From Botryllus schlosseri (lineage: Eukaryota), in NCBI GenBank assembly GCA_051294905.1, contig CM119372.1, positions 27,592,001 to 27,656,000 of the forward strand: a stretch of DNA of 64,000 bases. Direction: 5' to 3'. Position numbers and translations under genes: made by a program. Shown here piece by piece: positions 1 to 64,000 of this stretch (within the stretch, counting starts at the first letter, position 1; the number at the start of each line of letters is the position of its first letter). The notes under the pieces were generated by a model, which did no database searches, was not told the DNA's origin, and was given only the letters and a program-made list of their open reading frames with translations.

Positions 1-120
1 TTGACATGTCAAAAAAAAGTCAAAATTAGGTCAAAATTGTAGCGTTAGGTCAAAATTTGTCAAAATTGTTTACAAAATTTGTCAAAATTGTGTACTAAGT
101 CAAACATTTTTTGACCTCTG
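1..120. repeat. End of a MITE-like element with GTCAAAAT subterminal repeats (truncated by window edge)
   Basis: Several GTCAAAA(T) motifs, ending ...TTGACCTCTG (CAG terminus on minus strand). Confidence 0.5.
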
Positions 121-299
121 CATTTCGTTTGTATCGTAGATTTTGCGCTGTCGGTGAACTTATCATTTGATATTTTACAGCTTGTAGCCTACTTTATAGG
201 CCTACCGTTGTAAACGGACCATCGTCTGCTCATTGTGAATCATAAAGGGTCAAATGAAACAAATAGTGACATGGTTTTATGGTCAACGTACCACAATAT

Positions 300-727
300 C
301 CTAGCTGAAGCAAGAATACTTGGACATTGCATGGTTTTTATATCAAGAAGCGCAAGCTTAAAAATTGTGATATAGACAACATTGTCAGAATGAAGCAACA
401 CGGTTTGTCACCAGCAGTGCGCACACAACTTGAGTGTTGTCAGCCAACAAATGCTGCTGTTGAACGTTCTTTCTCCGTTTTTGGCAAGCTACGTAGTAAG
501 GACAGACACTTCCTACCCGAGAATGTAGGAAAGGATCTTTCGTTGTACTACAACAAATTTTAATTATTTCCACCAGAATACGCCCCCCCTATCGCCCCTT
601 CCTATTTTCGCCCCCCGTCGCCCCCTTTGTCCATTTTCGCCCCGCTGTCGCCCCCGTCGTCATTTTCGCTCCCCTAGACCGCCAAATCGACCCTTGGGGG
701 CGATATCGCCCACGTTGGGAACCACTG
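300..727 (+). mobile_element. hAT transposon 3' remnant: C-terminal transposase fragment plus TIR
   Basis: ORF 327-563 has PTNAAVERSFS...LRSKDRHFL (hAT C-terminal motif); CGCCCC subterminal repeats; terminus GTTGGGAACCACTG at 727 matches the left end of the element at 9568. Confidence 0.75.
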
Positions 728-3442
728 CCTTAGCCTATACATGGAAATTTGCAAATTAGCTGAATGATAATGATTACCTTGGAATATAAGCTGTTTGATA
801 ACGATCCTTTACTGTTTCGCAGCATACGCTTCTACCGTTAAATGTGACGTTGATTTGGTTGAAATTCTATGATATTAGCTTGTATAGCAGCATCCTAAAA
901 TTGAAAAAATAACCATGAGGCATACGGTAAACGTTTAGTTGACAATTTGGATTGGATTCGAAAGGCCCACGACATCCGAAATGTGTACTGATGTTGTAGC
1001 CTTGACTTGCTTATGCTTGTAAATAAGCGAGTTAAAGTACAATTTTGTGACTATCCTACGCATAGTATATTACTCACCAACAACATATTTGATTTCACAT
1101 TCACAGAGTAAGAGTCTGCTACTAATAGCAATCAGTCCTTGAATCTAACAAAAAGCAGATTTGTGCATATGCACAGATCGTGTGTATGTCATATCATGAG
1201 TCAAGAAGTGCATATATTATGATTTGTTTATATTAATCGAAAGGATAGTTGGATAAACTTTGGCAAGGCTATGTTTGCCTCTTCATATTGGTCAAAACAT
1301 TGAAGACCCAGCTAATCCGTGCATTGTTGCACAAGGAGTTGACCGCAGTAGTGCGCATTGCTACTCAAGCAATAGATGTCAATTTCTCATATAGAAGTGG
1401 CTATGTCAAATCCATGTCAAGCTGCTTCAAATTAAAATAAATATATGAACAGAACTCAGAGAAGTAGTTTCAAAAGAACTAGTCTGGTTGATGGGTCACA
1501 TACTCTTAATAGATAGTCTGAGTTGGCCACTGCAAAATATGTTCAATGAGGTAAGCCTGTTCCTAGTCAAGTCTCTCATATTCATAGTGATAGCAATATA
1601 GCATCGTCATATTTTCACCCATGTCATAATATAATTAACATTTACTGGCCCCAATTTACGGGGATCGAAAGATTTTATCAAATGTCCATTGCTCACCTCA
1701 GATACCATTGCTTCATATGCTTCAGCCCTTTGCTGTTTGTATGTTACACTTGTTTTCTCATGAGGAGAAATCGATAATTTCATTCTTCAAGAGCCCCAAA
1801 TTTGCGATCTTTGCCCATGCAAGTCTGAAGTAGAATAGATACCCGTAATATGTTTACCTTCCTACCATAACATAACATAATATATAATGTGTATATAGCT
1901 CAGTGATAATGACAGGGTGATTGGCCTATAAACATAGCTCTGCATAGTCAGTGCTAGGCTACCCTTTACACTTAAAGAGGTCGTGATGTGCTTTGGTAAT
2001 CAATATAACGACAATCGAGTCGATTTTTTTTTCAATGCACTTACAAACGATGTCGCTCAAACCCAAATTACCGTACCGTAGTTTATAATCATAGCTAATG
2101 CTGGACCTGTCAACAGTATCTCCATTAGAGACATTGAGGTACTGTGTCTTGGAGATTGGCATCGGTACTGGTGATACAACAATTTATGTGAATTCAATGT
2201 ATCGTCACTACCGGTACGTTTAAAATTCCAACTTGCTACATATAATTCTGTTCAGTACAGCTGCGACACTGAGTAACAGGAATCGGATCTGTACTGGAAA
2301 CGCAACGGAACAAATGTTCTCTACTACAATAGTACAGATACGAAATGTAACTCACCATCCAGATATTTTCAATCTCGAAAGAGGCTTTCTTCACAGATTC
2401 ACGGCGACTAATACGGTCAGTCGATAGCCAGTCTAGTCTCTTAAGCGCGGAAATACGGCATATAACGAAACATTTTACATAGCTGTAGCCAAACATAGCA
2501 GCAGCTGTTCTGGTGACGACGGTTTGTATTTGTATTATGATGTGACAATTGACTCACTGATGTAATAACTATATTGAAGTTAAGGATCTCCGGAATATTT
2601 GTATGTATACTATAATTGATTTATCGGAAATATGGATTTGATAGCTTTGAAGCTGCAGATTGCATCATAATAAGCTTCAAAAAGTCTTGCAGTACTAGAT
2701 TTATCTTCATAGATCGAACCATTGATACGATCCGAAAGCTGTATGCGAATTGTCTGTTAGGCTTAGTGTGCAATTCATAAAGCTACCAAATAGTGAATAA
2801 CACATCAATATAGATATGAAAATAACCAGGAAACTTTGCCCAATTTAGTCCCTCTTTCGCCCAATTCAATGATTGTTCCGTGACGTAACCTGGTGTTCCA
2901 TTCTAATTTGAATTCTTGCTACGCCCATATTGCGTACTGCTCATATACGTTGTGGCTGAAATTTAACTCCTTCTAGTATTCCCAGCTCTAAATACCCTTA
3001 ACCTGCATTATATTGTGGTTATACACTAATGCTGTGCGGAATAGGCCCGATATATTTTGTACATATAGGCTACGTACAATGTACAATTGTGCATTTGACG
3101 TGACATGAAAGAAATTATAAACCAGTATCGTGACAACTTCATAATGTGTCGTATTTTTGCGACACACTTGAGATACATCGGTCACACTATAGTAGACAGG
3201 GTGAAATTTCAGCCAAAGTACGAGTACCGCAGTGCACGATAAATGTGAATTACAATCTGATATTGCGGACTTAGCTATTATTCATTCATGTCAATGTAGC
3301 ACACTGTAGTTGACTCTGTCAACGTGAATTGGACTTTAGCGTATTATTAGGACTATCATGTGTGGCCAACATACATTGTATCTTACATCTTGTAACTAGT
3401 CAAAGCCAGTATCGTTCTTGTGTATTGCGCAAGTTTTAGAAA

Positions 3443-3793
3443 GATATATCTGCCTTTTTCGTACCGCGACTATTTCGCGATCCGTATTCCTACTGGCTAA
3501 ATTTCACCAACTTTGTTACGTAAAACTGGGTTTTAAAAAGATATCTCTGCCTTTTTCGTACCGCGACTATTTCGCGATCCGTATCCCTATTGGCCAGACT
3601 TCACAACCTCTGTTACGTAAACTAAAGTGCTACATTGATATCGCTGCCCATTTAGTGTCGCGAGTATTTCGTGATACTTCGTGATCCGTATTCCTATTGG
3701 CTAAATACTGCATGATGCTTTCCGCAATTCGTTTCCCTCATTGGCTAAATACTGCATGACGTTTTCCGCAATTCGTTTCCCTCATTGGCTAAA
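3443..3793. repeat. Tandem repeat block (about 97-bp duplication plus about 45-bp units containing ATTGGCTAAA)
   Basis: CTGCCTTTTTCGTACCGCGACTATTTCGCGATCCGTAT twice; TTCCGCAATTCGTTTCCCTCATTGGCTAAA twice. Confidence 0.8.
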
Positions 3794-4509
3794 AGTTGCA
3801 ACCATTGTTTCGTACTACTGTAGTATAGACTTGATCATTTGATCACGTAAGGTCAGACTCATTTTAACCGCTACTAGGACGGACGTTTTCCTTTCTTGTC
3901 GTTTCCACGTGTATACGCAAATACATTCGTGTCAGAGAACTCGCTGTGAATTGAAGAGCTTGCAACAGTAAGGACATTAGGACAACCTATAGGACCACAC
4001 TACTGCTGCAACACGAACTAATACAACGAATGCTTATTTGTCACTGAAGCTGAAACTATATGCGTAGGCGAATTTACTTGATCGAACCTGGTTAAATCCA
4101 TAAAGACTGAACAATGGAACATTGCCAAAGCCTACCCAAGAAGCCTTAAAGACATGGACAACAATAAAGTGGGCGAAAACACGCATTTTCGGTGGATAAT
4201 TCAACCCCAAAGAGAATATGCCCTACACGACCTACAGTTAGACACAGCAGAGAAGTTCTGAAGTGCCCACACAACGATCAGTACAGTGATTCGACTGAAT
4301 TTTTAACAAGAATGCAGACTTGCCGCACTCCTGCCTGCTTAACCAGGCTTCTGACCGACACAGACTTAAAACTTCAACAGTCAAGTTTTGTGGAAGCGGC
4401 TAGCGCGGATTGAATCCCAAACTTCATATTTGTCTGACAAAAGGTGTAATCTTTAACAATTCACCCCAATGCCAGTGCTTGGGGTGTATATCTTATGGTA
4501 TATGTGTGT

Positions 4510-7500
4510 GTGATCAGTCGCTTTAGTCAGTCGCCGAGTGCAGACGTGTATTTCTCGCTCCGCTAGCTGATTGCTTGTCATGATTACGTACAGCTTGGAC
4601 GTGCTGCGCAGTATAGGCAGTAAAGAACAGAGTAGACCAAGTCGCAAAGTGCGACGAAGACTTTACTACCTTAAGATACTGCGTACTCGCCGAGTTGGAC
4701 AATATCAACAGAAAGACTGGGATCTGCCGGGCGGCGCCGGGGACCCGAAGCCTCAACCAAGATCCCTGAGGATTAGCCTAAATGCAAAAGTTAAACTCGG
4801 AACTCTGAACACGAGAACTTTGAACTCTGTATGGCGTCAGGAAGACGCTGCCGCACTCGTGACTGACCTCAAACTTGATGCGTTTGCAATCCAAGAACAT
4901 CGCCAACACTTCACTGAACCATTCCGCGAAAAAGACCTAGGCGCAGGCATCATCATGATCCAATCACCTGCCAACCAAGGCGGAGTTGGAGGCGTCGGTC
5001 TAATCTTATCCGAGCGTTTCCACGCTGAGGCAAAGATTGACGTTATAAACAGCCGCATTATCACAGCCAGCATTCAACTCCGTCGCCGCAAACTGCACCT
5101 CGTGTGCGCGTATGGACCAACTTCTCCGAACACCACTGCCTTCCCAGCTGATACGCTCGCTTTCTACGACCAACTAGAAGGCATTCTATCAACTTACCCG
5201 CAGCGCGACATAACCATGCTGCTTGGGGACATGAATGCCACATTGGCCGAGCGCTCGCAGCGAGTTCGCTTCCCAGTTGGCAACGAGAACAGCAACTCGG
5301 AGCATTTCACTAATCTACTCGACCGCTGCGACCTCATTCCTCTCAACGCCAACTTCTCTATGAAGCCGAAGCGTAGGACGACATTTGACGGTATGCGCCA
5401 ACGCAACACACGGCTGGATTATATCTGCTGCAATGCTCCCGCACGGCGCCATTTCACGAACTGCCGAACGGTGCGCATGCTAATGATGAGCAGTGACCAT
5501 CGCTTGGTGTTGGCCACGCTTCGTGAACACCTCCCGTTCGTCCCGAAGCGCACACCGAAGGAGCCGCTACCAAATTGGTTCGATCTCAAGGACGCAGATA
5601 AGATGAATGTCTTTACCATGCACACACTCCACGCCCTCGAGATCCAAAATACTATACCGACCGCCTTTGCGCCACTTGTAGCAGCAGTCAAGGATGCAGC
5701 CCGTGAAACGCTCGGTGAGGCCCGTAGCAAGCCACGGCCAAAATTAGCCTGGGAATCCGACCCAACAGTGCTCAGTGCACGCCGTAACCTTAAGACTCTC
5801 AGACGTGCTGCGTACACCTCTGGAACACTGGACGCACATAGCGATGCTAACGAGGCAGCTCTGTACCTTGCAAACGTTTACGACGCAGCTCGCAAGGAAC
5901 GAGTCGAAGCTATTGCCCTTTCCGTGGAAAACGAGTTGGAAGCAGGCCGATCAAGAGCAGCCTGGAAAGCCATCGGTGAACTAGTTGGCTTCAAAAGGGC
6001 CCGCGTGAAGGCCTGTACGGAAGACCTCGCTGCACACTTCGAGACCCTGTTATCTACACCTGCACCGGACATCGATGTGCTCGTTGCACCGCCTTCACTA
6101 GCAGCAAATCCTCTAGCGATCAATACAGCCCTGATCACGCTAGGTGAGCTCAAGACAGCCATGCGTGGAGTACCACAATTCAAGGCCACCGGTACGGACG
6201 GCATCCCAACAGCTGCTTACACCTCGGGCGTTGCACCTGTGCTCCTCGACGTCATGAATGACGTCCTAGAAGGCGGCCCGGTGCCCCCTGAGTGGCTCGA
6301 GAGTGAAATCGTCCCAATCTACAAGAAAGGCGCTGCGAGTGACCCAGCGAACTACAGAGGCATCTCCCTGATGCAGACCGCTGCCAAGTTGTTCGACCGA
6401 GTATTGCTCCTTCGCATACGTGAGCAACTCTCTACCAAGCTCCTGAATGCTCAGAATGGATTTCGACCATCTCGCGGTACTACAGAGCACATCCTGGCAC
6501 TGCGCACAATCATTGACACCTGTCGCTCACGCAAAAAGAACGTTGTGGCCGTCTTCGTTGATTTCGCGAAAGCCTTCGACTCGGTCTCGCGCCCAGCCAT
6601 GGCAGAGATCCTCAGATTCTACGGAATTCCTGAGGTGATAACGTACGCCATTATGGCCCTCTACACTGACACACGAGCGCGAGTCCGAACAGATGACGGC
6701 CCAAGCGGAGATTTCAACACTTCGGCTGGTGTGCTTCAAGGTGACACCCTGGCACCATTCCTGTTCGTGGTCATCCTTGACTTCGTCCTGCGAACGGCCT
6801 TCCCGGATAATACGAACTTCTTTGAATGGCGGCCACGGCAAGGAACGCGCACGCGTACGACTCGCGAGGCAATACAAGTAGGTATTCTTGCCTACGCAGA
6901 CGACCTAGCCTTGCTTGCCCCGAACACCGCATCGGCACAGCGCCTCATTAACCACCTAGAGGCCGCCGCCGCTCTCGTTGGACTCCAGATCAACGCCAAG
7001 AAGACTGAGGTTCTGGCCATACCAGCTCTACCGAAGAACGCGACACCGATTCAACTGGGAGAAATCGATCTCAAGTATGTAACGAGTTTTGTGTACCTCG
7101 GTATTGACGTCGCCGACTCTGGAAAAGCGCTCAAGGCGAGGCGAGCAAAGGCCTGGGGCGCGGCAAGACGGCTACATAGCCTCTTCCATTCAAGTGCCTC
7201 AACCCAGCTCAAGACCCGTATCTTCCGTGCCACTGTCGAGCAGGTTCTTCTCTACGGAATAGAGGCACTCACGCTGACAGAGAAGCTGGCTAAGACGCTC
7301 AACGCTAACTATGACGCACTCCTCCGCTATGCACTCGGCATTCACCATCCGGAGCATATATCCACGAATGCATTGCGAGAGCTCACAGGAACGGTCCCAT
7401 GCCGTCTACTGGCTGCTGAACGACGCTTCCGCCTAATCGGCCATCTAGTGCGGCATCAAGACGAGCAACCGGCCGCCGCCATCATCAATTACATTCCGAC

Positions 7501-7718
7501 GGAGCCATGGCGCAGAGGTGGCTGGAATCGGAAAACATGGCGCTCGACAATGGAGACTGACCTAGCGCAACGCGGGCTGTCGCTTGAAGACGCGCACGAC
7601 CGCCTACGTTGGAGACGCTTAATACGAGCCTAAAACTGATTATCTTGATGTATTTTGTTTCCTGTTTTCTTTTGCCCTTTTCATTTTTATTTATCTAATT
7701 GAAAAGTCGATATATATA
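4510..7718 (+). mobile_element. Full-length RTE-type non-LTR retrotransposon
   Basis: Single APE-RT ORF, short 5' UTR, (TA)n tail, 11-bp TSD TATATGTGTGT at 4499-4509 and 7719-7729. Confidence 0.9.
4580..7633 (+). CDS. AP-endonuclease/reverse transcriptase polyprotein (RTE-like, about 1017 aa from first ATG)
   Basis: APE motifs GTLNTRTL, IQE, LGDMNA, LDYI, SDH; RT motifs PIYKKG, NYRGISL, QNGFR, FVDFAKAFDS, GVLQGDTLAP, LAYADD, YLG; no stops. Confidence 0.95.
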   Translation: MITYSLDVLRSIGSKEQSRPSRKVRRRLYYLKILRTRRVGQYQQKDWDLPGGAGDPKPQPRSLRISLNAKVKLGTLNTRTLNSVWRQEDAAALVTDLKLDAFAIQEHRQHFTEPFREKDLGAGIIMIQSPANQGGVGGVGLILSERFHAEAKIDVINSRIITASIQLRRRKLHLVCAYGPTSPNTTAFPADTLAFYDQLEGILSTYPQRDITMLLGDMNATLAERSQRVRFPVGNENSNSEHFTNLLDRCDLIPLNANFSMKPKRRTTFDGMRQRNTRLDYICCNAPARRHFTNCRTVRMLMMSSDHRLVLATLREHLPFVPKRTPKEPLPNWFDLKDADKMNVFTMHTLHALEIQNTIPTAFAPLVAAVKDAARETLGEARSKPRPKLAWESDPTVLSARRNLKTLRRAAYTSGTLDAHSDANEAALYLANVYDAARKERVEAIALSVENELEAGRSRAAWKAIGELVGFKRARVKACTEDLAAHFETLLSTPAPDIDVLVAPPSLAANPLAINTALITLGELKTAMRGVPQFKATGTDGIPTAAYTSGVAPVLLDVMNDVLEGGPVPPEWLESEIVPIYKKGAASDPANYRGISLMQTAAKLFDRVLLLRIREQLSTKLLNAQNGFRPSRGTTEHILALRTIIDTCRSRKKNVVAVFVDFAKAFDSVSRPAMAEILRFYGIPEVITYAIMALYTDTRARVRTDDGPSGDFNTSAGVLQGDTLAPFLFVVILDFVLRTAFPDNTNFFEWRPRQGTRTRTTREAIQVGILAYADDLALLAPNTASAQRLINHLEAAAALVGLQINAKKTEVLAIPALPKNATPIQLGEIDLKYVTSFVYLGIDVADSGKALKARRAKAWGAARRLHSLFHSSASTQLKTRIFRATVEQVLLYGIEALTLTEKLAKTLNANYDALLRYALGIHHPEHISTNALRELTGTVPCRLLAAERRFRLIGHLVRHQDEQPAAAIINYIPTEPWRRGGWNRKTWRSTMETDLAQRGLSLEDAHDRLRWRRLIRA

Positions 7719-7729
7719 TATATGTGTGT

Positions 7730-7864
7730 AGGGGTGTGTTCGGCTCATTTCCACCAATAGCTTAGGTGTAAATGACAAAGTTCGTACCCATTAGGTGTGA
7801 TGACCCAAAACACACCCTACGCTAGGGTGTGAATTACGAAAACACACCATTTTCGTTTACAGTG
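7730..7864. mobile_element. Right end of a putative CACTA/EnSpm-like non-autonomous element hosting the RTE
   Basis: Ends ...TTTCGTTTACAGTG then TA; GGTGT/ACACC subterminal motifs continue on both sides of the RTE (4440-4500 and 7730-7860); left end not found. Confidence 0.4.
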
Positions 7865-7910
7865 TAGTAGTCGACAAACACCATGAATACCCCAAAACAA
7901 ACAAACAAAA
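7865..7910 (+). mobile_element. 3' tail fragment of the tRNA-derived SINE
   Basis: TAGTAGTCGACAAACACCATGAATACCCCAAAACAAAC matches the 3' end of the SINE at 34373-34648. Confidence 0.75.
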
Positions 7911-7982
7911 CCATATAATAAGTTATACAGCCAAGGGCTAAATTGAATTATTAAGAAAAAAGGTACTGGTATAGATCTAGAC

Positions 7983-9530
7983 CAGTGGTTCTTAACCTTG
8001 CCCCCAGCGCCCCCCAGGGGGCGCTGGCGATCTTGAAGGGGGGCGGAAACGCTCAGGGGGCGATATGGGGGGCGCTGGGCTCAGGGGGGCGGTATGGGGG
8101 GCGCTGGAGAAAAATGGCTTTGCAGTAGATGATGTGGTGATAGGACATATCCTTAATGAGTATTCAGAGCAAATTAACACCGAACACTTCGTTACATATA
8201 GCCTTCAAAATACATATAGGTTTAATTGTTCAATGTCCATGGGCGCCAAAATGACTGACACCGAATGTTCCTGTCTTGGCAATCTGAACCCCAGAAGACG
8301 AATTCCATCTGGCAGGGAAAAATTATAAGTCAGTGAAGAAATACCAATCTGAAATCGTGTGCGTCTATTAATTTAGTACGATTGGGCGACAGGGATATTC
8401 ATGTTGGGCGATATCCCCGTTTAGTGATTCTATATTTTTTGATATTGCAGACAGGGGGTGACGAAATAACATCATGCAACAAAGTCATCCCAACGGGATC
8501 GCCCGCCCGAATATGTTTAATTATTAGTAACGGGCCCTACAGTTTCCAAGAAACCTCACAATGTTCGCTTTAAGTTTTGATGAGTCTGCGCACACTCAAC
8601 AACTCAATGCGCTGACCCTTGGACAACAGTGCGTAACGACTAAAAAAAGGTAACGGATTTGTTGTGTGCAACGTAGATTTTCTGTGTGCAGAGACCGTGT
8701 CAGCACTGCGCACGTGCGCAGCTTAGAGGGAATATTGCACCTCACTCAGCTCTACCGGTAAATGTGTTTACGTGAGCAGAGAGAGAATAAAAATTGATCT
8801 CAATTTACATGCAATTCCCGATGATATTGACCAATTCAATCATTATTAGTGAAATTTTTCGCACTTCGCGCGAATAGACGAGAATAGCTGCCTCAGTAAA
8901 TGGACACCCAATGTAGATACCTAATAGGCTATCACCAAATAGCGGACAGCCTAATGGGGGTCTGGGAGTGAAGTCCCCCGGAAGTTTGGTTTATCACCCG
9001 ATGAGGGCCCAGGACCAACGTTTTTTTGTTTGGGGGCTGACGAAGTGCTGTTACGGCCCTGATAACGAATAATTGTACCTGCGGGCACGCCTGAATATGT
9101 TTAATTATTAATTACGGGCCCTTTATTTTCCTATACAACAGCTCACTCAGTGCTACTGGTAAATCTGATTACGTGGGCTAAGAGGATAAAAAGTTTATAG
9201 CGACTTATATATGTAATTACCACCTATTCATTCATGCATTATGGAAAATTTTGGTACCTAGGGCGACTAGGCCACACAAACTTTGCTGACCATCAAAATC
9301 ACGATATGGGGTTCGTGGGGGCGAAGCCCTCAGAAGTTCGGTTTATCACGCTATGGGTGCGCAAGGCAATCGTTTTTAGGGGGTTAACGAAGTGCTGTTA
9401 GGGCCCTCCCTCTTACTCATTGTCTTTATTACATTCCTTACAATATGAAGTTGGGGGGGGGGGGCGGGGGCGCTGGAGCACGATAATTTTTGAAAGGGGG
9501 CGCTGGAAGAAAAAAGGTTAAGAACCACTG
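7983..9530. mobile_element. Non-autonomous hAT element (family H) containing a family-A fragment
   Basis: TIR CAGTGGTTCTTAACCTT at both ends; perfect TSD ATCTAGAC (7975-7982, 9531-9538). Confidence 0.9.
8559..8737. mobile_element. Short hAT MITE (family D) inserted in family-A sequence
   Basis: Ends CAATGTTC.../...AGAGGGAATATTG; flanking ACCTCA duplication; same ends as 27162-28680. Confidence 0.7.
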
Positions 9531-9567
9531 ATCTAGACCGATGCTTTCACCCATTTTTTGGTTAGAG

Positions 9568-10872
9568 CAGTGGTTCCCAACGTGGGCGATTAAGCAATCT
9601 AGGGGGCGAAAACACCGAAGCGGGCGATAGGGGGGTGAAAACGGACGAAGGGGGCGAAAACAACGAATGGGGGCGATAGGGGTGATAACTCGTTAAAACG
9701 GCTATCATGGAGTCCGGAACGTAACTGCTACACTCCAAACCCCCAATTGGGGGCCGAACTCGAAGGAAATTAATTCGGTAATTAACATAAATTATAGAGT
9801 AATATTTTAGAAATTCATGCAACTTATTTAAAAATTTCCGTGCTGCGCGCGATTTGATATTGTCTTTTATCTTGATTTGGGGGTACCCTTCCCCCAACAA
9901 AAATACGCTTGATTTATGGAAATGGAGACTTCGGCGCCAGCCATTACTGCGCCACGACGAACCAAGACATATGAAGTTATCGGCCATGTAACATGCGACT
10001 CCAAGAAGGGTGCCAGGACGATGAGCAACGAGAAGACCTTGGCCCAAAAGGAATGCCCTTGTGCTGACCGAAAACTCCGATATATATACATATATGTTTA
10101 ATTACCCATAGGCGCCTAAATGACTGGCGTCGAATGTTCATGTTCTGGCGATCTGAACCCTACAGCACAAATGTCATCTCCGCAGGGAAAAATTATTTGC
10201 CAGTAAAGAAATATCAATTTGAAACCATGTGCGTCTTTTACTTTGATACGATTTGGCGATTTCCATATCTTTTGACATAGCAGATATAGGAGGTCTCGAA
10301 ATAGCATCATGTAACGAAGTCAATATAACAACGGGTCCGCCCGAAGATGTTTAATTATTATTTAGGGGTTCTACCATTTCTAACACACCGCACTCAGCTG
10401 TCCGGTAAATCTGATTACGTGAGCTGAGAGAGGATAAAAATTGATAGCAATATATATGCAATACCCGACCATATTGACCGATTCAAACATGAATTATAGA
10501 AATTTGTCGCGCTTCGCGCGTTTAGGCGAAATACGGTGACCCACCAAACCGTACATGGAATAGGGTATGACTTATATGTAGCGACGTAAAGCCCAATGGC
10601 TGAGGGGGTCTGGGGGTTGGTTTAACACCCTATGGGGGCCCAAGACCAACATTCTTGTCTTAGCGTTGACGAAGTGCTGTTGCGGTCCCGATGGGAGTCA
10701 AGTCGGAGAAATGACCGTTTTTTAATCAACTCACGAAAATTTAGCTGTAAAAGCATAATTTCGAGGTTGAGCCAGTTTGTATGCCCATTTTTCGGTTCCC
10801 AATATTTGGGGGCGATGATCGGTGTGGAGCTTCAAAAGGGGGCGATGAGTCAAAAAAGGTTGGGAACCACTG
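9568..10872. mobile_element. Non-autonomous hAT element carrying a family-A copy (about 9714-10690)
   Basis: TIR CAGTGGTTCCCAAC; TSD GGTTAGAG/GGTTCGAG. Confidence 0.85.
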
Positions 10873-12439
10873 GGTTCGAGGATGAAATCATTCGAGGATA
10901 TTTCAGACACATATTTGATGCAAACTGCAGGATATAGCAAGAACAATAAATGTTACATTTACTATCAGATATGTAGGTCCCATGCCCCATTCAGCTTTTC
11001 CAGTGTAACTTGAAACTCTTATATGCTCGATAAATTGCATCAGGATGAATATCTTAGGGATAGCAGGCCTATTGAAGAAGATTTTGAAATCGAAGATGAT
11101 TCAGAACGTAGAGTAGGCCACCAACACGAGTAATTGATCTGATAGAAGCTTTAGGACTTGTAATAGAAATCTTTGTAACTTTCAACATCCTTGCCAAGTG
11201 AGAAAAAATTACTTGGCAAGGTAGGGACAGCCTTTTCTTCGAAGACCTACTTTCGGTAGCTCTGTGTATTGCCGTTAAACTAGCATTGACATGATACTGT
11301 TGCCATGGATTACTGGAGGAGTTAGGAATCCCGATTTACATCTCAAGTGAATGGCAAATGCCCATCAGTAGCTCGAAAAAGTTCCAAAAGCGTGGCATTC
11401 TCCGAAATGGCAACGTCCTAGTTGCATTAATATTTGCACACTCAGTTAGTCTTGGTGAATATTACAGAAACAGTGAATTGTTACAATATCACGAGCACGA
11501 TTGGATCATATGTGTCAGCTTTAAAATATTGTGTTTTCTTTGTGGTCAGACAACAAGGATGCACATGTAACCCTGATACCCAGGTGTCAGACAACACACA
11601 TTCAAAAAAGCTAAAATATCTAAATAATTTCCCCGAAAATCATGACATAGTCAGAGATGGACAAAGTGAACATGTCCTCAACATCTGAAGACGACGGGGG
11701 AATGGGGGTAAGTTACCAGAGTAAATTGAAGCTTACATATGTTAGCTCTCTATTGGTCGAGTATCAAACTAGACAACCTACAGAATTATGGGCTATTAGC
11801 GTAAATTTGGACCCTGAAACTCTTTCTGTTGTAGCAATATCAGTTTAAATCAGCCAAATAGAGCTGTGCAAATGTTTATTTGAAGTCAATTGATTGATTT
11901 ACTATCGACTGTTTGCGGTTTTTGAAACATTTTATACGATAAGCACAGAATAATAAAAGTAGGTCTATTATGTGAGTTATGTGACAATGTGGTGGGTGCC
12001 TAACCCTAAAACTTGACCAGTTATGCACACGACTCTGCGGACCATGCAAGGAGATTACAAAATCGGATAACGGAAAATCGAAAACTGTTACCGACACCAA
12101 ACCAACCCATCTACTGGATATGAAAGGGTCATGGCAGTCCGAAATTCTTTCATTTAAACCTGGGTAATACTTCGGTCTACATGGTGCCTTCATGCACCAA
12201 TCTGCTCATACCAGTTGTTCCCCCGACAGATCTGCTGGTTTGGTCAATTACTACTCCTTTTTACAAGTACTCGGGTAGGTTTTGCGTACTTGTACCACTT
12301 GAGAAGGTATCTTCTCAAACTACTGTCATTTCTACTTAGTTACAACGATTCATTTTACATGTTGTAAAGTAGAATGACTTTAGATCTATTTGCGTCACTT
12401 TTTTGGGTGAAACCGGCATTACTATCGTGCGATAGAGCC

Positions 12440-13596
12440 CCTGTATCACGGTTACCAAATTTATGTCGAAGATTGCTCTCGACGTGCTGCGTGATCAGTT
12501 AGGCCTTCAGAGTCAGTCGCCACCCGTTAGGAGTGTTTGATGCATAGCCTAATAGGTAAGCCTAATTACGTGAACATAATATATATCAAATCACACTCAT
12601 ATACGTAAAGTGAACATTCAATATATATACGACTAACAACGCGATGTTAAGCTTTAATAAAGGTTAAATTTACAACAAACATTGCATATAAAGGAAGGAG
12701 AAGAAAAAATATCAACAGTACGTTGTAAGAAGATAATTTTATATTCAGTTTTAAATGGCCATGGCAGTATTGGTATAAGCTCCACTGGGAGGTTGGTCCA
12801 AGTTTTCGCATCGACAAAATGCAAACTATTGCGTGATGAAGATCGGGACAGCAGCGGTAGCGAAATAGAATTTCTTGATACCTGTCTAGTTTCATAATCA
12901 TGTGTTTTCGCAAAAGTTGTAAAATCAGAATTAAAGTATGACCTGTTTGTGTGGAAGATGGTGTGCATCATCTTTGCTGTTCGGCAACTCCGAGTATACC
13001 ATGACTTCGATATCCCGGGAGAATTCGTCGTCTGGGAGATGATTTACTAATGATATGAAGAGCCTGATTCTGGAGAGTTTTGATTTTTGTAAGGCTTGTT
13101 ACATTTGTTTGTCCCCATATATTTATTTCATATTGAAGTTGAGATTGGAAAATAGCAAAACACACTGCACGCAGTACGTTTCACGGCATCAGGTATTTCA
13201 ATCGTTGTAGCATGCCCGTAGCTCTTGACAATTTCGAGGTGACTGAGTCGATATGAGGTTTACATGACAATTTAAATTCGACCAGAATTCCAAGATTGCG
13301 AAAATGATCATCGGGGTCGATGATAGTTCGATTGACTCTTACAGAAAACGGATTGCTTTTCTGTGAATTGGAGTTTATAAATAATATAATTTGGGTTTTA
13401 CTGGGGTTGATGGAAAGTTGGTTACTTCTCGTCCAATTATGGATATTTGTCATGTCATTAGTTGACAATTCTTGCAAGGATGTTGAGGATACCATGAAAC
13501 AGGCATCATCAGCAAATAGTAGCCTTTTCAAAGAGGAGACCTTGCTAACATAATTTATGTATATAAGAAATAATTAAAGGCCACAATACAGACAGT
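12440..13596 (-). pseudogene. Degenerate 5'-truncated L2/CR1-type LINE (RT C-terminal part plus 3' UTR)
   Basis: Frameshifted fragments LLFADDACF, NQLSINPSKT, LQYEINIWG, LQNQAL, similar to the ORF at 60572-62040. Confidence 0.8.
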
Positions 13597-14476
13597 TATT
13601 TTGCGTTAGTCGTAAACAAACAAAATTCATCCTTCATTGTCTAAAGTGGTCTGATCCCATCTACTGCTAAAATTATTCGACACATCGACAACATCCTTGT
13701 TTTTGAACTTTGCTTATACCTCAGTACTTCTTGCATGTTTATTTTCTGCACTTCAATTTAAATTAATCTTGAAATGCCCTCGCAATCGCTATTTTGACTT
13801 GACATTGTGTATAGCAGGGGTCACCAACCTTTTTGCAACCACGAACTTGAAGCGACGGGCTACCATTTGCTTCCACCTTTTACCCGTACCAGACTTAATT
13901 TCCAACAACTGCAATGTTTTTCAGTATCTGACGATTTTAAATGCTATAATTGCGTAGTATCATCCATAAACCGATGATAGAAATTGATTGATAGCGATCA
14001 CCGGCCAGAAAAGGTCTCTTAAATAAGAGTAACTGGTAAAGTCGTGTGTAATTGATAGCTGATGCAATTATGGAATGTCGGCCAAGGATATGTTTAAAGT
14101 GCGTAGAACGGCACAAATGTATAAATAAATCATATATTTTCTTCCAATAATATTTCATATGCCATGCATAATATGTCTTTTGAATCTAAGAAACAAAGAC
14201 TTTGATCGAAGTCGCTTAAAACTTCGAAGTAACCGCCCTGAGCAGTGATTCCCAACCGCGGCCCCCACAAAAATATTGAGAAATCGATTTATGAAAAAAT
14301 ATTATATTTATAAAATACTCTTGCTTGGCTTGGAGTCTAAAGTTTTCAATTAGGATTGCAGGAAAGCTGTGAGTAGACTGCTAAGATTACGTCACTGCTG
14401 TTTCAATGCAATGTGCCCTAACTTTCCAGTTGAACGGGCAGTACCTATAGATATAAGTATAGATATGGGTATTGAC

Positions 14477-15360
14477 AAGGGTTACCATATTTCAGCAACC
14501 CAAATTTCGGACACTCTTTAGCGCCCACTAGTGGATTTCAAAATGATTTGTGACGTCACACTAGCAAAACTTTGCTCATGGTTCAGAGGTGGTCACGATC
14601 CGGTTCAGGAGTATGTGGCTGTGTGTTGTGTAACCAGGACCAAAAGCACATGTTTTCAGCCCCCTTCCGCCCAAATAAAGAATGATTTTGAGCCCATGCA
14701 CACTATAGGGTAATCTATGCAACTTGCCGGTGCGCACCACGGAGCTTTATAAAACCCCACATCCAGTGGCTTCCAACATTTTATGGTCGCGACTCCATCT
14801 CCAATTTGAAAATGTTCTGTGGCCCAGATCAAAATTTGACGAGCTGATTACTAAAAGAAGGCAGCACCTTTTCCCAGACTTACTCACGGGCTATTTTGGA
14901 AGCTGATTACGTTCAGCATATTCGCGAACCCCGGAATAAAGACAAGCACCCCCCCCCCCCCGTTTGGAACTATCTTTGAATAAAGAATTTAAACGGCCTT
15001 AACGATCTCTAGGAATATACCGTTCTCCTATAATTGCGATTACAATTAGGCTTATTCCAGTAAAGGAAGGTTGTTTTTATTTATATTTTATTGCAGTTTT
15101 TGCGAAGGTAGTAGTCTCTATATTAAAATCAATAAATGTGATAGTAAATCGCGCGCAGCGCGAAGATAAAATCATGCATCACATGAATATTCCCACCAAA
15201 AATATTGTTTTTATGCTGATTAAAAGAAAAAGTTATGAGTGTTATGTCAAGTCTTCAAAATTCCGGACATTTGGCATATTTTAGAAATTCCTCCCGGACG
15301 CTAGTTTGAACAGTGAAATTCCGGACATGTCCGGGAAATTCCGGACGTATGGCAATCCAA
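14477..15360. mobile_element. hAT MITE family B (AGGGTTRCCA termini, CCGGAC subterminal repeats)
   Basis: Starts AGGGTTACCATATTTCAGCAACCC, ends CCGGACGTATGGCAATCC; homologous to 26857, 37097 and 43538 copies. Confidence 0.75.
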
Positions 15361-15368
15361 CTCAATGA

Positions 15369-16703
15369 CAGGACCGTAACTGCCGCACCCAATCCCCCAA
15401 TTGGGAGGAGTGAGCTCGAAGGGGCTAGAAATTAGTTAGTGAATCAGCATAAATTATAGAGTATTTTATGAAATTTTATGCAACTTTTTAATAGATTTTT
15501 CACGCCGCGCGCGATTTCAAGTTTCCAAGTACCTTCATTATTGTGTACTCTTCGACCAAGATAACATACGCATGATTTATAGAAGTGGGCATATCGGCGT
15601 TGGCCATTACCGCGCCACGACGCACGAAGACATATAAAGTTTTAGGCCATGTAACATGCGACTCCAAGAAGTGTGCCAGAACGATCGGCAGCGAAAAAAC
15701 CTTGGCCGAAAAGGACTGCCCCTACGCTGACCGAAAATTTCGTTATGTATATTCAAAATACATATAGGTATAATTGACCATAGGCGCCTAAATGACTGGA
15801 GCCGAATGTTCCTGTCTTGGCAATCTGAACGTCACGAGACAAATAGGCTACCATCCCGCAGGGAAGAATTATATGCCAGTGAAGAACTACCAATTTGAAA
15901 CCGTGTGCATCTTTTAGTTCAGTACGTTTGGTCGATTCTATATTTTTTATATAGCAGACTGGAGGTCACGAAATAACAAATAACATCATGTAACGAAGTC
16001 GTACCAACGGGTCCGCCCGTCCGAATATGTTTAATTATTATTTACGGGCCCTACAGTTTCCAAGACACCTCACTCAGCTCTACCGGTAAGTCTGATTACG
16101 TGAGCAGAGAGGACAAGTAATTGATAGCAATAGCCTATATATGCCATTCCCGATCTTATGATCCAATTTTATTTTGAATTATCGACAATTTTCGCGCTCC
16201 ACGCTGGCTCACTAAACGGGGATCCTGATTTCGTGGCAGAAACGAACAACGGCACGGGGGGTCGGTCTATCACCCTATGGGAGCTCAAGACCTAAGTGTT
16301 TGGGGACCTGACGAAGTGCTGTTTCGTTCCTGTCAACGGGTATGCGCTCGAAGATGTTTAATTATTATTGAGTGGTCCTACCTTTTCAAACACAACTCAC
16401 TCGGCTCAACCGGTCAATCTGATTACGTGAGCAGAGAGAGGATAAAAATTATTACCAATATATATGCAATTGCCGATTATATCGACCGATTCAATCATGA
16501 ATTATTGAAATTATTCGCGCTTCGCGCGATTCGTCAAGAGAAGCTGCCTAAAACGGACACCCGATTTAGATGAAAAATAGCGGTAAACAGCCATCTAGCC
16601 TGAGGGGGTTTGGGGGCTTCGAAGTTCGGTTTATTACCCTATGGGGGGCCCGAGAGAAACGTTTTCTTTGGGGGGGGGTTGACGAAGTACTGTTACGGCC
16701 CTG
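15369..16703 (+). mobile_element. Family-A non-autonomous element (TIR CAGGRCCGTAAC) with duplicated 3' segment
   Basis: CAGGACCGTAAC...GTTACGGCCCTG; homologous copies at about 8215-9407, 9714-10690, 27270-28185 (minus), 47373-52679, 55587-56498. Confidence 0.8.
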
Positions 16704-17753
16704 GGTATTGATAACTAATTTACGTATAGATGTGCAACAAGTGACCCCTGATTGAATGCGCCGAGATGCGTACTGCTTGGCCGGCAAAAAGCAGAATAGT
16801 TGGTAGTTCTATAGCTCGCGACCCAAACGTCCGAATAATTTGATATGTCGGTGTTTATCGAAAGCAAGTGTCGCACTGATTCCAAAAATACGAATTGAAA
16901 TCTCGCCATGGCAATAAAACTACTCCAAAATAGCCAGCAAAGGTTCATTGTTTTGAACAACGGGAGCGCGGTAACACAATGGCCAATGACGTCAAGCGAA
17001 TGATCGTAACAATGCCAATTTTCATATTTTGATGACTTTTTTGGGTATCTTTCATTGCCCGGTGGTATTCGTGCGGCCCCGGCCGTACTCTGAAATTCTA
17101 AATTTGGCCCTGACACCGAAAAAGGCTGGGAACCACTGGCCCTGAGTACACTCAGTTAGGATACATTCTGTAGAATGCCCCTCTTAGCAAGCGCACATTA
17201 AAACGGTATAAAGTACTTAATCGCATTATCACCTTGCCGAAAACCTGCCACCCGCAGAGAAAAATTGTTCGTCCCGTGAAAAACTTTCAAGTTTTAACGG
17301 CACGCGGTCCACGCCATTGGTTATTGATTTACGTGTGAGCTGAGCTCAAGTGGGCTAAGAGAAAGGATTAGACACCAAAATCGCAAAAATATCTGTATGC
17401 TACGAGCTACAGTCAACTCAATTTTTTTCGCGCTACGCCACTTTTTACCTCTAACTTATGGTTATTGCTCTATGTATAATTCTCTCAACAGGGGGAGCTA
17501 AATTTTCACTGTCATGAAGGGATGCGTTTCTAAACAAGTTTGAGAACCACTGAACTTGACACTGCATCGCTGAGTGAGTCGTCTAGATGCGCATAGGTAA
17601 GGCGTGTTTTGTGTTTGTTTTTGATGAAGTTCATGCAAAGGCTGATTCACAACGATCAGTTGAACCAAACATGCTTGCAACCTTCATAGCTGCTGCGCAA
17701 TATGCGCATGCAACCCTGTAGGCTACTTTTCCGTGTCAACCAGACACGAAAAG

Positions 17754-18038
17754 GTGGCTAGATAGCGGGGTGGTATAATGCACAGCTGCAACACCAATGG
17801 ATTGCGGGTTCGAGTTCAACCGAGGTCGACTCAAAAATTCTTACGTAAGTGTTGAAGGTTTAACTAGGCTCTTCCTCGCCATCTCGTCTGTGAAAGCGGT
17901 GTCTTATAAAGCCAAGAAATTGGCCGGGCTACAAGTCGACAGCTACGAAATAAAAATGAAGAAAATTAGCCTAGGGTAAATGACCATAGTAGTCGAAAAA
18001 CACCGTAAATACCAAAAAGACACAAACAAACAAACAAA
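17754..18038 (+). mobile_element. tRNA-derived SINE
   Basis: A-box-like TAGCGGGGTGG, B-box GGTTCGAGTTC, (CAAA)n tail; homologous to 34373-34648. Confidence 0.8.
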
Positions 18039-18392
18039 TCACCAAAAGTTTGGTGGAGCCTGGCGGGCATGGAGGTGGAGGTCATTTTGCAATGCTACAA
18101 TTTTAATCTCAACTGTTCAGGCTCCAGGCTCAATAGATTCCACTATACCGGACAGCAACGATTACAGAGAGTTGGAAACATGGTACTAAACTCTAAATTG
18201 CGTTGAGAGTAAGAGAATCTAGCCCAGTGGTTCCCAAACTTTTTCGGTGTCAGGGCCAAATTTGTAATGTCAGAGTACGGTTTGGGCCGCACGAATACAT
18301 TCATCATGTATAGCAAAAATTATGAAGCATCAAAGCACGTACCAACGAAGAACAAATTGAAACACTAACAAGAAGGAAATACGAAAATCAAT

Positions 18393-20201
18393 TTAATGTC
18401 CAACATGGCATTGGCTTTGAGATTCAAGAAGTTTGCCGGAGCGAGAAGTAATTGCAGATGATGCAGTACGTAGTAGCTGCTTGAGGTGGTCATCGGTCAA
18501 TCGATTGCGATATTGATTTTTTATTCTGACCATTTTGCTGAAAAGTGCTTCACATACATAAGTTGATCCAAACAGAGAAGCGTTTTTTGTGCATGGATTA
18601 TCAAGTTGGGATACTTTCCGCCAGGAACTTGACTCCAAAATTCAAGTAAGTCTTCACTCTTAAATAATTGCTTCAGTTCGATATCTGATTGCATGTCTAG
18701 CAACTCCAATTGACAATTTTCAGGCGCAGTGGCTACATTAACTGCAAAAGGATTGGAAAACATTTCCATCATGGGCAGAAAATCATTCAATCCGTCTATG
18801 CGCCGGTTGAACTCATCAATCAAGTTGCTGATAAGCCTGCTGTATTCACCAAATGATGCATTGGCTTTATGGCCAGATAGTGTTGGAAAATGTGCTGTAA
18901 CACCATCCGCAAGCTGCGTTTTCCAGAGACAAGGCTTGTTAATGAAAGCAGTTGTTGTGCCATACAAATCATGACAGAGCTTGTTATTGCCCTGTAGAGT
19001 GCGATTGAGAGTAGAAGGGTGTGTAGTGATATCCACAAAAAACGCCAAATCGGCAACCCAATCTTCGTCGCCAAGTTGAGAAACATCTTTTTTTCCTTCA
19101 GCAAACGTTTGAATCTCTGGAAGTAGGTCATAGAATCGTTTGAGACATGAAGCGCGGCTTAGCCATCGAGCGGCTGTGAACATGGCTAGTGGCTACGTCA
19201 CCATGCTCAGCGTCAGTATCTGCTAAAAATTTTTTGAACTTCCGATGCATACGTGCGTTTGCTCTGATCCAGTTCACTTTTGTTATTACCACATCCATTA
19301 CATTAGACATGTTGAGTGACTTAGCAACCAGATTTTCTTGGTGTAAAATGCAATGATGCCATGTCACTGGAGCAAGACTATATATACTCTTCTCGCCATT
19401 TATTGATGAGCCCCTGAAGCCCTTGATTTGCTCCAAGCATGGATGGACAGCCATCCGTTGCTACTCCAACCAACTTTGATGAATCCAAATGTGCTTCTTC
19501 AAGAGTAGCACGAAATTCACGAAACATATCTGTTCCTTTAGCTGTGCCATGAATAGAACGCAAAGTGAGATATTCTTCACAAATCGTAAAATCCGGCATG
19601 ACTCCCCTAATAAACATAGCTATTGCTCCGTGTCGGTGAGATCTTTTGAGCTGTGAAGCGCGACAGAGTAACACACAAATGTTTTCGATTTCTCAAGAAG
19701 CTGATCATGTTGGTCGTTTGCTATACATTCAATGCGCCGTGTTACTGTAGTATTGCTCAGCTGCAACTTTCTTGCCTTTTGTTTTATGGAACTTGAACAG
19801 CATTCTGTTAGAAACGTAACTATAGCCTGCTTCATAATTTCACCATCCGAGTATGGCTTCATATTGCGAGCAATTAGATGGCTCACCTTGTATGACGTTT
19901 GGGTAATATCTTCAGATTCATTACTAGTCTTGAAAATAATTGTTTGCTTATTCCGTGCCGACTTGAGGGATTCCAATTTCCTTTTCCTTGATTCTCCTTG
20001 GTAGCAATCATATTTTGAAGAATGAGTTTTGTAGTGCCTCTCAATGTTATAAGAGTTTACACTACTTATCGCCACAGGACATATAAGGCATTGGGCTTTG
20101 TTGCCTACCTCAATATGAAAATACTTTTCTTCCCAATCACTTTGAAAAACACGAGATTCCTTCTGAATTTTACGTGCTTTCTTTGAAGGCTGTTCTGACA
20201 T
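18393..20201 (-). pseudogene. hAT transposase pseudogene (GTF2IRD2/SPIN-like), multiple frameshifts
   Basis: BED-like CLIC...NIERHY, ATDGCPSM, HCILHQ, RWLS, FGSTYVCEALFS spread over five ORF fragments; first catalytic motif reads ALHSS instead of ALDES. Confidence 0.9.
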
Positions 20202-20628
20202 GATTCAAAACTTTAATATACCCAAAACTTGACCAAATGACTGATTAACCTATCGCGGATTTATAGAATTTGTGACTGCTTTAGGTACATAAAAAGTTCA
20301 CCAAATAGAGTAAAATCGAGGAGAACGGGATAGCTGCGGCCGGGTTTTGCCTTGGCCCTAGATTTTTAACATAAGGATTGATGCGCAACACATGACACAC
20401 GGTTTAAACGCCGAGAGGCCTACTGCTGATCCCGGTAAAAGTAGCAGAATTGGTTGCCCTATAACTGGGGATCCGAGCGTCCCAATTTAATATGTCTAAT
20501 ATGTCTGGTCTTAATCGAAAGCAAGTGTCGCACTGATTCAGAATATACAAATTTAAATATGGCCTAGACAATGAAACGAACGTACGAATGTACTGTACGC
20601 GAACTAAGAATCGTACATATGCCACGAA

Positions 20629-21144
20629 TAGGGCTGGGCAAAATCGAGTACCTGAGTGATTCGATTCTGAATCACGTAATATGCTTCGAGTCGAGTCGAG
20701 TAATCGAGTATCACTCATTATGACGTCACACCACAACGCAATATCCCAAAGTTCAAATATGTACCTTTTTTGCCATCACAAAGAATATAATGCCTGTTAT
20801 CCATCACATAAACATACTTTGCTATTTTTTCGACCACACCGATTTCATTCCATTTGATGACAATGTTGTGGGAAAATCATGACTTCAGAAATGTGCTACG
20901 TCCAGTACCCTTCGTAGCTTTGTATTGTATGTTTTCTGTGCTGCGATACCGCCAATCAAGGTTTCAGGGCTTCAACAGTGAAAATTAGTATCATAACTAT
21001 ATTTTTCGTTGATAAATTATCTTTGAGTGGTGAGGAGCGTATAATTTCAGTACTCGAAAAAATCGTATTTTACTACTCGACTCGAATCAATAAAATTAAT
21101 ACTCGATTCAGATTCGAGTACTCGAATCATTGTGCCCAGCCCTA
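20629..21144. mobile_element. hAT MITE family E (TAGGGCTGGGCA termini)
   Basis: Perfect TSD GCCACGAA; second copy at 29929-30434. Confidence 0.92.
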
Positions 21145-22173
21145 GCCACGAATCAATCATCGGGGCATCCTTAGTAGCATGTGTTATCATTTCGTGGTGG
21201 AGATTACGCAAGCGCCGACTAAGACTACCAACACATACTAACTACCTACAAAGAGCATTCGCACTTTGGGGCCTTGTACCATGCGAAGTGTTGCAGCGCC
21301 TCCGACCCGATTTGTATGGTTGGATTCGCGTCCCGAAAGTGAAAGAAATCGATTGGCCCTAGTCTTTCTAAGCCCGTCCGAAAGTGTTTCGTACATGATC
21401 CTGGAGTGTTACGGCCAGTTTATAGGCAAGCAAAGCAGTGGCACCCATAAACGTAAAACTGCGTAAACGGCGTACCGAGCACACACTGATCACGACTCAT
21501 GTTCTCACCTGACTAATTATATCTGCAGAGATGACTAGAACTCGAGAGATTGCATAAGCGTAACTGGAAAGGTCACCGAGTTCGGACACATACCCAATTG
21601 TTATATCATAGATTGGACCTGTCATATTGAATCTAATAAAACATAATTTTGAATCGTCTTTCAAGAACTAAGGATATATCCTGCTGCTACAGCAGCCTCT
21701 GAAATTCGGTCACGGAACAAAATAGGAGATTTTGGCCTTGAAGCTGGAGGCTGTGACACAACACATGCGGCTTACCGTCTATCCATAAGTCTTCTGCAAA
21801 ATTGCCGTTGGAAAATATGTTACCGAATAAATACGTGGATGAAAACCATAAACTTAGTACATTGCTACAAGACATCATCGAGAAGTGGCACAGGCAATCT
21901 CATGACCCATCCTGGCATGGTACACTCACACTGTCAAAATCAAGACATACAGACGAACATAGAATTTTGAGTAAAATATATTGAGGAATAGCATGATCGA
22001 GTGATAAGCTGTTAGCCGACATCTAAAATGAAATAGCTTAAGCACTTGACAGGGGATTGTAAGCATATGGTTCGAAGATTTCGCTATAAATGGGCATTTA
22101 CAAGCGAAAGCTCAAGAAGAATGCGATTTTCGCTGTGATTTCAGTATATATTGATTGCTGTGCGTCTATAAAT

Positions 22174-24223
22174 CAGGGCTGTGGAGTCGGAGTCGGTGGA
22201 GTCGGAGTCGGGGTGATTTTCGCTTGATGGAGTCGGAGTCGTGAAAACTATAATAGCTGGAGTCGGAGTCGGGGTCGGAGTCGGTGGGAAAATACTGACT
22301 GGAGTCGGAGTCGGAGTTTGTGAGAATGACTATGACTTCGACTCCGACTCCGACTCCAACTTCTCTATCATGAAAACATTTGCTTTCAAAGAATTTTCAA
22401 TCGAATTTTTATGTACTACCAATCACCGTTATTATTAACCATACAGACCAGGTGCGGCCAGCCCGTGGCACGCAGGCCAAATTTGGCACACGAGAAGGTT
22501 AAGTGTGGCCTGCGAGGTAATCCTCGAAATTATTTATGACGTCATTTTACAATTGCAAGGCCAACCAAAATTTGATTAACATGACCGCGAAATTTGATGA
22601 TTACTAAAACGGCAGTTCTGACGCATTGACGTATCCAGGGGCCAGCCACATTTATCCCAGATCTTCACATATGACCATATGAAGTAGAATATTTCATAGC
22701 AGATCTATTTGACTTGAAATTTTTCTCGGTACTTCGCATGATTCATTGTCACTAGATTTCTTGCATGCAGTATTTGAGCCCCCTTCTGAAAATTATAAAT
22801 ACATATTATTCACAGAATTGAGTCTAACTATATTCGCAATTATGAGATATGGCTTCGCTTGTGCACTTGCAGCGAGATCGTCGACAAAACATTCGCACAG
22901 AATGATAGAGGCATGTTCACTGATACCGTCGATTTTGCTATGTCTAAACGTCGAATAATCCTGTCCTTGCCAAATGAGCCCAGTGGCATACAGCTGCGAC
23001 CCCCAATGTATGTTTGCGACATATTTATTGATATAGCTATAGCCTAATTCAGTCGTTATCTTGCAAAAAAATTTCACGCTTCGCGTGACCAGGGCCTGAT
23101 TGCGCAGTGCACAGTTGCATGACATATTATTATCAATTTTAGACTTATATAAGTCTTGTTTGCGATGTTACCTAATTCGGTTCGCTCCTATCGACGACTA
23201 AAAAAGGTTATCAACATTCCAGTTGCCCGCGCAATGGTTCGTAAATCTCAGGTGTCCCTTTCGCCGAAACAGTTGCCCACCCCTGATATAGATAAAATTA
23301 GACATTACTTGCAAATTTCAACTCAGTTGCAGAGGGGAAGAAAATCGCAAGATGCGTTTTCGCGATGCAGTCAAAATTGATGCAATTTTTGGAATCATAC
23401 CATGATACTGTGACAGAGAAAATGCATCGGCTGGTTTTGTAAAATTGTAAAAATGATGTAAATATGACCAAATGATGCTTCCCACTTGACAAAATTAAAA
23501 ATATTTGTAGTGTAGCTTAGCTGTTTGGGTCGAACAAATGATTAAGAAAGACTGCAAGTCTCAATTCTTGAATACTTGATTAAGTACATGTAGACTAGAC
23601 ATAGGCTATGGTCTTTGACTACTTAACTAAATTCCCTCTATGACCAATGTCTATTGTTAGTAGTAAGAGTGTTTGTGCTTGTAATCAGGATAGTGTGCTA
23701 TGACAAAATTAGTAAGTTAAATTTCTTTATTAGTTGCTGAGTCATACACAAGAGCTACACTTGGATTTTTTATCTACATTTTTATTATACATGATTGGAT
23801 ATCTGCCATATTTGAATGATTCATACATTTCAGGATATTAGAGAGTCCATGTTATAAAAACTTGACTAAGGAAGGATATTTAGCAAATCTTTATTTCATG
23901 TTAATTGCATAGTGGATAATTCGAGCTGTGCTACAATGAAACAATTTAGCATGCCACATTTAATCATATGTTTGCATATGTTTATTGGTTGCATGATAGT
24001 CATTCAACCGACAATGTGGCATATAATTTTCGAAGTAAATTGGCAATAATGCTGGAGTCGGAGTCGGGAGTCGGAGTCGGAGTCGGTACGTTTAAAGACC
24101 CAGGAGTCGGAGTCGGTACGTTTAAAGACTCAGGAGTCGGAGTCGGAGTCGGTATATTGAAAATGTGTGGAGTCGGAGTCGGAGCCGGAGTTGTTGGTAA
24201 AATTTACCGACTCCACAGCCCTG
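22174..24223. mobile_element. hAT non-autonomous element family G with (GGAGTC)n subterminal arrays
   Basis: TIR CAGGGCTGTGGAGTCGG; perfect TSD CTATAAAT (22166-22173, 24224-24231). Confidence 0.92.
22449..23285. mobile_element. hAT MITE family C nested in G
   Basis: CAGG termini; TSD ATACAGAC/ATATAGAT; reverse-complement homolog at 42658-43513. Confidence 0.8.
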
Positions 24224-25495
24224 CTATAAATGGTAAATAATTGTTATCGAACAGAGTTTTCTGGCAGTCTACACACAATTGTCCTGCAATCCTAATTAAT
24301 AACTCCAGACTCCAAGCCAAAAAACAGTATTTTATAGGTATATATTTTATTTGAAGTCGTAAATCGATTTCCTAATATGTTTGTGGGGGCCGCAAGAAGG
24401 CTAGCTGGGGGCCGCACTTGGGAATCACTGATCTAGCCATATCAAAAGTATTTATATATATATATATATATATATTGTCCTTTATGAGTTACGTGTTATT
24501 GTGATTTAAACAAGAATAGCTAAATTAATCAATCTTTATACATACTGCATGGTATGTGCTGAAATCGGATCTATTTTTTGAACAGGCTCGTGGGCTACCT
24601 GGGCCCGCGGGCACTACGTTTGTGACCCTTGGTGTATAGTAATACATCTGAACAACATCCAGACAAATTACGAATGGGCAATTCTCCCAACCGAGGATGC
24701 AATATGAAGAAATACTATAACTACCTTAACATAATGATTAAAAACATCCCATTCCTTATCTCAAAATAATATGCCACCCCATATCTTTAAGAATGCAGAA
24801 TATACACAGATTAACCATGACGATCGGGAGCTTTTCGAATCCTCGAAGATATTAGTAAATGCTGCATGTTATCCTATTCGCCATTATCGCTCCCACATTC
24901 ATCGCATTCGACTGTTGATTTTTTTATTTCAGTCCGTCATGAATGTTTTCATGTCTATTGTTTAAGAAGTCTGGTCATCATCTACATTTGTAAATTCCAG
25001 ACTATGTAAAGTTGCTATACGTCTCAGTCATTTCCACCCTTGTCACACAGCCGAGTAACTTGTCACTGTGGAGACGATGTAACGACTGTTCTTTAACCAA
25101 TACCAAAGCCCTACTGCCATTGCTTTTATCTCCGTTAAATCAGTGATTTCTTCTTCATTTTACTTTTGATTAACTCCGAGTCTTCCTTCCCACATCCTGA
25201 AACTCCTTTATCCAACCTGCTAAAATGCCCCCTCCAGTAAAGATTTGCATCGTAACGACTTGATATTGGTAAAAGTTAAGAAGCCTAAAAATAGATAGTC
25301 GCAACCCGATTAAGTAATGATTGAAGCAGATGATGTTAATTTACATGACGTGAAATTTATTGGGTACCGGTATCTCGATAAATTCTGCGGAAGCGCTGTG
25401 GGACGGTCAGACTGCTCGTGCTAAACATGGATGGGACCCAATTATTAGTTTTCGAGAATAAACAATAAGAGTTTGTTAACAACACTTGATGCACG

Positions 25496-26454
25496 CAGTG
25501 TTGGGATGACTCGAGTCATGACTTGACTCGAGTCAGACTCGAGTCACCTTTTTTGCATGACTTGACTTGACTCGAGTCACTTTGCTAAAATGACTTGACT
25601 TGACTTGACTCGGCGTATCAGAAATGTGGATTGACTCGTGACTCGGAGCAAAATTCACGAGTCAATTTCAAGTCATCACGTAATCGGTGTCGATAATCAC
25701 TGTTTCTTGGATATGTTCGGACTGTTCGCGAAACGCTAGTGTAACCCGTGAGAGCGACCAATCATTCAATGACCGTGCGTTTCACCGAGACTCGATTGTT
25801 CTCTCACAAATAAATGACCGCAAACGAAGGGATCGAAGCTTATAGCTTAAGTCGTCGTAACTTTATTAGTAAAGTAATAGAATAACAAAATATCTACTGC
25901 TGTTCTCTGTTCTTACCTTAACCAAAACTCTTGTTTTATTGAAATTGAAGTTGAATATGGTTTACATAGTCCTCAACCATTGGCGCAGGCTCGAATGGTA
26001 GCCTGTGTCATATCTATTTGTAAATGGGTAATGTATTGCATCTTATCAATTCGTTTATCTATTCTCTATCTTGGCTGGTAACTGTAAACTGAGGCTACGC
26101 AATTACGTATATGTGAGCGATACAGCGCCTGCTTGTGTGGATATTTAACTCTATATTCTTTCATCGGTTTAGAATCAATGACCACTCAAACTGTATTTCA
26201 GACAGCTAGCAAATTGCAATGACGTAATCATGCCTCATACATACTTCGAAAGGGCAACTTGACTTGAAATGTGACTTGACTCGTGACTTGACTTGACTTG
26301 ACTCGACTTGACTCGAGTCACCTCCAAAAATCGAGCGACTTGACTTGACTCGAGTCACCTTTGAAAATTGATTGACTTGACTTGACTCGAGTCAAAATGT
26401 GCAATGACTCGAAATGACTCGTGACTCGAAGGTAGTGACCTGATCCCAACACTG
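25496..26454. mobile_element. hAT MITE family J with GACTT/GACTCGAGTC subterminal repeats
   Basis: TIR CAGTGTTGGGAT; perfect TSD GATGCACG (25488-25495, 26455-26462). Confidence 0.92.
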
Positions 26455-26990
26455 GATGCACGTGACGCATTCAGCCCAGACCAGTGATTTAGTGACTGTA
26501 GTCACTGTGCTGCGCCGCCGTACATCTGTCTAAGCCAGGGGTGACCAGCCTTTTCGGCCAAAAGGCCACATGCATTTTGACGAACCAAAGCGCGGTCCCC
26601 TAGCCGCGCAAGGCGCGAAGATTTTCAAAGTTTATAAATCAGTAATATTTTACTTGAGTATATCTGCTGTATATATCTGGGCTCAGTTTGCAAGGACAGG
26701 ACTATTCGGCACTTGCATGGACACATCGATATTGAAAGTTTCGGCCGCCATACGTCAATCATTTTGTTCCCAGGTTTGATCGTCGACAGTCTTTCTGCGA
26801 GCGCAAACGCAAGGTCGCATGTTGGACGACAGTTTTACTCAAAACTACATGTAGTTTAGGGGTAATATATTTTTGTGAAGCAAATTCCGGACACTGTTTA
26901 GCGCCCACTAGCGGATTTAAAAATGGGGTGACATATTGTATGTCAATATGACGTCACAATAGCAAAGCATTGCCCATCGACTGTATACAG

Positions 26991-28938
26991 CAGTGGTAAT
27001 GGTACGTTAAGGTCTTCCAGGTGGTACGCGACTAGATTCTGTTTTTGTCGACCAAACGGAGTTATTAGGTCAGATGGGGTTGATTTTGAGTTTTAGAAGC
27101 CGTCGTCGTCGTGGTAAGGTCGCCGTCGTTGGTAGGGGCTCTCCCACCAGTGACAGACTACCAATGTTCCCTCTAATTTTTCAAGAGTCTGCGCAAACAC
27201 GCCAACTCACTGCGCAGGCCCTCGCACAACAGTGCGCAACCACCCTCCAATAGATTGATAAAACTAACTACTGGGGGGGCTTCGCCCCCCAGACCCCCCC
27301 TACGGCTCTAGGCTTCTTCCGGTACTTATCATGTACATTGGGTGCCCATTTAGTAGTAGCGTTTCTAAACGCGCGAAGCGTGAAAAATTTTCCATAATTT
27401 ATGATTGCATCAGCCAATATGACCGCGAATTGCATATATATTGCTATCAATTTTTATCCTCTACCTGCTCACATAATCAGATTTACCGGTAGAGCTGATC
27501 CAGTGAGGTGTGTTGGTATAGATAGGCCCTCTAAATAATAATAAAATATCTTCGGGCGCACCCGTTGATATAATGACTTCGTTACATGACGCTATTTCGT
27601 GATCCCTTATCTGCTATGTCAAAAGATATTGAAATCGTCAAAACGTACTAAAGTAAAAGACGTACACGATTTCAAATTGCTATTTCTTAACTGGAAAATA
27701 TTGTTCCCTCGATATGGCACTTGTCTTGCTGTGGGACTCGGATCGCCAGGACAGGAACATTGGCCGCCAGCCATTTAGGCGCCCATGTACATGGACAATT
27801 ACATATATATTTGTATATATCGAAGTTTTCGGTCAGCACCGTGGCAGTCTTTTTCGCCCAAGGTTTTCTCGCTGCTGATCGTTCTGACGCACTTCTTGGA
27901 TACGCATGTTACATAGCCTTTAACTTCATATGTCTTGGCGCGTCATGGTGCGGTAATGGCAGACGCCCAACTACCCATTTCTATAGATCATGCCTAATTT
28001 TTGTTGGTAAAGGGTACCCAATAATCCAGATATCTTACAATAGTCAAACGCGCGTAGCGCGAAAAAAATTCCTGGAAAATATCAAAAAATACACCATGAT
28101 TTATGTTAATTCTCGAAATAATTTTGGACCCCCTTCGAGCTCGGCCCCTCCAATTGGAGGGTTTGGGGTGCGAAAGATACGGTACGTAGTAAATCTTACG
28201 CAATGTTCATGCCACGCGAAGAAGACTATCATTCGTTAGTTTCTCGCAAATTAACTTCGAGCTACCCCATTGTTATTGAAAACTTTGTTAAACCATGTTA
28301 TTTCGCCATTCCCAGAAAATAATACGCTATTGAAATGATATCAGTATCGCTCACGTGTACGAGGCAATACTAAAATAATATCTTCCGTGAGGCGCAGGTG
28401 ATTGTGAACTCTAATTTCTTCACGGAGCGCAATAGTTACCTTTGCGGGGCGCACTTGTACCTCGGTTTCAGACTGCAGTGATAACACTATTTGGCCCTGG
28501 CAATGTTCCATCCTAATTTTCACGAATCTGCGCGCTTGCATGGTCCATTGGACAACAGTGCGCAACAACTACAAAAAAAACATCATTTCTGATTTTTTGT
28601 GCGCGGCGTAGATTTTCTGTGCGCAGAGACCATTTCAGCACTGCGCATTTGCGCACGTGCGCAGCTTAGAGGGAACATTGCTGACTACCAAGAAGAGATC
28701 TAGTCGTAAAGCATTGGGACTCTTGCATAACCAAATTCCGTTTTAATATATTTAACCATAAGAATTTCAAATGGATCCACTACAGAAATCATATACTGCG
28801 CCGTAAAATGCACCTCAACATGGTGGAAACATTTTGACCGCCTTCGACACGCCTATATTATGTAGGTGGTACGTGAGCACTGCATAAAACCTCTAAATGG
28901 TACTTGGGCGAAAAAAGGTTGGGAACCACGATCCACTG
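26991..28938. mobile_element. hAT MITE nested in family B
   Basis: CAGTGG...CCACTG ends; TSD GTATACAG/GTATACAA. Confidence 0.7.
27162..28680. mobile_element. hAT MITE family D containing an inverted family-A fragment
   Basis: TIR CAATGTTCCCTCTAA; TSD CAGACTAC/CTGACTAC. Confidence 0.88.
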
Positions 28939-29563
28939 GTATACAAGAATGGAGTGGAACATAGGCCATGAATTAGGCCATCTGTAATATGGGCTCTGGT
29001 AATTGCTACTTGCTAGCGTCTGCAATAGATTTCTCCACTGTCCGAACGAAATCGTCTGGCGGGCCGTGTCTGGCCTGTCGAGGATTTGTTTGACAGCCGT
29101 GCTATGCTGTTAGGTCGGTGCAGCTATCTGGTTTTCTGTTTTAATCAGGTCCGAAACAACATTTTTTCTGCCCCCTTTCGCCGAATAAAAACACCGATCG
29201 TAGGCCCACCATAGGATAGTCGATGTAACTTCTTGGGCACTTACAATATGTATTTGGCTGTTAAATTTTTTGAATGACTTCTGACAATATTATTGATTCT
29301 TCCATATAGTAGGCTACTATAAAATGCACCAGCAGGAAGCACATCCAGTAATTTCCAACTTTTTATGGTCGCGACCTTATTTCCAACTTCAAAATGTTCC
29401 GTGGCCCAGCTCCAAACTTGATAAGCTGATTACTAAAAAAAATCAGCTTGCCCAAACTTGTGGCATAGGAATCTGATTATACGTCCAACATCATCGCGAT
29501 CCCCAGATAAAGGAAAACGACCTCAAAATTCGGAACCACTGTCTGAGACAGAAGCATCTAATC

Positions 29564-30446
29564 TAGGCTTACCATGTTTTGGAAATCTAAACAGAGGACA
29601 CTTTTTCAGAAATTTGAGACTTGCAAAACCAGTCCGCTCAAAGCTCAAAATACCGTTTTTCCCTCCACATTTCCAGGTGGATGACTAAAAAAAAGGTCAT
29701 CTTTTCGCTCAGAGCTAAATTCACCGATTTTCACTCCGAAATACCCGCCGGAGCGTCACTTCTGTGCTAATTTACGGTATTTCACTCGCAATTTCCTCTA
29801 AATCTGACCTAAATTGTCAAAAAAGAGGACAAAATCTCAAAAAAGAGGACAAAAGGGCGTCCTTCGAGGACACTTTCAAAAAAGTCAAAAAAGAGGACAA
29901 ATCCTCCTAAAAGAGGACGTATGGTAACTAGGGCTGGGCAAAATCGACTACCTGAGTGATTCGATTCTGAATCACGTATTACGCTTCGAGTCGAGTCGAG
30001 TATTTGAGTATCACTCATTATGACGTCACAACAGACTGTAATATGTCAAAATTAAGACATGTACCTTTTATGCCACCGCAAAGGATAAAATGCCTGTAAT
30101 CCGTCACATTAAAGATACTTTGGTATTTTTTCGACCATACCAATTTTATTGCACAATGTTGTGGGATGATTACGACTTCGAAAATATGCTATTCCAGTAA
30201 CGTTCACAGCTGTGTACTATGTCTCGTATGCTGCGACACGGCCAATCAAGGTTTCAAGGCTTCCTCAGTGAAAACTAGTATAAAAACTACAATTCTCGTT
30301 GGTACTTTAACTTTCAGTGGCGAGAAGCGGATAATTTCAGTACTCGAAAAAATCGTATTTTACTATTCGACTCGAATCAATAAAATTAATGCTCGATTCA
30401 GATTCGAGTACTCGAATCATTGTGCCCAGCCCTAATGGTAACCCTA
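29564..30446. mobile_element. hAT MITE (GAGGAC subterminal repeats) with family E inserted in its right TIR
   Basis: TAGGCTTACCAT...ATGGTAACCCTA; perfect TSD ATCTAATC. Confidence 0.88.
29929..30434. mobile_element. hAT MITE family E, copy 2
   Basis: TAGGGCTGGGCA termini; perfect TSD ATGGTAAC. Confidence 0.92.
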
Positions 30447-31167
30447 ATCTAATCGGCCTTAACCAACTCTAGTTATTAATCGTTAGCTTATAATTGCGAT
30501 TAAAATCAGATTTATTTCAGTATATGATAGTTATTTTTATTTATTTTCATTGTTAATTAGGCTAAGGTGGTACCTGGTGTCCATACTATCAATATACGTT
30601 GCATTAACTCGCGCGCGGTGCAAAGAAAGAATTTTGAATAGCATAAATCTGCTTAAAAATAATATTGTTTATGTTGATTTACGAAAAATTTTGAAGCCTA
30701 CTTCAAGGCCTCAAAATTCCCGACATTTAGGCATATTTTAAAAATTCCCCCCGGACGCAGATTTTTCAGTGAAATTCCGGACATGTCTGGGAAATTCCGG
30801 ACGTATGGCAACCCTAATATAGTTAGACTCATAGACTCAATCTGGTACATCAGGCGTTTTTTTTTTTCACTTCAAAAAGCGTAACAATATTAAAAGCAAG
30901 TAATCGAGTGACAACATATTGCGCGAAGAGTGAAGAAAATTTGTACTTCAGGTGAATCGGCCCCAAAATATTCAACTGTATTGTAACGTACTAAGATCAA
31001 CCAAAATGTGACTTGCCCATGCATCTGCGAATGCATCGGAACTGTTTTTTAGTCATCAACATCCCAAGTGTTGCAGCCAGCCTAAAAAAATTGTTTGGCC
31101 TTGCAAGTTAATAATCAGGGCAATCCATTTTTGATAATAAATAATTATTTTTGAAAATTGTCTAGAG

Positions 31168-32639
31168 CAGGTGTTCTCAACCTTTTTGGCTTCGCGGACC
31201 CCCTTTGACCGTCACGGACCCTCGCGGACCCCCTCCAGTTTTAGTTCAATTTTAGCTGTATTATGGTGCAACCTTCATCCGTTTTGTGCAAATATGAATT
31301 GTAGGCTTGTGATAAACAGCAAAATATTGATTTTTCTTGAAAATAACGTCATATACTATTTATGTATAAATTGGTAGACTTTGAATATTTCAAAGCTAAT
31401 TTTGCTGCTGTGTTTCTTGAAGTAAGTGGTCGTGTCTTGAAAATCCACGTCTTCGTTTTGATATGAACGAGGAGTTCCGAAAATCATTTCCGCAAAGATA
31501 GATGGAGGCTAATGCAATATTAACTATAACGCTTCCGACTATACGTTTGGTGTGATTGCAACATTTATGGCACCAAAATGAAGAAACATATATTTTATGA
31601 ACGTATCACGCCCAGCATCTGGCGCAGGGACTGGCAACATACGCACCGCGGGTCGGATGGGCCCGCGACGGCATTTTGATCGGCCCGCAGAGAGTTTCTA
31701 CCGTCAAAGTGAAATCCTAATCTAAAAGTATATAGACAAATTTTATGCGCCAAAGAATGGATCCAAGTTTTCCAACCTGAGAATGACTGTAATGAAACGA
31801 CTTGTTCTGTTCGAGCAAACATTTGCGACCATGAACTATTGAACATTAACACGACAAGGCTGCGTACCAATATAACTGGTGATATGAATTTCAGGGTTGG
31901 AGCGTAATGCTTTGACAGCAACGAAACACTCCTTGTTCATCAAAAAACCAGCCTTGTCGATAGGGCATCCGCAATAAGAATGCGCCAAATCTGATAGCCG
32001 AGCTTTAAGAGTAGGTATATCATTGTCCGATTTATGACGAGTGTCAGCCGTAAATATTCGGGTTCATTTCAATATGAATATACTATTTAATTGTATATTG
32101 AATTTCTGTACCTCCAGGAAAGCTATTCAAATAGTGGTTATGTATATTACAGGATCAAATGGATTTCGTGGCGAGGTTTCAATCCCTGCATTGGGAAAAA
32201 TTAGGGAAATACTTCGTAAATTTTTATTTCAAACGACTGTTCACTAATTTGATGAGACTGACAACTTTAAATCGAGAAGGTTTCGCAGACATTACGAAGT
32301 CACCCTGATTGATGTTACTATCTACATATTTTTATTTTTACCACAAACCCCAACGAAACGTCGCTAAACAGCAATATGTTTGTATCAGCAGGTTATTGGA
32401 AAATTGGCGATGAAAATGAATTTCCACACTACGATAGCTCATGTCAGACGATTATTATGATGATATGAGTCATGAGGTTTTAGCAGTTGTGGTGCGAAAC
32501 TGCCTCATGCTTTTTCAAAATAAAAAATAAAATAAAAATTAGGTTATCAACCATTTTAAAAATTTAGAGGTCTCGCGGACCCCCTGAAATTGCTTCGCGG
32601 ACCCCTAGGGGTCCGCGGATCCCCGGTTGAGAACCACTG
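31168..32639. mobile_element. hAT MITE family F (CGCGGACCCC subterminal repeats)
   Basis: Perfect TSD GTCTAGAG; inverted homolog at 44436-45368. Confidence 0.9.
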
Positions 32640-33019
32640 GTCTAGAGGGCCACTCAAAACCTTCTTGCGGGTCACTTGTGGTCCGCAGGCGACGGGTTGA
32701 CCGCCCCTGGTCTAAGCCCTAACTTTTATGTTTGTATTTTACATGTGCGTGCGTACCAGACTGCCGCTGCATTAATTATATATACTGCACAGGAGGTGGC
32801 CTGACAGAAAGATTAAGAAATTAATTCCGAAAATAACAGCTTCCATAGAGTTCGAATGCATATAGGTACTAAAAACGAAACGCTGGGTCGATGTGCTAAC
32901 GAATACAGTAGCGAGTCGCCGAAATGAAGCGTTACGAATCTGAAGAGAAAACATCGGGTTTGCCCTTCAATCTACAGTAACAATGGATCCTCGGCCGCCA
33001 GAAACAGAAACTGTATACG

Positions 33020-33240
33020 ATGGGAATCCGACAGAGGTCGACTCCAGAATTCCTACGTAAGTGCTGGAGGTTTATGAAGGCTCCTTCTCGACATTTGATC
33101 CGCGTAAGCGATATTTTTAATAATGCCTATAAATGGGTCGTGCAAACGTCGGCAGATACGAAATAAAACTATAGAAAATCGACCTGGTGTAAATGACGAT
33201 TGTAGTACCACGAACAAATAAATTGTACTACCACAAACAA
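33020..33240 (+). mobile_element. Degenerate tRNA-SINE copy
   Basis: GAGGTCGACTCC...GTGCTGGAGGTTTA...GGTGTAAATGAC matches the SINE body. Confidence 0.65.
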
Positions 33241-34264
33241 CTAAGTATTTGATTTATTTCGAATTTGGGTAACATTTACTGAAGTTCGCTGCTCAGTCGA
33301 AAAGTTTTGAGTGGAATAAATTTGACGATGTTAACTTATTGTTTGCTGCAAGAAAATGAAAGACGAGAGCTTCGTTACCTGTCTTCCACATGAGAATATC
33401 AAACATTAGGACGATCGCGTGTTACAGTAGGCCTAGTGCGATCATCGTAGTAATTATATTGAGAGTTTGTTTTAATTTTAATCGCGGAAGTTCATTGCAG
33501 AACGAAATATGGATGAGCATTGTCAGTTTCACGCAATATGAATGGGGAGATTACTTGATAAGCAGTAGCTGCTAATTAAGAGCGAGTTGATATTTTATAA
33601 TTTCTTGATATTCACCATTTTCTTGTTCGATTGACTCTTTTAAGGCAGTCACAACCTTTCCATGATTTTTGTTGTCCTGAAAATGAAATCAATTTAATAA
33701 TCGTTCGTTTGTCGGCCTGATTTGTCTAGTTATCATACAAATGAAGCTTTCAGAATCATGCATGCCAATCATCAGCTTTCCGAACATCAGAACGAAGCGT
33801 TAACACAAATTCTATGCATGGATGATGAATGGTGGATGATGACATTGCACTGTAGTGCTGATCAGCAAATTCTTCATAGCAAAGGATTTGAAATAATTAG
33901 GCTATTTGGATCTAGGTCAGTCAGCTGATTCATTCTCTCATAAAAGCGATTGAAGTGCTCAAAGAAGCAGTTTTACTGGACAACATTAAATATGAATAAG
34001 TTCGTAACTCATATTCGAATCTGTTGAAAGGGAGATGGTATACAAACAAAACTACGTTGGTCAATATTGCTAGTATATACAACTTTATTCAACTCCAAAT
34101 AAATGTAGAAGTAGTAAAAGAACTACTTTACTTATGACACCTGACTTTTGAACGTCGACAACGATATAACGTGATTGCCGAAGGGGAATCAGCCCAACCA
34201 GTCTGGAATCAATGTGTTATTGATGCACACCTCTGAATATATTCATCATATTGAAAATGCTCAC

Positions 34265-34323
34265 GTCACAATTTCCAACAGAACTCCAGCGTCCATTAAT
34301 GTACCTTCTTGCGCAGAATAGAT
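34265..34323 (-). CDS. Possible 59-bp exon, C-type-lectin-like fragment
   Basis: Acceptor CTTTCTATTTTCAG and donor GTGAGC flank LFCARRYINGRWSSVGNCD; no partner exons found. Confidence 0.25.
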
Positions 34324-34372
34324 CTGAAAATAGAAAGATGTGAAAGGTCAGACCAAGAAATCAAGTATATAG

Positions 34373-34648
34373 GTTTGTTTGTTTTGGGGTATTCATGGCG
34401 TTTGTCGACTACTATGGTCATTTACACCAGAGCGATATTCTTCTTATTCTCCGTAACTGCCGACTTATAGCACGGCCCACCTCTAGGCTTTTTGTAAGAC
34501 ACCGCCGACGCGGATGAGGTGGCGAGGAGGAGCCTAGGTAAACCTCCAACACTTAGGTATCGGAATTCGGAAGTCAACCTCGGTCGGACTCGAGCCCGCA
34601 CCCATTGGTGTTGCAGCCGCGGATTACACCACTGCGCTATCTCGCCAC
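34373..34648 (-). mobile_element. tRNA-derived SINE, best-preserved copy
   Basis: A box TAGCGCAGTGG, B box GGCTCGAGTCC, (CAAA)n tail, 13-bp TSD ATCAAGTATATAG/ATAAAATATATAG. Confidence 0.85.
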
Positions 34649-36001
34649 ATAAAATATATAGGTAATTATACCTCTATCTCGTACGAAGTAACTCTCGTTG
34701 AGATTCCGAGCCGTTACGCAGGCGTCCGAACGTGAACCTAACTTTTTTGGGGTGATTTTATTGTGTAAGCATGTCATGTATTACTGAGTAATATATTATT
34801 GTAACCCTCCTTATACAAATGGATGAAAATAAAGCCGTATCACCCCATTACCAGATGAAAAATATGATGCATGACTTATGACGTACAATATTATCAATCA
34901 AGTTGCCTCGGCATATTTACGCCGAAAGAACGGCTCGATCACTTCAACTTAAACTGTGGACCAGTGGTTCTTAACCTTTTTTCTTCCAGCGCCCCCTTTA
35001 AGAAATTTCAAGAACCGAGCGCCCCCCACATACTTTAAAGATTGTACTAAAAGTATGGGATGAGGTCGAAGTCCGATAGGTCTTTTCTGGTGTGGATTTT
35101 ACTATTGAAAATATTTCACGCTTGAATCGTGCCCAATGACCACTCGACTCATAAACGTTATAATCGTTTTATGTACAATATTCATGATCAAATTAAGGTT
35201 ATTGTAACAACAACCATCAGGTGCGGGCTCGGGTTCATATACCGTCTTGTTCGAACCCAATGTTTAGTCTACACATGGCGTCTACACCTCTGACAATGTT
35301 GAGACGGGGAAGTTTATAGTATTGGTTTCTTTTTCATTGCTTTGTACGACTAGTAAATCAACTGAAAATGTGGTTTAGACCTGTGCTAACACTGCATTTA
35401 TTTTGCTAAAATTGAGGGAATATTGCACCGAGTTATTAACATGAAAATGCATTTAGGCTACTCTGAACAAGGCAACCCATATTGTATAACCCACATGCGG
35501 GGTTGTGCATCAGAACGCTAATACAAAATCATCCACTATAGTACGATTAGGAAGTTATGTTGTAGCTCACCAACGCAAGGATATAGTACCAGTTTATCAT
35601 TTTGGTCAAAAAGCATCAGAGGGCTCTCCCTGAAGTGGTACCGTGCCGATTTCGAATCATTGTGCACGCCAAGATACAATGACTAGTTCGAAACATGTCG
35701 ACGAAACAACCGTATTTCGTGTGACCGAAGTGTGCTCAAGGCAAATTTATGATCAAAAGCAGACGTATGAAGCTCGTTATCTTCATTCTATACATCAGTG
35801 GTTCTTAAACTTTTCTGCCACAGCGGCCTTTTTACAGATCCCTGAACTTTAACACCCCTGCACTATCAAGACTGCAAAAAATATGATACGCAATACTTGG
35901 GAGCTGCATCGGATTCCGCATATCATAATACACAACTTAATACAATTAAGAAATTCTACAAAACGAAATTTATTTACAATTCAAAAATAGGAGGTATGTC
36001 T

Positions 36002-38899
36002 TTAATGACTGCCTTGGGCTTGGTGTGAGTTAGCCAACTGAGCTATGTCAGGCTCAATACTAGATAGACATAGTCTCAGATCACCTCTTCTAGATATTTG
36101 CAATCTATTTCTTTGCTTCGTTAGTAGATGCAATACCGAACTGAAGCCTTTCTCTACCAGATATGACGACGGAAATGCTAACAGCAATAGCTTGGTTATA
36201 TCCCAAAGACGAGGATATTCAACTTGTTTCCTAGGCCAGAAATCTTCATACCCAATCTGCAGAAACAACAATTCACTCTCAAAGTCATTTTTCAAGTCAA
36301 TAAGTTCTTCAGCTACACTAGCATCACAATTGTTTACTTCAGATTTGAATGGATTTATTACCCATTCTGGTATCTTTAGCTCTTTGAGATCTATAAATCT
36401 GATCATCAAATCTTCTTTTAGTGATTGCAAATGACACGAATAGCAGTCTAAGTCAGGCTTTGTCACATGTGAATCGTCGATTTGGTTTTCTTGCAAGGCT
36501 TTCAATTTAGGAAATTGAGTCAAATCATGCCTCAGTAAAGAAGCCCGGTAAAAATCCAATTTGCTAATGAATGCCATAACAATTCCCTTTGCTTTGATGA
36601 GACACATCTTGATACCTTGCAATTTCCTGTTGACCTCATTTAACTTGCTGAAAATTTCGGACAAATACGCGACGTCTGCCCTTCTGCTCTTCAAATCGGA
36701 GCTAGATGTCTGATCCAACATTTTAAGGTTGATGAAATCGATAACAGAATCGAAAAGGTCATAGAAGCGTTCGAGACATCTGCCTTTTGAGAGCCACTGG
36801 ACTTCTGTATGAAGCAAGAGCCGCTCAAATTCTTCGTCATTGTCATGACGAAGTTTGCGAAATATGCGGTCATTCAATGAATGAGCTTTGATCGTGTTCA
36901 CGGCTCTAACAACAACCTGCAGGGTCTCATGTAATCTGTCGCTGATGTGCTTTGCTGCTAGATGTTGTCTGTGAATGACGCAGTGTATCGTGAATATGTC
37001 AGGAACTTCTTTTTTCAAATGTGCAATGAATCCTCGATGCCGTCCAACCATTGATGGTGCGCCATCTGTTGCATACGCAATGATATTCGACATGGCCAGG
37101 GTTACCATATTTCAGCAACCCAAATTCGGGACACTCTTTAGCGCCCACTATTCGATTTCAAATTGGATTGTGACGTCACACTAGCAACGCTTTGCTCATA
37201 GATCTGAGGTTGTCACGGTCCGGCTCAGGAGTATGTGGCAGTGTGTTGTGGAACCGGGACCAAAACCACATGTTTTAGCCCCCTCCCGCCCAAATAAACA
37301 ATGATTTTGAGCCCACACTATGGGGTAATCGATGCAGCTTCTGGGCGACTCCGCCTCCAATTTGAAAATGTTCCTTGGCCCAGATCAGAATTTCAAGGGC
37401 GTAGTACAGAGTTTCCGCAATGGATCCACCACAGTTCTATTGTTCAGATTTAAGACATGATATAATATATAGAATATATAAATTGGTAGGAATTTAGTGA
37501 ACAAGACATTCTGGTATTTTAGCCAAAGGATCTTCATCCGTAAACTGTCATAGGCGGGCTTGACCCTACCGACAAGAATTTAAAGCATGGGTGTTTTGGG
37601 TAGATATTTTGTAACATAAAATCTGGGAGCATATAGGATAAAGAGTTCTTATGGGAAGATGAAGTATAAATAAAGGTAAAGTCATAATAAGGAAATAAGA
37701 TTAACAAAATAATTTATAGTATAAGCAGAGGGTAATAATATAGTAGCATGAATATGACTCAGTCCAAAGCAACTCTACCATGGCATCTCACGTCGTCAGG
37801 GGTGGTAAAGATGTAGGTAGGGCGTATTAGCCTCTCCTTTTCTGTAGCAAATACCGGTAATGCTTACGGCAGAGGGATTATAACAATTTTGAGTGAGTTT
37901 AAATAAATGAACTTGAATGGGGGGTGAATTTCAACGAAAATGGTTGATTTCAAATCGTATTTTAACACACTACTGATTCGAAATCAGACAAAAGCAATAC
38001 ATTTTTGAAAAGAACTAGTTTCATACTTTAGGATTCTGCAATAAAAAAAAAAAATTGGAAAATTTTGTTAGTTCAGCTGTACCTTACGGCCTTAAAAAGC
38101 GGGACGTTTGGCTGACTGGTCGGGACGCCGGGACAAGACGTTAAAAAGCGGGACTATCCCGCCTAAAACGGGACGTATGGTAAGCCTACATGGGGATATG
38201 TTTCTGCTTGAAAAAAAAAATTCGACTGTCTTATAAATCGTCGAGCCTTTGGTGTCGACCTTTGATTGCTCCGCAAACAGAAACTCTTCTACAATTTGAA
38301 AAGTGGAGCTAACATAGCGCACATAGCCCATAAGCAAAGCTTGGTTATCGCGTAGCGTTGTCTCGTCAAGTTGCAGGGAAAATTGCGTTGTTTTGAGTTC
38401 ACTACAGAGTTTATTTTCAACGTCATTTGCCATTTCGTCTATTCGGGAAGACACAATGCTATTACTCAACGGAATTGAACTTGTAACATATTTTTGATAG
38501 CTCATCATGGTACTGATGATTTCTTTTAACAGCTGGTATAATGAGACGCTCACCAATGGTGTGCGATAATCCACATTGTGCAATGAGCTTTCATATTTTG
38601 TAAGATGCAATAAGTCCTTGCTCAACTTCCTTTCTGGATGACTTTATTAGACACCCAACAGTAAGACGTTTTTCAAGTTTTGCTTTCAGAATCCGAAAAT
38701 ATCCGATATCCTTGTTGGCTTTTTCTGGACGCCTAGTCATCAAATGATCCATCATTCTGGAAGGCTTCATACCTTCATTCGTAAACGTTTTCTCGCATAT
38801 TAAACACATCGGTAATTGTTCATTGTCCACAGATGGAATTACACCATATTTTAGGTATTCCTTTGCGTATTGACGGCATTTCCGCTTTTGAATACTCAT
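36002..38899 (-). pseudogene. hAT transposase pseudogene interrupted by a family-B MITE and frameshifted
   Basis: PMCLICEK...MKPS, LQLDETT, ATDGAPSM, HCVIHRQHL, WLSKG, FPSSYLVEKGFS, QAQGSH. Confidence 0.9.
37097..38188. mobile_element. Family-B MITE inserted in the transposase
   Basis: CAGGGTTACCAT...ATGGTAAGCCTA; CATGG on both flanks; transposase RNI-PM-SNII is joined across it. Confidence 0.82.
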
Positions 38900-40177
38900 C
38901 TCAGGTTTGGTAATTATTAGTTCAATCAACTGAGCTAACAGTGATAAATATAAGTCAATGCTACAGTTCATATACTAACTTTCAATTGGTAATGACGAAG
39001 AAATACGCCAACGTATGCAAAACATTTCTGCACCTCACGTTTCCAGTAGTTTACCATTTGCTCCACTGCCATATAACAGGCAACTCACGTTGTGTATAAA
39101 GCAACTGAGCTCAATATAAGACCAGACACTGCAGATTATGACGCAACTGGAAAGATGATTATGCCAGGCAAGACGTGCTAAAGATCAAATTACTAGCAGA
39201 CCGTAACACAGTTACACTTCAATAACAGTATCTTGATTGTACCCAATTGACCCTCGGTCAACAATATATGCACTCATTTCAACTACATAAGCAATTTGCA
39301 GTGTTGAAATGTCATATTACTTTTTCAGTCTTTCCGCCCCCCTTAGCGCCCCCTTGAGTCTTTCCGCCCCCCATATCGCCCCCTGATAGTTTCCGCCCCT
39401 TGAAATCCTCACAGCGCCCCCTGAGGGGCGCTGGCGGCAAGTTTAAGAACCACTGCTGTAGACGGAGTAGGTGTTGTTTGAAGGTACACTCAACGAAGTT
39501 AAGATGTGAATTCGTAGTCCATATGTGTTTTTGGTATAGGTATTTGCAATTTCATCTTGGAACTTTATTGCGAAAAAGCAAAACACGCATGGAAATGGAT
39601 AAACATCGTATATGTTACACGACCACATATCGATGGTATTCTTATTCAGGCTTCATATAGTACACGGCTGGAGTGGGCGTGCGTGATTCGATTTTAGGTT
39701 ATTCGATTACGTCCTGTGTAGGGCGTAGACTGCGTTGTGATGATCGGTGTACAAATCGATGTTGATGGCATCGCGTGTCGAGCGTATCTGGATTTGAAAC
39801 AAGAGGGGCGTGGTCAAGCTTATATTCTAGCTCATGAAATGATATCCCTAGACATCAGGTGTTCTTGAAGTATAGGTAGCGAACCGAATACGGGTCACGA
39901 CGGGTATAATTTTGGGTTGCGACGGCGTAAGAGCAATCTTTTCATAGGCGTGTCATATTCATTGAATTTTAATGTACAGGTGTTCAACGATCTGGTCAAC
40001 CTGTTCCGCATCGGGAAACATGAAGACATCAAGTTTTTGCCAACATACCACTGGGCAAGGTGTGGTGACAAAAAAAATCGGCGACGATACAACCTTCGCC
40101 GAAAACGACCGTCGCTGGTTGGCTAAAACCTTCAATATGTACGGTCGTCGAAATGGTCGGCATCGAATAGTCCAAGT

Positions 40178-41255
40178 CAGGGGTGGGCAAACTTTTGAGC
40201 TCGCGTGCCGCATTCAACATCTGAATCCATTCGCGGGCCGCACTATATAAAATTGGGATTATAAACCAAAACGCAATATTGCTATTTGATTATATAGTGA
40301 GGACATGGAGATAATATATATGCTTATTTAAAACAAGCCAAACATTGCTTTGATGATATCGTACACGCGTCAGAAACATATAGTGGCGGGATTTCATAGG
40401 CTGGCGGACCTCAACAACGAATTTGTCAAAACTGGAGATGAAAGTCGGTTGGCCCGATTCTTAGAACAGGATTGAAATTTAAATCTGTGAGCAGCGATCT
40501 GTTCATAGATTTACTAATTCCATTTTTGGTTCAGTTCCAGAACACACAATTCTGACAGCATCATAACCATGTTAGCTTCAAACACGCTTCTACTATGTGT
40601 AGATAAAATATAAATTCCCCAATGCTACACATACAGACGAATCTACCTAAGACACGCCCGAATCGTTTTTTATAAGCACATCACTGAAATAATTAAAAAT
40701 GGAGTGGCCAATCTGATATCCCAGTCGTGATCGAAATTATCTCAATCTCGTTGCAGCTATTCCGCTGTGATATAAAGTATTTACCTTAGATCAGGTGTTT
40801 TCAAACATTTTAGGTGATGATTGATGGTGAACGATTTCACGCCCCCCTATCGTCATGTCACAAAACGCAACCAGGATGCTAGCAAACCTAACAGGTAGTT
40901 TGATGGCATGGAAGGTTACAACTGTGGTTGAGAGATTTTGAATTAAGTAATTCAGACTAAAGAGCAGGAACTCGGAATTGGATGAAATCGCGCAGAGCGC
41001 GAAAAATTTTTTCAGTCCAGCTCAGCTTCGCGTCCCTTCAGATGCTTTGATGCTTCGAGCCCCCTTTCAGATGCGTGCCCACCAGTTTGAGAACCACTGT
41101 CTTAAAATTATCGTGGTGAAATATACTAAGAAAAAGTTAATCAAGTCCCTGCAATAATTCGATTTTTAGTACGTATTTTATCAATATTTAAAAAAAGCTT
41201 TTTTAGACTCTTGCGGGCCGCATGCGGCCCGCGGGCCGTAGTTTACCCACCCCTG
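40178..41255. mobile_element. hAT MITE with a nested MITE (about 40792-41099)
   Basis: TIR CAGGGGTGGGYAAAC; TSD GTCCAAGT/GTCTAAGT. Confidence 0.85.
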
Positions 41256-42074
41256 GTCTAAGTCGACAGCAGTAAACATGCGACCCTCTTGGTGAAATAA
41301 TAGACCCGGTTGGAAGTCGGTGGCCTCGGGCATATGTTTCATACAGCTACTGTCTGCGCTTTCTCTATATCATATGCATGCCAGTAAAAATGTATCATAG
41401 TAATATTAGAAATGCATTTAATGTTTGAGGCTTGCGTCGCGAGATGCCACTAAAACTCATATGAGGGATGCGATCAAAAGAGTCCAAGACAACTGCTATA
41501 TAGTGAAAAAAATGCCTGCTGTTGGGGCTGATATTGTGAAAATGCCCTAATTTTATAAGGAAACCAGTTAGCTTGACAATATTAAACGCCTGCAATCTCC
41601 ATGTAGGCGAATATACCTATGACATTAAATTCTAAATTGGCAAGCATGACTCGAACCAATTCACATGACTCGAGACTCGGACGGCCAAGACCGACATTTC
41701 ATTGTAATTTCGGAGAATAGTAAAGTAACTACAGTATTTGGGTTTCGTTTATTGGTACTGATACTCAAAAATGCGACCAGAAACTCCTAAAAGTGAGAAA
41801 AATCAGTATATTATAAATGCAAACCATTCGATATCACCATACAGAGTTATAAAAAGTAAGGTTACAAGACTTTAACTGGAAACTAAGCAGTCAACACAAT
41901 GACTTGGACTCGGACTCGAGTCATAATATTATGACTCGGACTCGACCCTCTGCTCGCTGACTTGGACTTGACTCGGTGGTGAGTTGAAAATGACTCGACT
42001 TGACTCGAATCAAAACTATAAAAGTGAGATTGACTTGTGACTCAGAGTCTTGTGACTTGGTTACAGCCCTGTCT

Positions 42075-45000
42075 GCTTCCTTTTTTCATTTTTTATCAGT
42101 TTTCATAACATGGACTTTCTAATAACCTAATATGTATGAATTATTCGAACACGACATACATCCAATGCTGTATTATTAAAATGCGGATAAAACAATCGAA
42201 GTGTTGCTCTTGTGTATGAGTCAGCAACTATTACAGAGATGCATCTTACTAATTTTATCATTACACACTGTACTGATTACAAGCACACACACTCTCACTA
42301 CTAATAGATATTGGTCATAAACGAAATTTACGAAGTAGTTAAATAACATATGTCTATTCTACATGCAACTAGACAAGTATTCAAGGACTAGGACTTGCAG
42401 TCTTTCTTAAAGATTTGTTCGACCCAAGCAGTCAAGCTACCCTACAAATATCTTTAATTTTGTCAAGTTGGAAGGAGCGTTTGGTTATATTTGCATGAAT
42501 TTTACAACCAGACGATATATTTGCTCTGTCACAATATCATGATAAAATTCAAAAAATTGCATCAATTTGTGACTGCATCGCAAAGATACATATTGCTTCT
42601 TTCTTTCTCTATGCAATTGAATTGTATTTGGCAAATAATCTTCAATTCTATCTATGTCAGGGGTGGCCGACCTTTACGGCCAAAGGGCCACATGAGATTT
42701 ACGAACCATTGCGCGGGCAACTGGAATGTTGATAACCATTTTTTAGTCGCCCGATAGGAACGAACCTCATTCGGTAACATTGAAAACAAGACTTATATGA
42801 CTATGACTACGCTTTAAAATTGACAACAATTATGTCATGAAAGCTCAGTGTACAACTGTACAATGTACAGTCATGCCCTGATCACGCGAAGCACGAATTT
42901 TGTAAAGGTAATGAATGAATTCGATCAATAAATATAAAACTTGGATATGTTGAGGGTTTCCTCTGTATAGCAATTGGCTCATTTGGTAAGGACATCGTTA
43001 TTTGGCGTTTTAGACAATATCGACGATTTCGGTGAACATGCCGATGTCATTTTGCGCAAATGTTTCATCGCCGACGACCTCGCTTCGAGTGCACAAGCGA
43101 TGTCCCATGTTCGACGACATGTTATCTCCTAATTGCGAGTATAGTTGGACTCAATTCTGTAAATTACGCGTATTTATAATTTCTAGGAGGGTTTCCAATA
43201 CTAAATGCAAGAAATGTGACAATAAATCATGCGAACCAGGAAAAATATCAAGTCAAATAAATCTGATACGGAATATTCTACTTTATGGTCATATACGAAG
43301 ATCTGCGATGAATATGACTGGCTCCTGGTTACCCCAAATGCGCCGAAAGTGATGTTCTAATCATCATCAAATTTCGCGGTCAGGCTAATCAAATTTTGGT
43401 TGGCCTTGCAGTTTGCCTTATGATTTATCTAATTTCGAGAATTACCTCGCAGGCCTCACAAAACCTTTTCGCGGGCCACATTTGGCCCACGGGGCACGGT
43501 CTGGCCGCCCCTGATCTGTATCGTTACTGTACTAACATAGGGTTGCCATACGTCCGGAATTTCCCGGACATGTCCGGAATTTCACTGAAAAAACTGCGTC
43601 CGGGAGGAATTTCTAAAATATGCCTGAATGTCCGGAATTTTGAAGGCTTGAAGCAGGCTCAAAAGCTTTTCGTAGATCCACATAAACAATATTATTTTCA
43701 AGCGTATTTATGCTATTCAAAATTCTTCTTTGCGTTACGCGCGAGTTAATGCAACGTATAATGATATTAGTATGGGTACCAGGCACCACCCTCGTCAAAA
43801 TGCGATCAAAATAAATATAAATAACCATCATTTACTGAAATAAGTCAGATTGTAATCGCAATTATAAGCTAACGGTATATTCCTAGAGTTGGTTAAGGCC
43901 GATTGGATGCTTCAGTCACAGACAGTGGTTCCAAATCTTGGGGTCGTTTGCCTTTATCTGGGGATCGCGATGACTTTGGACGTAATCAGCTTCCTATGCC
44001 GTGAGTAAGTTTATGCAAGCTGAAGTTTTTTAGTAATCAGCTTATCAAGTTTTGAACTTTGCCACGGAACATTTTCAAGTTGGAAATGAGGTCGCAACCA
44101 TAAAAGGTTGGAAACCACCGGATGTGCAATCTCTGATGCATTTTATGGTAGCCTAATATATGGAAGAATCAATATTATTGACGGAATTCATACATAAAAT
44201 TTAATAGCTAAATGCATATAGTAAGTGTCCAACAAGTTACATCGACCACCCTATGGTGGGCCCAAGATCACTGCTTTTTTGGCGGAAGGGGGCACAAAAA
44301 ATGTTGTTTCGGACCTGAGTAATACACATAACCAGATAGCCGCACCGACCTAACAAACACAATCCTGACAGGCCAGACACGGCCCGCCAGACGGTTTCAT
44401 CCGGCCCGTGGAGGAATTTATTGCAGACCCTAGCACAGTGGTTCTCAACCGGGGGTCCGCGGAACCCTGGGGGTCCGTGAAGCATTTTCAGGGGGTCCGC
44501 GAAGCCTCTGAATTTTTAAAATGATCGACAACCTACTTTTTATTTATTTTAATTAGGAGAAGCATGAGCCAGTTTCGCTTCATAATTGCTCAGACTTTAG
44601 GACTCGCATCATCGAAATGGTCGTCTGAGATAAAATATCCGAATGTGCACATTCCTTTTAATTGTCAAATTGCCAATAGCCTGTTGATGCAAATACATTG
44701 CTGTTTGGAGATTTTTGTTGGGGTTTGCGGAAAAATGAAATGTTGGAGATAGCAAGGTCAAACAGGGTGACTTCTAAATGTTTGCAAGACATTTTGGATT
44801 TGGAGTTATCAGTCTCAGCAAATTGGTAACAGTCGTCTGAAATAAAAATTCCTGAATTTGTTTCCTAATCTGCCCCAATGAAGGAATTGAAACCTCGCCA
44901 CGAAATCCATTCTCTCCTGTGATATAACCACTAAATAACTTCAATAGAAGATGCAAGATAGAAATGACTAGGCTGGACGTAATATGTTCATTCAAAACTC

Positions 45001-45990
45001 ACAACAAAAGCTGTCGTCGGAGGCGTTACGCGGTAATATTACATTCGCCACCAATATATCTTGGTGGAAATGGATTTTGGCACTCATTCATATGAAATCG
45101 AAGACGCCGATTTCCAATACAATAAATACAGCTGGAAAATTCCTTTCGAAATAATAAAAGCCTAGCCAATTTTCACATATAGTATGAAGTTATTTTCAAG
45201 AAAAGTCATTTTGTGGCTATTTTTCACTTGCCTACAATTAATATTTGCACAAGACAGATGACGGTTGCACGATAATTGAGCTAATTTTGAACGAAAACTT
45301 CAGGGGGTCCGCGGGGTCTGTGACGGTCCAAAAGGGGTCCGCGAACACAAAAAGGTTGAGAACCACTGCCCTAGCAAGTAGCAATCACCAGAGCTCACAT
45401 TACAGATGGTCCAATTCATGACCTATGTTCCACTGCAGTCCTGTATAGTGCATACCAGCTGCATCCCGCCGGCCAAACGGTTTCATCCGGCCCGCGACGC
45501 GATTCTGGAAAATGGCACATTTTCAGCACATTTCTAACAAATGACGATTCAATGCTGTAAACGACTATGATTCAAGTTAAAAACAAGGGCATGGATATTG
45601 AGGAAACATTTTGGAACCATTTGACTGGTCCGGCCCGCGCGCGAGTGCTCTGAAGGTATCAATCCGGCCCGCGACGCAAGTTAAGTTTGACACCCTTGGT
45701 GTATACACTCGATGAGCAATGCTTTGCTAGTGTGACGTCATATTGACGGACAATGTGTTAAACCTCATTTTGAAATCCGCTAGTGGGCGCTAAAGAGTGA
45801 CCGGAATTTGCTTCACAAAAATATAGTAACTAACAGTGATTGATAGTACACAAAAATCCTAATATAGTTATTATAAGTAATTTTAAAGATATCTTTGAAA
45901 GCAATCGTTTACATGATCAAGAAGTTGAAGTCGGAGTCGCAGTCGAAGTCAGGGTCATTTCCACTAAATCCGACTCTGACTCCAGCCAAT
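42075..45990 (-). mobile_element. Degenerate second copy of family G containing C (42658-43513), B (about 43538-45830), F (44436-45368) and a small MITE (45456-45698)
   Basis: 42180-42650 is reverse-complement homologous to about 23290-23790; 45900-45990 matches 22290-22380; F has perfect TSD CCCTAGCA; outer ends approximate. Confidence 0.7.
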
Positions 45991-48299
45991 ATATCACTTC
46001 CAAATCATCACCCTTCTTTTTCACTGCGATACTGTATTATCAAGCCTGTATACACGTATATGATCGTGTATTACATTATATTACGGATCATAGTGGCTCC
46101 ATTATGGCAACACCTTTATTCGCAAGCAATGACTGTTGTTCGATTGTATACATTTATAAACCGCTAAATCAGTAGTTCTAGCGACGATATAAGTTGGCAT
46201 ATATGTATCGGCTCCCATTGTGTTATTCGCAATAAATCGGAACGTAGCCCAGCGTATGCGCTGTGAGGAAAACAAAATATTCAACCGTAAACGCTACCGT
46301 CGGTGGAATTGGGTTCATTATAATAGAATGATTATCATTAAATCAATATCATTTGAGGTTCTCTGAGGCAGATCTTTTGAATCATAATTATTAACGCAGT
46401 GGCCTCTGGATTCTTTCTGAACTGTGATATTTTCCGAAAAATCTACATAAAAGGGTTTCGCATTGGCGCTTACGCTTATATCTCGATGATTAATTTTTGG
46501 TTCATATTGCCATAACATTTTGAAATCAGTGGGCACTTTTTTACATTCTCGGAATTCGGTTCCAATGTCAACGACTTACTCCTATTGGTCACTAGAGTGA
46601 AACCGTGACACTGCCGGCGGGTGGTCATGATGAGACCTATAAACATGTTCGATATTTGTTGGTTTGAATATAAGGGAATATGTAATTGAATTATTTCTTA
46701 CTAAAAATCTGAGCATTCGTTAAAATTGTGTTGGATAATTCAAACTTTTAGTTTTCACAATTTCTTCGAACACCGGATTTAATCGTTTGGCGTGACGGAT
46801 TGTATTTGTATATTCTCAGGTGAATGAAGGTCGGTAGTGTAAGTCACCAATTTAATGTCTGCGCGCATATAGCAACCGATATATAATTTTGTGTCGCTTT
46901 GTTCGTTGTTAGCTGAACATGGTGTCTTGTGCAGAAACAGCCTGAGAAACACGTACTGCACTAAATGTTGGACAACCAGCATGTGTGCAAAGTATTGACC
47001 GTATTTATGACCCAGTGTTTCGGGTTCGGAGCAAATTACAAAAGTCATATCGAGTCGTGGAACATGCAGGCTGGAGTCGGGTACATCACTCGAATTTTCG
47101 GTGACTCGAGTCAAGTCAAGTCATATAAATTCAAGTCAAGCCAAGTCGAATTTACGAAGTACGAGGCGTGATGAATATAATAAAAGCGCTGGTTACACTG
47201 ATTGTGCAAGACATTGCTTTTTGTAAGATGATTGATTTGCGACTTGGTGTGATTCGATTATTGAATATATAGTTATAACGAACAGTGGCTGCATTATGAC
47301 TGCAAACGATGAAAATAAAAGTCAATGGAGTAATGTGAGGAGCGACGCCGTCATGTCACCAATGGGTACAGGTAGGACCATAACTGCCACACCACAAACC
47401 CCGCAGTTGGGGGGTCGAGCTCGAAGCGGGGCCAAAAGTATTTCGTGAATGAACATAAATAGAGAGTCTTTTTTAAAATTTATTTTCAATTTGTTCAGAA
47501 CTTTTTCGCGCTTTGCGCGATAGAATGTTACCACGAACTTGATTATTGTGTACCCTTCCTCAGGAACAAATACATATGACTTATAGAAATGAGCATTTCA
47601 GCGTCGGCTATTACCGCGCTATGACGCACGAAGACATATGAAGTTTTAGGCCATATATGGGACTCCGAGAAGTGTGCAAGAACGATCGGCAGCGAGAAAA
47701 CCCTTGCCCTAACAGGACTGCACTTATGCTGAACGAAAACTTCGATATATTTATATAAATATGTATATGTTTAATTAAATAATTTAAGTATCCACGGACG
47801 CTAAATGGCTGACGCCGGATGTTCCTGTCCTGGCAATCTGAACCCCTCAAGACAAATCACACCTCGTAGGATAAAATATTTGCCAATGAAGAAATAGCAA
47901 TTTGAAATCGTATGCGTCTTTTAGTTCAGTACGTTAGGACGATTTCAATATCTTTTGACATAACAGATAGGAGGTCACGAAATAACATCATGTAACGAAG
48001 TCATTGTACCAACGGGTCAGCCCGAAGCGGCTTAGTTATTATTTACGGACCACAATTTTTCAAGAAACCTTTATCAGCTCTATACTGGTAAATTTGATTA
48101 CGTGAGCAGAGAGGAGATAAAATGATAATATGCTATATGCTATATGATATTGACCGACTCAATAAACAATTATGAAAACTTTCTCGTTTCGCGCGGCTAG
48201 GTATTACAGCTAGTCCCACTTAATAGTACAACAGATGTCGCTGATAAGCAGCGGTAAAAACTCAAGATACAGCCTGATGGGGTGTGTGTGAATCCCCCC

Positions 48300-48479
48300 T
48301 GTACTGAAAACGTACTACGACCTCAACGCAAGTTTGGTTTTTATTAACTAATGAAGACTCGAGCAACTAAACGTGGTACATACAACACTCAATATATATG
48401 GTAGGGTAAGATGCGGGTAATCAACACAAATGCGGGTAATCAACACAATTGGTGAGATCACGAGGAAATAATCACCACA
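48300..48479 (-). repeat. 3' LTR
   Basis: Identical by eye to 52408-52587; internal 19-bp duplication ATGCGGGTAATCAACACAA. Confidence 0.95.
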
Positions 48480-48559
48480 ATCACCCCTCCTTAAAAATAA
48501 GACTACACTATAAATAAATCGTTACGAATGACAAATTTTCAAGCTACAAACAAAACAAT

Positions 48560-51500
48560 TTAGGCCCAATCTCCGTATCTATCAGGAGGCCGACGGATGC
48601 GAGTAGAACGACGGAGAGAAACTGCAGGCATCGGACTGCCATCGACGTCGTCTGGGCGATCTACGTGAGAATCGGTGTTCGTGCGCTCCTTCTCAACTGA
48701 CCGAATCGATTCTTCAGCCAGTTCAGGTTCGCGTTCCAGAATCTCCACATCTTCCTCAGTTTCGGACTTTGAACGCAAGGATTCTGTCCGTTCACGAGGA
48801 GGACACGGAGCAAGGTCTTTCACAGATACCGTACTTTCACGACCGTCTCGGCGCTTTACAAGAGCATACTTTGGATTTACTTCAATGAGTTCGACATATT
48901 CGCAGAGAGGATCGCTTTTATTACGGACGAATTTCCTCAGGAGCGCATCTTTGCTGGATATCATCCAATCTGGAATAGATTGACCGTGCATCGATCGACG
49001 ACAAAATGAAAAGAAACGTTCATGTGGAGTGACTCCGGTGGCAGTACATAATAATGACCTTATAGAATGTAAGGCGTCTGCTAACACCGCTTCCCAAGCG
49101 CTCTCTGGCAATTCGTGAGATGCGAGTTAAAGTTTAATTGACCTCCATATCGTCTGATTAGCCCGCTCACATTGACTGTTACCCGTAGGGTGATAGGGAG
49201 TGGTCCGACTGGTCGCAACACCCTTTCGGATCAAAAACTCGTGGACATCTTTAGAGAGAAAAGACTTTCCCCTGTCACTATGTACATAGCCAGGTAATCC
49301 AAACAAAGCGAACAATGACGATAAACAGCTAATAACAGTCTGCGACGTCATATCGGCGCATGGGAAGACGAAAGGAAAACGACTGAATTCGTCGATTACA
49401 ACAAGCAAGTAAGGTCGTTTTCCAGCGACTGGTCCTTTGAAATCTATACTCACGCGATCCCATGCCCTAATAGCTTTGACGAGAGTATAAGCTTCTGGTC
49501 TGAAAAATCGGGGTTTAATTTCAGCACATTCTGGGCAATCTCGGCACTCCTTCTTTATTTCTTCTGTGGAAAAAGGTAAACATTTAGCTCGAACGAAGTG
49601 CATCATCCGTCGCACTCCTGGGTGCGACAGTGTTACGTGAATATTCCGTAAGCTCGATCCTGTAAAGGCACAAACTCTCGACATCGAATCGGCGGCTACG
49701 TTGTCTTTACCTGGTCGATGTTTGATGCGGTATTTGAATGCACTTAATTCGAGTTTCCACAACGACAATTTTGTATTCTTTATCTTACTGCGATGAGATT
49801 TCGCGAATATGAAGGACAGTGCATTTTGATCCGTGATCAAGGTAAACGGTTTTATATGAAGTAGATAGCCCCACTTACGTACTGCTTCAATAATGGCAGC
49901 TGCTTCTTTTTCTACGGCAGCGTACCTCTTCTCATGCTTGTTCAGCGTTCTGTGCGCAAACGCTACCGGCCTCCCTCTTTGGCTGAGTATTGCAGCAATG
50001 GCGAATTCAGAAGCATCACACTCGATGGTAAATTCTTCATCCTCCAGAATACAGCCGAGACTTGACCGTAGGAGATCGTTCTTCAATTGCCGAAATGCCA
50101 TCAAAGCTTCGCTGCTCAAGGGAAATGTCAAATCGTTGTTACATAGCGGACCAATTTTACCGGAAAAATTCGATATCCACTTCGAGTAGTAAGAAAACAT
50201 TCCCAGACAACGTTTCAAACTTTTTCCGTCAGAAGGCGCAGGTAAGTCAACTAGAGGCTTCAGATGAGCAGGATCAGGCTTTATGGAGTCGTGAGCGACG
50301 AGGTGTCCCAAAATGGACAATTCCTTAACACAGAACTTGCACTTGTTAACATTCAGAGTTAGATCACAAACCTTCGCGGCGGTTATAAAAGCTTGCAAAC
50401 GTTCATCATGCTGTTGCTTTGTATCGCCATAAATGGTAATGTCGTCTAGATAAGCGACAGTGCCTTTCAGTCCGTTGCCTTCTATAAATCTGTCAATAAA
50501 GCGTTGAAACGCAGCAACTCCATTAGTGACTCCAAAGGGAAGCCTGCAAAATTGATATAGACGACCACAAGCTTCGAATGCAGTAAAGGGCTTATCATTA
50601 CTTCCAAGAGGTACCTGATGGTAAGCGGACTTCAAATCTATCGCACTGTACCATTTACCTCGAGCTACTTCATTTACGACGTTTTCAATCTTCGGAAGCG
50701 GATATGCATCTAGCGGAGTATAGCGGTTGATTGTTTGAGAGTAATCAACGACCAATCTCATTTTGTGTCTGGAGTCCTTTACCACCAATACCTGAGCTCT
50801 CCACGGAGACGAGGAAGGTTCAATCACTCCAGAATCCAGAAGTTTTGATACTTCGTCACGTATAAACACCTTGTCATCATTACTGTAGTTTCTGGACTTG
50901 GTAGCCAAGGGCTGCACGTTCCCATCTACAAACCGAAAAATACACGGCGTCTCATCCACTTTAGCAGCTATCACATTACAGGCATCAGTTGCTGCTGCAG
51001 CTGTATCAGCGCTCCCGTCAACGCTTTCATTTGTGACCATCCCATCGCCTCCGCCACTTGCTCTGCCGCTGTTGATGGTTAGATCTCCATCGCCACTGAA
51101 TTCAAAAACAACTCTTTTATGCTTTTCGAAGAAATTATGGCCTAGAACCAAATCGCAACAAAGATCGTCAAGAACGCCGAACCGAACAGACTTATATATT
51201 CGATTACCCAAATCCAGAGGAACACAAACGAAACCGTTGACTTCGGCGGCGAATTGTCCTGAAGCGAGTTTGATCATGGTTTGCAGTCCTCTGCCTTTCA
51301 ACCCAAGCGAAGCGGCTACTTTAGAATCCATGTAATTTTCCCAAGCTCCGGAATCCAGTAAGGCACGCAACTTTGCTTTACGAATGTAAGCGGGCACAGT
51401 AGTGTTGGACAGCGAGGAACAGCCATTAGATGCAAGAATGGACGAGATTCGAGGTTCAGTGACAGACGCAGCTGTTTTCACTACTTGGGATCGACACATT

Positions 51501-52393
51501 TTACTGAAATGCCCTTGCTTTTGGCACTTGAAACACCTCACGTACCGAGCAGGGCATAGGGCACGGTCTAAAACGTGACTGTTACCACAAAATATACACT
51601 TCGACGATTGACGACGGACTACCGCGACTTCACTTACGCCATCATTCGAAGATGTACAATCCGTGCGAGCCACGCTATTCACATTAGCGATCTCGCTCGC
51701 ATCATTATTCGCAGCAATGTGTGCGGATGCGCAATCTATGTGAGCCATGCTACTCACAGTAGCGGTGGTCTCGTAGGAACGAGAGAAGCACTCGGCTTTC
51801 TCCATAGTGTCTGCAACTTGAAGTGCTTTATCCAAAGATAGTTCCTCGTGTTCCAGAAGACGAAGACGTATATTTGCTGATCGCAATCCAGAAATGAATG
51901 CATCGCGTACAGATTCTTCCAAATGCGTTTCTGCGGTAACCGACTTGAACTCGCATTTCTTGCCCAATGTTAACAATTCTTGTGCAAATTCAGATACGCT
52001 CTCACTCGTCATTTGTTTTCTGGCCGAGAGGTTATGACGAGCGTAAATAGTATTGTTCTTCTTGACATACATCTTCTTCAATTTCTCCATTGCTTCAAGG
52101 TAGTTCTCCTTATCTTCGATATACGAAAATATCTCAGCAGACATGTATCCACCCATAATAGCGATCTTATTGATAGTGGAAAGTGCGGGTGAATCCGACC
52201 CACTCCCAGACGATGCGGAGCTGGCATTTCTTGATTGCTCAACGGCTTCAATATAGCTCTCCAACATACGCTTCCAATGGTTGAAAACCTTCTGCGAATC
52301 CACTGCACGTGGTAACACTTCCAACACTGGTACGCGGATGAGCTTCTCGTTGTAAGCAGCCATGTCTTTTACGGAAAAGACGACAACGTTCAT
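48560..52393 (-). pseudogene. gag-pol polyprotein with a single in-frame TAA (49127-49129) in integrase
   Basis: CFKCQKQGHFSKMC knuckle, LLDSGA protease, YLDD RT, CDASEFA RNase H, HPG...CPEC, SIDFKG, HSDRG, GNSQCER; reads SIKL*LASHELPESAWE in frame. Confidence 0.92.
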
Positions 52394-52407
52394 TTAGTTA
52401 ATAAAAT

Positions 52408-52587
52408 TGTACTGAAAACGTACTACGACCTCAACGCAAGTTTGGTTTTTATTAACTAATGAAGACTCGAGCAACTAAACGTGGTACATACAACACTCAA
52501 TATATATGGTAGGGTAAGATGCGGGTAATCAACACAAATGCGGGTAATCAACACAATTGGTGAGATCACGAGGAAATAATCACCACA
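52408..52587 (-). repeat. 5' LTR with TATA-like box (about 52500-52507) and AATAAA (52448-52453)
   Basis: Upstream of the gag ATG on the minus strand; identical to 3' LTR. Confidence 0.93.
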
Positions 52588-55260
52588 CCCCCCATAATTT
52601 TGGTTTATCACTGTGTAGGGAGGGGGGAGCCCTACGTTTTTTTTTGGAGGGGGCTGACGATGTGCAGCCTCGGTCCTTGGAACAGGTTTTAGTCTCGGCT
52701 ATTCCTAGTTTCTATGCAGTGGATGTGTATCTAGGCTCGTTATCGCCGATCCTGCTGTAATGCAACGTCGCATAAGACCCGAGGAAGAGAGAATTGAACT
52801 GAACTGAATCTTATTTGCAGAGACTGACTGACTGAATAGTGGGCGTGCACTGGCATGAAATGTCGTCTGCAAAACCAGAGCTACAACTTTGAACTTGTCT
52901 ACTTTGAAAACGCTCAGTCTTCCTTGTATCAAAATATCGACTGCAACAGGCGTCGTATCGTCTTTTTGCGGACCCATATGACAAATATTTGGGAATTTGT
53001 ACAGTTGTAGAACTATAGTAAGGCTGCCACTAGCCTACGATAGCGTAAACTCTAGTCACTTCGCTTGTGGTCAATCTATTTCTGACACAATATTGGAAGC
53101 TCAGTAAGACCAGTCTTGGCAATCGTTGAATGACTATCCTTGATTTCAAAGGCAATCGCCACGTGTCAAGTACATATATAATATATACATACACACACAG
53201 TAGCCTACATTGTACAGCGAGTTTCGGGAACCTATGGGCCGCAAGCCGCATATAGGTATTCTTTTATGTTGGGCATATCGCTCTTTGAGAAATAGAAGTT
53301 GTAAGTTATCGAGAAACACGATTTTCATGAATCACAATTCCCTGTAATCTTGTGTATGATACTTTCCAACAGAGATATAATTCGCGTCGGTCTTTGAACG
53401 GCACACATTGCATTCGATTTCATATTGATGCGACGTTTGATTACTAAATAATGACTATCTATTCGACCTTTTCCGTTATGCAAAATTAGTAGGAATCGAC
53501 CGAATATTTACAGCACTGCGTTAGGGAAAATGAGAGCATACCTGTCAACTAATAGAAGTCTGCAAATTGATAAGTTGATTGAGACACTTTCTTAAAATGG
53601 AATGTATTTATTATTCCGTAAAACTGAGATCTGCTATCACGGCAAACCAGCCGTCGGATTGCTGAAACATGTCGTATAGATTTATATTTCACGCTTTGAA
53701 CATCGGTGACACATCTCATCGGACTGATCCAACACATAGCTTCTCAAAGATACATGTTCCGGTCGGAATGTGTCATAGTGTGAGATATCGGTACTTTCCA
53801 AATTTGAATTTGCTTTGCTCGTCAAAGCAATCAATAAAATCGAGATCACCGTTAAATTACGAAGTATTGGGGTTTTAGTTGAAAGGGGATTTGTGATAGT
53901 CAGGTATCGGCATGTAATGATCACACGCGACACAACGTAGTTCGAGTAATGGTCGGGTCAATGTGGCTGTTTCATCATCACGTCTGTTTTCAATATAGAA
54001 CATATAATGATCACGACAAATCCCATTATTTAGTGATCTTAGATATCGTGACACCAATGTATCACGAGCTTCGAAATTTAATTGTCATCGTTGTATTGCT
54101 CCCCGCAAATAGAAAATATAGGATCAATACGACTTCTTTGGCGACCCCTATTATAGAGGTACAGCGATTTAGTCGACAGCAATTAATTATTGACTTGAAA
54201 TATAACTTTACGATTCAAGTCATGTGTCAATCCACATTTCTGAAACTATCAGCCAAATCAAATGAAGTCATTTTGCAAAGTAAGAGTAAAGTCATTTGAA
54301 AAAGTTCACTTGAGTCAGCTCAACACTGATATAATCTCGCCAACGCATTTCCTGTCCCGAATTCTCAGTGCATATCATCTACTCAATAATTTGGAGTCAT
54401 CGCAAAGGATTTTAATAACTTGACTACGATATTGTAATTCGCGACTAAATTTATATATTAAGCAGCAATCCCATTTATTTTGAATATGAAGCCTCATTTT
54501 AGCTGTCCTGTCATGATTATAACAGGTGAATTTTCAATCTTACAGTGCAGTGCTTTTCAAACTTTTTGAGCACCATTCGGACTTGGTTCGCGAAATAAAT
54601 TTCATCCACGCAAACCTACCTAAAATTATTTTACAAAAAAGGAAAATGGATACGGAACAATATATTGTCCCGATGCGAAACAGGCAGGCCACTGCTTCAG
54701 GCCTTCAAGTGTCATATTAAAAATACAACTATTTTCCCTCATTTCGATTTCAACTACAGTCAACCAAAACCCTTTTTGGTCGAATAACTTCTGGATTTTG
54801 TACAAGAGCTTCTAGTCTAGTGCTTGGATGGTTAGATCTTTATGAGAATCTTCCAGTCCTCCTATCCAAAATAAAACGTATTTTCTGCAAGTTAAAATGT
54901 TTCCTGGAAGCGCAATCGCTTTTATGAGTGTGACACAAAGGTCTCAGAGGCTTAAGTTCATCGAAGGGGTGCAAAACCCAGATGACTTAGAAAATAACCT
55001 CCAAAACTATTTAGAAGAGTATGCAAATTATAGAGCTTTCTGCTTTATGATATGCTGCTCCAATTTAGGTTCTGTTTTTATTTCAATTTTCCATGTTCTG
55101 TCCCACGAGTAAATGAGAAGAACAAGGAAAGCGACGTTGTCGTGTGTTCGGCTCTCGCTCTATCTATCTTGAAAGTTCATAACAGTTCGATAACTCTAAC
55201 GCAGTGGTTCTTGAATTTTTTAGACTGCGACCTAAATCTGATTCATAGTAAAGCCTACAT

Positions 55261-56950
55261 CAGTGGATCTCAACCGTTGATCCGGGGACCGGTGCCAGTC
55301 CGCGACGACATTCCTGCCGGTCCGCCAGTTATATTAAAATTGTATAGGCCTACCTGAATTTCAAAATGCAATACTTCGAAGGCTTGTCCATTGATAAAAA
55401 CCAATAAAGCTTCAATTGGTAACCTAATTTATAACTTCGTGAGGTAACATTATAGGTCTGGAAACATGTTCGATTTGACTTGAAGTTTCACGACGTGTCA
55501 TTTGACGACAGGCGAGTGAAGTGCGAGCTGACTCGCTAATTCGCTTAGTGTGGGCGATCATTCGTTTTCGATTCATTCATTCTATGGAGGACTGTAACTG
55601 GGGCATTCCAAACCCCAATTCGAAAGGGGCCAAGCTTGAAGTGAGCATAAAATTGTTTTCCGAATGAATCAATATGAATATGAATATGAATATGAATAAG
55701 TCATAGAGTATTTTTTTTAACTTTGTCCAACATTTCTCAATTCATTTTCAATCCATGCGCGATTTAGTGACAATAAATGTCTTTCTCAGTTGGCTTCCTT
55801 TTTCAAGAAATAGGGATGAGTTATAGAAATAAGCATTTCGGCGTCAGCCATTACCGCGCCACGACGCACCAACCAATAATGAAAGTTCAGGCTAAGATGG
55901 CCGAAAACTTCGATATATTTATGTCTAATTGTCCATATTCACCTAGATGGCTGGAGCCGAGTCTAGCTGTATTGGCAGTCTGTATACCACACTGGACAAA
56001 CGCCATCACACCAAGAAAAGTCATTTGCCCGTGAAGAAATGCCAACTCGGAATCGTGTGCGGCTTTTAGTTTAGTAGGCTACGCTTGAGCGATTTTAATA
56101 TCTATCCACCATATAAAAGAGAGTAGGTCATGAAATAATGATATGCAACGATGTAATTATTTCAACAGGCTCACTCGAATATACCTAATTATTTTCAAGC
56201 GCTCTCAATTTTCCAATACGACACATCACTCAACTCTACCGAAAGTTTAAAGCAATATATACCCAATTACCAATATTACCAATATTTTTGACTGATTCAG
56301 TCATGAATGATCAAAAATCTTCGCTAGCGGAGCGACTAGGCTACATAAACTCTCTGCTTACGCTGAGTACAATGAATATGCTCACAATACCGGTGAAAAC
56401 ATCCATCTAACTGTGAGGTCTGAGGGAGAAGCCCCCTCCCTGTGGAGGCCCAAGACCAACGTTTTGGGGTGGTCTGACGAAGTGCTTTTTCGGCCCGGAT
56501 TTTGTACATGGCCGGTATAGCTGTTGTCAGGTGTTTTCTTGCGGCGCATTGTATTCGTTGTATCAAGAGTAGCCTACGTCTGGTGGTAGGGGGCAATGAG
56601 CTTGGTGGCACAATAAGGTTATTGGTTGGACCCCGAAACGCTTCTTCTCTCAATATTGTAAAATAGAATAATATTATTCGAGTGCGCGTGGTCGGTTAAA
56701 CCCATGTCCTTTGGCGAGAGAGCAAACTACATGGTAATTTTACCTAGATTCAGCAGACGCACTACCGTAAAACCTCATGGATGCTATCATGAACATATTA
56801 TCGCTCCAAAACCCTCCCTTAGCGACATATACTTACAATTACCGGTTGCATACTTTACATTTTGCGACGCTTTCAATTTTTGTTCACCGGGCTCCAAATA
56901 CTTTTTTAAAATTTTATCGGTTCGCAAGGTGAAAAGGTTGGGAACCACTG
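55261..56950. mobile_element. hAT MITE containing a degenerate family-A copy
   Basis: CAGTGGATCTCAACC / GGTTGGGAACCACTG; TSD GCCTACAT/GTATACAT. Confidence 0.7.
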
Positions 56951-59438
56951 GTATACATGACATTTTGAGACCCAAGCCCAACATATTAAAAAGACTGCAT
57001 TTCGAAGATTACGATAGTATCCTACTGCACGGCACAGTTCTTCGAAAGATGTCTGACATCTGGGATATTAAATTTGGGTTAATTAAGGTTCGTCTGTGCG
57101 TTGCATTTGTACTACTGTCTGCTCCGATTGCGAGGACGGGACTATCACTGCATGGTACCGACTGCCGACTTTTTCGATGACCAAGCATATCAACGAAAGT
57201 TTTTGCCGACCGGCGACGGTTATTTTTCACCGTGGTTTTCTGCCGTCGATCGCTTTGGCACCGTATTTTCCCAGCGGTATATTGCCCACAACTTCATGTC
57301 TTCATGTTTCCCAAATAAGAAGGCGTTGGCCACGAAATGAATATATCTGAAAGGCTCGCACCCGCACGTTGCACACCCCACAACAAAAGCATTCAAAAAT
57401 TTATTCGACTATGATTTCAAGATGAGCTAGCCGGATAGAACTTATGATTAATCCATATCAATTTGTGTAATACAAACTACAAAGGTTAGCACATTTTTAT
57501 TACTAAGCCACATTTTCTGCGTATATCCTTATGGGTTACTGTACCCAACTATTCAAAGGATATAGCGCGAAGAAATTCTTTTGTGAGAAATTCAACAAAC
57601 ATTCCATACATATTACAGATTGCTCGTTTGCCGTTGTGACCCGAAATTATACCCTTTGCGACCATACTGTGGGAATCATTAAACTGGAGAAATTTGCGTG
57701 AGAGACAGTAATGGTTGCATTTATCATTATCTTTACGCTTCGTGCTAATCGAACCGTTGACAAGAGGTAGGGACCCAGTGCAGCACGTGAATTTCCTATT
57801 AGGATTATTTGAATTATTTCACGTTAAAAAAGTAACAATTATTTAGGATTTTCATCCGCACTGCAATATTTGCCATCCGCACAAGTGCGTTCCATCCCAC
57901 GGACTGAATAGCACCGATCTATACTATCTGATTTACTTACTAGCAGAGCTGGATACTATCGAAATCGACACAATCATCGTCGCGGTTACCATGAGTACGG
58001 TAAAATTTGCCATCCTGTCGTGCATTCCGCCGATTTTTCTTCTGGGTTAAAAATTACTAAGCACTGAATGGTGCAAAATAAGTAAAAGTCAGAGTAGGTT
58101 CAAGAGTTCAAGAATTGTTTGACCATGTATATTAAGTGCGGGGGCTTAGCCTCTGAATAACGTTCATGTTAATATATAACAATGGTTTACCGACATCCGA
58201 CAGATCGACCGAAATAAATGACGAACACGAGACATTGTATTCGGAGCCACGATAACGATGAATTCAATTGCTGAATGAACAATTAAAAGGTTAACTTCGA
58301 GTGATTATACAAACTTCTTAAAACAATGTAAAAACTTCGATCTGATTTAAAATGAATATACTTATTCACTACAGGTAGAGAAATGCATGTCTGTATTTAA
58401 AAATATAAATAGCTAGGGATAGTGATGATACAGATTATTATACATCGATAAACGAATTTTTAATTCATGGCGTATTAATGGTTGTTATTAATTGGTCAAT
58501 AATAATTATAGTGATTTGGACGAAATACACCATACCAATCTTTCAGGGGCAGTGTGAGACAGTGTTAGGTTTGTCTGCCTTATAAGTACAATGACTTGCC
58601 AATAAAGTAACCTTCGAAAATCAAAATAAAACTATCCTTTTCATCACTGTATACTTACTAGAAAATACACAGGTATACTATCACATTTAACACAGTCACT
58701 AGTGTCTACAATTGCCCTTTGTTATATATACTGAATAATATAAATTACTCTGTAGAACCAAGCCTTAAGGTCACTGCAACAACACATGAATGTTCATTTT
58801 CAGATTTCGTCGCGGCGAGTATACTAGGTCCAGCCTATATTAACACTGTTCGATGAGATTTAACCCGGACCTATCAGCTGAATTTGTTCTCTCTAGTAGT
58901 ATATTCATCTAAGTTCTTGAATTTCCTGAGTTTGTTTGCGTTGTAGTCCGTGGCACACAATACGTTAACAGGTGATAAGTCCCAATGAAAACCTTTAACG
59001 ATACTAATAATATTGATTGAGCATGATAATATCACAATGGCGATATGAATAGTAGTGTCGTCAAGGAAGTCCTGGTGCATCACGTGAGGTATACTCAATC
59101 ATATGACGTACTTTACATGACCTGGAAAATATCATTGATAGACTTTTAATATACAAGTAAAAATGCTTCCGCAAATGACATAAACGATATAAGTCAGGGT
59201 ATGCATTGTGAAACCTATGGTCTGCCGAGACATATTCGGAACCGGGAAGTAGTGCTAAGATTCAATGCAATATAGGGCACCGAGTCTGCTTTCTAACACT
59301 AGAACTACAGGAACTTCAAACTACCTAAACCTACCTTAAGGCTTTTTGGCGCATGTTGAATTTTCTTCAATTAAATTCATTCAACGGAGCTAAAAATCAG
59401 CACAAATCTAAACAAACGGCATCAGAAACCATTGTTTA

Positions 59439-60289
59439 TTGAGCTCACAGCTTTACGGGTCGCATTGCGTACGCGATTCTTTTACCTTCGCTGATGAGAT
59501 GCGTCGCTCACAGCTATCCGCGCGCGATAATTTCCTATGCTCATTCGACATAAAGAGCCTTTTCACCAACGTGCCACTAAATGAGACGTTGAATATTTGC
59601 GCTGATGCTCTATATAACGGTAAGCTAATACCCCCTCTTTTCTCGAGAGCTACCTTCATCGAATTGATGAGAAACGCTGTGTGTTCTGTTGAATTTAGTT
59701 TCAACATAATCATGTTCCGGCAGGTTGACGGTTTAGCAATGGGGTCACCATTGGGTCCTATCCTAGCCAATATATTTGTAGGATTTCATGAAGGTAAGCT
59801 CTTCTCTTCTTGTAGTAAACCGCCCTTATCATACCATCGCTATGTCGATGACACGTTCGTGATCTTCAATAATGAATCTGACTGTGATAGTTTCCTAGAA
59901 AATTTGAACAAATTACATCCAGCATTGCAATTCACGTCGGAAAAAGAAATCAATAACCGGCTGGCATTCCTTGACGTTCTTGTGGAGAAACGGGATGGCC
60001 AATTCCTTACCTCCGTTTATAGGAAGCCCACGTTTTCGGGTCATTACCTTCGATGGAGCTCTTTCAGTCCAAAAAGTCGTAAAATCAATTTAATCGGCAG
60101 CTTGGTTCACCGGGCGTTGGTGATTTGTTCCGAGGTCAAATTGAATAGTGAACTTGATTACATCCGTAAAATTTTCATTGACAACGGATACCCTGAGTAT
60201 GTCATCAAGCGGACAATAAATAATAAGTTAAGTCATCGGAATGATACCAAACCAAATGAAACCCCCGAAGAAGTCTTTCGTGAAAATAG
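59439..60289 (+). pseudogene. Penelope-like RT, 5' segment
   Basis: Penelope-type RT motifs; frame runs to ...EEVFRENR at the LINE junction. Confidence 0.9.
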
Positions 60290-62040
60290 AGAGAGAGAGA
60301 GAGACTTTATTTTCATCGAACCAAAATACATAACAAACGGCAGTGATGGTGGTACAGAAAATATGCGTGCACAGTATTCGGTATTAGATAGGAATGATCT
60401 ATAAGACCGTGAAGGTCATCTAGTCTGATCACACCAGCATCAAACATGTACACTTGACTCTGAACAGTCTGGCTGTAAAGAAATGTTTAGTTAAAGGAAA
60501 ATAGAAAAAAAATTAAACAATGGTAGCAAATGATCAATGAAGCAATGTCTGGGCGAGGTAGGGCAACAGTGTTAGTGTAACGACAAGAGGTGATCAAGTA
60601 GGGCTTTTTTGAATCTATTATAAGGCAATTCACGGATATGTGGTGGTAATGCATTCCAGATGATAGGTCCCGAGTAGTCGATAGATCTCTTAGTTAGGTT
60701 GCTATTGGGTGGGGGTAAGTAGATGTTTCCTTTAGACGAGGATCTCGTGTAATGGGAACGGACATGTTTAGCAGGTATGAAAAAGTCATCAAACACAGGA
60801 GGCAGACTATTGGAAAAATATTTGTGAACAACTTTTGATACTTCGAAGCGATATAGCTCATCAACTCGCAAAATTCGATGCTTACGGTAGTAAGGCGATA
60901 AATTGGTATGTAAAGGTACAGATGAGATCAGCCGTATCGCACGGTTTTGCAGGGTTCGAATTCTGCACAAAAATGTTGTGCATGCATTTCCCCATACTAC
61001 GATTCCATATTGCAGATGAGAGTGGAAAAGAGAGAAGTAGATGGTTCGTAGCACTGATCTGGAAACCAAAGATTGGAGACGGGTCATTATTCCCACACAC
61101 CGAGCTAGTTTTGATATTGTGCATTCAATATGCTGCTTCCAAGACAATTTGGAATCAATGGTGACGCCGAGATATTTTGCTGAGTCACATATGGAGATTT
61201 GTTTATGATTGATGTTCACAGTGAAATTATGACTGGCATTATTTAGAACGAGCATCTCGGTCTTATCTGCATTCAAACTTAGTTTGTTTGCTTGGAGCCA
61301 TCTCGACACTTTTGGGAGTTCCATATTCACAGATGCATGCAAACCATCGACAGTGTTGGAGGTTATGAAGAGGTGAGTATCATCAGCAAATAGTGTTGTC
61401 CGGAATAAAGATGCATTAACAATGTCGTTAATATAAATGAGGAAAAAAGTCGGTCCAAGGACAGAGCCTTGTGGCACTCCACAAGTTATATCTCTGGTAG
61501 TCGTTCTTAATGACCCCAGTTTAACAAATTGTTTGCGGTTTGCCAGGTAGCTTTCAAGTAGAGTTGCTGCAATACCCCTGATTCCATAGTGTTCTAGCTT
61601 GTATCTTAAGATTCTGTGGTTAACTGTGTCGAAAGCTTTGCGGAGATCGATAAAAATGCTGCAGCCACTTTCTTTTTGCTTGATGGTTTTGTAAAAGTCC
61701 GTTACAATTGATAGTATTGCATGGTTGGTGTTGTGGTTGGATCTGAATCCATGCTGAGTCGGAGACAGTACGGCATTCAATTCAAAAAAGTTCTTTAGTC
61801 GGCAGTCAATCAGTTTCTCAAAAACCGTGGCAAGATTTGGCAAAACAGATATTGGTCGGTAGTTAGAAATTAGCTTTTTACAGCCTTTCTTAAACACTGC
61901 TGGCATTACTCTGGCAGTTTTCAGTGCATCTGGGAAAATGCCTAGACGTATCGACTCATTAAATAAAATGCATATAACATCACCAATAATATTAAAGACT
62001 AGCTTCAGAAAGTGAGTTGGGATGAGATCGGGTCCTACTG
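60290..62040 (-). mobile_element. 5'-truncated L2/CR1-type LINE with open RT frame (60572-62040) and (CT)n tail
   Basis: VGPDLIP, NYRPISVL, QHGFR, DLRKAFDTV, GVPQGSVLGP, LFADD, YLGV; 3' end AATAAAG(TC)n on minus; no TSD. Confidence 0.92.
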
Positions 62041-62578
62041 GGATGTGTACATTCATCTACCTTGGATTGGCCCGGTTTCTTATCGATTTGAGAAACAGAT
62101 CACTTCAGCAGTCCATCGCTGTTATCCAGCGGTGAAAACCAATGTTGTTTTTACCACGATACCAATGTTTCCTGCAGTCCGAAAGGACGTTCTCCCGGCT
62201 TTACAACAAAGTAACGTCATTTATGAATTCAAGTGCCACTGCGATTGTCGGTACGTAGGGAGAACTTCCAAACGGTTGCAGGACCGAATTAAAGAACACA
62301 TCCCACCGTCTGTCAAATCATATATCTCGAAATCGCAGCATAACAATCCGCTTGTTCTAGAACATAACCAGGCCATGAGTCAAAAATCTTCTATTGGCAA
62401 ACATTTACTAGAAAATCATACGTGTGCTGCTAACTACCACGAGGACATGTTCTATGTATTGGCTAAGGGTCGCAATTTATTTCATTTGTCTGTTCTTGAG
62501 TCCACCATCATCATTATGAGTAAACCTAGTTTATGCCAACAGAAAGAATTTGTGTATCATTTGAAAATCGCGCATTAA
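62041..62578 (+). pseudogene. Penelope-like linker plus GIY-YIG endonuclease, 3' segment
   Basis: DVYIHLPWIG, VIYEFKC-CDC-YVGRT, IGKHL, LES...KPSLCQQ. Confidence 0.9.
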
Positions 62579-62720
62579 CTTGTTTGGCTTCGCTATCTCC
62601 ATGCCAACGCCTCAGTTCTCTCGTTTTCCTAACTTTGTATATTTTCTGTGTGCCGTCATAATTAGCGATATATATTGTTGCTGAACATAGTTATTCGAAT
62701 TCTCGCATTATTGCTGACGA

Positions 62721-62760
62721 TATTCCCCTGACGAGCGTCAGCCGAAAAGCTTCGGGAATA
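62721..62760 (+). ncRNA. Type I minimal hammerhead ribozyme
   Basis: Stem I TATTCCC/GGGAATA, core CTGACGA...GAAA, palindromic stem III AAGCTT, cleavage triplet UUC at 62753. Confidence 0.85.
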
Positions 62761-63439
62761 AATATGAATATTTTATTCACAGCTACTTGCAATATTTTAG
62801 ACACACCGTAGTGCAACACTTATATAACAAATCCCCGTTTTTTTTGGTGTAACATATAAGTGTTTTTCTGGTGCGCATTTGGTATTTGAGAACGTTCTTT
62901 AAAAATTTGGAGTAGGTTCCAGATCCGCTTCAGCGACATCAACATTCTTGGTTATTGCTGACATATCGCAAAGCTTGTCAGATAAGATTTGCATAATGCA
63001 ATCTCGCAACTAATCCTCGATTGGCATATTTTTATAGTATCATAATTTTGGCAAGTATAGAAAATCATTCACATTCTAAGAAAACATGCACGGACCATCG
63101 TCGACTTGTTGGTACCCTAATAGAATACTGCCTTTCAACCTGGCCAATAATATCCCCCTGGTTTTGTTTCGTTATTACATTCAACCGTCACTGCTTTCTT
63201 GTTTGTGTTGTTTCTGAAGGAAACAGCCTTCTTCGATTTTCACACGCTGTTCGCTGTGGGATATAATACCTAATTCGAAACATTTTGTTGTAAATAACCA
63301 CAGCATGCGTGACGGTAGTGCTTTAACGGGAATATGGTGATCTAAAAGTACGCGCAATTCGTTTTACATGAATCATAATAGCTCACTACAGTTATGAAAA
63401 CATATGCAGTAAACATCGTCGCGTATAGCGCAACCAAAA

Positions 63440-63615
63440 ATTTCGGTATGTTACATGTTTTGAGCAACGTTGATTACTTGCTCTGAATGCTCATTAAAGA
63501 TTTGTCCTACTAACGTATCATCTACTGCGAAACCATTTGTCTTCAGCGACCTCCATATCGCCCCCTGACCGTTTCCGTGCCTAGGGGGCGCTAGAGGCAA
63601 GGTCAGGAACCACTG
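63440..63615 (-). mobile_element. Family-H terminal fragment
   Basis: Reverse-complement similarity to about 7983-8190, ending GGAACCACTG. Confidence 0.7.
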
Positions 63616-64000
63616 GCGTATAGTGATTATCGTTGGTTGATTAGGAGCTGTGTGCTTCATCATCTATATGTTGATTGGGCGTCGCCTCTCCAGGTCGGTT
63701 GGTTTGCTGTATATACGTTGTTGGATACGTTGCGTTATGTGTGGTCGCTATAGAGTCACTAACTTGTGTTTTTATCGTGCAGGCTTGTCTCTATATCTAA
63801 CTCCAACATCATGCAGGCTATCACTATTTTAAAACCTAATTTCACGATCCAGTTTAATTTGCTGAATTTGGACATTCCTTCGTTACATCAGTTATAGCAA
63901 TACATATCATTTATACCTTCATCTAGATTAGTGGTTCCCAAATGGTGGGGAACTCCCCAGTGGTGGAGAATTCTATGAGTTTTGATTGGGAATAGACGGA

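Follow-up and report, generated by a model that had tools for sequence, protein, structure and literature searches.

Self-priming of reverse transcription has been placed in Tf1/sushi elements, in Tcn1 and in TAR Copia elements (PMC6317226, bioRxiv 2022.12.06.519325; these and the other sources cited here are represented by excerpts). In Tf1, the first 11 nt pair with the PBS (primer-binding site), and RNase H cuts between nucleotides 11 and 12 (PMC7175516), and about half of the Tf1 cDNA keeps a single-stranded copy of the PBS at its 3' end (PMC11042837). Tf1 and Tf2 of Schizosaccharomyces pombe, Tj1, Tosmo1-3, Tcn1 and sushi-ichi are described as having no tRNA PBS and instead a PBS that pairs with a segment of the LTR (PMC7175516, PMC4600332, PMC6317226). 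The element analysed here resembles them in both respects, and resembles the Tf1/sushi elements further in an 11-nt unit and in a second helix adjoining the predicted cut (bioRxiv 2022.12.06.519325). Tf1/sushi elements are, in the excerpted descriptions, chromoviruses with a GPY/F domain, usually a chromodomain, and zero or one CCHC array, whereas the lineage studied here has two knuckles and neither domain. A PBS complementary to the element's own LTR, as found here, has also been predicted for the plant Copia elements TAR, Houba and Osr-1 and for Tcn1 (PMC6317226), but these belong to another superfamily or clade, with plant hosts. In that source self-primers were predicted from at least 10 bp of pairing at 0-5 bp after the LTR, and the same kind of test was applied here. 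Among invertebrate non-chromovirus Gypsy elements, CsRN1 has LTRs that begin with TGTGGYG, as do those of the present element (PMC3601003), but it is described with one array and GPY/F, whereas the present element has two knuckles and no GPY/F. Saci2/lennie also belong to the invertebrate non-chromovirus Gypsy elements, and lennie is reported to have a tRNA-Leu PBS and 4-bp target-site duplications (TSDs) (excerpt of PMC4558846).

The element and its primer-binding site

The window is the whole stretch of Botryllus schlosseri DNA that was analysed (64,000 nucleotides; contig CM119372.1, assembly GCA_051294905.1). Its minus strand carries a 4,288-bp (4.3-kb) Ty3/Gypsy LTR retrotransposon, and the self-complementary site lies at the 5' end of this element (Table 1). 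The assignment to Ty3/Gypsy rests on the TG...CA LTRs, the TSD, the polypurine tract and the domain order PR-RT-RH-IN. The gag-pol frame is interrupted once, by an in-frame stop at 49127-49129, and it has no chromodomain and no GPY/F. The insertion is recent, because the LTR pair is identical and is flanked by a G-run target duplication. A 19-bp tandem duplication in U3 (window 52519-52556) is single in some copies of the family and doubled in others.

Other features were observed in the same window. A 1020-aa open frame (4571-7633, plus strand) with endonuclease and RT domains corresponds to a LINE-type ORF2, and further RT fragments lie at 59412-60404 (plus strand) and 60572-62056 (minus strand). 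A 369-aa stop-to-stop frame (36002-37111, minus strand) had no Pfam match. Many dispersed or inverted repeat families and GGAGTC and GACTT tandem tracts, probably non-autonomous transposons, occupy 8200-16700, 22200-26400, 47500-48130 and 55800-56500.

Table 1. Positions of the element's features in the window
Feature	Position	Strand	Remarks
5' LTR	52408..52587	-	180 bp, TG...CA, identical to 3' LTR
3' LTR	48300..48479	-	180 bp; no PBS after it
TSD GGGGG, upstream copy	52588..52592	-	both flanks G runs; 5 bp by analogy with relatives
TSD GGGGG, downstream copy	48295..48299	-	flank also a G run
Polypurine tract	48480..48492	-	precedes 3' LTR
Single gag-pol frame	48560..52363	-	two CCHC-type knuckles, protease, RT, RNase H, integrase
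One-base spacer between LTR CA and PBS	52407	-	A
Self-complementary PBS	52389..52406	-	core 52406-52396; perfect to 52394; extended to 52389
LTR arm of duplex	52447..52463	-	13 bp perfect; 17 bp with one bulge
Predicted 11-nt self-primer AGTTAATAAAA	52447..52457	-	pairing observed; start 52457 and cut 52447/52446 predicted
AATAAA, probable poly(A) signal	52448..52453	-	inside LTR arm; putative function
Short helix just after predicted cut	52428..52446	-	ACC 52446-52444 with GGT 52430-52428; predicted fold
TATA-like box (from 52506) and alternative start 52476	52476..52506	-	not at fixed distance in other families

The first-pass annotation had proposed that the 5' LTR is followed, in place of TGG, by a PBS complementary to its own LTR, and our analysis confirmed this. 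The sequence ATTTTATTAACTAAATGAA (52407-52389, minus strand) lies directly after the 5' LTR (52587-52408) and has no TGG there, and TTTTATTAACTAA (52406-52394), which follows the spacer A, is the exact complement of LTR positions 52459-52447 over 13 bp. In the 17-bp helix (LTR arm 52463-52447) the single bulged base sits on the PBS side. Most sibling copies have one extra T in the arm, which gives 14 bp of pairing; in L002 and L003 it gives 18 bp. Among 23 copies of the window's family, 6 have a PBS core with uncompensated changes, which are tentatively read as damage after insertion. Two further proposals also stood: AATAAA (52453-52448) lies within the stem in the window copy, and the hairpin can form locally at the 5' LTR alone, because the stem needs a PBS after the LTR and the 3' LTR has none. 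The inclusion of the first gag ATG in the duplex did not hold for the family. Position 52393 starts an ATG, in frame, in the window copy, and across the 23 gag-bearing family copies it reads ATG in 6, ACG in 16 and ACA in 1, while it is the ATG at 52363 that is conserved as the gag start, and this one lies beyond the duplex. An ATG in the stem of so few copies is therefore not part of the design.

Pairing across related families

Relatives were collected as 24 elements from the same genome (copy searches used a host assembly of 495 Mb) and 77 loci from metagenome and MAG contigs, which gave 102 loci including the window. A usable gag start was present in 55 loci and absent in 47, and 54 of the 55 formed 29 groups at 85% RT identity. 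The LTR end was set by alignment of the 5' and 3' LTRs alone in 23 groups, the other 6 being without an LTR pair. A set of 25 families was then defined by merging near-identical groups and adding five families with inferred LTR ends, each family represented by one copy of our choice; L094/L095 were left out because no LTR or PBS was found upstream. Arms in the 25-family set were located by a pairing search, and the independent test is the 23-family set defined by LTR alignment. RT-RNase H identity of the related families to the window element ranged from 42 to 70%. Among the collected loci, L119-L127 are eukaryotic Gypsy elements, some with both LTRs, in contigs of genomes labelled bacterial, likely through host contamination. 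At L114:3786-8200 a partial match is enclosed by a different, identical 183-bp LTR pair, and the PBS region there starts with TTCGCTCC and is not of the self-complementary type.

The results showed that the LTR paired with its own PBS over at least 10 bp in 21 of the 23 families with independently defined LTR ends (10-19 bp, median 14), whereas a foreign LTR reached this length in only 22 of 506 cross-family pairs (median 6). The two misses were L049, whose 3' LTR match is truncated and whose siblings pair over 12 bp, and L092, in which 16 bp are split by one mismatch. Covariation, which the first-pass annotation had named as a check, is thus found throughout the lineage. The 25 families contain 20 different 11-mers, 24 of the families pair perfectly over this core, and wherever an arm departs from that of the window element (64 positions in total) the PBS has the matching base. 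A 1-nt spacer precedes the PBS in 24 of 25 families and a 2-nt spacer in L129; this register was a condition of the search in the 25-family set, and it recurs without that condition in the 102-locus and 23-family analyses. L129 (G000:C2:1299200-1304100), the family nearest to the Ciona proteins, has a very different arm that ends in AAAGTAG and no GCC after it, and still pairs over 13 bp. In a third family the paired length varies between copies (16, 19 or 20 bp), which fits either repeated rewriting or decay beyond the core.

These counts bear on the simplest rival, a chance match in AT-rich sequence. The stem is AU-rich, which accounts for the modest z-scores of whole-region folding (-0.6 to -2.2 for four 5' fragments), and both features would suit a fortuitous match. 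However, when the window LTR was dinucleotide-shuffled 2000 times, 13 bp of PBS-anchored pairing was never reached (best shuffle 11), and together with the contrast between own and cross-family pairs this refutes chance, to which we attach a negligible probability.

Diversity of the PBS also weighs on priming by a host tRNA half or another small RNA, with the LTR match incidental. Some Copia groups are known to be primed by tRNA halves at sites that lack TGG (PMC6317226, in excerpt), and the host tRNA set was screened in part (63 candidates scored, 20 loci of four isotypes compared). In those 20 host loci, however, the best match was 8 nt and lay outside the PBS core. A host primer of this kind is also hard to reconcile with the 20 PBS 11-mers, each of which tracks its own LTR, or with seven related families within one genome that have five different PBS cores. 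Whereas tRNA-primed Gypsy elements have a PBS that begins with TGG and matches a tRNA 3' end, none of the 25 families has TGG within 8 nt of the LTR end, and no primer site other than the self-complementary PBS was found in them. We consider such a host primer extremely unlikely. Closely packed tRNA-like genes, at intervals of about 160-350 bp, form an array at G000:C3:34488000-34508100, and the examined members were called tRNA-Lys(TTT).

The position of AATAAA raises another possibility, namely that the hairpin mainly hides the poly(A) signal of the 5' LTR while another, unrecognised primer is used. Retroviruses are known to have masking hairpins at their 5' LTRs, formation of the stem depends on a PBS after the LTR, and AATAAA lies in the stem in 11 of 25 families and ATTAAA in 6 more. 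On the other hand, 8 of 25 families have retained a stem that contains neither hexamer, and in 5 of 25 AATAAA lies downstream in U5, outside the stem. For masking, the register at the LTR end need not be fixed and AG need not stand at -11 (see below), the families offer no other primer site, and the two aberrant insertions described below are not predicted by it. As the main role of the hairpin masking is therefore very unlikely, and the earlier suggestion that the stem blocks premature polyadenylation is unsupported as a conserved purpose; even as a side benefit of the stem, we rate it as rather improbable. The overlap of AATAAA with the primer would be explained more simply if a short R must hold both primer and signal. 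The predicted primer of this lineage often carries a poly(A) hexamer.

Start site, primer length and aberrant insertions

Counted back from the duplex end that is nearest the LTR end, positions -11/-10 are AG in 19 of 25 families, and elsewhere between -16 and -8 no offset has AG in any family. G is present at -10 in 23 of 25 families, T replaces A at -11 in 6 of 25, and GCC or ACC follows the arm in most families. Read as an initiator-like YAGT, with its A as +1, this AG implies a primer of 11 nt, as long as that of Tf1. The excerpt of PMC3601003 gives TCAKTY as an initiator. The first-pass annotation had suggested a start at 52457, which would give exactly 11 nt, while noting that TATA spacing favours 52476. 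The AG at -11 speaks for the former across the lineage, but in the window element the TATA spacing still favours 52476, because the only TATA box of the family (TATATAT from 52506) lies 49 nt before 52457 and 30 nt before 52476. TATA-like words occur in 5 of 25 families, at no fixed distance from the arm, and the idea of a TATA box at a fixed distance was dropped, as was a DPE-like GGTCG at +28 to +32 from 52457, which is at that position in 1 of 25 families. In four runs of raw RNA reads, of which 3-12% each was searched, 41 reads all fell within the LTR, with none over the PBS or gag and no pile of starts or ends. On the sequence patterns, we lean towards a main primer of 11 nt.

The duplex often extends further upstream than this. 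Pairing upstream of -11 averaged 3.25 bp for own pairs compared to 0.70 bp across families (25-family set), and of the 24 families whose core pairs perfectly, 23 showed it; a strict 11-nt primer alone leaves it unexplained. The structure was also compared with the Tf1 'pretzel', which the excerpted accounts describe as three duplexes. The central duplex is present in our lineage, and the helix right after the predicted cut exceeded shuffles in 18-19 of 25 families, a modest enrichment. The third duplex, between post-PBS sequence and U5, was at chance level (mean 4.16 vs 4.33), as judged by a simple longest-run count that may miss short helices.

Two aberrant insertions carry a record of how the PBS position is filled. 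The first (L022, G000:C7:25311103-25311437, about 25,311,100-25,311,440) is a palindromic 336-bp insertion with the 5-bp TSD GATAT. It consists of one LTR of the window's family, the spacer A, and the complement of the arm and of all U3 up to the LTR start. Its junction has five T, as expected from the five A in the LTR, whereas none of the 23 normal 5' ends has more than four. The second (L152/L164, G000:C3:192862-195676) is an internally deleted copy of a sister family with the 5-bp TSD CTCAG. Over 28 nt its PBS is complementary to its own LTR, compared to 16 in the reference copy; after this the sequence jumps, at weak microhomology, to a point about 1.3 kb inside the element. Such a product is expected from the copying of an over-long primer, because the unpaired tail cannot anneal and transfers wrongly, and the misfired transfer would place productive starts within the paired stretch. 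Among 12 copies with odd PBS ends there were one such long-primer fossil (L152), four ordinary 5' ends (intact stems of 13-20 bp) and seven that were neither. As read from their sequences, both insertions show that the PBS position was written from LTR sequence during replication, in keeping with self-priming. They show use of the pairing and not that RNA was the primer, because a fold-back of plus-strand DNA would give the same products.

Both the upstream pairing and L022 bear on the source of the primer, which could be the 3' LTR copy of the arm (the 3' end either of that RNA itself or of its partner) in place of the capped 5' end. RNA of the 3' LTR holds the bases that pair upstream of -11 in 23 of 24 perfect-core families, and L022 copies all U3 to the LTR start, as a 3' LTR template would supply. 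However, a 3' LTR primer gives no reason for AG at exactly -11, and cutting the 3' R would remove the acceptor for first-strand transfer on that RNA. In addition, L022 was the only palindrome among 40 scored candidates of the window's family, and none was found among 40 each of four other families. A primer from the 3' LTR is accordingly judged highly improbable.

We conclude that minus-strand DNA synthesis of the window element is very probably primed by its own RNA in a Tf1-like manner. The tRNA-independent priming proposed in the first-pass annotation is well supported by the lineage-wide covariation, the fixed register, the AG at -11 and the two fossil insertions. The scheme builds on the observed pairing, register and covariation and takes its start site, cut and priming step from Tf1. 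The usual transcription start would be 52457, the A of the initiator-like YAGT at 11 nt from the end of the duplex, although some transcripts would begin further upstream, and the 5' end of the RNA would fold onto the PBS. RNase H of the RT would then cut after the A-run (52447/52446), at the junction with the short U5 helix, and RT would extend from the resulting 3'-OH, which lies one base away from the end of the LTR. Plus-strand synthesis would copy the attached primer, so that the PBS is re-templated from the LTR in each cycle, which would explain both the covariation and, through occasional longer primers, the 1-8 bp of extra pairing upstream of -11. In the 3' LTR the same bases would probably act as poly(A) signal, so that strand transfer would have a short R overlap to use.

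Lineage placement and implications

Close protein relatives of the element occur in Ciona, Mytilus, Armadillidium, butterflies, moths, a psyllid, a cockroach, Trichuris and Trichinella. In a quick RT-RNase H tree of 56 rows these named-host proteins interleave with the PBS-tested loci; for those hosts the comparison covered proteins. The RT clade of the window element also takes in one Mytilus protein and two proteins of Ciona intestinalis, the latter two of which may represent Cigr-1. An unrooted tree of 24 rows placed the lineage on one side of a long branch (100/100, length 1.49), apart from six plant or algal chromodomain elements (100/99); with no root, no Tf1 or sushi sequence and long branches, this tree falls short of proof that the origin was separate. 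With the sampled chromodomain-bearing elements the lineage shares 28-34% RT-RNase H identity. No chromodomain or SH3_Tf2-1 family was found in P0002 or in any of 27 aligned lineage proteins, and no GPY/F in the 9 lineage proteins checked. The nearest PDB match was the Ty3 RT, and a homologue fell into generic retrotransposon clusters in Atlas. Single-protein scans of metagenome and viral contigs gave no match, and the viral contigs were also blank with an alignment query.

In the excerpt of PMC2774666 (supplement 3), Cigr-1 is assigned to Branch 2 (non-chromovirus), with two CCHC arrays, an ILG motif, integrase after RNase H, and no GPY/F, chromodomain or env. We found two CCHC arrays, an ILG-type protease motif, integrase after RNase H and no GPY/F, chromodomain or env. 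The protease motif reads VLG in the window element and ILG in the Ciona proteins, the first knuckle has variant spacing, and the TANG flap pattern was not found in the window element, which has LASG there. The same marker code is given for Circe (Osvaldo clade), and identity with the Cigr-1 clade is inferred from the marker description. Cigr-1 comes from Ciona intestinalis, and its clade has also been reported in molluscs (PMC6238403, in excerpt). On these sequence features, the element most likely belongs to a non-chromovirus invertebrate Ty3/Gypsy lineage, the Cigr-1 clade. The first-pass annotation had likened it to the Tf1/sushi type; this stood for the self-complementary PBS and the lack of a tRNA site, but not for the chromodomain and GPY/F, both missing, or for the third duplex. 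The element would thus work like Tf1 and is probably of the Cigr-1 clade, and it should not be filed under Tf1/sushi, because its marker set matches Cigr-1 and not Tf1/sushi-ichi.

The mechanism itself is known, and its use in this Gypsy lineage is probably new: no report of self-priming in a Cigr-1-type lineage was found in the literature searched, with the original Cigr-1 description, the primary Tf1 papers and Repbase lying outside the search. A broader reading, which we hold at slightly less than even confidence, is that an ancient Gypsy lineage outside the chromoviruses, spread across the invertebrates (with relatives in tunicates, molluscs, crustaceans, insects and nematodes), independently reached Tf1-like 11-nt self-priming. 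One short sequence would then be initiator and primer at once and in many cases the poly(A) signal too; the PBS would be rewritten from the LTR in each cycle, as the fossils suggest.

If an annotation pipeline insists on a tRNA PBS, such elements will be missed or mis-assigned; the fossil insertions open a route to inferring primer length from genome sequence alone. The tRNA PBS is a target of 3' tRNA fragments (PMC7472051, in excerpt); self-primed elements would lack this site and may thereby escape. Self-priming has been treated as a mark of Tf1/sushi chromoviruses, and an ancestral self-priming precursor has been raised before (PMC3601003, in excerpt). A second widespread Gypsy lineage with this mode of priming bears on whether it is ancestral or arose repeatedly and, if the reading is true, would also bear on the 11-nt primer as a constraint of RT/RNase H.

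What the first reader, a model, noticed from the sequence alone, without database searches (positions are those of the whole stretch)
62713..62762. Penelope hammerhead with a 1-bp stem II whose entire loop can pair with an upstream strand (pseudoknot or switch)
Seen: TATTCCC-CTGACGA-G-CGTCAGC-C-GAAA-AGCT-TC-GGGAATA, overlapping an AATAAA. Stem II is only G62735-C62743. Its 7-nt loop CGTCAGC (62736-62742) is the exact complement of GCTGACG (62713-62719), which lies one nt 5' of stem I. The loop is also complementary to the core CTGACG itself. Known: Penelope-like elements carry minimal type I hammerheads with palindromic stem III that can act as dimers, and loop II/stem I contacts accelerate cleavage. 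Inference: the upstream strand forms an activating pseudoknot and/or a decoy that stops loop II mispairing with the catalytic core.
Basis: partly seen in the sequence, partly recalled or inferred. Interest (0 to 1): 0.8.

Follow-up and report, generated by a model that had tools for sequence, protein, structure and literature searches.

The report
Pseudoknotted hammerhead in Penelope retrotransposon clade
A small self-cutting RNA motif at the end of a Penelope-type jumping gene has swapped its second stem for a six-base-pair knot, and matching base changes across many related element families show the knot is real; this fold is known from microbial ribozymes but was not found described for these animal retrotransposons.

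Summary
The motif is a type I hammerhead in the terminal repeat of a truncated, LINE-interrupted Penelope/Poseidon-type retroelement.

The upstream-strand/loop II pairing is real but is 6 bp, not 7. In 12 family representatives 72 of 72 cells pair, and 5 of 6 pairs change on both sides. The seventh pair forms in only 5 of 12. Related elements from other hosts keep the knot with different sequences. The 11 knotted elements form one branch (100/99) against 32 labelled long-stem II.

The decoy role is at most a side effect, because the loop/core complementarity is lost in several families. Stem III stays palindromic, pointing to dimer-gated cleavage 3-21 nt before the start codon. Cleavage was not shown.

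A 1-bp stem II with a 6-bp pseudoknot is already tested (Perreault 2011) and crystallised (Zhan 2024). I found no report of it in Penelope elements, but Lunse 2017 was unreadable. The scan noted the knot earlier in a sister family of this genome (e1-7786987). Verdict: new variant of a known kind.

The parts
59451..60292 (+). 5'-truncated Penelope-like element, RT part (first piece)
   Evidence: 94% identical to positions 1375-2216 of intact unit L108; RT-like frame 59412-60404
62040..62779 (+). Second piece of the same element: GIY-YIG tail, stop at 62576-62578, 3' UTR/pseudo-LTR with the hammerhead, and the first codons of the next ORF; the copy ends at 62779
   Evidence: 95% identical to L108 2213-2951; weak Pfam GIY-YIG hit, E 5e-4, below cut-off; family match ends at query position 200
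62713..62718 (+). Pseudoknot 5' strand (GCTGAC)
   Evidence: pairs with 62737-62742; 72 of 72 cells paired, 5 of 6 pairs with compensatory change in 12 representatives
62719..62719 (+). Nearly invariant G after the hexamer; Watson-Crick partner of C62736 only in this subfamily, possibly a non-canonical cap pair
   Evidence: G in 12 of 12 rows of A4; standard pair in 5 of 12; A in L080 and L155
62721..62727 (+). Stem I, 5' strand
   Evidence: core-proximal 4 bp 97.7% paired, 3 of 4 pairs with changes on both sides
62728..62734 (+). Catalytic core C3-A9 (CUGACGA)
   Evidence: C3-G8 paired in 12 of 12 (C-G 9, U-A 2, U-G 1)
62735..62743 (+). One-pair stem II (G62735-C62743) closing a 7-nt loop: linker base 62736 plus pseudoknot 3' strand GTCAGC 62737-62742
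   Evidence: G-C in 11 of 11; A-U in L111
62744..62753 (+). GAAA core strand, palindromic stem III region AAGCTT (62747-62752), and N17 = C62753; predicted cleavage between 62753 and 62754
   Evidence: palindrome kept as AAGCTT or AATATT, as 8- and 10-nt palindromes, or as palindromes with a central mismatch; site inferred from hammerhead numbering, not observed
62754..62763 (+). Stem I 3' strand (62754-62760) and 10-nt leader containing AATAAA (62757-62762)
62764..62779 (+). Start codon and first five codons (MNILF) of the element's ORF, cut off by the end of this copy
   Evidence: same start as the intact 845-aa protein of L108; M1 nearly invariant among 41 aligned homologues

Best explanation
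It is a pseudoknot-type, dimer-gated type I hammerhead that marks one clade of Penelope/Poseidon-type retroelements. Step 1 (supported by covariation): stem II is a single pair, and six bases of its loop pair with a hexamer ending 8-11 nt before the core. This helix replaces helix II and ties it to stem I. Step 2 (inferred from published pseudoknot hammerheads): the knot holds the core in the active geometry. Where loop and core happen to be complementary it also out-competes an inactive hairpin. Step 3 (inferred from the conserved palindrome): stem III is stable only when two copies in a tandem transcript pair through it; the knot stays within each copy. Step 4 (inferred): cleavage after C62753-equivalent sites cuts tandem transcripts into unit-length RNAs that begin 3-21 nt before the start codon. 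The window's own copy is a truncated, interrupted, solitary copy and probably does nothing in cis.
For: Pseudoknot: 72 of 72 cells paired, 5 of 6 pairs changed on both sides, 0 of 500 shuffles as high, slid registers 13-33% paired. Pairs (upstream/loop): GCTGAC/GTCAGC, GCCGAC/GTTGGC, ACTGGC/GCCAGT, ACTGAC/GTCAGT, ACTAAC/GTTAGT, CGTGCC/GGCACG in this genome; TCTGAC/GTCAGA, TCTGAC/GTCGGA, TCCGAC/GTCGTA (one mismatch), ACAATT/AATTGT, GCATT/AATGC in metagenome contigs. Own-partner score 63.0 against a mean of 48.1 for permuted partners, 1 of 200,000 permutations as high, 11 families. Core under hammerhead-specific selection: C3-G8 becomes U3-A8 in two amplified families. Stems I and III covary. 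Clade: 11 knotted elements on one branch, 100/99, against 32 others. Energies: knot duplex -10.5, core/loop hairpin -5.4, monomer three-way fold without knot +1.7, nested dimer -12.1 kcal/mol. Precedent: a one-pair stem II with a 6-bp pseudoknot cleaved at >1.2/min, fell about 20-fold and >100-fold on shortening, and was rescued by compensatory change (PMC3088659, passages). A PK hammerhead with G10.1-C11.1 as its only standard stem II pair cleaves at 16/min (PMC11300833).
Against: No cleavage was observed. Two single-cell RNA runs of one study (about 3-4% of each read) gave 515 and 322 reads, many crossing the predicted site, and no place where many molecules begin or end; such libraries would hardly show a cut. 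In the Anolis Poseidon element the hammerhead cleaved only with protein added, was dispensable for insertion in vitro, and no RNA-seq reads ended at the site (PMC11167929). All 32 distinct copies of this family examined extend 21 nt or more beyond the site, so the RNA that is reverse-transcribed is uncut or re-ligated there. In a nested fold, stem I plus the inactive core/loop hairpin (-12.2) is close to the minimum (-13.1), and ViennaRNA cannot score the knotted state. The families are related, so the shuffle statistics overstate independence. The representatives were chosen by me as well-preserved members; decayed copies that break the knot exist.
Confidence: 0.72

Rival explanations
1. Conformational switch or decoy. 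The selected feature is the choice between the knot (on) and a core/loop hairpin (off); the upstream strand is a copy of the core that draws the loop away from it.
For: Upstream CTGACGA duplicates the core in the window. The core/loop hairpin is 86.7% paired over 12 rows and scores 5-5.5 of 6 in F1, F2, F5, F6 and M2. It appears in the nested minimum-energy fold. Several loop changes keep it as G-U.
Against: It scores 2.5-3.5 of 6 in F3, F4, M1, M4 and M5 and is broken in F8, where the knot is intact. Its pairing is no better than shuffled, although an invariant core cannot covary. A pure decoy would be unnecessary where the loop cannot pair with the core, yet the upstream match is kept there.
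Confidence: 0.13
2. The knotted fold is real but serves as a structural or protein-binding signal next to the start codon and the reverse-transcription start. Self-cleavage is slow, protein-dependent or incidental.
For: Anolis Poseidon hammerhead: inactive without protein and not needed for insertion in vitro (PMC11167929). Uncut RNA is present in reads. All examined insertions include the whole motif. Metazoan PLE hammerheads are slow in vitro (PMC4209133).
Against: C3-G8/U3-A8 covariation, an invariant G12/A13/A14 strand, an NUH triplet and a stem III palindrome are kept; a mere binding site would not need them.
Confidence: 0.11
3. The knot is strong enough for the monomer to cleave, so the palindrome is a relic and no dimer is needed.
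For: PK hammerheads are fast and stable (PMC11300833). Longer stem III regions in L110, L111, L125 and F8 could close 2-4 bp as monomers.
Against: In the window the monomer stem III is one pair with a 4-nt loop (three-way fold +1.7 kcal/mol). The region is self-complementary, or so apart from a central mismatch, in the families checked. Reads from solitary copies cross the site uncut.
Confidence: 0.04

Closest known systems
Pseudoknot-stabilised hammerheads of types I-III, including the one-base-pair stem II ribozyme (Perreault et al. 2011, PMC3088659; passages read)
   Same: One-pair stem II and a 6-bp pseudoknot joining the stem I and stem II sides; about 40% of their hammerheads are predicted to have such a knot.
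   Different: The tested one-pair example is a metagenome-derived type II. Here it is type I, in an animal-type retrotransposon, with a stem III that needs a partner. The word Penelope does not occur in their main text.
PK hammerhead (Zhan et al. 2024, PMC11300833, PDB 8YDC; parts 1-3 of 6 read; first described by Weinberg et al. 2015, not read)
   Same: G10.1-C11.1 as the only standard stem II pair, a 6-bp pseudoknot replacing helix II, a partner strand on the 5' side of helix I, and non-canonical caps at the helix ends.
   Different: There the partner strand is the loop of an extra hairpin (helix IV) with an A-minor linker. Here it is joined to stem I by only a few bases, leaving no room for helix IV, and stem III is a short palindrome.
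Minimal hammerheads of metazoan Penelope-like elements (Cervera and De la Pena 2014, PMC4209133; parts 1-2 of 4 and supplement parts 1-2 of 3 read)
   Same: Type I, in the pseudo-LTR, palindromic stem III, proposed dimer cleavage, U3-A8 core variants, thousands of copies.
   Different: All 56 representatives in their Fig. S3 have helix II of 3 bp or more, mostly with an extra base after A9. A review by the same group says these motifs usually lack the tertiary interactions (PMC6155905, passage). Here there is a one-pair stem II, no extra base and a covarying pseudoknot.
Short-stem-III hammerheads of Penelope-like elements that cleave as dimers (Lunse et al. 2017; not held; title and a summary seen in PMC6765202)
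   Same: Penelope association, short palindromic stem III, dimer cleavage.
   Different: Unknown: I could not see its consensus figures or supplements, which may already contain this knotted form.
Type I hammerheads in 5' UTRs of chryso- and fusariviruses (PMC13725137; passages)
   Same: Type I with a 1-2 bp helix II; one cuts 7 nt before a start codon; linked to translation initiation.
   Different: They have a long helix III, no recognised tertiary contact and low rates (about 0.01/min for the 1-bp form). Here there is a knot and a minimal stem III.

Membership tests
Type I hammerhead ribozyme | Core CUGANGA / GAAA / NUH at a three-way junction, with the ends in stem I | tested here: met
   stems I-III 95% paired with covariation; C3-G8 paired in 12 of 12
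Type I hammerhead ribozyme | Match to an Rfam hammerhead model | tested here: not met
   0 matches at gathering threshold; no hammerhead family at E<=10. This says the models miss the short-stem form; it does not test function
Type I hammerhead ribozyme | Self-cleavage 3' of N17 | not testable with these tools
   Only single-cell and one off-target raw RNA run were available; no end pile-up
Pseudoknot hammerheads (Perreault 2011) | Watson-Crick helix of 4 bp or more joining the stem I side and loop II | tested here: met
   6 bp, 5 of 6 pairs with compensatory change
Pseudoknot hammerheads (Perreault 2011) | Rate depends on the pseudoknot (disruption and rescue) | not testable with these tools
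   needs in vitro kinetics
PK hammerhead of Weinberg 2015 / Zhan 2024 | One standard pair in stem II, loop forming a 6-bp pseudoknot | tested here: met
PK hammerhead of Weinberg 2015 / Zhan 2024 | Partner strand presented by an extra stem-loop (helix IV) with an A-rich linker to helix I | tested here: not met
   the hexamer ends 8-11 nt before the core, most of which is stem I: works like it, not a member
Metazoan PLE min-HHR (Cervera 2014) | Located in the pseudo-LTR of a Penelope-like element | tested here: met
Metazoan PLE min-HHR (Cervera 2014) | Minimal, palindromic stem III | tested here: met
Metazoan PLE min-HHR (Cervera 2014) | Helix II of 3 bp or more, extra base between positions 9 and 10.1, no tertiary contact | tested here: not met
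   one pair, no extra base, pseudoknot against their 56 representatives
Metazoan PLE min-HHR (Cervera 2014) | Cleavage as a dimer | not testable with these tools
   only nested energies
Penelope/Poseidon-type EN+ PLE (host element) | Single ORF with RT and C-terminal GIY-YIG, in tandem units forming pseudo-LTRs | tested here: met
   845-aa ORF, 2,722-bp unit; Pfam RVT_1 E 1e-9 on the full protein, weak GIY-YIG on the window piece
Penelope/Poseidon-type EN+ PLE (host element) | DKG motif, CCHH in the endonuclease, no extra zinc-finger in the RT-EN linker (Neptune/Nematis), not DKT (Hydra) | tested here: met
   read by eye from the translation: PDKGTG, C732/C734/H753/H788 invariant in A1, no CxxC in the linker; criteria from passages of PMC8557442
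Penelope/Poseidon-type EN+ PLE (host element) | Groups with named Penelope/Poseidon references in an RT tree | not tested
   no named reference sequences were in the trees

The most novel reading that the evidence does not exclude
One clade of animal Penelope elements evolved, once, a fast pseudoknot-type hammerhead out of the slow long-stem form while keeping the dimer lock. Only tandem transcripts are then cut, efficiently, 3-21 nt before the AUG. The nearly leaderless 5'-OH product (or its circle) is the mRNA for the RT-endonuclease, translated cap-independently as reported for mycoviral hammerheads, while uncut RNA is the template for insertion. The knot-versus-hairpin choice may add an on/off control in the largest families.
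Probability: 0.2. Interest if true: 0.72.

Novelty: new variant of a known kind. Interest (0 to 1): 0.45.

Why it matters
What Penelope hammerheads do is an open question. The described metazoan forms are slow, usually lack tertiary contacts and were dispensable for insertion in one in vitro system.

A clade carrying the architecture of the fastest known hammerheads gives a clean test case. It offers natural compensatory variants, an intact tandem unit, and a cut site a few bases before the start codon.

It also shows that searches requiring a stem II of several pairs, and the Rfam models, miss a motif present in thousands of copies in one genome. The fold itself is not new chemistry or a new ribozyme class.

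Tried and rejected
Rfam: no hammerhead match; the three weak hits are unrelated families far below their gathering scores.

Seven-pair pseudoknot: rejected.

'GGC-GTCA-GCC' normal stem II: not found. The G-variant of this family could form a second pair (G-G...C-C), which would shorten the knot to 5 bp. This alternative is open for that subfamily only.

Non-circular permutation (PMC10085705, passages): the core blocks are in ordinary type I order, so rejected.

Upstream CTGACGA as a second catalytic core: by eye no stem II or stem I fits around it, and it is not conserved in F4, F8, L111 or L125.

AATAAA as poly(A) signal: not conserved; no poly(A) tails among the loose ends shown (29 more were not shown).

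Other searches: a looser genome pattern gave mostly noise; viral contigs gave no relative of the protein and no motif match. The first DNA alignment A2 put L110, L155, L111 and L125 out of register, so these four were left out of the pair counts and scored by a register rule instead.

Expression: no RNA holder was listed on record among the indexed runs. The raw single-cell runs are uninformative on cleavage. 41-43% of their reads run into unrelated flanks, so they come largely from truncated copies in host transcripts, and one abundant read class has a mutated GAAA.

Literature: Lunse et al. 2017 could not be read. Searches for a prior report of a knotted Penelope hammerhead found none, but they cover only the open library.

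Full report
**Verdict.** The motif is real, the pseudoknot is supported by comparative evidence and is 6 bp long, and the decoy reading is secondary. It is a new variant of a known kind: a known fast hammerhead architecture in a retrotransposon group whose hammerheads were described as usually lacking tertiary contacts. Activity, dimer dependence and biological role are inferred, not shown. Interest 0.45.

**1. The observation.** All coordinates check out. Stem I has 7 Watson-Crick pairs, stem II is G62735-C62743, and the loop is the exact complement of 62713-62719. The loop also pairs 5 bp with the core, which is what nested folding predicts. The window holds no other hammerhead-like core with this geometry; the loose pattern gives 3 matches against 2.1 expected. 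Rfam does not detect it.

**2. The host element.** The motif lies about 135 nt after the stop of a GIY-YIG frame. A search of the 495-Mb genome listed 44 matches from 40 scored of 871 candidates, most 96-99% identical. One tandem unit (L108, spacing 2,722 bp) has an intact frame whose first ATG starts an 845-aa RT-endonuclease. It has 1,087 homologues at E<=1e-30, and the start methionine is nearly invariant in 41 aligned proteins. By DKG, CCHH and the lack of a linker zinc finger it is Penelope/Poseidon-type (read by eye; criteria from passages of PMC8557442). The window copy covers 59451-60292 and 62040-62779: 5'-truncated, split by a LINE-like insert, and ending 26 nt after the predicted cut.

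**3. Covariation within the genome.** A generic core pattern has 8,593 matches against 106 for the control. Eight families were resolved from listings and fetched loci. Twelve representatives were chosen, eleven from this genome and one metagenome locus. The hexamer/loop helix is paired in 72 of 72 cells. Five of six pairs show changes on both sides, 0 of 500 shuffles reach this, and slid registers give 13-33% (an earlier 11-row set gave 4 of 6). Family F8 replaces GCTGAC/GTCAGC by CGTGCC/GGCACG in the same register. The seventh pair is standard in 5 of 12; genome-wide, 82 of 4,230 GCTGACG-type copies have the Watson-Crick form. C3-G8 is paired in 12 of 12, including two U-A families. Stems I and III covary. 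The rows are related and were picked as well-preserved members, so the shuffle numbers are not probabilities.

**4. Other hosts and phylogeny.** Protein-guided scans returned 79 metagenome and 32 MAG-labelled loci, and none in viral contigs. The closest loci whose contig shows a hammerhead carry the same design with other sequences: TCTGAC/GTCAGA (L109, L112, L118, L123 and others), TCTGAC/GTCGGA (L155), TCCGAC/GTCGTA with one mismatch (L110), ACAATT/AATTGT with an A-U stem II (L111), and GCATT/AATGC (L125). Own partners outscore permuted partners, 63.0 against 48.1, with 1 of 200,000 permutations as high (11 families, F8 not included). Trees used 43 rows: 3 from this genome and 40 of the 111 loci. 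The others were left out because I saw no hammerhead on the contig or too little protein was covered. The 11 knotted elements (43-65% identical to L108) are one side of a branch with support 100/99. Of the other 32 (32-41%), 31 have a 4-7 bp stem II by rule, and their loops pair at most 5 nt, usually 2-4, with the upstream region; L151 was labelled by eye. The tree is midpoint-rooted without named references, and the search was seeded from the knotted clade, so a single origin is likely but not proven.

**5. Decoy or switch.** The core/loop hairpin is possible in the largest families (5-5.5 of 6) but weak or broken in F3, F4, F8, M1, M4 and M5, where the knot persists. The upstream strand is therefore selected as the loop's partner.

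**6. Mechanism.** Shown by sequence comparison: the knot, stems I-III, the core pair and the palindrome. Taken from the literature: such knots are needed for speed in a one-pair stem II ribozyme (PMC3088659, passages); a PK hammerhead crystal structure shows the 6-bp knot replacing helix II above G10.1-C11.1, capped by non-canonical pairs, at 16/min (PMC11300833, parts 1-3); viral one-pair forms without a knot are slow (PMC13725137, passages). Inferred: the invariant G after the hexamer caps the helix. Also inferred: a monomer cannot close stem III (+1.7 kcal/mol without the knot), whereas two copies can pair through AAGCUU (-12.1 for the nested dimer). Cleavage would leave 3-21 nt before the AUG. 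The AATAAA is part of that leader and is not conserved.

**7. Against.** No cleavage was seen. Raw single-cell reads (515 and 322 laid, from about 3-4% of two runs of one study) cross the site and show no end pile-up; a third raw run of another organism gave 4 partial reads. These libraries, and solitary copies, would not be expected to show a cut. All 32 copies examined extend past the site. In the Anolis Poseidon element, reverse transcription starts internally, the hammerhead needs the protein, it is dispensable for insertion in vitro, and it cuts 26 nt downstream of the start codon (PMC11167929, parts 1-2 of 4). The position before the AUG is therefore not universal among PLEs.

**8. What is known.** Both ingredients are in print: pseudoknot hammerheads with a one-pair stem II, and dimer-type PLE hammerheads. 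I did not find them combined. None of the 56 PLE representatives in the supplement of PMC4209133 or the motifs in File S2 of PMC8557442 has a stem II under 3 bp, though those searches used descriptors that would likely miss it. A review states that PLE motifs usually lack tertiary contacts (PMC6155905, passage). Five paper searches found no report. Lunse et al. 2017, the largest survey of such variants, was not readable, and its figures or supplements may show this form. Other papers seen: PMC10085705, PMC6765202 and PMC12192606 (passages), and bioRxiv 10.64898/2026.07.22.740005 (part 1 of 5). It was seen after my tests and agrees with them, but is not independent support.

Noticed in passing
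window 62754-62766; L108 207-218; L034, L044, L087, L233, L235, L123, L125: The element's start codon lies 3-21 nt after the predicted cut in the families checked (10 in the window, 9, 14, 21, 21, 19, 12, 3, 21 nt); in L123 the ATG is inside the stem I strand.
   Followed up: partly
window 60293-62039 (ORF 60572-62056, - strand): About 1.75 kb of a LINE-like RT element (motifs read by eye, not scanned) is inserted into the Penelope copy between its RT and endonuclease parts.
   Followed up: partly
L230, L232, L237 (family F7); L234-L236 (family F8): Two amplified sister families have a U3-A8 catalytic-core pair; F8 also has a wholly different pseudoknot sequence and an 8-nt stem III region with a central U-U mismatch.
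   Followed up: yes
L001-L060, F1-family copies: 3' ends of 32 distinct copies lie 21-67 nt past the cut site (30 copies) or run on through the tandem (2), in clusters, like the known PLE 'tail'. Inverted pairs of copies are frequent.
   Followed up: partly
L188-L219: Penelope-like elements, several with typical long-stem hammerheads, sit in contigs labelled as bacterial or archaeal MAGs; most likely eukaryotic contamination (inference).
   Followed up: no
window 48300-48479 and 52408-52587: A 180-bp, 100% identical direct repeat flanks a 1,088-codon frame on the - strand (49127-52393): probably a recently inserted retroelement.
   Followed up: no
window 4571-7633 (+) and 36002-37111 (-): Further long open frames (1,020 and 369 codons), the first in a GC-richer stretch; not examined.
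   Followed up: no
L108 1-273: Single-cell RNA reads pile on the pseudo-LTR (mean depth about 70-110 and 40-65 on one strand) with little over most of the ORF, and two unique flanks account for many of them.
   Followed up: partly
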